Under the pieces are notes generated by a model. The model worked only from the letters and a program-made list of their open reading frames with translations. It was not told the DNA's origin and ran no database searches. 52,521 bases of DNA. Source: Macrostomum lignano (lineage: Eukaryota). How positions within the stretch are numbered: the first letter of the stretch is position 1; every line of letters starts with the position of its first letter. The stretch is from positions 1-52,521 of the forward strand of contig NIVC01002368.1 of assembly GCA_002269645.1 (NCBI GenBank), given 5' to 3'. A program made the translations under genes and the position numbers. Shown here piece by piece: positions 1 to 52,521 of this stretch.

Positions 1-1288
1 TTGGCGATTGACCATGAAAATTTGAACACTTAGTTAACACTTAGAGAAACAGACCCAAGCCAACAGAGGGCTCCGGCACTGCCTCTTCTTTTCGGACTTG
101 AATATATTTTCGGATAAAAATAGAAAATCCCGATCATATGCACACCAGACTACTAATGGTACAATTTTAGCCTGATATATAATTTTAGTCCATTTATTCA
201 CACAAAATCGGTTGATTTTCGTTAATGTCTTATCAGCTTAGATAACTGTAGCAAAGTTTCGAACAAAAGCAATCGCATAGCCACTTATACTACTAGTAGT
301 AGGAAGAAAATTACTTCTTGTGCTGTTATTATTTAGCCGTAAAACAAGTACAACACAATTGAGAACGAATTTAATGAATAGCTACGGCTGTACATAGATT
401 ACATAGATACATATATAATAAAAATTGCTATTTAAACTGTATGATATAAAATGACGCAGTGACAAAGGATTAAGGGAAAAGACAGATAAGCAAAGAGGGC
501 CGAGTACGAGCTGGGACGAAATGCCACAATTAGAAATGAAGCAGACAGAGAAAAATTTGCGCAGAGTAGCGCAAAGTGCACGATTTTTTCAGTTTAGTTT
601 TTCAGGCTTATATAAACAAAATATGATGGCTATGTGGCAAAGAGACAAACTGAGGATTAAACAGCATAGACAGGGAGACAGAAAATTAAAGAATATACAA
701 TAGACATGTAAAAAAGATGTAACAAATTGAAATTTACCAAACGCGCAAGGCCAAGAGCATTTACTACAAATTTTGCTTTTTTATTTTTTAAACTTTCGAT
801 ACATATCGGTATTACACTTGACAAAGTTGCAGGTAATTATTTAAAAAACTATTAACTCAATTTTATGCATCATTCGATACATATCGGCATTTGACAATTA
901 GTATGTATCCAGCGAAACATGCTTTCGATACATATCGGTATCAAAAACACCGAAAAAGTCTGAATCGGTACGTTAAAAAGTCTGACGAACTATTTTGCCT
1001 ACTAGTTTTTAGTTAGTGTACAAGTAACATGGATAGCACGAGCAAAACTTAAAATAAAGAAAGGGGATTATAAATATTTTGGACACAAGCAAAAAAAGAA
1101 AAACAGAGAAACAAGTACTTACAATGTTTCAGAGCAGAATAAAATATTGGAATCCTTAGAATCCAATACTCAGCTGTATTACAATTAAATTGGAAAATAT
1201 AGAATTTCAGAGAATTAAGTTACAGCGACTAAAAACCCAAACGAGACTACTTGAAGTAATAGTGGTAGTAGTAATCGTAAAATATAAT

Positions 1289-4200
1289 TCAGAAGTAGTT
1301 TGACGCCGCTCGAAGATGGAACGGATGCAACGGGGCGCCCTCGTCTAGGCGAGCCAGCACAGCTTGCAGATGAACTTCCACGGTGTTCTCAAAGAAGCTC
1401 ACGTTGCCAGAGTGCAGCGAGGCCTTCACCTCGGCTAGTAAAGAGCGGACGGGCCCGTAGTCCTGTGGGAAAGAGACAAATAGTTTGTATCAAATGGGCA
1501 CTGGCAATTCTACAATTCTCGAATTCTCGATTTTAACCTAGAGAAAAACAGACTCAAATTTTACATACTAAATTACAAAGGGGCAAAACTTAAGAGGCGC
1601 CAATATTTGGTGTCTCGGTTGGCGCCCCTGTCTCTTGCTGAGCGCCCCTGTATCTTGGTGAGCGCCCGTCTCTTGGTGGACACCCCTGTCTCTTGGTGAG
1701 CGCCCTATGTCTCTTGGTGAGCGCCCTATGTCTCTTGGTGAGCGCCCTATGTCTCTTGGTGAGCGCCCTATGTCTCTTGGTGAGCGCCCCCTGTATCTTG
1801 GTCAGCGCCCCTGTATCTTGGTGAGCGCCCCTGTCTCTTGGTGAGCGCCCCCTGTCTCTTGGTGAGCGCCCCTGTCTCTTGGTGAGCGCCCCTGTCTCTT
1901 GGTGAGCGCCCCCTGTCTCTTGGTGAGCGCCCCTGTCTCTTGGTGAGCGCCCCCTGTCTCTTGGTGAGCGCCCCTGTCTCTTGGTGAGCGCCCCTGTCTC
2001 TTGGTGAGCGCCCCTGTTTCTTGTGAGCGCCCCCTGTCTCTTGGTGAGCGCCCTATGTCTCTTGGTGAGCGCCCCTGTTTCTTGGTGAGCGCCCCTGTTT
2101 CTTGTGAGCGCCACCTGTCTCTTGGTGAGCGCCCCCTGTCTCTTGGTGAGCGCCACTGTATCTTGGTGAGCGCCCCTGTCGCTTGGTGGACACCCCTGTC
2201 TCTTGGTGGACACCCCTGGTCTCTTGATGGACACCCCTGGTCTCTTGGTGGACACCCCTGTCTCGATAGACCGATGTATGCAATCGACAGAAAATTTGAT
2301 CTCCTGTCATTCGTCGAGCGTGGTTAGTTAATACCAATACCTCAAATATTCGAGTTTATTGGGTGTCACAAGAGCCGTAAGAACGCATATTCAAGATGTT
2401 GCCTCAAAAAAGGGCCGTTTAAACAATTAGTTACCTGCTCCTCCGGACGCCGCTCGGCAACCCGACGCAGTAGAGCAAGCAGCGTCACCAGTTGCGTAAC
2501 CAAATCGGCGCTCTTCAAATTGCGCAACGGCCCGCCAGCCAGGCGAGTCTCGGCCCGGCTAACAGCCGACACGGCCAATTCGCCGGCTTTGGATTTCAGT
2601 TCGACCGCCGGATCGGGCGGCAGGCCGCGCTCGTGGCCAAGCTCGCCGGCCAGCTGGGCGGCGCTGGTTAAATGTGGCCGCAGTTCCGTATTGAGCCGGC
2701 GCAAACCCAGCAGACAGGCCGAGTAGTCGTGCACGAGCTGCAGACTGGCTGGCCTAGCCGAGGTGACCAACAGTTCGGCTTGATCGTTTAGCTGGCGCAG
2801 ATCGTCTAGGCAGCGTTTCTTGCGCTCTACCATCTTCATCAGGCGGGTAAGCACCTGCAAGGAGATGTAAAAGAACGAATGTTTATTACGCATCTACGGC
2901 CTGCGCACTGACACGAGTATTTTAGAATGTACTTTAAGAGAAACGGTTAATAACTAGATCACTTTAGCGACCCTCCTAGAATGCACTTTATCGACCTCCC
3001 AGAATGCACTCTTAGCGACCTCCCAGAATGCACTCTTAGCGACCTTCCAGAATGCACTCTTAGCGACCTCCCAGAATGCACTCTTAGCGACCTTCCAGAA
3101 TGCACTCTTAGCGACCTTCCAGAATGCACTCTTAGCGACCTTCCAGAATGCACTCTTAGCGACCTTCCAGAATGCACTCTTAGCGACCTTCCAGAATGCA
3201 CTCTTAGCGACCTTCCAGAATGCACTCTTAGCGACCTTCCAGAATGCACTCTTAGCGACCTTCCAGAATGCACTCTTAGCGACCTTCCAGAATGCACTCT
3301 TAGCGACCTTCCAGAATGCACTCTTAGCGACCTTCCAGAATGCACTCTTAGCGACCTTCCAGAATGCACTTTAGAGACCATCCCAGAATTCATGTACTTT
3401 AGCGACCTTCCTAGAATGTACTTAAGCACAAAAATTACAAAGCTTCATTTGACTCACCAGCAGAAACCGAATAGCGTAGCCGCTAAACGAGTCCTCCTCG
3501 TTCAAGCCGAGCATCTGAGCCGATCGGGTCACGCTGGACACAACCAGCGGCGGCATCTCTGCGGCGGCCGCGCTCGTCAGGCCGCCGAGCTTCACAACGC
3601 CGCCTGGGGTGACCTCGCCAATGTCGCCGACGCCGCCAATTCGATGACCGGAAGCGGACGCGCTGTTAGCGGACGATTGAGCCAGCAGCCTGGCCGGGGT
3701 GAACAGCGCCCTAGACGGCTGGTGGTTGGTCTTGTAGGAGGCCAAGGGAATGCTCTCCTGTTCCATGATCGAGCGAACCTCATAGTCTGGTATGGACCGG
3801 GTCCCTAGCGGCTGCTTGACAAAAGTGACCCGGTAGCAATGATTGTAGCCGTCAATTGCGTCAACAACGCCGGCGTAGAGACCGTCGGTTGGATAGCGAA
3901 CCCTGGCTACCACCTGGTTAAGTGGGTAGCATTTCGGTTAGACATTATAGCTAAAAACTAGTTTAAAATCAAACCGATATGAATCGCAAAAGGCTACAAT
4001 ATTTGTATGAATTTCTTGGAAAACAATTTAAATCCCAATATCAAAGAGCTAAACTGCAGAGTTCAGTCTTGACCACAACTAGAAATTACCATTGGGGACA
4101 AATAATGCATAGAAGCATAAAATCTATAAATCGAAAGCTGATTTCGATACATATCGTTTGAGAAAGAATAAGTGATAGTTAGGGAAAATTAAAATGTATA

Positions 4201-5945
4201 AAAGTACAGTTGTTAGCAATTATCGGACTGCGCAAATATTGACCGATATGTATCGAAAATATTTATTACTTATTAATCGGTAATTTAAGCCGATGTGTAT
4301 CGAAGAAATTTATCACTGGTCGGTACTCTTAAGCCGATATTTATCAAAGATATTTACCGCTAATCGGTTATTCTTAAAGCCGATATGTATTGAAATCTTT
4401 ATTACTATCGGTTATTTCAAGCAGATATGTATCGAAAACACTAATTACTATCGTCAAGTTTAGACCGATATGTATCGAAATTAATTATAACAAACGAAGA
4501 ACAGCACTCACATTAGTGCCAATAATAAGCGGCATTGGCACTCGCAGATCATCCGGCAATTCCCGAACACTTTCGCCTTCTTTAAGGGATCGACGCCTTT
4601 GCAGCGAACGGATTTTATCGCGCCGTTCGTGCAAAGCTCGACGCTCCTCGGCGAAGAAGGCCGGCGAACAGCGGCGCGGTTTGCCAAGCAGTTTGCGAAT
4701 CAGCGACCACTGCGCTCTGGTTAAGCGCCTGGTGCGCAATAGCGGGAAAGTTTCGCGTAGACAATTTTGAAAATCGTTCGGCCCAAGGAAGAGCGGCCGG
4801 TCTAGGTTAGAATAGAACCATTCGTAGAACACCCATCGGTGCGCCTTGGGCAGCTTCAGCATGTTCTTCAGGTGGGTGGCGTTCATAGCGCAGGTGTTCC
4901 TCTGCTCGCTAGGATAGAGCTGATGCTGCTGCTGCAGCTGGTGATGATGATGCTGGCGTTGAAGATGACGCTGTTGCTGATGATGCTGGTGCAACTGATG
5001 GGCCTGTTGCTGCTGCTGTGGCAAGCCAAAGCCCTGGCCGCTATCGAGCTGTTGACGAACTTTAGCCTGCGCGTGTATTTTTGGTTGCAAATTTAATAAA
5101 TTGGTTACCCCTTTCTTTTGAAGTTCGATGCTGTCTAATTTTTAACTCTTATTTTAACTATATTAACTATATCTATATTAACTTTCTCTCTTAAAGTCTC
5201 TTTATCCGGCCCTCGGGTTCTTTAAAACTAGACAATATCAATCCGGCCTGCTCAAGGTTTGACTCTTTTTAGCTCATTCTCCGAATCCCTCTCTCTTCTT
5301 TGTCCTCTCTTGCCTCAGAAGTGTAAATGATAGGGTGAAGATTTTTCTATTTACGCATTGTGTGGTTCTGATGCTTAAAATACAGTAAAACAGGTAAATC
5401 ACCTTGTTCAATTTGGCAGGCTTGGCCTGCTTTCGCTCTTTCACGCTGGTCGCACCGGCAGAGGCATCGGCGCCGCCGAAAGAGCTCTGCATACGGAGGA
5501 ACACCTGCGCCTCGGGTCCGTAGTCGTACAGGGTGTCATCATTCTGATAAGCGGCCGCGGCTTCAGCTCGACCTGAGGACCGGCCACTGCCAGATTGGCG
5601 CTCCTTCAATTGTTTCTGCTGCTTTTTTGACAAGCGCGACTGTTGCTGCTGCTTCTGCACTTGCTGCTGTTGCTGTTGTTCCGCCGCTTTTTGCTGCTTT
5701 TTCTTTTTCTTTGAAGTGGCAGCAGTGGCAGCGGCAGCAGCGGCGGTGGCGGCTGGAGCGCCAGTCTTGGCAGCCAATTTCTTGTGCTTGGCAAGTTTGG
5801 CCAATTTAGCCTGAAGCTTATCGAACTGCTGCTGCTGCTGGCGCTGCTTCTGTCTGGCGCTGCTGCTGGATTTGCTGCGCGTTGACGCGCCAACTGTGGC
5901 TGAATGGCCGGAGCCAGCGACGAATTCTTCATAGCCAGTTTCCAT
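1289..5945 (-). CDS. lin-9: LIN-9 (DREAM/MuvB subunit), 5 exons: 5945-5403, 5066-4512, 3913-3458, 2854-2435, 1462-1289; ~715 aa
   Basis: DIRP domain (LKLPKAHRWVFYEWFYSNLDRPLF...LLGKPRRCSPAFFAEER), Tudor-like part (DGLYAGVVDAID...SIPDYEV), coiled coil and C-terminal SFFENTVEVHL match animal LIN9. All junctions are GT-AG, phase 0, and join in frame. The exon-2 acceptor is the least certain. Confidence 0.93.
1600..2275. repeat. 20/21-bp minisatellite (TCTTGGTGAGCGCCCCTGTC)n in lin-9 intron 4
   Basis: Tandem copies read directly. Confidence 0.95.
2960..3420. repeat. 24-bp minisatellite (CTTAGCGACCTTCCAGAATGCACT)n in lin-9 intron 3
   Basis: About 17 near-identical copies. Confidence 0.97.
4140..4480. 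repeat. Degenerate repeat built on CCGATATGTATCG; related copies at ~795-945
   Basis: The motif recurs about every 30-45 bp. Confidence 0.75.
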
Positions 5946-8900
5946 GGCAACAGTGGTGCTCTTAATGATATATAGTTGTTAAGGCACCAAGATGAGGAAC
6001 TGCTTTTGTATAATCACAATAAGCTGTGCTCAGAAGTATTGTGAAATTTTAAAAACCTATTTAAAGTGCCATCACGAGTCATGACTGCAAAAATAACTAT
6101 CACCCTATTGAAGCCAAAATGTATGTCATATGGTCTGTATTAACTGCACTGTATTTGCACAAATATTGACTTATTTATCTATAGACAAGATAAACTATTT
6201 TAAACCATTTTTATATAGTGATGAAAATTTAAGCTAGTAGATCTACTTTGGTTGCAATCAATTTGCCAAAAGTCAATTTGCTAAAAGCAGGTTGTTTTGC
6301 TTAAATTTTTATGATATAGGTTTATTGTAAAATAAACAATTGAACTAATAAACTAATAAACAAATAAACAAATAAAATTAAAAAGTCAGTGGCAAAAATA
6401 TAGTAAAGTTTATAATTGTTGAAATGCCATAGTTTATTTTGTTATTTATATAAGAAATCTTAATGTAAGTAAAAAAAACCTTAACTTAAAATTAAATACT
6501 TTGCATAAAAATGAATAGAAAATGGATTGGCATAAATGGCTGGTATAAAAACCATTATATATGATTTCTGTTTCTGGTAAAGCATTACAACCATGTTTAT
6601 TTGAAAAAAAGAGAATTTAAATAACTATATATTCTATTGTTGATTTAAACTAAAATAGTTTCATTTCTAGAAATTGTATTATCATAACCAAAAACTTTTC
6701 ACTTTATTATTTTAATATACAATACAAATAGAAATCTATGTGTGGGTTCCCTGACAGATATTCTTTCCTTTGAACAGATAATTCATACAAAAAATGAATT
6801 CATGTTTTGGATACATTCCTTACTTTGATGCCATATTCAGCTTTAAAATTTGTAAGCAGAAATTTTCTATCCCAAAGGAAAAAACATTGGCATAAATGCA
6901 AAATGTGTCAAAAGATTAATTCATTTGGCACCCCTTATAAATATATTTTGGAAGCAAATATCTCGGGAAATACAAAAGGTAATCATGTGTCTAAGATGTC
7001 ATTGCAAAGCTAAGACGTGTCAAGAATTGATAAAAGTTTCAGAGCAAATGATTGAAGCATAGAGACACAGCAATAAATCAAACTTTTTGTTGATCAACGA
7101 TCTTCAACCAAGATCAACCAAAACTTACTAAGATAAAGAATAGCCCTAAATTGTAAAAAAGTAGTTTTATATATAATATGATAATTGACAGCTAGCCACT
7201 AGGGCCTAGTACTAGTAGTAAGGGGCCTATTTTTTCAATTTTAAGCAATAGAACAAGGCCTAGACAGCTAGACCTAGGTCCTAGACCTAGATTAGATCTG
7301 AAATATTTCTTTGGCTTAATATTAATAAAGGTTAAATCCAAGAATATATGATCCTTAGACTCAAGGCCTTGTCCCTACTGAACAGAAAACATTCATGTCA
7401 TGACTTAGGCCTAATTCAATAATTGTTACTTGGACCCTATAATAAAAATTATTGGCCTAGACCATATATTGCACAGCCAGCCCCAGCCTAGCCTATCCAG
7501 ATTCGAGACCTTGGACCTATTATTTATAGACTTTAAACTTATAAAGGCAGAGGGTGATTAAAGAATAGCCTGATTTTTCAGTAGGTCTAGTCTAGGCTAG
7601 GCCTAGGCCTATATACAAATCTAATCTAGGATAGGCTTTAGCCAGAAAAAAGGTCTCGCTTGCACCCTTGCACTTCAGCACTTGTGATGTGACCTAGGCT
7701 ATAAAGTTCTATTTAGTAATAGACTAGACCCTAGCCCTGTCGGGGATTTGGTTAGGCCTTAGGATTTATCCCAAATTGGGACATCAACATAGAAGTACAA
7801 TGTGTAAAGGCGTAAATGGAATCAAATAGACAGTACTTATTAAATCTTGCTTTTGCAGCCATTTTCTAATGAAATGTTCTTGGAAAGTATGATCCATGCC
7901 TTCAATTTCAAATGTTTGCCAGTAAAAATGATAATTCAAATCGCTGGGTGGTAAAAAAAGCGCCAATTTAAGTTACACAATATGTAGCTAATGTAATTTC
8001 CCAGAATTTTCTGTGGTAATTTCGAATACTGGACAAAAATAACTACTATGGTGTAAAACTAGACAGCAGAACTTTCATTTCTACTAGGGAATTTGTTTAG
8101 GAACCTAAAATTGTAGTTGTTATAAGCTCTGTATCAGTTACCAATACTATATGATTTAGCCAAAACGTATTTATACAAACAAGCACTTTGTCAGCCATTT
8201 TTAAAATGCAAAGTATAACAAAAAAGTAATATAGATATACAGACAAACGAACTTTAGTGTAATATTGCATTAATTTACTTAGAAAAAGACTTTTACTTAT
8301 AGTTATGCTAAAAAACAATTGTTTTTTCTAAATGTCGTAACTATTCTTTCTAACCTCAATTTGAGCGCAGTATATAATTACATGTATAAAAACATCGAAA
8401 TGACTCAAGGAAACTAAAAATGGCTGTCTTTTCAGCTCAATTCTTCTTTGGTAACGGGCCAACAAAAATATCCAGGAAGTACATGCCCCGTCGATCTTTC
8501 AAACGATATTGGGGTTCACCGTACTGGACCAATCCTCATACAGTTAGGGAAAATCAAAGCTGATTACTTAGTATGGAGACCTGGTCAAACAGGTGACAAG
8601 GCGATCCGGCGACAGTCAAACCGGGGACAGACAATTCAGCGACAAGCAAGTGTACATATGCACCACCCGCGTCGCTCGAGAATTCAGACCTACATAGTAC
8701 ATGTAGCTTATGTACAATAAATGATATGGTACAGAACAGCAAGATTTTAGCGGTTTTTACGAGCTAAAAAGCTATATACCACAAATTCCAACTCAGGATG
8801 TGTTTGGTAAAAATTTTTTGAAATGTCAAGCAGCTAGCTGTCTGCTGCTATAAGTACGAGACTAACCGTAAGATCCACGCTCACAACAAGAGTCGAGATC

Positions 8901-11239
8901 GTCGAGAGCTCTCGAAGTGATTAAAACCAGAACCAACACTGCACATGCAGTTGCTCCACCCATATACTCGTACATATACAGAAGCCCATAAACAGATGAA
9001 GACGTTGAAGTACATGCACAGATCTCAATTGGCTCGATCTAAAGTGATGTAACCGCCCTTGTCGCCTGTCTGCTCTGCTGGGAGACGAACGCATGACCAG
9101 AGGGGGCAATGACCGTAGGCTGCCTATGATCGGGCGATGACCTGACGGACCTCCAACACCAGACTGTCCCGCCCACATGAATTGATAGTTTTAGTAGCGC
9201 TTTCGTGACCAGAGGGCCAAGGACCCACATGGACCCCATCTGTAGCCAAGGTGCAATAGTTGGTCACTCGGTCATAGTATGACCGAGTGGCTGCCACCAC
9301 TCTATGTGACCTGGCGCACCTACATGTAGATCTTACTACCAGACCTCTCGAGGCTAGAGCTCCGCCTGGATTGTTACCAGGGAATTTAGGCTAACAGGGG
9401 AGACACATGCAGCCGAGTACAGGGACTCTGCTTGGGGCATGATCGGGAACTCTGGGCTCAATATGGAGGATTTCTCAGCCGGGGATCCTTTGTGGCTGTG
9501 AGCGAGGCTGATTCGCGGCTTCAATTACTAAGAGTAGTGTGGGGCGAACATGTACTGTCTCTAGTTTAGATTGCTCAGGGCGAAGGGACGCGTCAGCATG
9601 GGGTTGCAACCTTCCTACTGCCATTCTGTGCCAAGACTCGCTAATCCCTCTACTGCACGCACACTCCGACCCGCAGCACGCACACACAGGCGGGCTTTGC
9701 ACGGGGAGAGGCCGTTAGCTTACCCAAACTTCCTTATGCTTTGCCACCCCGGGAGAAAGGCTTAGCAAGCCATGAGTGAAATGATGGTGAACGAGTGAAT
9801 AATGAGGAGGTTAGCAATAGTTAATAATTAGGCCCTTAGGCGAAATAATCAGGCAATTAGGCGGTTCACTATTGAATAAATACAGCAAAAGATACGGTAT
9901 CACAATTGGCTCAGCTCTCTAATCAAGCAATGGAAAATAGGCAAACCCCGAATAAGCAAAGGCAATTAGAGCACAATTAGTAACAGGAACTTACCGGCGG
10001 CTGCACAGAGAGAGAGAGCGACGGAGTGACCGTGGGCGGCTGTTGGCTGCAGTCGGGCAGGCAGTGAAGCGGCGATGCGCTGAAGCGACGAGGCGCTGAT
10101 GTAGTTCAGGCGATGCTGAAGATGATTGGCGGTGACAGACCGCGGACCGGCAGATGAGCTCACTTGGGGAGCTGAAGATAACTTGGCGGTAATAGACCGC
10201 GGACCGGCAGAGGTTCGTCCTATAGACGAACGGGTCAGATCGAGGTCTGACAGCAAGTCCACAATAGGGACAAGACAAAAGCCTTCTGAGGATTCTCAGG
10301 CCGAAAACCGCTTCCTTATATAGCCTTCCCAGCCGCCGCTCCAAGGTCGTTTCCATGACTCCCTCTCTCTGATTGGATGCCGGCAGAATGACGTCAGAAT
10401 GAGTCATGATGAAAAGCATGAGAACGGCATAGCAACATGAGAAATGGGAAAATTTCGCAAACCAAAAGAGGGGTAGGGGGATAATTGGTGCAGCGGGAGG
10501 TCACAAAAGTGTTGCACAAGCAAACATTGATAACAATGGGGCGGGGGTCGAGAACAAAGGAAATGGAAAACGGGGATAAGTGGGGAGAATCGAGAACAAT
10601 AAAAAAGTAAACATTGGGGAAAAGATGCTAATTGGGTGCGAAAAGGAGAACAAAAGAATAAAAAACGAGAACAATAGAAGCGGAGGTGGGGTGAGTGCCG
10701 CATGAGAAATTTGGGGAGGAAAACAATGGCATGAGAAAAGGTTGCGCAAGAGAGGGTGATGAGTCATTGATGAGTCATCGAGGGGAAAGAGGGGTCACAG
10801 GACTTGCATCACCGTTTGGGAGTTTGATAAGGGATGGGGTGACGGTGAGCGCACAAAGTACTGTAAGTAGGTACCAAAAGAGGGGGACAGCGCAGGAAAA
10901 CAGTGCAAAAAGAGACAAAAAAGAGTGGGATTGGGAAAAGTACACAATGAATAGGGTAGAGCGCATAGGAAATAGAGTAGCGGGGGAGGTATAATAGAGA
11001 GAGACAGGGGCTCCGGAAGGGCATGTGTGGCGGCGTGGGAGACGGAGCCGAGGCAGCAGGGGGTGCAGCAGAGCGGGAGTCAGCAGGCCTGGTCAAAGAC
11101 CTGGCCCAGTCTCGACGGCTCTGCTCAGGAGGGTGCACGGTGATTGGAGGTATGCATAAATGTACTATAATATACTGTGCAAAGCAAATGCCCTACTAAT
11201 ACACATGTAAATGTGGATGATGTACACATTAACAGTAGA

Positions 11240-12196
11240 ACTACTACCAAGTGGGGGGGGGATTTCCCCTGACAATTTTTTTGCTGCGCATTGGAGCAAC
11301 GCAGGCACACGAAATTCAAGAAAACGGGCTAACTTTTGTTGCGCACCTTCTCAAACAAGGATCAAGTTGCCAGCCCTCCAGACCGTTGAGATATTCGACG
11401 ATTCTGCCAGAAGGTCGGATTTTCCCATAAGCGCCAGTGTATTCAGTACACCCCTGTGCGCCAATCAGCACTGCGCCTCAGTGCAGCCTTCCCAAGTCTC
11501 CAAATTTCAACAGCACGTCGACCACATGTGTCTGCATCAGCATTGACTTCGTTGGTCATTGGCCTTTACCCAGGCGGAGCTTCTGGACCTTCAACAGGTG
11601 GCTCCAGGTGACTATGGACACCCTGATGCGAATTTCTCTAGTTGTGGGACGATGTAGCCAACAAGTTACTTACTGTGCGATATCGTACCTAAGAAGATGT
11701 GCAACAGATGTGACCATCAGAGTACCACAGGTGCCACCTGTTGGAGGTGCCGACGGCGTCGTGGTGATGACTGAATGCTTGAGAGACTAGCTGAGGATGT
11801 CCAGCAGTGGCGGCTAGCCCACTGTCGAGGCTTGATGGGCGAAACTAGACCAATACGCATCAGGGTGTCCTGAGTCCCCTGCTGCTACCTGTTGAAGGTC
11901 CAGAAGCTCCGCCTGGGTGAGGGCTAGTGACCAACGAAGTCACAGCTGATGCAGATACATCTGGTCGATGATTGGCGCACAGGGGTGTACTGAATACACT
12001 GGCGCTTATGGGAAAATCCGACCTTCTGGCAGAATCGTCGAATATCTCAACGGTCTGGAGGGCTGGCGACCTGATTCTTGTTTGAGAAGGTGCGCAACAA
12101 AAGTTGGCCCATGTTCTTGAAAAGTTGGCCTGCGTTGCTCCAATATGGCGCAGCAAAAAAATTGTCAGGGGGAATTCCCCCCCCCCTCTTGGTAGT
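11240..12196. mobile_element. Foldback/MITE-like element: ~230-bp inverted arms (11240-11470 / 11965-12196) plus an inner inverted pair (~11568-11645 / ~11835-11915)
   Basis: ACTACCAAG-G-run-ATT..CCCCTGACAATTTTT at left has its reverse complement at right, and both arms translate to the same peptide. No TSD found. Confidence 0.6.
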
Positions 12197-12770
12197 TCGA
12201 CGGGCGGAAAATGGCTTGGTGTTCTTACTGTTAATATCTTTATATATTCCCTGTGCATGTAGGGGAATTACTGCTCTAGCCTGCTGCCTTGTAGTAAAAT
12301 TATTGTCTGGTTACTGTATTGTATTGGTACATGTAGTACATCTTCGCTTTTACATGTGCACGCGCAGTTAGAGAAAAGCAGCTATACAGAGAAGTGTGCA
12401 TGCAAGCATGTGTACTAAGAACGCACATGTTGATCACGAAATGTAAACTTTCAATCACACACACGCCTGTCTAGCGGTATATAGTTTGCTTCCGCAGAAA
12501 AATTATCTCTGCAAAAGGCAAGGCGTGAAAGACAGAGTTAATAAGCCTGCTGTAAGTTAGTTCGGTTGTAATGTATCTGCAGGCAGTTTAATAGTGTAGA
12601 TGCATTAAAAGCGCGTTGTCAGAGAGCCTCCGCAAGAACTACACACGAGCTAATGGCGTCGGCTTTGCCAAGATTTTCCTGCGATGTAAAGGTGACTAAA
12701 CGGGCCGACTGAAGTATCGTAAGAACTCAAATAAATTTCCTCTCACCTGCTGTTAGAGAAATCCCCCACC

Positions 12771-13298
12771 TTGAATCAGGAACTATCCCAGCTAGCTGTT
12801 CAAGGCGAGATCAGCCTTGTTCGTCGTTTCGCTACCGCGGACCTGGTGAAAACTGTGGACGATGACAAAGGCTGGACAGTTCTCATGCTGGTAGCGACAG
12901 CTGACACCTGCAATGAGACGCCTGTATCGACAACAAAGTGCATCGAGTACTTTCTATTTCAAGGCGCTGATCCGATGTCGAGAGACGAGGAATCTGGCGA
13001 CACGGCAGCTCACCTGGCGGCCAGGCGCAACCAGCTGCGACTGCTGGCGCTGCTGCCGTTCGACTCCAAGTGGCTGCTGAATTGGCGAGGCGCCACTCCG
13101 CTGATGGAGGCTGCGCTGTCTGGCAGTCGTGACTGCGCCAAGCACCTGCTGCATCTGTTGCGTCTGAAAAAATGGAATCAGAAAAGCAATGACAAACGAT
13201 TGAGACTGCTGGAATTGAAGGATAGTGAAGGTCGCAGTGCTTTGGATATTGCTAAAAGCAGCGGGCACCACGACTTGGCTAGGCTTATCGAACGGTGA
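12771..13298 (+). CDS. Ankyrin-repeat exon/ORF A (about 4 repeats); start not resolved; ends at a probable phase-2 donor CG|GTGAG
   Basis: GWTVLMLVA, GDTAAHLAARRN, GATPLMEAALSG and GRSALDIA ankyrin motifs. Confidence 0.8.
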   Translation: MNQELSQLAVQGEISLVRRFATADLVKTVDDDKGWTVLMLVATADTCNETPVSTTKCIEYFLFQGADPMSRDEESGDTAAHLAARRNQLRLLALLPFDSKWLLNWRGATPLMEAALSGSRDCAKHLLHLLRLKKWNQKSNDKRLRLLELKDSEGRSALDIAKSSGHHDLARLIER

Positions 13299-13519
13299 GA
13301 CTCAAGCTGAGTGCCCTAAAATATAGCCAGGATTTGTACATTTTAGGAAGAGATGGAGACTTTGATCCTTGAACTTGAAGTCAGGATCAGAGTGGAGATT
13401 TAATGCAAACCAGAAGTATCACTGGCACTAAGAAGAATAAAGAAGAAGTACAGAAGACTGCAGAAAATTGTATGGTAGGGACTAATGTTACGTGCAGGAC
13501 CATGAGAAACGCAAGAAGC

Positions 13520-13990
13520 TGTTGAGAGGCCTGCAGAAGCATCAGGGTTGAAGTTCCTGCAGAAGCATCAGGGTTGGAGTTCCTGCAGAAGCATCAGGGC
13601 TGGAGTTCATGCAGAAGCATCAGGGTTGGAGTTCATGCAGAAGCATCAGGGTTGAAGTTCCTGCAGAAGCATCAGGGCTGGAGTTCCTGCAGAAGCATCA
13701 GGGCTGGAGTTCCTGCAGAAGCATCAGGGTTGGAGTTCATGCAGAAGCATCAGGGTTGGAGTTCCTGTAGAAGCATCAGGGTTGGAGTTCCTGCAGAAGC
13801 ATCAGGGCTGGAGTTCCTGCAGAAGCATCAGGGCTGGAGTTCCTGCAGAAGCATCAGGGCTGGAGTTCCTGCAGAAGCATCAGGGTTGGAGTTCCTGCAG
13901 AAGCATCAGGGCTGGAGTTCCTGCAGAAGCATCAGGGTTGGAGTTCCTGCAGAAGCATCAGGGTTGGAGTTCCTTCAGAAGCATCAGGGT
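13520..13990. repeat. 24-bp minisatellite (CTGCAGAAGCATCAGGGYTGGAGTT-type)
   Basis: Tandem copies read directly. Confidence 0.95.
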
Positions 13991-14282
13991 AATAGGTTAA
14001 TTTTACGTGCACAACCATCCGAAACACAAGAGACATCCGGGTAGGAGTGGCTGAAGAAGCATCAGGATCGCTCATAAGTATATTTTTTTATTCTGACAAC
14101 TGAAATATAGCTTGTAAATTTATTTTAAAACCGAATTTTGCATCAGCGAGCAGCGACTCAGTCTAGGCGGGCTTGGTTCTATCTGCGGTCAGACTGAATC
14201 GGTGAGTGAATCGTGATTTTTATCGAGGATTAACGACTCCTGCCTGTGCTATGAATAAATACAATACTACTGATGCTATACT

Positions 14283-18453
<4,171 letters not shown>

Positions 18454-18468
18454 CCTGAGTACCGAACC

Positions 18469-18718
18469 CAGGGGTTGACCGAGTACCGAGTACTTCTATG
18501 CCTTTTTTCTTCCCGAGAAAGAATAACTTTTTGAAAATTGATTTCCAGCTACCTTTCTCTGGGAAAGAAAGTCGTGAATATTACTTTCAAAGTTTTAATT
18601 TCAATCTCGTCGACATCAAAATTTGACACAGTTCAGTCGCGAATTTTCGATTATAATTACTCGTCATACTCGTCAAAAACTCAATTATAAACGAGTACCG
18701 TGTACTCGCCCAGCCCTG
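18469..18718. mobile_element. Possible MITE with imperfect CAGGG...CCCTG termini
   Basis: CAGGGGTTGACCGAGTAC at left vs GTACTCGCCCAGCCCTG at right; no TSD. Confidence 0.3.
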
Positions 18719-19114
18719 CTCAGGGACCGTCGTCCCTTTTAACGATTTTAATGGTTTTTTAACGATTAATTAGCGATTAAACTACTTTCAGTAGATGATG
18801 TATGTAGCTACTCCTATAGTATGAGATATTTTCACAACCAAATGTCAGTATAGCTTCATGTGCATGTAAGTTATCTCTGCTTTAGCAATTTGCATTAAGC
18901 TGAAATTTAATTTATGATGCTGATTTGGTGCATTAGCTATGTCCGTTTATATCGTACAATTTTCATTTTAGATTCTGCACATCTGCTCCCACGCTATTAG
19001 CTCACAAGCTACATGTAGCATTATAACTTGATTGACTTGGCGTCAACTGATGCCAAGAGCAGGATTCTTATAATAAAAGATATTTCCCGCATGATACCAA
19101 CAAGCAGGTGAGTC

Positions 19115-19275
19115 TTCTTCTTCTTCTTCTTCTTCGGGCGTGCTCGGGCCAGGGCCCATGGCACCGGGCGTCAGATGGCGCCCGCCTTCCCGAGGAAGTT
19201 CAACACCGCGACGCAGTTCTCGAAAACTGCCGCGGGCTCCGGGCTTGGCCCCCAGAGGCGGCAGCGGTGTGATGT
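19115..19275 (-). mobile_element. 5'-truncated non-LTR retroelement insertion with (GAA)n tail and 15-bp TSD
   Basis: ACAAGCAGGTGAGTC at 19100-19114 and 19276-19290. The minus strand ends ...VAVLNFLGKAGAI* followed by (GAA)7. Confidence 0.6.
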
Positions 19276-20599
19276 ACAAGCAGGTGAGTCGCCATGTGGG
19301 GCTGCCTCCAGTTCTTAGACGGGTTGTGGTGGGGCCTCCCCGAAGAAGCACTCACTCAGGCTCCAGGAATTGGATGAAGCGTTGTAAAAATGGCCTGAGT
19401 TAGGCGGTGACTACATGATGTACGCAAGGACTATGCTGTATAATCTACTAGTTTAGTAGACCTTGTATTTATGTTGTTAAAACAGTCTAAAAAGCTTCTA
19501 ACTTTTTCCTGAGTTTAGATTACTCATGCTTGTTATTTGTTTCTGAAAGCACATCAATGATTAGCCATATTGAATTAATTTCAGCTTTTCAGTATTTTGT
19601 TGAAATTTTCAGCTGCCTATATTTCAAATGAATGAGAGTAACTGCGAATTTTTCAAACTTATTCTATCTTCGTTTATAAATCATATATAATTTTATATTT
19701 ACTCTATCATAATCGAAAAAAGTATTTTGTCAATAAATTACAATTATAATATTTGATTTCAATTGATTCCGTCTATCGACTATAGCTTATACTCAATGTA
19801 ATTCTTGTACGAGTGTTTTTCTGTTATAATTTTAGGGTAAATAGTTTGCAATATTTCTACATTTTATTAGAAATAAAAAAGAAAGGACTTTAGAACTGTT
19901 ATTCAATAATTTGTTTAAACTGTACGCATAACGCGTAAAAAGAAGTAAACATTACTAAATAATACAGCTAGCAGTCTGTTCGTCCAATATACTAAAAATG
20001 AAAATCTTGCTTGCTTGTAATCGATTAGAGAAAAATGGCTTAACCGATTTTCATGAGACTTGCACTGTTCGATCAGAAATTTTCCCGTGACTGTACATGC
20101 ATCGTGGCTAAGAAATTTCTCGATGCTAAAGGCATTAAATATTCGAAAAACATGCTTTTTCGCAAAGGTCAAGCAAACTTTTCGACTTGAAATGCATTGT
20201 AAGAATGCTAGAGAAAAAACTGACTGGTTGAATTCTGATTCTGAAATACGCTCGTAGATTGCATCATAACTGAATTGTAACTCCGACTTGAATTGAAAAT
20301 GGAGTGTGGAAGCGTAGCACCAGACTTGATTTAAATTGCGTAACCATATTGTTAACTGATACTGACTGACAGAGAAACTGATTATGTCATAACTGCTTCG
20401 TGTGATTTACTCTATGCTTGGATTTTAAAGTGTTGAATTATATAAGTGCAAAATTTGATGTTATCAAAACGATGAGAGCTAGCCTAGAGGTGAACAAACT
20501 GAACTGCTAAATGCAGCGACGGTGGTTTGAATTTTCATAGAGTGGATTTTTTTTAATTAAAGCTTTTCAACGTCAGGAAAACTAAAAGACTTTTTAAAA

Positions 20600-21430
20600 A
20601 GAAGCGTCATGTAAAAATCATAAAAGCGTCATGTAAAAATCATAGAAGCGTCTTTTAAAAAAATCATAGAAGCGTCATGTAAACAATCATAGAAGCGTCA
20701 TGTAAACAATCATAGAAGCGTCATGCAAACAATCATAGAAGCGTCATGTAAAAAATCATCGAAGCGTCATATAAACAATCATAGAAGCGTCATGTAAACA
20801 ATCATTGAAGCGTCATGTAAAAATCATAAAAGCGTCATGAAAAAATCATAGAAGCGTCTTTTAAAAAAATCATAGAAGCGTCATGTAAACAATCATAGAA
20901 GCGTCATTTAAAAAAATCATAGAAGCGTCATATAAACAGTCATAGAAGCGTCATGTAAACAATCATAGAAGCGTCATGTAAACAATCATAGAAGCGTCAT
21001 GTAAACAATCATAGAAGCGTCATGTAAATAATCATAGAAGCGTCATGTAAACAATCATAAAAGCGTCATGTAAAAATAATAAAAGCGTCATGTAAAAAAT
21101 CATAGAAGCGTCATGTAAAAATCATAGAAGCGTCTTTTAAAAAAATCATAGAAGCGTCATGTAAATAATCATAGAAGCGTCATGTAAATAATCATAGAAG
21201 CGTCATGTAAACAATCATAGAAGTGTCATGTAAAAAATCATAGAATCATAGAAAATCAATCATAGAAGCGTCATGTAAACAATCATAGAAGCGTCATGAA
21301 AAAATCATAGAAGCGTCATGCAAACAATCATAGAAGCGTCATCAAAAGATCATAGAAGCCTCATATAAAAACTAATGGAAGTGTCATTTGAGAAATCATA
21401 GAAGCGTCATGGAAGAATAAAAGAAGCGTC
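20600..21430. repeat. ~24-bp satellite (AATCATAGAAGCGTCATGTAAA..) in H1; same family at ~25430-26000 in H3
   Basis: Tandem copies read directly. Confidence 0.93.
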
Positions 21431-22295
21431 ATGTCAGACATGAAAGAAGTGTCATGTAAAAATTAAAAGAAGCTATTGTGCTGTGCTGGGGAGAATTACT
21501 AAGATGTCAAGGCTCACGAAGAATAACTGAGATTATGGGGAGGCGGTTTCTGAGATGCCAGAGAAGCAAAGTAGCAAACGTCAGAAGCTACTTCAAAGTA
21601 CATGTAGTTTACTCAATTTTTTATTACATTCTTTGTTGGCTCGCTACGGGGGAGGGGGCGCTGATAGAAGAAGAGTCATGTAAAAAAGAGAAGAAGCACT
21701 ATGTGTACATAAAAGAAAAGTCATTATGTCAAAGTTAAAAGATTCATTTGGCAATTGCTACGATGCCAAGGCTTGGAGGGAATCGCTATGGTGCTGTGAT
21801 TCTTAAATAAGGAATCACTAAAATGTCAAGGCTTAGGGGAGAAGAATTGCTGAGATTCAAGGCTTTAGGTTGGGTTAAAGTTAGGTTTAGGTCAGGTTTG
21901 GGTTGAGGGTTAGATTTTAGCGGGTTTCAAGATTAACAGGGGATTTTTCAGATATCAATGTTTATGGGGGCATCGCTAACATGTCAAGGCTTACGGGGGG
22001 GAATAGCTGAGATGTCAAGGCTCACGGGGGAATAACCGAGATGTCAAGGCTAAATTCACAAGCTACATGTAGATGATGTAGTTTATTGAAAAATGTTTTT
22101 TATTATTTGTTGGCTCTTCACGGGAAGGATCGCTGATAGATAAAGTGTAATGTAAAAAATAAAAGAAGCTTCATGTCGAAGTTAAGAGATTCATTTGGGA
22201 ATCCCTACGATGTCGAGGCTTGCAGGGAATCGCTATAATGCTGTAGTGCTATAATGACTCTCGGAGAGAATTACTGAAATGTCAATGCTTTAAGG

Positions 22296-22332
22296 TTAGG
22301 GTTAGGGTTAGGGTTAGGGTTAGGGTTAGGTT
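22296..22332 (+). repeat. Interstitial (TTAGGG)n in H1; homologous tract at ~26852-26922 in H3
   Basis: Read directly. Confidence 0.9.
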
Positions 22333-22557
22333 AAGAAGGTTAACAGATTTTTTAAGATTTCAAGGCTTATGGGGGGAATTGCTAAGATGTCAAGGGGGAG
22401 TTGATATGCTAAGGCTTGTGGGGGGGAGGAATTGCTGGCATGTCAAGGCTTACAAGGGGTTGCTGAGGTATAATGCAAAGAGACGCTTATATGTAGTTTA
22501 TTAAAAAAACTTGTGCTGTATTTTTTTGGCTCCCCAACGGGGGGCGCTGATTGCTAG

Positions 22558-24809
22558 TCCAATATACTAAAAATGAAATGTCTGTAGCTATGCGATAGAT
22601 TTCAGAAAAATTGGCTCAACCGATTTTCTTCAAACTTGCACCATTCGATCAGAAATTTTCCTGAGACGGTACATGCATTTTGGCTAAGAAATTGCTCAAT
22701 GTTAAAGGGATTAAATATTTGAAAAACATGCTTTTTTGCAAAGGTCAAGCCAAATTTTCTACTTAAAAAGCATTGTAAGAATGCTAGAGAAAAAACTGAC
22801 TGACTGAATTCCGATTGTGATAAAGATTGCATCACAACAAGTTGAAAACAGTGCCAAAGAAATGCACACACGACTTGATTTAAATTGCGTAACCATATTG
22901 CTAACTTAAATTAAGACTGATACTGGCTGACTGAGAAATTGATTGTGTCATGACTTTTTACTCCAATTGACTTGCTGTAAGAATTGAATTATAAGGGCCA
23001 CAATCCATGTTCTCCCAATTGAAAAGAGATAGCCCTGATGCGAACAGACTGGAATGCTAATGTAGCAACCTGGGTTCGAATCTTAGTAGTGCAAAAAGAT
23101 TTTTTTATTAAAACACCTTAAAAACATAACAAAACTGCTAAACATCAAAGAAGCGCAATGTCAAACATAGAAGAGCCAACATATCAAACATAAAAGAGTT
23201 ACCATGTCAAAAATAGAAGAGCCACCATGTCGAACATTAAAGAGCCACCATGTAAAATATTGAAGAGCCACCATGAAGAACATTAAAGAGCCACCATGTC
23301 AAACATTTAGAAGCCACTGTCAAAGATTTAAGAGCCACCATGTTAAACATTTAAGAGCCACCATGTCAAACATAAAAGAGCCACCATGTTAAACATTAAA
23401 GAGCCACCATGTCAAACATAGAAGAGCCACCATGTCAGATATTAAAAAGAGCCACCATGTTGAACATAAAAGAGCCACCATGTCAAACATTTAGGAGCCA
23501 CCATGTCAAACATATATGTGACTTTATGTCAAACATATATGTGACTTTATGTCAAACATTAAAGAGCCACCATTTCGAACATTAAAGAGCCACCATGTCG
23601 AACATTAAAGAGCCACCATGTCAAACATTAAAGAGCCACCATGTAAAACATTAAAGAGCCACATTGTCAAACATAAAAGAGCCATTATGTCGTACATTAA
23701 AGAGCCACCATGTAAAACATTAAAAAGCCACCATGTCAAACATTAAAGAGCCGCCATGTCAAAACATAAATGTGCCATCATGTCAAACCTAAAAGAGCCA
23801 CCATGTCTAACATAAAAGAGCCACCATATCGAACATTAAAGAGCCACCATGTCAAACATTAAAGAGCCATTATGTCAAACCTAAAAGAGCCACCATGTTG
23901 AACATTAAAGAGCCACCATGTCAAACATAAATCTGGCATGATGTCAAACATTAAAGTGCCACCATATTGAACATTAAAGAGCCACCATGTCTAACAGTAA
24001 AGAGCCACCATGTCGAACATTAAAGGGCCACCATGTAGAACATTAAAGAGCCACCATGTCGAACATTAAAGAGCCACCATGTCAAACATTAAAGAACCAC
24101 CATGTCGAACATTAAAGAACCACCATGTCGAACATTAAAGAGCCACCATGTCAAAAATAGAAGAGCCACCATGTCAAACATTAAAGAGCCACCATGTCTA
24201 ACAGTAAAAAGCCACCATGTCGCCTGCTATCTGGGGGTGCTTGCCATCTGGGAGAGCCTGCTATCTGGGTGTGCTTGCTATCTGGTGGTGCTTGCTATCT
24301 AGGGGTGCTTGCTATCTGGAAGTGCTTGCTATCTGGAAGTGCTTGCTATCTGGGGTGCCTGCTATCTGGGGGTGCCTGCTATCTGGGGGTGCTTGCTATG
24401 TGGGGTGCTTGCTATCTGGGGGTACCTGCTATCTGGGGGTGCCTGCTATCTGGGGGTGCTTGCTATCTGGGGGTGCTTGCTATCTGGGGGATGCTTGCTA
24501 TCTGGGAGGTGCTTGCTATCTGGGGGGTGCCTGCTATCTGGGGGGTGCTTGCTATCTGGGGGGATGCTTGCTATCTGGGAGGTGCTTGCTATCTGGGGGG
24601 GGGGGGTTGCCTGCTATCTGGAGGTGCTTGCTATCTGGGGGGGGATGCTTGCTGTCTTAGGATGTTTTCTTTTTGCATTGCACTTCATCTGAGCAGTTTT
24701 TCTATTGACTATGTGAAGGCTTTGTTTGGCCATCTTATTGATACTTGTAGAGAACAAAGATTCTATCTAGATGTCCCCCATCGGGGGGGGGGGGGGCGAA
24801 GATTGCTAG
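22558..24809 (+). mobile_element. Non-autonomous Helitron H2 (diverged subfamily, different internal satellites)
   Basis: Begins TC directly after the CTAG of H1; ends CCCCCATCGGGGG...GATTGCTAG. Confidence 0.72.
23150..24660. repeat. H2 internal satellites: 23-bp (AAAGAGCCACCATGTCAAACATT)n, then ~17-bp (GGGGTGCTTGCTATCTG)n
   Basis: The unit switches at ~24222. Confidence 0.93.
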
Positions 24810-27146
24810 TCGTATATACTAAAAATGAAAATCTTGCTTGATTGCTTGCTTGCTTTCTTGTAATCGATTAGAGAAAAAATGGCTTAACCGATTTTCATGA
24901 GACTTGCACTGTTCGATCAGAAATTTTCCCTTGACGGTACATGCATCGTGGCTAAGAAATTGCTCGATGCTAAAGGCATTAAATATTCGAAAAACATGCT
25001 TTTTTGCAAAGGTCAAGCAAGTTTTTCGACTTGAAATGCATTGTACGAATGCTAGAGAAAAAATTGACTGGTTGATTCTGATTCTGAAATAGATTGCATC
25101 ATAACTGAATTGTAACTCCAACTTGAATTGCGTCACAGTATTGATAATGCAGTGTGGAAGCGTAGCACTAGACTTGATTTAGATTGCGTAACCATATTGT
25201 TAACTGATACTGACTGACTGAGAAATTGATTATGTCATAACTGCCTCGTGTGATTTACTCTATACATGGAGTTTTGAAACTTATAATTATAGAAGTGCTA
25301 AAATTCATGTTATCAAAACGATGACAGCTAGCCTAGAGGTAAACAGACTGACTGCTAAATGCAGGGACGATGGTTCGAATTTTTAGAGAGTGGAGTTTTT
25401 TAATTAAAGTTTTTTAACGCCAAGAAAACTAAAAAATCATGGAAGCGTCATGTAAAAAATCATAAAAGCGTCATGTAAAAAATCATAGAAGCGTCATGTG
25501 AAAATCATAGAAGCGTCATGTAAACAATCATAGAAGCGTCATCTAAAAAGTCATAGAAGCGTCATGAAAAAAATCATAGAAGCGTCATGTAAAAAATCAT
25601 AAAAGCGTCATGTAAAAAATCATAGAAGCGTCATATAAAAATCATAGTAGCGTCATGTAAAAAATCATAGAAGCGTCATATAAAAAGCATAGAAGCGTCA
25701 TGTAAAAATCATAGAAGCGTCATGTAAAAAGCATAGAAGCGTTATGTAAAAAGCATAGAAGCGTCATGTAAACAATCAAAGAAGCGTCATGTAAACAATC
25801 ATAGAAGCGTCATGTAAACAATCATAGAAGCGTCATGTAAAAAATCGAAGAAGCGTCATATAAAAAGCATAGAAACGTCATATAAACAATCATAGAAGCG
25901 TCATGTAAAAAATCATAGAAGCATCATGTAAAAATCATAGAAGCGTCATGAAAAAATCATAGAAGCGTCATTTAAAAACTAATGAAAGTGTCATTTAAAA
26001 AATTAAGAAGCATCATGGTAGAATAAAAGAAGCGTCATGTCAGACATGAAGGGTGTCATGTAAAAATTAAATGCAGCTATAATGCTGTGCTGGGGAGAAA
26101 AACTGAGACGTCAAGGCTCTCAGAGAATAACTGAGATTACGGGGGGGGGGGGTTCTGAGATGTCAAAGCAAAAGTCAGAAGCTACTTCAAAGTTCATGTA
26201 CTTTACTCAATTTTTTTATTGCATTCTTTGTTGGCTCGCCACGGGAGTAGGCGTTGATAGAAGAAGAGTCATGTAAAAAATATAAGTAGCACTAAGTATA
26301 CATAAAAGAAAAGTCATGTCGAAGTTAAAAGATTCATTTGGGAATTGCTACGATGTCTAAGCTTGGTGGAAATCGTTATAGTGCTGTGATTCTTAAAGAA
26401 GGAATCACTAAAATGTCAAGGCTTAGGGGAGAAGAATTGCTGAGATTTCAAGGCTTTAGGTTCGGTTAAAGTTAGGTTTTAGGTCAGGTGTGGGTTGAGG
26501 GTTATATTTTATTGGGTTTCAAGGTTAACAGGGGATTTTTTAGATTTCAAGGTTTATGAGGGCCATCGCTGACATGTCAAGGCTTACGGGGGGAATAGCT
26601 GAGATGTCAAGGCTCACGGGGTATAAATGAGATTTCAAGGCCAAAGCCAGAAGCTACATGTAGTTTATTGAAAACTTTTTATTACATTATTTGATGCCTC
26701 AAATAATGTCGAAGTTTCATGTCGAAGCTTCATGTCGAAGTTAAGAGATTCATTTGGGAATCCCTACGACGTCGAGGCTTGCAGGGAATCGCTATAATGC
26801 TGTAGTAGTGCTATAATGACTCTTAGAGAGAATTACTGAAATTTCAATGCTTTAGGGTTAGGTTAGGGTTAGACTAGGGTTAGGGTTAGGGTTAGGGTTA
26901 GGGTTAGGCTAGGGTTAGGGTTAGAAGGTTGACAGATATTTTTAGATTTCCAAGGCTTATTGGGGGCATTGCTGAGATGTCAAGGGGGGAAGTTGATATG
27001 TTAAAGCTTGTGGGGGGAATTACTGACATGTCAAGGCTTACAAGGTTTGACAGGAGATTTTTTAAGATTTCAAGGATACATGTAGCTTATTAAAAAAACG
27101 TATATTGTATTTCTTTGGCTCCCCAACGGGGGGCATAGATTGCTAG
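24810..27146 (+). mobile_element. Non-autonomous Helitron H3 (close relative of H1)
   Basis: Begins TCGTATATACTAAAAATG; ends CCCCAACGGGGG...GATTGCTAG|T; colinear with H1. Confidence 0.78.
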
Positions 27147-27510
27147 TAAATTTTCTAAATGTGTTCTTATCGTGTATTATTAATTAAAACAAAATATAAA
27201 TTAAACACAAAGAGTAAATTGGCTTTTTGGCGCTTTATAAACATTTTTGTTTCGTAAGCATAGGATTTAAATTTAAACCAGCTAAACTTTGAGTACTACT
27301 TACAAGAAGTCAAATAGTAGAAATATTAGAACGATACACTTTTTTTAGTATGAAAGATGATATGAAAGAAATATAAAATAGACATCCTTTAATCTAAATA
27401 ATAAAACCAAACTGAGAGAATAGTATAACAATCCAATTAAAACAAATTAAAACATTCGAATAATATTGCTATTGGATACAAAATAAAACTTTTGGAGATC
27501 ATAAAATTAA

Positions 27511-28548
27511 TCATCTGAGCAAACTTCGCACTCGGGTGAGCTCGGGCTTGGAGGAGGCTGCGGCCGGCTGCACCCTGGCCGGCTCTCTCGGCAGCCTCAG
27601 CAGCGAGACGGAAGTGCTGCGACTGCGGCTGCGACTGCGACTCTGGCCACCGAGCCGAGTGACAGCTCGAACCACAGCCTCCCGGATGCGGCTGAGACTG
27701 CGCGGTCTCGGCCGACGATGAAGCTTCTGACAAGGAGGCTGGGCTTCGGCTTCATCTGCATCGGCAGCTGCATCCGGGATGTCCGGGGCGGAGCGGATGA
27801 GGAGGGCGACGCCGCGGTTGAGACGAGCGGCGGTCTCGGCGGAGTCGGCAGTCGCTGCGCCGTACAGGCAGGGGCCGAGGCAGGTGGCCAGACTAGCCGA
27901 GTCCATCCGGTTGCCATGGCAACCAGCAGCGGCCAGCCGGTGCAGCAGCAGGCACAGCAGGCGCAGCGCCCTGGCCGAGCAGCCTCCGTTGCCGCCGAGA
28001 TTCGCCGCCGCCACCGCCCTGAGGGCCGACAGTCGCTGCTGAGCGTCGCCGTCGCGGTCTTCGCCAGCCGTCGTTGCAGCGCCGGCCAAAGCCTCGGCGG
28101 TTGCAGCCGGCAGCAGCGGCCGCGGCAGCTGCCTTAGCCAGGCCTTCAACGTGGAACAAACGTCCTGCGGCGGCGTGTCAGCCGGGATGTCGCAGCTCCG
28201 GTCGGCGTCCAGCCTGGCGCGCAGCAGCAGCAGCCGCGGCCGGGCGCCCTCCACCCGGAACAGGCCCTCGGCTGACTGCGCCGCCTCCGAGGACAGGAAG
28301 CGGCAGCTGGCGGCCAGCAGGCTTGGCACCGGGCCAAATCCGGCCACCACCGTCTGCGGCTGGTCACGCAGCGCCCTGCCGAAATGGAGGCCGATGCTAC
28401 CGCCGCTGCTGTCGCCGCTTCTCTTGAGCAGCAGCAAGGATGTCAGCGACTTGCCAGCGGCTCGGCAGCTGCGGAAGCTCCGCCTGACGCTCGGCGCTGC
28501 TGTCTGTCGATGCCGACGCAGCTCTCGTTCAGCCAGACGACTGCACAT
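27511..28548 (-). CDS. RhoGAP-domain protein (ARHGAP11-like); gene ends not resolved
   Basis: EGLFRVEG with the arginine finger, DVCSTLKAWLRQLPRPLLP and NRMDSASLATCLGPCL. Confidence 0.88.
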   Translation of the reverse strand: MCSRLAERELRRHRQTAAPSVRRSFRSCRAAGKSLTSLLLLKRSGDSSGGSIGLHFGRALRDQPQTVVAGFGPVPSLLAASCRFLSSEAAQSAEGLFRVEGARPRLLLLRARLDADRSCDIPADTPPQDVCSTLKAWLRQLPRPLLPAATAEALAGAATTAGEDRDGDAQQRLSALRAVAAANLGGNGGCSARALRLLCLLLHRLAAAGCHGNRMDSASLATCLGPCLYGAATADSAETAARLNRGVALLIRSAPDIPDAAADADEAEAQPPCQKLHRRPRPRSLSRIREAVVRAVTRLGGQSRSRSRSRSTSVSLLRLPREPARVQPAAASSKPELTRVRSLLR

Positions 28549-28845
28549 GATGACTGATTATGATATGGTTTAATATGAAAATATCAATAATATTTAATAG
28601 TTGTTTCTAATTCCATGTAGAGTGGATTGTGTCTGCTTTTTATAAGCCTTGATCGGATTGGGGGGGTGAGTGAACGAGATCAATTCTCACACCTTGGTTT
28701 ATATAACTTTCGCACCTCGAACTTGAGCTCAGCCAATTAGAAGGCGGGACGCGGGTTGGTGGCTTGAGTATCCGTTGGAATAACTGAAGCGTTATGAGAT
28801 GTGCGAAATTATTGCGGCTGTAGAACTGGTTTTACAGATTAAAAT

Positions 28846-29810
28846 TTTCCAGCTACTGTGTGATTCACAAGCTATACTATGTGATTCTCCAGCTGCTGTG
28901 TGATTCACAAGCTATACTATGTGATTCTCCAGCTGCTGTGTGATTCACAAGCTATACTATGTGATTCTCCAGCTGCTGTGTGATTCACAAGCTATACTAT
29001 GTGATTCACAAGCTATACTATGTGATTCTCCAGCTGCTGTGCGATTCACAAGCTATACTATGTGATTCTCCAGCTGCTGTGTGATTCACAAGCTATACTA
29101 TGTGATTTTCCAGCTGCTGTGTGATGATTCACAAGCTATACTATGTGATTCTCCAGCTGCTGTGTGATTCACAAGCTATACTATGTGATTCTCCAGCTGC
29201 TGTGTGATTCACAAGCCATACTATGTGATTCTCCAGCTGCTGTGTGATTCACAAGCTATACTATGTGATTCACAAGCTATACTATGTGATTCTTCAGCTG
29301 CTGTGTGATTCACAAGCTAAACTATGTGATTCTCCAGCTGCTGTGTGATTCACAAGCTATACTATGTGATTCTCCAGCTGCTGTGTGATTCACAAGCTAT
29401 ACTATGTGATTCACAAGCTATACTATGTGATTCTCCAGCTGCTGTGTGATTCACAAGCTATACTATGTGATTCACAAGCTATACTATGTGATTCTCCAGC
29501 TGCTGTGTGATTCACAAGCTATACTATGTGATTCTCCAGCTGCTGTGTGGTTCAGGTGAGCACAGGTGAGCACTGGCTGTGTGATTCCCCTGTCCAACAG
29601 GTGAGCACTAGCTGTGTGATTCCCCTGTCCAACAGGTGAGCACTGGCTGTGTGATTCTCCTGTCCAACAGGTGAGCTCTGGCTGTGTGATTCCGCTGTCC
29701 AACAGGTGAGCACTGGCTGTGTGATTCCCCTGTCCAACAGGTGAGCACTGGCTGTGTGATTCTCCTGTCCAGCAGGTGAGCTCTGGCTGTGTGATTCCCA
29801 GTCTAACAGG
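28846..29810. repeat. Composite minisatellite: alternating 21+19-bp units, then ~30-bp units (CTGTGTGATTCCCCTGTCCAACAGGTGAGC..)
   Basis: All units share a TGTGATTC core. Confidence 0.93.
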
Positions 29811-30519
29811 TAACATTTCTGGCTTGTACAGAGAAGGCCGGTATTCCGTATAAACTCACATCACTGTCAACTGCAAGTTAACGTGAGTCCACATGTTGCA
29901 CACTATTCTCTTGCCACGATTCGACAGAGGTGCGAACGCAAGTTTGAAATCAGCAGGCAAACACGCTACATGCCGTGTTATACGGGTAATTAGCGCTTCT
30001 TATTATAATATTGGAACCGGCAATACCAGCGTATCGCTCACCTTCAGGCATCTCGCGCCTTACATGTATAGCTGTCCGGAATGCAGCCCCCACAATGGTG
30101 CATAGCCTTCACACATTCCAGTGTTCGCACATTTTCGCAAACAACACCTGACCTTGAGGGTGTTTGGCCGCGGTAATAGTGCTTATTTACTGGCTGTGAC
30201 TTCAGAACGTGTTGCGTCATTTGCGCATGAAACCTTTTGTTGGCGTTGGGAAAGGTTGACTAGCAATAAATTTATTACTCTGTTATTTTTGTAGAATTGT
30301 ACACAACATTAAATATTTCGTAAGTCTATCTTAATTTGTGTCTAGATTGTTGCACAAACTGTAAAAGGTGCTTTACTCTGCTCCTAATAGATAATCGGTT
30401 ACTTTGGGATACTTTGGAGTTTTGTTTTACTATTAGTATTTTTATATTATTGTTTGTTTAAGTATTTGGTGTCTTAAAGTTTCTCGTTTGCTTATTGCAC
30501 AACTGTCTCCTGAATTCGT

Positions 30520-30556
30520 CTGTCTGTGTGTCTGTCTGTCTGTCTGTCTATCTTAG

Positions 30557-30593
<37 letters not shown>

Positions 30594-30642
30594 TAGTGTC
30601 TGTCTGTCTGTCTGTCTATCTTAGTGTCTGTCTGTCTGCCTG

Positions 30643-30738
<96 letters not shown>

Positions 30739-30743
30739 GGTCG

Positions 30744-30801
<58 letters not shown>

Positions 30802-30805
30802 TTTT
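30520..30805. repeat. (TGTC)n microsatellite
   Basis: Read directly. Confidence 0.98.
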
Positions 30806-31347
30806 GTCTGAAAAAAAATTGTATCACATTAGTCAATGTCATTAGTGCAAAGTATAAGCATTTTAAAATATTAAAATAAATAAAACTGTACATCTTGCGT
30901 GTAAAATATAGAACACTCATCTATTGTACATATACTAGTATGTGCAAAAGTAGTAGGAGTACTTATTAACATACAGTATACACAAAGTGAAGACAAGAAA
31001 GTGTGTTAGATACTCGTTGAAGCATTAAAACTGCTAAAATATGAGAGGGATAACAGTAGTATATGCGCGCGAACTGCAAATTCTTAAACTTACCAATTCT
31101 GTCTTTTTAAGTTACATTGCGAAGAGCTAGTCATGATCACTGTTTTGATTTTACTAATAATTTTTTTGAATTTAGCTACTGCTTAGTAGACTACATGGGA
31201 TTTTTGCCTTTAAATCGTCTATTTTAATATTTAAATTTTGCTTTTCTAAAAGCTTTTTCCTATAAAGAGATTTAATAGGCTAAGATAGACTAAGATAGAC
31301 GGATATACGTCTCCCATATATGTACACGTACCCAACGGCAAACTCAG

Positions 31348-33569
31348 TCAATTCACATTGTTGGTGAATATTTCTTTGCAGTTCCGCACGCAGGTCAACA
31401 GAACGATTGCGTTGCCAAGGACGCTCGCCGGTAGTTGGCGATGCGCCTCGGCCAGCGCCTCCGTCACCGCCCGACCGTCAGCCCACACGTGCAGAACGTG
31501 TCGCTGCCAGGACTCCAGACTGTTTCTGTCAGCCTGTCGAATACCCAGCAGCTTCTTGGTGAGCAATCGGACGCCATTATCCACCGTGAACGGCTCGCCG
31601 TCAAATCGGAGAGCTCGAGTCACAGAAACAGCCACCTGTAAATAATGAGGTTTTCGATACATATCGGCTGCAATGTCATTATCGATACATATCGGCTGAA
31701 ATGTGATTATCGATACATATCGGCTGGAACTTTATTCTCGATACATATTGGCAGCAATGTGATTGTCGATACATATCGGCTACAATTTGATTATCGATAC
31801 ATATCGGCTGCAATGTCATTATCGATACATATCGGCTACAATGTGATTATCGATACATATCGGCTGCAATGTGATTATCGATACATATCGGCTACAATGT
31901 GTGACTATCGATACATATCGGCTACAATGTGATTATCGATAAATATTGGCTGAAATTTGATTACCGATACATATCGGATTAATAAGCAGCCGCACTATAT
32001 TGAAAAAAATCCACTCACCTTCCTATCAAACAGCCGCATCACATAGTCAGTGATTGAGCCGCCGTACGGAAAATACTGCACCTCCATTTCGGTTTTCAAC
32101 AGCTCAGCTTGATAGCACTTTCGCATGTACTCGTAGGACAGAACCTCGGACACCAGGGAGCTGCCCCAGCATTCGGTAGGATGAGAATTCGCAGCGATTC
32201 TTTCGTCAGCGTCATGTCTTTGAATCGTCGGACAGCCTCGAATGTGGTCACGTGAAGACCGCCGCCAATCTGTGGGTGTCAAGTTTGAATTGAGTTTGAG
32301 TCATTCGGTACTTTATTAGTTACTTCGTTAGTGTCTGCCCTTTTATCATTTAGTTAAATGTAAGTATCTGTGTTAGCATCTTCATGACTTTGTGTCTTCA
32401 TGTCTTCATGTCTTCGTGTCTTCGTGTCTCCATATCCCAGTTGTTTTTATGTCTCTGTCTTCGTGTCTTCATGTCTTTGTGTCTTCATGTCTTCATGCCT
32501 TCCTGTTTTCATGTCTTCGTGTCTTCATGTATTAATGTCTTCGTGTCTTTGTGTCTTAATGTCTTAATGTCTTCATAAAATCGTCTCTTCGTGTCTTCAT
32601 GTCTCCATATCCCAGTTGTTTTCATGTCTCTGTCTTCGTGTCTTCGTGCCTTCGTGTCTTCATGTCTTTGTGTCTTCATGTCTTCGTGTCTTCATGTTTT
32701 CGTGTCTTCATGTATTAATGTCTTCGTGTCTTTGTGTCTTAATGTCTTAATGTCTTCATAAAATCGTGTCTTCATGTCTTCGTGTCTTCATGTCTTCGTG
32801 TCTTTATGTCTTCGTGTCTTCATGTCTTCGTGTCTTCATGTCTTCGTGTCTTCATGTCTTTGTGTCTTCATGTTTTCATGCCTTCCTGTCTTCATGTCTT
32901 CGTGTCTTCGTGTCTTCATATCTCAGTTGTCTTCATGTCTCTATCTTCGTGTCTTCATGTCTCAAGTGTCTCAATACTCTATGTGTTTGTGTTTTTATGT
33001 CGTCATGTCTTTATGCCTTATAGTTTCATCATGTCTTTGTGTCTGCTTATATTCTACCTCGCATAAGAATCTATCTACTTAAGTATGTCTGTTTGTCTGT
33101 CAGTACAATTCTGTCACAATGCCCTGCCCCTGTCTGCCAGTCCCCGATCTCCACCGCACAGTCACCAACCTGGCCATCAGTAGCCTGCGGCGCCTCACGC
33201 ACCAGCCTGTACATGCGCCGGCGATCCTCAATGTAACCCACAAGGAAGTTCTTGCAGACGTAGCGGCACGACTTCCCAGGTCGCCAGAAGAGGCCGTCTG
33301 GTAGAGTAGCAGCGGTGAGGGAACCCTCGTTGCCTGTCGCCACTCTGCTGACGGTGTTGCAGCTGACGGTACCGCTGACCGCGACAGCTGCCTTCCATGC
33401 CACCAGCTGCTGTTGCTGGGTCGCTTTCGCCACTAATTGAACTGTTGCAGGAGTCTTTGCCACTAGCGGCTATGGGTGAATCACCGCCGCTAGAACCGCC
33501 GGAATCAGAGTCTGTAGTTGTTGCTGTCATCGTCATCGTCAATGTTGCTGTTGTCATTTCTGTACTCAA
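31348..33569 (-). CDS. AAC4-like protein (Dictyostelium 'AAC-rich mRNA clone AAC4' family); exons ~33561-33170, 32269-32019, 31635-31348; apparent frameshifts
   Basis: RILILPNAG[G]SSLVSEVLSYE...LLKTEMEVQYFPYGGSITDY...K|VAVSVTRA...LLTKKL...HVLHVWA matches the family from memory. The middle exon is 251 nt and needs +1 nt in a G run. The 5' end is uncertain. Confidence 0.7.
31650..31980. repeat. ~30-bp minisatellite (CGATACATATCGGCTGCAATGTGATTAT)n, intronic
   Basis: About 10 copies. Confidence 0.92.
32380..33040. repeat. 8-bp (TCTTCRTG)n repeat, intronic
   Basis: Read directly. Confidence 0.93.
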
Positions 33570-34149
33570 ATAGTCAGATGTTCAGAATTCAGCGTTGCAA
33601 CTTGTTTGGCCTACGATTCATTTTATAAGAAATTCTAGTTGAGCTGACGAAATAGCGGAGGAAGCGAAAAAAAGCCTGGTAGGTCGGTGACTCATTGTTT
33701 AGAGGACTGAGGCGAGGCGAGGCTATTTTTAGAAACAGTCACGGGGTTTACCCCAAAGCAAGCGGGGATTGACGTGGTTTCTAAAAATAGAAACAGAACT
33801 CGTACGTCTAACGCTAACACTACTGGCCTGGCGCTCCCTAATCTAAGAAATCAACGATTTCGTCATGTCTGTTTTTAGATTTCATACAGTTTCGTCATAA
33901 ACAGTTTGGAAAAAGAAGTACTTTTGGACTTTATAATAAAAGCTTTTAGGAATTTGACAAGTCAAACAATTCTGCCTCGTTTGATACGCGGTCTTCTGAA
34001 ATATTTGAAAGATTAAATGACTGCTTTTCGGCTTAAGAATTCCAAGGAAATCCAGGGGCAGGGGGATTAGGAAAAACTGGAGACTAAAGTGGTCGAGTGG
34101 GTCTGAGACTCTGAGGGGGAGAATGAAGGGTGAGACTAGACTCACTAGA

Positions 34150-34560
34150 GACGAGAGAGTGAGACTAGAGGGTGAGACAGGAGGGCGAGACATGAGGGTG
34201 AGATTGGAGGATTAGGCTGGAGGTAGGACTGGAGGAGAGGCTGGAGGGGGAGAAAGGAGAGGAGGCTGGAGGGGAGAAAGGAGAGGAGGCTGGAGGGGGA
34301 GAAAGGAGAGGAGGCTGGAGGGGGAGAAAGGAGAGGAGGCTGGAGGGGGAGAAAGGAGGGGGAGGCTGGAGGGGAGAAAGGAGGGGGAGGCTGGAGGGGA
34401 GAAAGGAGGGGGAGGCTGGAGGGGGAGAAAGGAGGGGGAGGCTGGAGGGGGAGAAAGGAGGGGGAGGCTGGAGGGGAGGCTGGAGGGGGAGAAAGGAGGG
34501 GGAGGCTGGAGGGGGAGAAAGGAGGGGGAGGCTGGAGGGGGGAGAAAGGAGGGGGAGGGT
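34150..34560. repeat. Polypurine ~25-bp repeat (GGAGGCTGGAGGGGGAGAAAGGAG..)
   Basis: Read directly. Confidence 0.93.
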
Positions 34561-35097
34561 AGTGGACATTGAACGGGCTAAAATTGAGCCAAAGGCTTAG
34601 AAACAAAGTCTATTTAAGTTCAAAATACAAAGAAAAAGTACAAATAAAACCTTTTAATGTGAATTCCGCATCTATTAGCAATGCAATATGTTATGGCGCA
34701 TTTTATTACAGGTACGATTAATTGATACAGTTAAAAAAATCGCATGCATTTGACATTAGAGTAATCTGTTTTTGTCATTTTATGATTTATGATTTTTAAA
34801 TTTTACAGTTTTTGTTAATTTTTTGGGGGATTTTGCGAATTTTAAAAGAAAGCAATGGTTTACAAAGTTGAACTGCATCACATTGGACGTGCGTTTAAGC
34901 TGAACAAAGGGGAATAAAAAAACGAAAAGCACACAAAACCTTAAAGTTGGGGAAACTTAAATTTATGAATTTACAAATTATTTTACAAGTGTAAAGTCTT
35001 AATTGATGATCATTAAAATTGCCTGCTTAAACACACTTTACTACTAGAAGTAAGACTAAACCGTAAGTAGTAAATTCGGTAGAATCGCGCACAGAGC

Positions 35098-35992
35098 TCA
35101 GCAGGCCCGCAGCAGCATGGCGACTCTCTCATCCCGCAGTCTGGCGGCAGCTGTGGGATCCAGCTGAAGTCCAGCAGGTCCCGCCTCAGCCTCCAGCTGC
35201 CGCATCCTGGCTTCGCACTCGGCAATCTTGTTTATTTCAATCTCCATAGCAACAATTAGCCTGTCCATCTCTCGAATAGTGACAGGGTAGTTGTTCAGTC
35301 GGTCCACATAATACTTGATGTCCTGTGAGCTGATCCAGTCCGGGTCCTCTGCGTGATCCGTGATTAGCTCGGCTGGGCTGAGCACAATGCGACGTACATG
35401 TGGAGTCATGACCTGCTCGAAACTGCCCCAAATTTCCTGGTGTGTCTCCATTGATGTCAATAACTTGTGTCTCAACTCATGAAACCATCTAAAATTGATA
35501 TATATTGATAGCAGATACGCCAATCACAATGATGGACTCAAGCAGATTTCTTCTAACCTAAAAACACCGCATTGCCGACACAAATTATGTAAAACTTCTC
35601 CACTCTCAAATGACTTTTGAATGCTAAAAAATATCATTTGCTGTTCGAGCAGTGAATGGAAATTCTGTCCTACCAAGTTTACACCGATGACAAAGTAAGC
35701 ATATATCGTTGAATACTCGTACTTACCTCAAATATACTACTGTTCTGGGCTCTGCTCTGCTAATCAGAGAACCCACATCAACAAAACTCTCCAGTGCCTC
35801 CACAGCCCTGTCTTTGTCCTGACTGCTCACTCCTTCCGAGCCGAGAATCACTCTGGTGCTGTCTCTGAGAAAGTTGGTCTCAGATTTCACTTGAGCATGA
35901 AACTGCTTAGCAGAGCTATCAAATTTCTTTTTTGCCTCGTTAAGGTCGATTTGGAGAGCAATGAACTCTTGAGATGGTGAATCGTTTTCCAT
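35098..35992 (-). CDS. Orphan 2-exon gene (35992-35727, 35488-35098), 218 aa, probably helical/coiled-coil
   Basis: ATG start, AG|GTAAGT donor and TTTTAG|A acceptor join in frame (phase 2). No family recognised. Confidence 0.65.
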
Positions 35993-36309
35993 TGTTCTAT
36001 CTAACCTAATAATTCAGGATAGTAAATCTAATATGCAACAACAGGGTGTCTGCTTTCACTCTCTTTTTGGTTTGGCATAAAGCTGCTTTTTAAAAGAGAC
36101 CGCCATAACAAAAGGCATTAGCGGTAACTCCGCGAAAATGCCGTGGAAAATTCGTGGAATTGCCGAAGAATTAAAGCGAAACTTCCTTTTAAAGTACAAT
36201 CGCCACAAGGTACAACCGTTTTTGAGAGATCCTGTAATAAGGAACCAATCGATAATTAGATTGTGAGCACATTTTGTCACTGTTCGGTTTGGTTCGAGAA
36301 TGAATATCA

Positions 36310-36710
36310 TAGCTGAGGCTCTCAGTTCCCCTTGAGATTCTCTTAGGCTGAGACTCTCAGTTCCTCATGAGATTTTCAAGCTGAGACTCTAAGTTATCCC
36401 AAGAGATTCTCATAGCTGAGACTCTCAGTTATCCCATTAGATTCTCATGGCTGAGACTCTCAGTTCTCCCATTAGATTCTCATAGCTGAGACTCTCAGTT
36501 CTCCCATTAGATTCTCATAGCTGAGACTCTCAGTTCCCCCATTAGATTCTCATAGCTGAGACTCTCAGTTTCCCCCATTAGATTCTCATAGCTGAGACTC
36601 TCAGTTCCCCCATTAGATTCTCATAGCTGAGACTCTCAGTTCCCCCATTAGATTCTCATAGCCCAGACTCTCGGATTCCCCATTAGATTCTCATAGCTGA
36701 GATCTTACTC
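36310..36710. repeat. ~35-bp minisatellite (AGCTGAGACTCTCAGTTCCCCCATTAGATTCTCAT)n
   Basis: Read directly. Confidence 0.92.
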
Positions 36711-37559
36711 TCATTTTTGAAACTCTAAGCATCCTATTAGATACTCGTACTCGTAAAAGAATCGCAGCCCTCTGTATGTATTTTAGCGGCAGTTGGTAAT
36801 TAGGTAATTTTAAGCTGTAAGACTTAATAGCTTATTTAAGTCTTATAGCTTAATAGCGTATTTCACAGGTTAAAGAAGTTAAACAGTTTCCTAACCATAC
36901 TACTACTGAGTAACTGAATAAGTATTAATATCGATAAATCATCAGGACTGGAAGTGATGAATGGATTAAGTATATTATTGAAAAGGCATGAAATACGAAT
37001 CGCAGTGGAGCCTAAAACGCCGTTTTGGCATCAGGAGAGGTGCAAGTCAATCATTCATTAGTTTTTGATGACCATTATGACGCAATGAATTTTGCTGTCA
37101 TTTGCTGTCATTAAAACGAAATTAATAACAAATTAAGCATAGGAGCAGACTATAATTTTACCTTGTTCCGAGCAAAATTAGCAGAATTTTGAAAGTTACT
37201 ATAAGATTAAACAATAGTAAATGCTATGTACACTGAGTTCTTTACTGTGAGTACAGTAGTTAGCCAGCTATTGCTCACAGTCAAGATTGTCAAGACTCGC
37301 TGAGCACGAGAAGCTGCCACTGACAGGTAGTGTGATGATGTGCTCGTAGCGGGAGAACATGTAGGGTAATTTTTAGTCTGAGTGTACACCGATGGGCATG
37401 TATTGCAATAATTAAACAAATGACAGCATATACATTTTAATGGTATAGCCATTATATGGTACAGTTTATAGATTAGGAAAACATGAGCAGATAAAGACTT
37501 ATGGCCGATACACTGTACTAATTATAAAATCTCCTCAAAGCATCCAAAACGACTCTACT

Positions 37560-37815
37560 GCAATGTTTCTGAGAGAATTCACCTCAGCAACACTCTCCAG
37601 TACCTTCACAGCCCTGTCTTTGTCCTGACTGCTCACTCCAACCGATCCGAGATACAATTTGATACTGATCTCTGAAAAAGTTTCTCAGATCTCAGAGTTC
37701 CTTTGAGCTTAGCTTGAAGCTACGAGCGTACTTATAGCAGACCTTTCGAATGTCTTTGTTGCCTCGCTCGTTGAATATGATTTCGGGATCAGCTGCGTTG
37801 TCGCCGGTTTCTATT
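37560..37815 (-). pseudogene. Degenerate duplicate of exon 1 of the orphan gene
   Basis: CAGCCCTGTCTTTGTCCTGACTGCTCACTCC is shared with ~35805-35835; the surrounding sequence has indels and stops. Confidence 0.75.
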
Positions 37816-37859
37816 TTAAATATTATGTTTGATTTTTTAAACTTTTCTAACTTAATTGC

Positions 37860-38410
37860 ATCTCCTCACCGGCGGTGGGGAAGAACTCAGCTCGTCCCGT
37901 GTCCTTGAGGTACCCAAGATAACCGCATAGGATAACCGATAACCCAAAGATAAAGTGCTCAGAGTTTTCATTGCTTGAGCGACAGAATTGCGGCACCGCT
38001 CCTCATGCTAACTGGCCCTGAAGGAAGCGGTGGCTAAAGGAAGCAGCCATGCCCAAAGAGGGCCATGCTGACTGCTCTAAGATCCTTGCGTTCAAGCCTA
38101 AGGAGGGCTCTGTGCAGGAGGGGAGGGGCAGGGGACGGCAGCACGGGATTGCCTGCAATTCCGGGTGTCGTGTCACCTGAAGAGATGCTCGGAATCAGCC
38201 CAAGCCGTTGACCCGGGAGTTGATTACCGAGGCGGGGATGGGGGCCCGGCCCCAGGAGCTGAGGTTTCAGGGCAGCGTACTCGTTGCTAAGAAAACCAGT
38301 GTGGTCCGGGATCCATTTGAGCTCCACCTGATTGCCCAGCACAAAGTCCGAAGGGCTGCTTGGCTGTCGGAAAGCAATGTCGCTTTTAAGGCTAAGCGAG
38401 CCCAATCACT
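37860..38410 (-). mobile_element. Degenerate RNase H-bearing LINE 3' fragment (I/R1/Loa-type)
   Basis: VELKWIPDHTGFLSNEYAA (RNase H), LFGHGCF, then a frameshifted C..C...ENSEH (CCHC-like) remnant. Confidence 0.7.
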
Positions 38411-39030
38411 TTCTCTATCCCCTTCATTTTATTCCATCTAAATCTGCAGTGAAGTCGCAGTAGCAAAAAATGACTTTTTAATGCTGACTTTGTGATGAGG
38501 CTCGATGTATAAGCAGAGTAAGATAAAGTGCTGCATTCCATGATGATTAAACTATAAGTCTACCTCTTATTCTGTGTAGAATCTTAATAGTTATATTAAT
38601 CCACCTGGCCAAAATTGTTATTAAAACCTCAGCTTCAATCGAAAACTTTAAAATTCTAAAAACATGAACAATCACTTGAGAAATTGTAAATTTAGAATCC
38701 GTATCAAAAAGGGGTTTTCATAGCTGCGTTAACGAGGAAACAACATGCAAATAGCTCTACTGCAAGTAGTTTACGCTAGTTTTACAAGTTAAGCACACAA
38801 TTATTGCTTTATTTAATAAAAATTGGTGAGTAAAGAACTCAATAAAGTCGTATAAAATAAATTAATAATTGTTTTAACACCGTTTTGTCATTTTTAGGCA
38901 ATATTTACGATTGATATTCATGAAATTTTGATTTTAGCAAGGGCTGTAAAACTCACTACGAAAACGAGCGCTTTAGTCTCTGCACCTCTATTTTCTGTCA
39001 GTATATATACGGTCCGAATCCTACAGGATC

Positions 39031-39047
39031 GTACTTGCTTCGGCAGT

Positions 39048-39087
<40 letters not shown>

Positions 39088-39137
39088 GGCCCCTGCGCAA
39101 GGATGACACGCAAATTCGTGAAGCGTTCCATATTTTT
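39031..39137 (+). ncRNA. U6: U6 snRNA
   Basis: GTACTTGCTTCGGCAGTAC 5' stem, ACAGAGA box, AGC triad, T-run terminator; TATA about 30 bp upstream (39002-39009). Confidence 0.97.
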
Positions 39138-39359
39138 TGTCTTTTTTCATCATAATACATCAAGACTTAAGTATTTATATTCCGTTTTTGCAGGCTGTGC
39201 CCATCCCTATTAAATAATGACATGCCAAGCACATATCAACAACTTTCGGCTTGCAGATGACATGGATTTGATTGGCAAATATGAGGAAGAATTGCAAGAA
39301 CTGACAACGAAACTGGACAGAATTTCAAGAAAGTTTGGCAGAGAAAGTCAGCAAAGAAA

Positions 39360-40988
39360 ATTTTGGCGCCGCAGGCACTAATTTTAGCGCCACAGGCACT
39401 CATTTTGGCGCTGCAGGCACTCATTTTGGCGCCACAAGCACTCATTTTAGCGCAGCAGGCAACCATTTTAGCGCCGCAGGCACTCATTTTAGCGCCGCAG
39501 GCACTCATTTTAGCGCCGCAAGCACTCATTTTGGCGCCTCAAGCACTCATTTTAGCGCCGCAAGCACTCATTTTAGCGCCGCAAGCACTCATTTTGGCGC
39601 CGCAGACACTCATTTTGGCGCCGCAGGCACTCATTTTAGCGCCGCAGGCACCTATTTGAGCACCGCACGCACCATTTTAGCGCCACAGGCACTCATTTTG
39701 GCGCCGCAGGCACTAATTTTAGCGCCACAGGCACTCATTTTGGCGCTGCAGGCACTCATTTTGGCGCCGCAAGCACTCATTTTAGCGCAGCAGGCAACCA
39801 TTTTAGCGCCACAGGCACTCATTTTAGCGCCACAGGCACTCATTTTGGCGCCACAAGCACTCATTTTGGCGCCGCAGGCACTCATTTTGGCGCCTCAAGC
39901 ACTCATTTTAGCGCCGCAAGCACTCATTTTAGCGCCGCAAGCACTCATTTTGGCGCCGCAGACACTCATTTTGGCGCCGCAGGCACTCATTTTAGCGCCG
40001 CAGGCACCTATTTGAGCACCGCACGCACCATTTTAGCGCCGCAGGCACTCATTTTGGCGCCGCAGGCACTCATTTTAGCGCCACAGGCACTCATTTTAGC
40101 GCAGCAGGCACTCATTTTAGCGCCGCAAGCACTCATTTTAGCGCCGCAGGCACTCATTTTATCGCCGCAGGGACTTATTTTAGCGCCACAGGCACTCATT
40201 TTAGCGCCGCAGGCACTCATTTTAGCGCCGCAGGCACTCATTTTAGCGCCGCAGGCACTCATTTTAGCGCCGCAGGCACTCATTTTAGCGCCGCAGGCAC
40301 TCATTTTAGCGCCGCAGAAACTCATTTTATCGCCGCAGGGACTTATTTTAGCGCCACAGGCACTCATTTTAGCGCCGCAGGCACTCATTTTAGCGCCACA
40401 GGCACTCATTTTAGCGCAACAGGCACTCATTTTAGCGCCGCAGGCACTAATTTTAGCGCCGCAGGCACTCATTTTAGCGCCACAGGCACTCATTTTAGCG
40501 CTGCAAGCACTCATTTTGGCGCCTCAAGCACTCATTTTAGCGCAGCAGGCAACCATTTTAGCGCCACAGGCACTCATTTTAGCGCCGCAGGCACTTATTT
40601 TGGCGCCACAAGCACTCATTTTATCGCCGCAGGCACCTATTTGAGCACCGCACGCACCATTTTAGCGCCGCAGGCACTCATTTTGGCGCCGCAGGCACTC
40701 ATTTTAGCGCCACAGGCACTCATTTTAGCGCAGCAGGCACTCATTTTAGCGCCGCAGGCACTCATTTTATCGCCGCAGGGACTTATTTTAGCGCCACAGG
40801 CACTCATTTTAGCGCCGCAGGCACTCATTTTAGCGCCGCAGGCACTCATTTTAGCGCCGCAGGCACTCATTTTAGCGCCGCAGGCACTCATTTTAGCGCC
40901 ACAGGCACTCATTTTAGCGCAGCAGGCACTCATTTTAGCGCCGCAGGCACTCATTTTAGCGCCGCAGACACTCATTTTATCGCCGCAG
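39360..40988. repeat. 21-bp satellite (TTTT[A/G]GCGCCGCAGGCACTCA)n with higher-order blocks
   Basis: About 75 copies; the marker CCTATTTGAGCACCGCACGCACC recurs at ~39650, 40007 and 40636. Confidence 0.97.
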
Positions 40989-42470
40989 ACTACTAAGCAA
41001 CGGCAGATGGCTTGATTTTGGAGGTGAGGTGGGTGTCAACCCTCCTCGCCTCTCATTGGCTGGCGCCCCGATCACTAGGTGATCGATACCCGTATCGATA
41101 TCGGCGCTCGGCGCGCGCGCGCCGCAGGCGCGTGGCGCCAAGCGCCGTCCAGCCGCAGGCGACCCTCCCCAGCCACCGGCGACCCTCCCCAGCCGCAGGC
41201 GCACCTACCGATATGTATGCCCACCCTACCGATATGTACCCCGATATGTACACCCTCCCGAGCCGCAGGCGCACCCTCCCGAGCCGTAGGCGCCCATGCC
41301 GCAGACGCCCATGCCGCAGGCACCCCGAGTGTACACTCTACCGAGCCGCAGGCACCCCGAGTGTACACTCTACCGATATGTACACTCTACCACTCTCCCG
41401 ATATGTAGTCAACGATATTAGGCTAGTGAAAACTACTTATAGTAGGTGAAATTGAGTATATTTACATAAAAATGTAGATAAAACATATTGGTAGGTGAAT
41501 AATGACGCATATTGCATATTGGAGCATATGAGCAGCAAAAAACACACAATGTAGGTGTATGGGCAGAAATAGACAAAGCAGGTACTGTAGGCGCTACATA
41601 GGTGGAAATACACACACAGCAGGTGCATACATACACACAATGTAGGTGCAAATTGAGTATAATACAGGAAAATTACATAGCATATAATGTAGGCGCATTT
41701 TAAACGATACATTTTGCATATTAACCCGCAGGCACAAATTTCAGTGCATAGGATAAAATACACACACTGGAAGTTAAGTATAATACAACATATGTATGCA
41801 AAATTAAGCATATAATGTAGGTGCAAAGTAAAATATCCAGCCCAGGATATTCGAGACACGCCCCCAGAGTCAGGGCCGGGGGATCCCAATGTACAGTGCG
41901 GGCGGAGTAACAGAGAAATTCCTCCCCAGGGCCGGGGGATCCCAAGTACAGTGCGGTCAGAGAGGAGTAACATAGAGAAATTCCTCCCCAGGGCCGGGGG
42001 ATCCCAAGTACAGTTCAGGCAGAGAGCATTCCAATCCTCCCCAAATGGGGGGGTTATCAAAGACCCCTCACATTGCACAGGGCGGGCAGAATAACAGACC
42101 GCATACAAATAGGGGTTTTAGCGGATCCCAAGTACAGTGCGCTCCATGGTGTTAAATGAGGAAGGATCCCGCCCCAATGTACATTGGAGGTAGAGTAACA
42201 GACCGCATACAAAGAGAATTCCAGTCAAACTTTACCGCAGCTCCCACCCCAAATGAGGGTTTTAGTGGATCCCCAGAGGGTAGCTCTCCAAGTTGAGGGA
42301 TCCCCCCAGTGTGTTGCGAGGCCCAAGTACAGTGCATGCAGAGAGTAACAGAGTACAAAGAGAAATTCCCTTATCAGTCAAACTCGAGCGCGATCTTCAG
42401 CCAGGGCAGTCTCCTCCTCATCAGCGCTCTCGAAACATCTGTCAAAGTAAAAATATTCAATGTAGACAGA
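40989..42470 (-). mobile_element. Outer Polinton-like element, terminal part (TIR from 40989; resumes at 51750 after the nested insertion)
   Basis: ACTACTAAGCAACGGCAGATGGCTTGATTTTGG terminus and ~650 bp homologous to the inner TIR. Last exon CFESADEEETALAEDRARV* is homologous to the inner CFESVEEEAAYETALRERMEID*. Confidence 0.85.
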
Positions 42471-43380
42471 ACTACTAAGGACTGGCAGATGTGTTGATTT
42501 TGGGAGGGGGGTGGGTGTCAACCCTCCTCGCCTCTCATTGGCTGGCGCCCCGATCACTAGGTGATCGATACCCGTATCGATATCGGCGCTCGGCGCGCGC
42601 GCGCGCCGCAGGCGCGTGGCGCCAAGCGCCGTCCAGCCGCAGGCGACCCTCCCCAGCCGCAGGCGACCCTCCCCAGCCGCAGGCGACCCTCCCCAGCCGC
42701 AGGCGCACCTACCGATATGTATGCTCACCCTACCGACATGTACCCCGATATGTACACCCTCCCGAGCCGCAGGCGACCTTCCCCAGCCGCAGGCGCCCAT
42801 GCCGCAGACGCCCATGCCGCAGGCACCCCGAGTGTACACTCTACCGAGCCGCAGGCACCCCGAGTGTACACTCTACCGATATGTACACTCTACCACTCTC
42901 CCGATATGTAGTCAACGATATTAGGCTAGTGAAAACTACTTATAGTAGGTGAAATTGAGTATATTTACATAAAAATGTAGATAAAACATATTGGTAGGTG
43001 AATAATGACGCATATTGCATATTAAAATGTACATATTGGAGCATATGAGCAGCAAAAACACACAATGTAGGTGCATGGGCAGAAATAGACAAAGCAGGTA
43101 CTGTAGGCGCTACATAGGTGGAAATACACACAGCAGGTTTACAAAGTGTACTTTCGATACATATCGGATTAATGTATAAAGCAGGTTTACAAGGCATGCA
43201 TAAGGTGTAGTTGTATAATACAGGCACGCATGTATAATCAGATTATAGGCAAACGCCCAGGTGCAATTTCAACAGACGCGTAAATAATGTCACACCGACT
43301 AAAGAGTAAATATTGTCTAACCCGCAGGTGCATAAATATTTTAAACAAAAGCGGTTCGGGGAAATCCCAAAAGGGAGGTT
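42471..43380 (+). repeat. Left TIR (910 bp)
   Basis: Reverse complement of 50844-51743; identity ends at ...AAAGGGAGGTT. Confidence 0.95.
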
Positions 43381-43740
43381 CACGGCCTAATGACCCGATA
43401 TACTTTCAACACAATTAAACCCACAAGTGGGCTAGAAAAATGGACAACGTATTTCGATTGCGCTATCAGTACGCTAATCAGCGCAGCAAGTTTATGTCAG
43501 GAGTTCTACTCCAAGAGGCGGACCGCTGGGCCACAAACCGCCCCGAGGGAATAGGTGTCAAATGGGAGTTTTAACACTTGAGGGGATCCCGCTCAATGTA
43601 CAGTGGAGGTGCCAAATGAGTAGGGACCCCTAAGTACAGTGCGGGCGTAAAACCATTTTCATCCCCACGAGTCAAGGGATCCCAAGTGGGCGCATAGGGG
43701 AATCCCAGGCGTAAAAAAAAGATAGATCCTTATCTTTCAC

Positions 43741-46700
43741 TCACTCCCGAAAGCCATACGGGCGGCTAGCGGCCCCATACACCCTCTTAGTCATTACGCG
43801 CTGGAAAGTCTTGTCCATCTCGAGGGTCCGGATTGTACAGCTAGCCTTATCGCGCCTGAACTGGGCCTGGGGCAGGCGTACAGTCCCGCCGTGACGCAGA
43901 ATTTCCTGCAGCTCGTCCTCGCGCTCGGAAATCTCGGGCGTGACTCTGATGCCCTTGCACTTGAGTACCGAGTACAGCGACCTGTCGGGCTTCTCCACCA
44001 CGTACCGGTAGAGCTTGGGGCCTCCCGTGGTGAACTGTACCATGCGGCAGCCGGCAGGTACCTCGTCAGTCCACTGCCCCAAACTCGAACCGCCCGGAGG
44101 CTCGTACTCGCCCGGGGAGCAGCGGTATACGACCCTGGGAGGAGGAGAAGGATAAAAAAGTGTTAAGGGGAGAAAGAGAGACAGAGACAGTGAAAAAATT
44201 ACTTACGAATCGGTATCGGCGTAAATGACGCGGGTTCCTAGACCCTCCAGAGCCTCGTAGAGTCGCAGCCGGGCGTGGGAGGTGGTGAAAACGCCAATAG
44301 GTACATTAGCGTACTTGAACGCCCGCTCGCCAGCACCGCCAAATCGGGGCTTGTACTCGAGCATCATGAAGCTCTCCCCAATTGGCTCGCACGACTTGAC
44401 CTTGATCGAGGGGTCTGTCAGGCGCTGCAGCCACGCCTCGTAGCTGTCCACAATCTCTGTGGAGGTCAGGTCGTCGCGCTGGCAGAACTTGCCCCAGAGC
44501 CTGCAGGGGAAAAATAAATTTTTTTTGTAAGTAGAAAAACATGGTCCCCACTGCAAGTAGAAAAACTTACGAGTTTAGAAAAATCTTGGCAACAAAGCGC
44601 AGGCCAGGATTTTCTTCCACCTTTTCCAGCCGGACGCCTTCGCGCTCGAAAAAGCTGGCCATGTAGGCAGCCTTGGCGTCCTCAGCCATCCCCGGCGAAC
44701 CGCTAGACTCGGCTTTGAGCTTCAAAAAAGTGTTTACATAATCTGCAAACAGACCCGTGCGAGTCTCGGTCCAATAGGCCAGGGCATGAACTGACTGCAG
44801 CTTGTAACCCAACTGCAGGGCCTTGTGGAGCTCTGGGGTCGACCACGTGCCGCGGAGCATTCTCTCAGCGTCAGTGTGTGTACACTCGCTGCTGCACTGG
44901 GTCTCCATGCAGACGCGGCAGAGGCCGAAAACCAGCTTCTTGTTAATCTTGGCGGGCAGTAGCGGGATGTGGAGATTGGTTGGCGGCAGAATCGACACCT
45001 CGGCGATGCCAAAATACCGGGCCAGCTGCAGCTCATCCAGTAGATGAGGCTCGGGGTGGTGTACCGGGTGCCCGACAGGGTACTTGTCAAACTTGTTGAC
45101 AGTCGGGTAGAGCGACACCTAGGGGATAAGGATAATAGAGAATTAGAGGATAAGATAAACTCAAACGCATGTCAACTGTGTGTGTACAAGTGTACAAACT
45201 TACCACATCCCGATAGCGCAGCTCTACAGTCTCGGTGGCCTCGGCGTGCGGGACAAAAGCCTCGGTACGGCCGCCAAACAGGGCATCCTCCAGGCGGATA
45301 GGCTGCTGGACTGGCGCTCCCTCGTCCTGATAGTCGTGCTCCCACAGAACACGCACATTGTATGCAGTGGAGAGCAGCCGGGTGAAGCGCTCAGTCTCCT
45401 CATAAATCGCCCGCATTGGCTGGTTCTTGAGCGGGTGCAGCACGTCGCCGTTGGGGAAGCACTTGGGACAGCCATGGTAGAAGCAGCCATGAAACTGCAG
45501 CACTGTCCTGGTCTCTGGGTCGAAGCCGTCGACCTTACGGCCCATGGCGAAAGCCTCGCCGCCCGAGTCCGCTGTCCGCAACCGGCCGCCAAACTCGGTT
45601 GCATTCAAATGCGCAAGCCAGCACCGCGCCTTGTGCGACTGTACATCGGACCGGCGGGAAATCACCCCAAGAGTGTTGGGCTCCATAAACTTGGTGGTGA
45701 AAACAGCCATAGCCAAGCCCGCAATGGTGTTGGATTGGACAAATGCGTCCAGTCCGCAAATGTCCTTAATCAGGCGGGTGTACTTTAGACAGCCTTCCCG
45801 CAAAATTAACGTGTCCTGCAGGCAGTAGTCCAGGTACTCCTTATTGAAATTAAACACCTGTCCCTCCTGCTTGGCCAGCCAGTCTGCGATGGAGTCGTGC
45901 TGCTTGTTTTTCTTTCCTCCATACATATCAATTGAGCAGTAGGGTCCCACGTACCCCCAATTTTCCGGCTGGTTAAACACGTGCGGGAAATCTCCTTTGG
46001 TCAGTTGGGTGCCCAAACCAAGCGCCTTTGGGAATTGCGCCAGACCAATAGGGATGAAATTGAGGCTGTCCTTGAAGGTGATCTTGTCGCACTTCATACA
46101 TTAGGCGGCTGTTCTGGAAGATCACTTGCGGCTTCTTCTTGGCCAGTCCGTTGAGTAGGCGCCGAGCAGGAGGAATGCGTCATACGCAGAGCCATTGTGC
46201 GCAATAGCAATTGCCCCCTGCTTGAACACACTAGTCAGCCAGCAGTAAAAGGCATCGATAGAGTGCGGCCCGACAGATACAAACTCTCGCATCCCACAGG
46301 CACAGTCATTGTGCGAGACACAGCTCGTGAAATCGAGTGCCAAATCGCGTCCCGCAATGCAATTGGCTGAGCTGTGTAGTCCCCCGCACACGCTGCAGCG
46401 GGGCCTGGGGAAGAGTTTGGGACACGCCTCGCAGGAGGTGGCAGCCGTAACCAAGTGTACCCGGTGCTGCTTGCCAGAGTCCACGTACGTCTCGAAATCA
46501 TAGTAAACATACGGGGCGCTAGACTCTTTGGCTTTGGCGGGGTGACAAAGCACTCGTGGGTGGCAGTTTCGTCGTACTGCTTGCAGACTGGGCACTTGGC
46601 ATAACCACACTGATGCTCAGGGGGCTGGCCTACTTTTAGTTCTTCTAGATAGCCACACGTGCCGCAAACGTGGACTGAATCACAGCGCGATCTGCCGGCC

Positions 46701-48628
46701 TTATTCTTGCGCTTGTGATTTTCTAGGCACTGAGCATTATAGCAATTTAGCCCGCAATCATGGCATCTTACATATGCGCGGTTTGCCTTACAGTTGGAGC
46801 CCGGAGTCTTGCATGTACTGCAGGCATCAGCGCACTTGTGCTTCTCATAATTGCAGTCGTAGGCCATCTCGCACTTGGGGCAGTAGTGATCGGAGCCGAA
46901 AAACGCAGGCAGCTTGGTGACCACATTAAAGTGCTGCTCGACCAGGTGTAGGTGCAGAATCTCGGTGCCAGGCAGGTTGAAGATGCACCTGTTGGCCTCC
47001 TCTGCGCGGTACACGCGTACACCAAAATCGTGCCCTGGATGCAGCCGGTTCAGGGCTCGGATCGCTTCGGGCAGTGCATCCACCCCGAAAGGACCGGCCT
47101 GCGAGACGATTTGATGAGTCTGTGTAGGGGGTAAAATATTTCTTTTAGTATTCCCTGATACTGTGTAAAAAATCTTATCAGAAAATATATCTTTTAGTAT
47201 TCCATGATACTGTGTAAAAATCTTATCAGAAAATATATCTTTTAGTATTCCATGATACTGTGTAAAAATTCTTATCAGAAAATATATCTTTTAGTATTCC
47301 ACGATACTGTGTAAAAATTCTTATCAGAAAATATTTTTTAGTATTCCACGATACTGTGTAAAAATTCTTATCAGAAAAATACTAGAAACTTACCGTGTAG
47401 AGGCCAGCTTCGATTTGTAGCTCAGTCGCAAGCTTAGTCTGCTTGGACGAATTGGCCTTGATTGTACGCCACACCTGCATGGTGATGGACTTGGCCACGA
47501 ATTGCAGGTAGGCGCAGGCCACGACCAGAGCGCGCAGCAGGCATCTCTTGTCCGAGTTGGTGATGCGGACATAGTGCTTGGAGAAGGCGTGCCGCTCTTC
47601 TAGATGCTTGTTCTCGAGAGCACATCCACCTCGAGGCACCCAGGCCTTTAGCAACCGGATAGAAAAGTTGCCCGTCAGGACAGTGGCATCCGACTGTACA
47701 ATCTTGTTGATGTGCTTAAACAACAATTCAGCCGTCATGCGGGATGCACGCACCGGGGGAGTGTGGGCCGCTTTGAGCATATTGTCGCTCTCGAATTTCG
47801 CGGCCATAAAGTCATCACCAGCCAAATCTTGCTTGAAAACTTCGAGCATGTCAGCAAACACCTCCCGCAAATCTTCGGTGTTGGTAATATGCACCACATA
47901 CTCGACACCCTTTGCCCTAAACTTGGGCAGGTCACGCTGATTATCCAGCCGGGCCGTAAAACCTGCATGGGGGGAATGGGGGAGTGTGAGTCAGCTAGGG
48001 TCTGTGTGGGAAATGGGGGGCTGGATAACTCACCCGGTCCGGTAACAGATTCCGGCTGTGTTGGCGGGACAAACGCGTCTGAAAAAACACAAGGAGATAA
48101 AAAACCAGAAGAATCTGTCATTTTCCTGGCCCCAGCGTGTTTCCCCGCCCTAGCCCCAGCAATTTCTTAACAGAGTTTACTCTGCTGTCCCCGCAGCAAC
48201 TCTCTGCAATTTCTTATCTGCACCCCCGCTGCAGCCTGTCGCAGCAGTCTTTGTTTACTCACCCCTGCAACTCTCTGTCGCAGCAATTTGCACCCCAGCT
48301 GCAGCCTGTCTGGACAACACCCCCCTAGCAGCAATTTCTTATCAGCACACACCCGGCTGAAACTTGTCTAGCCCTCCCCTGCAACTCTCTGTTACAGACC
48401 CTGCCGCAGCACCCCACCCTAGCAACTCCAGTCTAGACCCCTGCAGCTGTCGCAGCAGTCTTTGTTGTTTACTCTGCGGTCCCACAGACCCTGCAGCTGC
48501 TGCTGCTGCTCAGCCCCTACCCCCACCCTAGCAACTACAGTCTAGACAGAAATTAATTAAAACTTACCATAAAGACGTTGCCTCTTGTCAGCCAGGAAAG
48601 CAGTTGCTGCGGCGCTGCGTTTAGCCAT
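43741..48628 (-). CDS. pPolB: Protein-primed family-B DNA polymerase, 7 exons (48628-48568, 48078-48034, 47962-47394, 47119-45204, 45118-44571, 44500-44207, 44134-43741), ~1,275 aa; 3 frameshifts in exon 4
   Basis: Exo I YDFET, Exo II AHNGSAYD, KDSLNF, Exo III YCLQD, Vsr-like insert VDGFD...FHGCFYHGCPKC, FGGRTE, motif A YRDV|VSLYP, motif B KIFLNS|LWGKF, motif C YADTDS|V, GPKLY and KCKG. Every junction is GT-AG and phase-compatible. Confidence 0.95.
47136..47385. repeat. ~55-60-bp tandem repeat in pPolB intron 3
   Basis: TTTTAGTATTCCAYGATACTGTGTAAAAATTCTTATCAGAAAAT repeated 4-5 times. Confidence 0.9.
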
Positions 48629-48659
48629 TTTGCAAACAGAGAGCGTGAGAGAGCGGAGA

Positions 48660-48867
48660 GAGAAGGATTTATCTCTCTACCCTGGCTCTGGGGGTCTGTA
48701 TATATACTAAAAAATCTGCTCAGCTCGCCTGTTATTGGATAAATCGCCAAAAACCAACCAAAATCATCAAAAATCACCCCAAAATCATCACCCACCCCAC
48801 CCTCCATCCGGGGGTATATAAGGCGCTGCACGGCTGTCAGAGAGCTCTCTGCTGCTGCTGCTAAATC
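48660..48867. promoter_or_regulatory. Compact bidirectional promoter with TATA boxes at 48699-48706 (pPolB) and 48815-48821 (PC4-like)
   Basis: Each TATA lies 50-70 bp from a divergent ATG; the region is conserved in the outer element (52330-52521). Confidence 0.7.
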
Positions 48868-49400
48868 ATGTCTTCTATCTCTCTATACGAAAACTTTGTG
48901 GCGCGGAAGCCCACATTTGAAACTGAACACAACTTGATTGAAATTCGGCGTCTCTACACCAACGAGGCCGGAGTGTGGAAGGACGGCTTCCCTGCAATCT
49001 ACTTGGCCGAGCCAGAGTGGAAGAAGCTCGAAGCTGCGCGCCCTGACCTGGAGGCTGCTGCCCGCCTTCACGTGAACAAGCGGGTCCTGTTGGGCAATTT
49101 CAAGGCAGTTGAAGCTTCGCGAGGGAGGATCCGTTTGCTGCGCAATTGGCTCAATCAGGACCCAAAGTTTAATTGGCGCTACACGATCGAATTCACGCCT
49201 GAACTGTGGCGCCGGATGTTTGCCGCCCGTTTGGACAAGCTCTTCAAGCCGGCACCTGAGGCACCCCTCCAGCCAAGCGAGTCAAGACAGACACGCCTCC
49301 GGTAGCCGGGACTGAGGTGGATGTTCTTCAGCTCATGGGTCTCAAACCCTACCAATCTCCACCCTGGGAAAATCTGTTTAACGAGGGTTGGGACTGCTAG
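48868..49400 (+). CDS. Tandem PC4/Sub1-like putative ssDNA-binding protein; as written it stops at 49305, with +1 C at ~49265 it ends ...PPPAKRVK...WENLFNEGWDC* at 49400
   Basis: IEIRRLYTNEAGVWKDGFPAIYLAEPEWKKL aligns by eye with PC4 [31 protein letters not shown]. A second unit follows (VLLGNFKAV...RYTIEFTPELWRRM). The outer copy has 5 C where this copy has 4. Confidence 0.6.
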
Positions 49401-49516
49401 TTTCCTATTGGTTCGCACCGCCTCACTCGATCCGTCTATATAATTAGTGTTTCCCCCCTCTCCAGAGAGTCAAACCCTATCTCAGCTCTAATACTTTACT
49501 CTCTGTTGATTCTAGC

Positions 49517-50530
49517 ATGTCCCGCCGAGCTCTATCCAACCTCTGGGATAATAATCGCCCGACTGAAGAGTTAACCAGCCTCGACGGGGATATCCCTGAA
49601 CACATAGTTCCCCTAGGCACTGAAAACAACGGAAGTGATAATTGGGAGGCTGATCAATATCTAGCTTGGGCTATGTCCTATGATAGCGACACCGAGTCTG
49701 AAGTTTTTGACCTCCCGCTGCTGGCTATCGGCGGGGTTGTGAACGGTGCCCCTGCTGCTACTGCCTCCGATTTGACTACCGCCTCAGCCGCCCTCTTTGA
49801 CGTCTCTGTTGAGGAGCTGACCACAACCGGCCCTGCCTCTGCTGCGCCCGTCTCTGCTGCTGCCGCCTCTACTACGCCCGTCTCTGCTGCTGCTTCAACT
49901 ACCTCCCACCGGGCCTCAATATCATCAGCCGCTACGCTCCTTCTCTTCGACGACGAGGACGAGGATATGTCTGAGGAGATCGCCGTGGTTCGTGAGCGCT
50001 TTCCTCGCATTGTGGCCTCATTTTTCCGCGGGGACATTGACTGGCTGAGGTCTCGGCATCCTGGCGGGCTGCCCTCCCAAGCTACCTTTGTCAGAGCCTT
50101 TAATCGGGTTCTTGATACTTTGGTTGCGAGGGGTGCCGGCCTACGGGAGGTGTTGGAGGCTGAGACTCTGCACCAGGACTGGTTGATGGGGCGCAATTCG
50201 TATGCCCCGACTCTGAGGCGTACCTGGCCGGTCCGGGAGCGCGGCCAACTGCGTGGGATGAGCCCGCCGCATGGCCCTCCAACTGGGAGGAGCACCTTTC
50301 GTTGGTGCGCTATACAGCGTCTCTACGTCTGTGGCGGCTGGAGGACGATTTAGATTTGGTAAGATATTACATTATATACACAACTCATCTAATCATATAC
50401 CTTGCATATATTCTATCTACATTGACTGTTATAATTTCCACATTGCCAGTCATCCGACTACTGCTTCGAGAGCGTGGAGGAAGAGGCCGCGTACGAGACA
50501 GCCCTGAGGGAGCGTATGGAGATTGACTGA
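49517..50530 (+). CDS. ORF3, orphan (acidic/low-complexity N-half, helical C-half); probable intron 50359-50449 and last exon 50450-50530; one frameshift near 50170-50280
   Basis: 278-aa ORF. TTG|GTAAGA donor and TTGCCAG| acceptor give ...EDDLDL|SSDYCFESVEEE...ID*; both sites have counterparts in the outer element. Confidence 0.6.
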
Positions 50531-50843
50531 TAAGGGTATTTCTCTTTGTACGCGGTTTGGGGAACCCAACACTGTACACTGGGTAGGTTAGAATGGGCGC
50601 TAGCTGGGGGGCCTCTATGTGTGTATACACGGGGGTTAAAAGACCAATTCTGATAGCTCGCTCCTAGGGAGGAAATTGGCAGAGGGGCCGGCCCAAAAAA
50701 CTGAAATGGGCTGGCCCCGGGCTCGAGTCCACCCACCTAAAATATGGAGGTCATTACAACCTAATGACTCGAAATACTTTCAACGCAATTGTACCTATAA
50801 GAGGGTTAGGGCGGCGGCGGCGGTGGCGAAAACGGGCGGCTAA

Positions 50844-51743
50844 AACCTCCCTTTTGGGATTTCCCCGAACCGCTTTTGTTTAAAATTTTTATGCACCTGC
50901 GGGTTAGACAATATTTACTCTTTAGTCGGTGTGACATTATTTACGCGTCTGTTGCACCTGGGCGTTTGCCTATAATCTGATTATACATGCGTGCCTGTAT
51001 TATACAACTACACCTTATGCATGCCTTGTAAACCTGCTTTATACATTAATCCGATATGTATCGAAAGTACACTTTGTAAACCTGCTGTGTGTATTTCCAC
51101 CTATGTAGCGCCTACAGTACCTGCTTTGTCTATTTCTGCCCATACACCTACATTGTGTGTTTTTGCTGCTCATATGCTCCAATATGTACATTTTAATATG
51201 CAATATGCGTCATTATTCACCTACCAATATGTTTTATCTACATTTTTATGTAAATATACTCAATTTCACCTACTATAAGTAGTTTTCACTAGCCTAATAT
51301 CGTTGACTACATATCGGGAGAGTGGTAGAGTGTACATATCGGTAGAGTGTACCTGGGCTCGGTAGAGTGTACACTCGGGGTGCCTGCGGCTCGGTAGAGT
51401 GTACACTCGGGGTGCCTGCGGCATGGGCGTCTGCGGCATGGGCGCCTACGGCTCGGGAGGGTGCGCCTGCGGCTCGGGAGGGTGTACATATCGGGGTACA
51501 TGTCGGTAGGGTGAGCATACATATCGGGTGCGTGCGCCTGCGGCTGGGAGGGTCGCCGCGGCTGGGGAGGGTCGCCTGCGGCTGGACGGCGCTTGGCGCC
51601 ACGCGCCTGCGGCGCGCGCGCGCCGAGCGCCGATATCGATACGGGTATCGATCACCTAGTGATCGGGGCGCCAGCCAATGAGAGGCGAGGAGGGTTGACA
51701 CCCACCCCCTCCAAAATCAACACATCTGCCAGTCCATAGTAGT
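50844..51743 (-). repeat. Right TIR (900 bp)
   Basis: Ends ...AGTCCATAGTAGT, followed by the TSD. Confidence 0.95.
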
Positions 51744-51749
51744 GACAGA

Positions 51750-52521
51750 TTATATGTAATTATACGATTTATATGAAATTAAGCTTACCAAAATCGGGTT
51801 CGCGCTGTACGGATACGGCACGCCTCAATTAGCAACCCTCGTCAAACAGATTTCCCAAGGGTAGGGTTGATGCTGTCAAGGCAGTCCTGCAGATTGTCCT
51901 CTGTCTTGACTCGCTTGGCTGGAGGGGGTGCCTCAGGTGCCGGCTTGAAGAGCTTGTCCAAACGGGCGCAAACATCCGGCGCCACAGTTCAGGCTTGAAT
52001 TCGATCGTGTAGCGCCAATTAAACTTTGGGTCCTGATTGAGCCAATTGCGCAGCAAACGGATCCTCCCTCGCGAAGCTTCAACTGCCTTGAAATTGCCCA
52101 ACAGGACCCGCTTGTTCAGTGAAGGCGGGCAGCAGCCTCCAGGTCAGGCGCGCAGCTTCGAGCTTCTTCACTCTGGCTCGGCCAAGTAGATTGCAGGGAA
52201 GCGTCCTTCCACACTCCGGCCTCGTTGGTGTAGAGACGCCCGAATTTCAATCAAGTTGTGTTCAGTTTCAAATGTGGGCTTCCGCGCCACAAAGTTTTCG
52301 TATAGAGAGATAGAAGACATGATTTAGCAGCAGCAGCAGAGAGCTCTTCTGACAGCCGTGCAGCGCCTTATATACCCCGGATGGAGGGTGGGGTGGGTGA
52401 TGGATTTTGGGGTGATTTTTGATGATTTTGGTTGGTTTGGCGATTGACAATAACAGGCGAGCTGAGCAGATTTTTTAGTATATATACAGACCCCCAGAGC
52501 CAGGGTAGAGAGATAAATCCT
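51750..52521 (-). mobile_element. Continuation of the outer element: PC4-like gene copy (~52321-51829, many 1-nt deletions), promoter, ORF3 largely absent
   Basis: Reverse-complement match to 48660-49390; then ~40 bp to a GTAAG donor at ~51787. Confidence 0.9.

Follow-up and report, generated by a model that had tools for sequence, protein, structure and literature searches.

Polintons, or Mavericks (Polintoviricetes), are the nearest known group to the element described here; they include adintoviruses with a pfam03175 'Alpha' PolB and a VSR-containing pPolB2 subgroup. In their available text, the Polinton papers describe one-piece genomes, and the surveys demand that a polymerase and an integrase, or five Polinton genes, fall inside a 20-kb span (10.1101/2024.01.15.575659; 10.1101/2023.08.22.554363). 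Because screens of this kind would drop both halves of the present system as fragments, other split Polintons may be going unnoticed. This work presents an element of the flatworm Macrostomum lignano that, taken alone, has the pPolB, terminal inverted repeats (TIRs), and 6-bp target-site duplication (TSD) of a Polinton and lacks the integrase, capsids, ATPase, protease, and 13- to 25-kb length. Because complementary halves of the gene set lie on separate mobile elements with matching ends, we regard it as very probable that they form a split, bipartite Polinton, in which segment A (the studied element) would replicate both pieces and segment B would integrate and probably package them.

The window, i.e., the whole 52,521-nucleotide stretch of contig NIVC01002368.1 that was analyzed, holds the element at 42471..51743 (9,273 bp), with a 5'-ACTACT start at 42471 and an AGTAGT-3' end at 51743. 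The element and the older copy around it are delimited as follows.

40989..42470, no strand: left part of an outer segment A copy without ORF3, with its own TSD (CCGCAG), within a 20-bp satellite
42465..42470, no strand: left TSD, GACAGA, occurring once where the site is unoccupied in 4/4 siblings checked
42471..43380, plus strand: left TIR, starting ACTACTA
50844..51743, minus strand: right TIR
51744..51749, no strand: right TSD, GACAGA
51744..52521, minus strand: further part of the outer copy, comprising ORF2 and the promoter, truncated by the contig end

A preliminary description, made from the letters of the window, had reported intact ends, a perfect 6-bp TSD, and near-identical TIRs, and all of these hold. 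GACAGA stands on both flanks, and contigs from runs X4, X17, and X9 continue across the uninterrupted site. The TIRs (910 and 900 bp) are 93.7% identical over 931 columns, 52 of which are gap columns arising mainly from internal tandem repeats that differ in copy number. The first ∼30 bp of the left TIR are drawn from a pool of alleles common to segment B and to noncoding satellites. The second copy in the window had been called diverged; it is instead a sibling lacking ORF3, with 99.7% and 96.9% identity to locus L062 on its two sides and its other end visible in the duplicate locus L070, and it was the target into which the studied copy inserted in the opposite orientation. Segment A copies are 98 to 99.7% identical over 2.3 kb (14/14 comparisons). 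The studied element is one among many young copies of segment A.

The polymerase gene lies on the minus strand in seven exons, two of which match PF03175 (E value, 5e-13).

48568..48628, minus strand: exon 1, with its ATG at 48628
48034..48078, minus strand: exon 2 (45 nt), with joints in runs X11 and X17
47394..47962, minus strand: exon 3, putative terminal-protein domain and vOTU Cys motif, labeled from position and motif
45204..47119, minus strand: exon 4, putative vOTU His region, Cys-rich region, exonuclease motifs, and VSR-like insert
44571..45118, minus strand: exon 5 (PF03175), from the last part of motif A into the first part of motif B
44207..44500, minus strand: exon 6, from the last part of motif B through motif C (YADTDS)
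43741..44134, minus strand: exon 7, C-terminal part with the stop codon, placed by frame and GT-AG, its upstream intron inferred

Exo I to III and Pol A to C motifs are recognizable in these exons, as in a protein-primed family B polymerase. The domain labels of exon 4 are what we take them to be from motif inspection, PF03175 alone coming from a profile match. The vOTU and VSR labels were guided by the available text of two studies (PMC11071308; 10.1101/2023.08.22.554363). There are six introns in all, five seen as joints and the sixth inferred. The gene is apparently transcribed and spliced, since the five joints are present in X11 and X17, which were deemed RNA by guess (no run is catalogued as RNA, and contig depths were not used), and absent from X4 and X9. 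Both introns flanking exon 5 are skipped in X11 and X17, and the metagenome proteins P0078 and P0079 share the boundaries of this exon. Frame breaks at ∼46.1 to 46.5 kb interrupt exon 4 of the studied copy, and its ORF2 and ORF3 read shorter than in another copy; in both cases, these may be assembly errors or real lesions. None of the segment A exons scanned matched a helicase family.

To the right of the polymerase gene lie a promoter region and two further genes.

48629..48867, no strand: putative divergent promoter region of pPolB and ORF2, with TATA-like boxes
48868..49305, plus strand: ORF2, PC4-like, putative single-stranded-DNA-binding protein (SSB)
49517..50353, plus strand: ORF3, orphan accessory gene with an acidic, Ala/Thr/Ser-rich N-terminal half

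The promoter region weakly matches a stretch upstream of a 226-amino-acid gene of segment B (83% over 36 nt; E value, 0.004). For ORF2, the earlier reading as a putative SSB gains support from the ortholog in a second lineage, which passes PF02229 at 26.1 bits (cutoff, 25). ORF2 of the studied copy itself gave no Pfam PC4 match; its best protein-atlas matches are PC4 clusters at 0.88 to 0.89 (a lead only), and its single-sequence fold is unusable (pLDDT, 36.8). ORF3 is missing from five sibling copies and from lineage 2 and is dispensable. It has no usable match in the protein atlas or Pfam; a resemblance to UL116 was rejected as falling under the cutoff and being confined to the low-complexity part. 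The possibility that ORF3 might prove to be an integrase found no backing, as neither Pfam nor tblastn returned an integrase match. The element thus has the three genes originally listed and, as proposed, no integrase, capsid, ATPase, or protease: tblastn queries comprising 13 segment B proteins and 4 from a one-piece Polinton gave nothing better than an E value of 0.2.

The missing genes are found elsewhere in the same genome. The preliminary description had envisaged ACTACT-ended elements that carry integrase and capsid genes and lack pPolB, and segment B is such an element (∼10 kb, with the same ACTAC ends and 6-bp duplications). It encodes an rve integrase, a double-jelly-roll capsid, a penton-like protein, a protease-like protein, a putative ATPase, and a TBP-like protein, and no polymerase was found on it. 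The integrase matches PF00665 above the cutoff (E value, 1.8e-9), and a catalytic acidic triad (DDE) can be read in its sequence. By its predicted structure (pLDDT, 80.9), the capsid is a double jelly roll; Foldseek matches the model to the capsids of PBCV-1 (Vp54), Sputnik, and mavirus, with a best E value of 8.5e-18. The putative cysteine protease, with His/Asp/Cys motifs, would be adenain/Ulp1-like and the putative packaging ATPase, with Walker A/B motifs, A32-type; their Pfam matches are weak only, and they are 42% (ATPase) and 38% (protease) identical to open reading frames of a one-piece control Polinton. We take the minor capsid protein to be penton-like from its position and an N-terminal motif. 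Segments A and B together measure ∼19.8 kb, versus 9.3 kb for A alone. An 11.9-kb copy of B has a duplicated ATPase end and, again, no polymerase.

The two segments are separate throughout the genome. B proteins were found at 0/23 fetched A loci and A proteins in 0/11 B elements, and at least 63 B loci all lie more than 25 kb from every one of the 110 matching pPolB loci, the closest pair being 47.7 kb apart. Among the best 98 of 451 capsid candidates, which were those scored, a distant capsid gene does lie ∼9 kb from an intronless pPolB at three control loci (C4619, C4948, and C4976), and the one fetched has the gene order of B plus a polymerase. Because no locus among the 110 pPolB and at least 63 B loci joins a segment A pPolB to a segment B capsid module, the earlier option of a satellite of an autonomous Polinton is unsupported; the other option, one segment of a bipartite system, is favored by the ACTAC-ended integrase/capsid elements without pPolB. 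A 21-kb ACTACT-ended element on contig C106, considered as a one-piece parent, is really a noncoding palindrome carrying an unrelated inserted Polinton (12 kb, AGTAGT ended).

These data also bear on whether A and B arose through independent deletions in a ∼20-kb one-piece parent (unassembled, absent from the strain, or an exogenous virus) that mobilized them. Such a history would fit the size and content of A and B combined, which match a normal Polinton, as well as the integrase-less pPolB-plus-TIR remnants that the accessible part of one survey places at 10 Caenorhabditis elegans loci (10.1101/2024.01.15.575659), and scoring covered the best 98 of 451 capsid and the best 150 of 294 ATPase candidates. 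We nevertheless consider it very unlikely. No parent occurs among the loci above, A and B each have their own subterminal TIRs, and the same partition would be required twice, in lineages near synonymous saturation. Moreover, the near-identity of the 14 segment A comparisons means that any parent must have been active very recently, which counts against this origin.

When insertions of every class are counted, a perfect 6-bp TSD borders 30 of 31 distinct cases (from 35 rows; C1711 is the single mismatch), although the integrase is on B alone. Noncoding palindromic satellites of 7.7 to 8.9 kb share the ends and 6-bp TSDs of the coding segments, as do fold-back A2 derivatives. Derivatives of 4.4, 6.0, and 0.4 kb integrate too, so size is not absolute.

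Two diverged lineages show the A/B split, and the terminal motif is particular to each pair. Both terminal search patterns were derived from known ends, and the pairing concerns these two lineages only. The 18 paired ACTACTA-type elements comprise 6 A1, 4 B1, and 8 noncoding elements. The 22 paired ACTACGTA-type elements comprise 6 with the lineage 2 pPolB, 10 with the lineage 2 capsid, 6 in which neither was recognized (one of these is 14.4 kb long), and 0 with both. The A1 and A2 polymerases are monophyletic in a quick tree that carries a long-branch warning and was used solely for this point. Five alleles of positions 8 to 19 are common to A1 and B1, and terminal alleles are common to A, B, and the noncoding palindromic satellites. 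Beyond approximately position 27, B2 is closer to A1 than to A2, and terminal similarity is therefore not strictly pairwise. Where dS is finite, dN/dS is 0.04 to 0.30 (0.16 for pPolB exon 7), and all genes compared are judged to be under purifying selection. With pS at 0.57 to 0.86 on both segments, i.e., near saturation, the data are compatible with A and B having split at the same time, and nothing stronger follows.

The lineage comparison weighs on a one-way parasitism, in which B would be a virus without a polymerase of its own that relies for copying on host enzymes or on ordinary Polintons of the genome, while A would be a linear plasmid of the transpoviron type exploiting the integrase and capsid of B. 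A loci do outnumber B loci (110 versus at least 63), other pPolBs in the genome have open frames of >1,100 codons, and the accessory genes of A differ, lineage 1 having ORF3 and lineage 2 a dUTPase. Yet tips and alleles are common to A and B in both lineages, no replication protein is recognized on B (three of its open reading frames have no assignment), the sole ordinary Polinton with its ends read has AGTAGT rather than ACTAC tips, and the pPolB of A has, by motif, the VSR-like insert of capsid-bearing Polintons. We judge this relationship improbable. Selection speaks, in turn, to an intracellular two-component self-synthesizing transposon, with A and B supplying each other's missing functions in germ-line cells and a capsid module that is a relic or has another role. 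Coresidence in the germ line would make coinfection unnecessary, and no particle is known, just as particles of vertebrate Mavericks are unobserved according to the available text of PMC8097293. However, the capsid gene is the most constrained of those compared (dN/dS, 0.04), the ATPase has a value of 0.06, and the protease is 81% identical. This version, which retains the two-segment logic and differs in transmission alone, seems to us highly unlikely.

Under the bipartite Polinton model that we prefer, segment A would be one of two separately integrating linear DNAs of about 9 to 10.5 kb and would be transcribed by host RNA polymerase II. Its pPolB, with a putative terminal protein fused in front, may prime at the ACTAC ends of any linear A, B, or satellite molecule, and strand-displacement copying would proceed with the PC4-like protein as SSB. 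Any such linear molecule could then be inserted by the integrase of B. The capsid module of B probably packages the molecules, perhaps one segment per particle, a step that we favor by a small measure; noncoding palindromes with the same ends would be defective passengers.

The segments share terminal sequences and carry complementary genes, as the segments of a multipartite virus do. We lean, modestly, toward a segmented double-jelly-roll double-stranded DNA (dsDNA) animal virus, with independently packaged and integrated ∼10-kb replication and morphogenesis/integration genomes that swap terminal alleles, support defective palindromic satellites, and extend beyond one species. Other public assemblies contain relatives of the polymerase about the size of an exon and capsids with 80% identity, which would take the lineage beyond M. 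lignano. Scanning viral contigs gave no match with the capsid; with the polymerase, it gave two short VSR-region matches, neither of which had a further A or B protein in its vicinity. A metagenome scan using the capsid alignment gave no match, and six matches of a terminal-pattern scan, none with an A or B protein, were taken as chance. No segmented Polinton was found in the literature covered, Repbase, most subscription journals, and supplements being outside its scope. In this laboratory flatworm, the copies are young and the polymerase is spliced and apparently transcribed, which makes virion formation by Polintons and end recognition by pPolB and integrase accessible to observation and knockdown.

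Compared with Polintons, A and B jointly hold genes for pPolB, an rve integrase, a double-jelly-roll capsid, penton-like and PW/PZ-like proteins, and a putative protease and ATPase, together with TIRs and 6-bp TSDs, and B keeps the gene order seen in a one-piece Polinton from the same genome; the flatworm genes, however, are divided between two separately integrating elements. Intact vertebrate Mavericks are intronless, with (AGT)2, (AG)3, or (AC)3A tips in the available text, whereas the flatworm polymerase has six introns and the tips read 5'-ACTAC, extended to ACTACT in the studied element (PMC8097293). Bidnaviridae (Bombyx mori bidensovirus [BmBDV]) and Vesanto virus likewise have segmented linear genomes, matching termini, and a Polinton-derived pPolB, and BmBDV segments are in separate capsids (accessible portions of PMC4061559, PMC8502044, and PMC8363768). 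Unlike the flatworm pair, with its double-jelly-roll partner capsid, bidnaviruses are described in these portions as having single-stranded DNA, a parvovirus-type single-jelly-roll capsid, and the polymerase and major capsid on one segment, with no integrase described.

Noncoding palindromes and fold-back A2 derivatives resemble nonautonomous transposons and copy-back defective viral genomes, but A and B are coding and conserved, each lacks what the other supplies, and no autonomous master was found. Yeast linear killer/helper plasmids are cytoplasmic and nonintegrating, and each has its own polymerase. Pairs of the pGKL1/pGKL2 type resemble A and B as two pPolB-type replicons of 9 and 13 kb in a helper relationship but, in the available text, form no particles (PMC13348850). 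Transpovirons are likewise capsid-less linear replicons dependent on another virus, and Tlr1, like segment B, has integrase and capsid without a canonical pPolB; the available text gives these systems a pPolB-S1H helicase fusion, in contrast to the full, exonuclease-bearing pPolB of A (PMC11071308), whose partner is a polymerase-less Polinton half and not a giant virus. A capsid-less pPolB segment is a plausible living intermediate along the route proposed to lead from Polintons to linear plasmids and segmented bidnaviruses.

The element at 42471-51743 is best explained as the replication segment (A) of a bipartite Polinton whose integrase and capsid are carried on a separate segment (B). Its 9,273 bp begin with ACTACT at 42471 and end with AGTAGT at 51743; GACAGA stands at either side, and the TIRs (910 and 900 bp) are 93.7% identical. 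The insertion target was a sibling copy of segment A lacking ORF3, oppositely oriented, which starts at 40989 and runs to the contig end. Because the empty sites in the other ORF3-less copies checked (4/4) hold a single GACAGA, this sequence was doubled upon insertion, in keeping with the intact ends and perfect 6-bp target site duplication (TSD) of the preliminary description. Further complete segment-A copies were fetched from the genome: 14 with ORF3, 98-99.7% identical to the window across 2.3 kb, and 5 without it (counts of loci rather than events, some loci being one insertion present on two contigs). The element is real, young, and multi-copy, a family rather than a one-off. The neighboring copy, previously called diverged, does belong to this family but is not diverged, being the ORF3-less sibling that took the insertion. 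Segment-A copies cluster and nest within each other (window 40989-52521; contigs G000:C157, C471, and C513), and many flanks are tandem repeats, pointing to a possible integration preference; in the window, a 20-bp satellite (about 39360-40988) hosts the outer copy. The rest of the window contains the following.

Other features of the window
2369-5141, minus strand, LIN9-like host gene exons (DIRP, LIN9_C)
11250-12187, imperfect palindrome, 0.9 kb
12735-18450, plus strand, host gene exons with ankyrin repeats and protein kinase
about 14800-16300, long short-period tandem array
27514-28557, minus strand, RhoGAP host gene exons
39031-39137, U6 snRNA gene (RF00026, 118 bits)

The pPolB gene, on the minus strand, has about 1,276 codons in seven exons, separated by GT-AG introns. 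Contigs of sequencing runs X11 and X17 (two studies, guessed to be RNA) skip five of the introns, which are skipped in neither X4 nor X9; the sixth is a putative intron placed from the reading frame. Exon 4 is interrupted in the window copy and open in 7/23 sequences (22 fetched A loci plus the window). For ORF2, the ortholog from a second, diverged lineage scored above the PF02229 cut-off, which supports a putative PC4-like SSB gene. ORF3 had no recognisable relative in Pfam and protein atlas searches. When segment-B and one-piece Polinton proteins were used in tblastn, no trace of integrase, capsid, protease, or ATPase was found in the element, which is capsid-less and integrase-less as first described. 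UniRef entries matching at up to 100% identity carry the host label Macrostomum lignano.

Searching the genome with a terminal pattern of 21 nt yielded 49 matches (reversed-pattern control, 0). Among the elements this pattern bounds is class B (~10.3-10.5 kb, TIRs about 670 bp), so that ACTACT-ended elements with integrase and capsid but without pPolB, for which a search had been proposed, do occur. B encodes a Fic protein, two small ORFs, a 226-aa ORF, TBP-like, PW-like, and PZ-like proteins, an rve integrase (PF00665), a penton-like protein, a 114-aa ORF, a 427-aa capsid predicted to fold as a double jelly roll, and protease-like and ATPase-like proteins; PW, PZ, and penton are presumptive assignments, made in part from gene position.

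Further genes at fetched loci
L054:1130-1909, Fic/DOC protein (PF02661), B of lineage 1 (B1) only
L054:3442-3975, TBP-like ORF without its own ATG, possibly spliced, B1 and B2
L087:714-1172, dUTPase, accessory gene of lineage-2 A (A2)

A proteins had no match in 11/11 B elements (both ends seen for 8/11), and B proteins had none in 23/23 A loci. Genome-wide, among the candidates scored (135/135 from the exon-5 search, the best 98 of 451 for capsid, and the best 150 of 294 for ATPase), 0/63 B loci lay within 25 kb of any of the 110 pPolB loci that matched. With its matching ends, B supplies the counterpart anticipated when the element was proposed to be one segment of a bipartite system. In the one-piece Polinton control, three distant capsid genes are each separated from an intronless pPolB by about 9 kb, and the fetched control locus has B's order PW-PZ-integrase-capsid-protease plus a polymerase. 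Such one-piece organisation exists in this genome; given the count of 0/63 among the candidates scored, an unseen one-piece parent of A and B is very improbable. A one-piece Polinton at C4619 (L096/L097) has an intronless pPolB of 1,426 aa.

The bipartite reading extends to lineage 2, in which the partition of polymerase versus capsid and integrase is identical. A2 (9,859 bp) carries a pPolB whose exons are 56-73% identical to those of A1 and whose palm exons are split at the same positions, together with a PC4-like gene and the dUTPase; B2 (9,792 bp) has capsid and integrase at 88% and 82% identity. A2 and B2 start with ACTACGTA, and A1, B1, and a non-coding class with ACTACTA. Paired ACTACGTA elements (n=22) carried lineage-2 polymerase in 6 cases, lineage-2 capsid in 10, neither in 6, and both in 0; paired ACTACTA elements (n=18) were A1 (6), B1 (4), or non-coding (8). 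The A and B genes compared show purifying selection: wherever dS is finite, dN/dS between the lineages is 0.11-0.26 for A genes and 0.04-0.30 for B genes, and pS is 0.57-0.86 on both segments. Judged from sequence comparison, the split is old and maintained. Strict A/B pairing is countered by a B2 sub-terminal motif that matches A1 rather than A2, and by the two lineages providing only two pairings. We consider it likely that A and B depend on each other, and unlikely that the dependence runs one way, with A parasitising B.

TSDs were perfect in 30/31 distinct insertions, all classes being integrated. After the invariant ACTACTA, ends fall into discrete alleles, with 14 listed at positions 8-19 and 13 at positions 20-27 (63 ends; A1, B1, and non-coding, L031-L083); five position 8-19 alleles are common to A1 and B1. 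Alleles mix freely, and the two ends of a single copy can differ, a pattern suggestive of recombination at the ends of molecules that replicate together. Nearly whole-length non-coding palindromes (L052, L053, L058, L059, L065, L066, L060/L061, and L075), mostly 7.7-8.9 kb with arms up to 3.7 kb (99.9% identity), have ends as in A1 and B1 and perfect TSDs, and consist mostly of TIR modules of A type, interspersed with short stretches of B type. In lineage-2 A derivatives (G000:C3085, C4430 [6.0 kb], and L084 [4.4 kb]), the polymerase 3' end is duplicated in inverse orientation, as would be expected of fold-back replication products. An ordinary Polinton on C106 (L047:6893 to L049:2512; 12 kb, AGTAGT ends, truncated polymerase) is inserted into a palindrome with TSD CTAGCA.

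The general layout of pPolBs is TP-vOTU-exonuclease-palm, as outlined in PMC11071308. By analogy with known pPolB biology, A's polymerase would prime at ACTAC ends and replicate all three kinds of molecule (A, B, and satellites) by strand displacement, the displaced strands being bound by the PC4-like protein; the fold-back derivatives and long palindromes fit such copying. B's integrase would produce the 6-bp duplications of every class. Capsid and ATPase are strongly constrained, and most A, B, and non-coding elements measure 8-10.5 kb; together these suggest packaging of one segment per particle, though shorter derivatives are also present. A full multipartite virus is slightly favored, and an intracellular A/B pair without virions is extremely improbable.

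Among related proteins from other public assemblies, all on short contigs (up to 3.9 kb where given), P0078 and P0079 are polymerase pieces (61-66% identity) that start and stop exactly at the exon 5 borders, so the lineage with the spliced gene extends beyond this genome; P0001-P0003 are capsids at 80-81% identity, and P0074, P0076, and P0077 are PC4-like proteins at 31-38%. Among named relatives, the nearest are proteins from marine invertebrates and an insect, at about 30-34% identity. The capsids of B1 and B2 fall in one clade with three 80% relatives (support 100/100), and a quick polymerase tree places A1 with A2.

In the literature searched, we found neither a segmented Polinton nor any account of Polintons in Macrostomum lignano; the parts are known, and their organisation is without description there. 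The closest published observation is of C. elegans pPolB-plus-TIR loci without integrase, treated there as remnants (10.1101/2024.01.15.575659). Bidnaviruses (ssDNA) resemble A/B in segmentation with matched ends (PMC4061559, PMC8502044, PMC8363768), and yeast linear plasmids in forming helper pairs (PMC13348850). Taken alone, the element falls outside Polintons: it lacks an integrase and a capsid module, is 9 kb long, and has introns and ACTAC tips. A and B combined hold the Polinton gene inventory, its ATPase, protease, and minor capsid genes being putative, and the element works like half a Polinton.

What the first reader, a model, noticed from the sequence alone, without database searches (positions are those of the whole stretch)
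44134..45204. Three spliceosomal introns split polymerase motifs A, B and C
Seen: introns of 85, 70 and 72 nt fall at YRDV|VSLYP, FLNS|LWGKF and DTDS|VVY, all with GTAAG donors and in-frame joins. Three more introns lie 5'. Known: Polinton/adenovirus-type pPolB genes are generally intron-poor. Inference: long nuclear residence with host-type intron gain, in which replication would depend on host splicing. The positions also hide the gene from ORF-based searches, which could explain why such a family has been missed.
Basis: partly seen in the sequence, partly recalled or inferred. Interest (0 to 1): 0.72.

Follow-up and report, generated by a model that had tools for sequence, protein, structure and literature searches.

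The report
Spliced polymerase of a stripped-down Polinton
A 9-kb virus-derived jumping element in an animal genome has lost its capsid and integrase genes but keeps a DNA polymerase gene cut by six real host-type introns, three of them inside the catalytic motifs, which is unusual for a group described as intron-free but is also seen in some distant relatives.

Summary
Observation confirmed. GT-AG introns of 85, 70 and 72 nt split motifs A, B and C of a Polinton-type polymerase (Pfam PF03175, VSR-type pPolB2), with three more upstream. Contigs of three probable-RNA runs from three studies join A and B, one joins C; the fourth run, taken as DNA, shows none. Copies keep the introns, put their indels in them, and change mostly silently in exons. 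The gene lies in a 9.3-kb element with ~900-bp TIRs and 6-bp target duplications (7 of 7 copies), but no integrase or capsid gene. A sister family (71% identical) has the same three positions with different intron sequences. The motif-B position is not unique: one distant relative has it in DNA, and 15 of 150 top relatives end at that motif. Others have introns outside motifs, including a complete Polinton. Public gene models already splice these exons, so 'missed because hidden' is weak. Best reading: a self-copying Polinton derivative that needs host splicing and borrows its integrase. This scan noted intron-split Polinton polymerases in other genomes before. New variant of a known kind.

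The parts
42465..42470 (.). 6-bp target-site duplication, left copy
   Evidence: same hexamer follows the right end; X17 and two other runs hold the site without the element (9290-nt skip)
42471..43380 (+). Left terminal inverted repeat (~900 bp), begins ACTACT
43741..44134 (-). pPolB exon 7 (after motif C, to stop)
   Evidence: ORF 43741-44202; spliced X5 contig
44135..44206 (-). Intron C, 72 nt, phase 2, inside motif C (DTDS|V)
   Evidence: (one contig)
44207..44500 (-). pPolB exon 6 (motif B to motif C)
44501..44570 (-). Intron B, 70 nt, phase 2, inside motif B (NS|LWGK)
   Evidence: joined in 3 of 3 RNA? runs, 0 of 1 presumed DNA run
44571..45118 (-). pPolB exon 5 (motif A to motif B)
   Evidence: PF03175 E 4.9e-13
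45119..45203 (-). Intron A, 85 nt, phase 0, inside motif A (DV|VSLYP)
   Evidence: joined in 3 of 3 RNA? runs, 0 of 1 presumed DNA run
45204..47119 (-). pPolB exon 4: Cys-rich region, exonuclease, VSR-like insert; no intron in 1.9 kb; frame broken in this copy
   Evidence: PF03175 E 5.2e-16; open frames over this stretch in other copies; VSR label by eye, after PMC10748475
47120..47393 (-). Intron 3, 274 nt, phase 0, holds five 49-bp tandem repeats
47394..47962 (-). pPolB exon 3 (N-terminal region)
   Evidence: no Pfam hit
47963..48033 (-). Intron 2, 71 nt, phase 1, GTGAG donor
   Evidence: joined in 3 of 3 RNA? runs
48034..48078 (-). pPolB exon 2, 45 nt
48079..48567 (-). Intron 1, 489 nt, phase 1
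   Evidence: joined in 2 of 3 RNA? runs
48568..48628 (-). pPolB exon 1, 61 nt from the inferred ATG
   Evidence: start codon inferred
48868..49305 (+). ORF2, probable PC4-like single-stranded-DNA-binding protein
   Evidence: lead only: atlas score 0.89 to PF02229 clusters, PDB PC4 at E 0.62; 28% identical, E 9e-10, to a gene of a complete Polinton of the same genome
49517..50530 (+). ORF3, acidic and Ala-rich, no family; 91-nt GT-AG intron at 50359-50449; frame in this copy uncertain
   Evidence: intron joined in 3 of 3 RNA? runs; no informative Pfam or atlas hit
50844..51743 (-). Right terminal inverted repeat, ends AGTAGT
51744..51749 (.). 6-bp target-site duplication, right copy

Best explanation
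The gene is the polymerase of a reduced Polinton (Maverick) derivative. Host RNA polymerase transcribes it and the host spliceosome removes six ordinary U2-type introns, giving a protein-primed B-family polymerase of about 1275 aa (splicing shown on contigs; length by hand). The polymerase, with the PC4-like protein, copies an excised linear element from its repeated ACTACT ends (inferred from Polinton and adenovirus biology). Insertion with a 6-bp duplication is done by a Polinton-type integrase supplied in trans, because the element encodes none (duplications shown; helper inferred). The introns were gained before two resident families split, are kept because removal is exact and a DNA-to-DNA replicator has no regular route to lose them, and fall in the motifs because the conserved Val, Ser and Gly codons there offer G|GT and AG|GT proto-splice sites, and an insertion in a catalytic motif survives only if it is spliced out cleanly (inferred).
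For: Splice joints in three studies and none in the fourth run. 45 near-full copies of exon 5 at 95-100% identity, 43 of 45 with the same 180-183 aa stop-to-stop frame, and 26 copies of a 68-72% sister family (counted by eye). Silent changes dominate in exons, indels in introns. 6-bp duplications, all different, in 7 of 7 copies checked and in 1 of 1 sister-family copy. Element length 9.3-9.7 kb in four other copies; no stretch left that could hold an integrase or capsid gene. At least 120 Polinton-integrase and 96 capsid matches elsewhere in the genome. A variable stretch near the tip of the TIR differs between copies but matches between the two ends of a copy, as panhandle-type replication would give. 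Same A, B, C positions with unlike intron sequences in the sister family. Exon borders read G|GT or AG|G at all three sites; relative L143 has the intron at AG|T where its near relative L130 has TCC and no intron.
Against: No helper found: the one complete Polinton whose ends I mapped has the opposite end motif, AGTAGT//ACTACT; the other integrase-bearing families were not mapped. Polymerase activity and free linear DNA were not observed. The RNA label of the runs is a guess, only contigs were laid, and intron C rests on one contig. The window's copy is frame-broken. The proto-splice idea is after the fact, and the window's B and C donors follow TC, not AG. No tree could be built, so gain versus loss is not resolved.
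Confidence: 0.72

Rival explanations
1. The motif-B intron (and perhaps A and C) is ancient in VSR-type pPolB2 and was inherited; most Polinton lineages lost it through reverse-transcribed copies.
For: Exactly the same codon and phase in the window, in L143 and, inferred from protein ends, in P0005, P0006, P0038, P0052, P0060, P0102, P0121, P0163, P0167, P0179.
Against: 23 of 24 scorable distant loci have motif B intact (some are near-duplicates). Intron-type proteins are scattered: P0102 is 51% identical to intronless P0078 but 40-47% to the other intron-type proteins; P0060 is 58% to intronless P0028; P0052 is 54% to intronless L083 (margins are small). Ser codon type differs (TC|G here, AG|T in L143), and other proteins break one to six codons further on.
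Confidence: 0.15
2. Introns sit in the motifs because they protect the gene from a homing-type nuclease: the VSR or HNH insert of competing Polinton polymerases cuts conserved motif codons, and an intron there removes the target.
For: Three of six introns fall in about 30 of about 1275 codons (hand estimate of chance about 3e-4, after the fact), with none in the 1.9-kb exon before them. 15 of 150 top relatives end 0-10 residues after motif B against 39 spread over the next 190. pPolB2 carries nuclease inserts (PMC10748475); homing endonuclease genes are described in Polinton-like viruses (PMC11296320; PMC12220804).
Against: No target or activity is known for the insert. A relative family has two introns outside the motifs with A, B and C intact (L138, L141, L144), and L083 has its intron in the VSR insert itself.
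Confidence: 0.08
3. The gene is a domesticated host gene or a dead relic, and the introns are ordinary host-gene introns.
For: It is transcribed and spliced like a host gene; the window's copy is frame-broken.
Against: Dozens of dispersed 95-100% identical copies, each between TIRs with its own target duplication, one nested in another element, and an empty site in run contigs.
Confidence: 0.05

Closest known systems
Polintons/Mavericks (Alpha adintoviruses; VSR-type pPolB2 of marine nematode and mollusc Polintons, PMC10748475)
   Same: PF03175 polymerase with a VSR-like insert, 41-53% identical over exon 5 to the non-flatworm top relatives; long TIRs; 6-bp duplications; repeated-trinucleotide ends; a PC4-like gene shared with a complete Polinton of this genome.
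   Different: 9.3 kb rather than 13-25 kb; no integrase, ATPase, protease or capsid genes; six introns in pPolB where intact vertebrate and nematode elements are described as intronless; end motif ACTACT//AGTAGT, the reverse of the common AGTAGT//ACTACT (PMC8097293).
Introner-containing Polinton-like proviruses of dinoflagellates (PMC12166617)
   Same: Spliceosomal introns inside Polinton-related elements.
   Different: Those are young intron-generating transposons in protists. Here the introns are old, unlike each other and unlike their counterparts in the sister family, and under continued selection for splicing. I did not test them for introner repeats genome-wide.
Non-autonomous DNA transposons and capsid-less pPolB replicons (linear plasmids; recalled)
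   Same: Borrowed integrase like a non-autonomous transposon; polymerase, TIRs and no capsid like a linear plasmid.
   Different: It keeps its own replicase under purifying selection yet is integrated in many copies in an animal nucleus; I found no description of that combination in 8 literature searches.

Membership tests
U2-type spliceosomal introns | GT..AG ends, pyrimidine tract, exact removal from RNA | tested here: met
   intron C on one contig only
Group I/II self-splicing introns | Rfam-detectable ribozyme core, length of hundreds of nt | tested here: not met
   70-85 nt; 0 Rfam matches in 40900-52521
Polinton/Maverick | Protein-primed B-family polymerase | tested here: met
   PF03175 above cut-off in two exons; motifs A, B, C present after splicing
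Polinton/Maverick | Long TIRs and 5-8 bp target duplication | tested here: met
   ~900-bp TIRs; 6-bp duplications in 7 of 7 copies
Polinton/Maverick | Retroviral-like integrase gene | tested here: not met
   no rve hit in the element's ORFs; none of the 120 listed integrase matches lies in the window's contig
Polinton/Maverick (polintovirus) | Major and minor capsid, packaging ATPase, protease genes | tested here: not met
   none of 96 listed capsid matches lies in the window's contig; no unassigned room; ATPase and protease judged by ORF content only
Polinton/Maverick | Intronless core genes (descriptive trait in PMC8097293 and 10.1101/2022.07.12.499685) | tested here: not met
   six introns in pPolB, one in ORF3
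VSR-type pPolB2 | VSR nuclease insert between exonuclease and polymerase domains | tested here: inconclusive
   a Cys/His motif typical of it is seen by eye at that place; no profile or structure test run
Polinton/Maverick | Protein-primed replication of a free linear form | not testable with these tools
   only indirect: matched variable TIR tips

The most novel reading that the evidence does not exclude
The catalytic motifs of VSR-type Polinton polymerases are hot spots where spliceosomal introns are gained again and again in unrelated animal lineages, possibly because an intron there shields the gene from nuclease attack by rival Polintons; and this element stands for an undescribed class of polymerase-only, splicing-dependent satellites that parasitise complete Polintons for integration.
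Probability: 0.15. Interest if true: 0.8.

Novelty: new variant of a known kind. Interest (0 to 1): 0.5.

Why it matters
Polinton core genes are treated as intronless, and surveys have scored gene-model 'introns' in them as signs of decay (PMC8097293) or required five core proteins to call an element (PMC10748475), so spliced or reduced families like this one would be filtered out or counted as dead. The ancestral state of these genes is probably intron-free, and they replicate through DNA, so they offer a clean test of how and where spliceosomal introns are gained, including repeated gain at one codon. The reduced element also shows a possible path from virus to plain transposon in an animal nucleus.

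Tried and rejected
No scripts ran (machine lost), so there is no tree, no dN/dS and no computed statistic; all counts are by eye and the probabilities by hand. 'No RNA holder listed' on record is not used as evidence. The rve family search was dominated by long retrotransposon-like frames and was uninformative. Viral-contig scans with exon 5, P0006 and a DNA pattern for the motif-B donor found nothing. A single-sequence fold of ORF2 failed (pLDDT 35) and was not searched. ORF3 gave no family. In one search one frame for the last exon was wrong; the right frame gave no Pfam hit either. I considered a two-segment virus (polymerase segment plus capsid/integrase segment with shared ends); the one complete element mapped has other ends and its own polymerase, and the C340/C593 family carries at least the start of its own polymerase gene; other families were not mapped, so this is unsupported rather than excluded. 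An excess of protein starts at motif A among relatives was looked for and is not clear (about 8 in the first 20 positions against about 25 in the next 90). A direct comparison of L130 with L143 failed twice on frame. Two key papers were not held (PMC1450207, PMC11426020); Repbase and all supplements were not seen and may describe spliced or reduced Polintons.

Full report
Observation. Three more lie upstream (489, 71 and 274 nt). The exons on either side of intron A match Pfam PF03175 above its cut-off. Bins over the introns are 39-43% GC against 47-67% elsewhere. The script machine was lost, so every count below is by eye and every probability by hand.

Splicing. I laid 4 of the 24 listed runs on the element. 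All are contigs, and 'RNA' is the tool's guess. Introns A and B are skipped in 3 of 3 RNA? runs from three studies and in 0 of 1 run of unknown type that I took as DNA. One X5 contig is joined across both C and B; C is not among the joint rows shown. The 71-nt intron is joined in 3 of 3 runs, the 489-nt in 2 of 3, the 274-nt in 1 of 3, and a 91-nt intron in ORF3 in 3 of 3. No joint is shown within the 1.9-kb fourth exon (19 rows were hidden).

Selection. In 11 of the copies held all GT and AG dinucleotides are invariant. About 10 indel places lie in 227 intron bases and 1 in about 1045 coding bases; coding changes are about 32 silent to 7 amino-acid changing. The motif-C donor pattern is in 20 of 20 loci of this family. 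The window's own copy is frame-broken in exon 4 near 46100, 46160 and 46535, while other copies have long open frames there.

The element. The gene sits in a unit at 42471-51743 with ~900-bp TIRs that start ACTACT. Each of 7 copies checked has its own 6-bp target duplication, and three runs hold the window's site without the element. Exon 5 has 45 near-full matches at 95-100% identity and 26 at 68-72% among 128 matches (lower bounds). Besides the polymerase there is a probable PC4-like gene (lead only; homologous to a gene of a complete Polinton of this genome) and an acidic ORF of no family. There is no integrase or capsid gene, although the genome has at least 120 Polinton-integrase and 96 capsid matches elsewhere. 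The one complete element I mapped is 16.8 kb, has an uninterrupted polymerase frame and the usual AGTAGT ends, so it is not an obvious helper. The sister family is also about 9.5 kb with ~900-bp TIRs, ACTAC ends, a 6-bp duplication and no integrase or capsid frame in the one copy examined. It has introns at the same three codons with unlike sequences, so the introns are older than the split. The nearest named proteins, up to 94% identical, are UniRef gene models labelled Macrostomum lignano, and they already join these exons.

How special are the positions? Two unnamed proteins at 61-66% identity run exactly from motif A to motif B, and a third ends at motif C (P0001, P0002, P0041), pointing to further carriers of the same introns. 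Among the best 150 of 4026 relatives, 15 end 0-10 residues after motif B, against 39 over the next 190 positions (about 2 expected; one of the 15 is from this clade). I read all 15 and 40 of the 150 (P0002). Eight stop at the very codon of intron B, six of them with Arg for Ser, which is what AG followed by a GT donor gives; others stop one to ten codons later. DNA confirms one case: L143 has a 67-nt phase-2 intron in that Ser, while its near relative L130 has none. Against generality, 23 of 24 scorable distant loci have motif B intact (L132 is cut by its contig end; L124-126 and L135/L145 are near-duplicates). Against strict motif targeting, L138, L141 and L144 carry introns between the motifs, and L083, a complete Polinton with integrase, ATPase, protease and capsid frames, has A, B and C intact but a GT-AG intron in the VSR-like insert. 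These outside introns are inferred from DNA only. Identities suggest that intron-type proteins are each closer to an intronless protein than to most other intron-type ones, but margins are small and this is no tree.

Mechanism. Shown: host-type splicing, purifying selection, recent independent insertions with 6-bp duplications, no integrase or capsid gene. Inferred: protein-primed copying from the repeated ends, supported only by TIR tips that vary between copies but match within a copy; an integrase borrowed from complete Polintons; intron gain at proto-splice sites in conserved codons. Three of six introns in about 30 of about 1275 codons has a rough after-the-fact chance of 3e-4, so some bias is likely; its cause is open.

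Literature. I read passages, found by term, of PMC8097293 (no introns in intact vertebrate Mavericks; end motifs), bioRxiv 10.1101/2022.07.12.499685 (core genes intronless, cargo genes with introns), PMC10748475 (VSR-type pPolB2; five-protein filter), PMC12166617 (introners in dinoflagellate Polinton-like proviruses), PMC8502044, PMC11296320, PMC12220804, PMC6431247 and 10.64898/2026.10.13.758929; none in full, no supplements. Eight searches listed no paper on spliceosomal introns in animal Polinton polymerases or on a polymerase-only Polinton; PMC1450207, PMC11426020 and Repbase were not available. Earlier unchecked notes of this scan report intron-split Polinton polymerases in other genomes; none matched this sequence. 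They agree but are not evidence.

Verdict. The element works like a Polinton but fails the integrase and capsid criteria, so I file it as a reduced derivative, not a member in the strict sense. The introns are unusual against the literature but not unique among undescribed relatives. New variant of a known kind; interest 0.5.

Noticed in passing
window 42479-42500 and 51714-51735; L021-L032 element ends: A stretch about 10-28 nt inside the TIR tip comes in several variants among otherwise ~97% identical copies, yet the two ends of each copy match (one mismatch in 2 of 7 copies).
   Followed up: partly
window 40989-42464 and 51750-52521: The element is inserted into a second, oppositely oriented copy of a subtype with a different ORF3 region; that outer copy is cut by the contig end.
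   Followed up: partly
L063 2714-2796; rows with 867-873 aa frames: In the sister family intron A is 81 nt, in frame and without a stop, so ORF callers read it as a 27-residue insertion in motif A.
   Followed up: partly
L019 (G000:C4072 near 14540) and G000:C2932 near 66800: Copies of this element appear to have inserted into the capsid gene of an integrase-bearing Polinton family; the two may be one event.
   Followed up: no
L107 6328-6900, L075 1743-2360, L078 7604-8167, L115 4145-4702: Several complete Polinton families of this genome carry a gene that looks like TATA-binding protein, some also dUTPase-like and nucleoside-kinase-like genes (by eye, not tested).
   Followed up: no
G000 C2301, C3189 (integrase pairs), C1313 (capsid pair), C3085, C4430, L065 (polymerase): Polinton genes occur as inverted pairs 2-10 kb apart, suggesting palindromic or fold-back copies.
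   Followed up: no
L130-L146: Seventeen contigs filed under bacterial MAGs encode animal-type Polinton polymerases, some with spliceosomal introns, so they are probably host DNA in the bins.
   Followed up: partly
L083 5549-5669: A complete Polinton has one GT-AG intron inside the VSR-like motif of its polymerase.
   Followed up: partly
window 39360-40988, 14970-16358, 22290-22330, 26852-26924: A 21-nt satellite of 78 copies abuts the outer element; a 1.4-kb TAGT run and two short TTAGGG arrays lie further left.
   Followed up: no
window 47133-47378: Intron 3 is mostly five copies of a 49-nt repeat.
   Followed up: no
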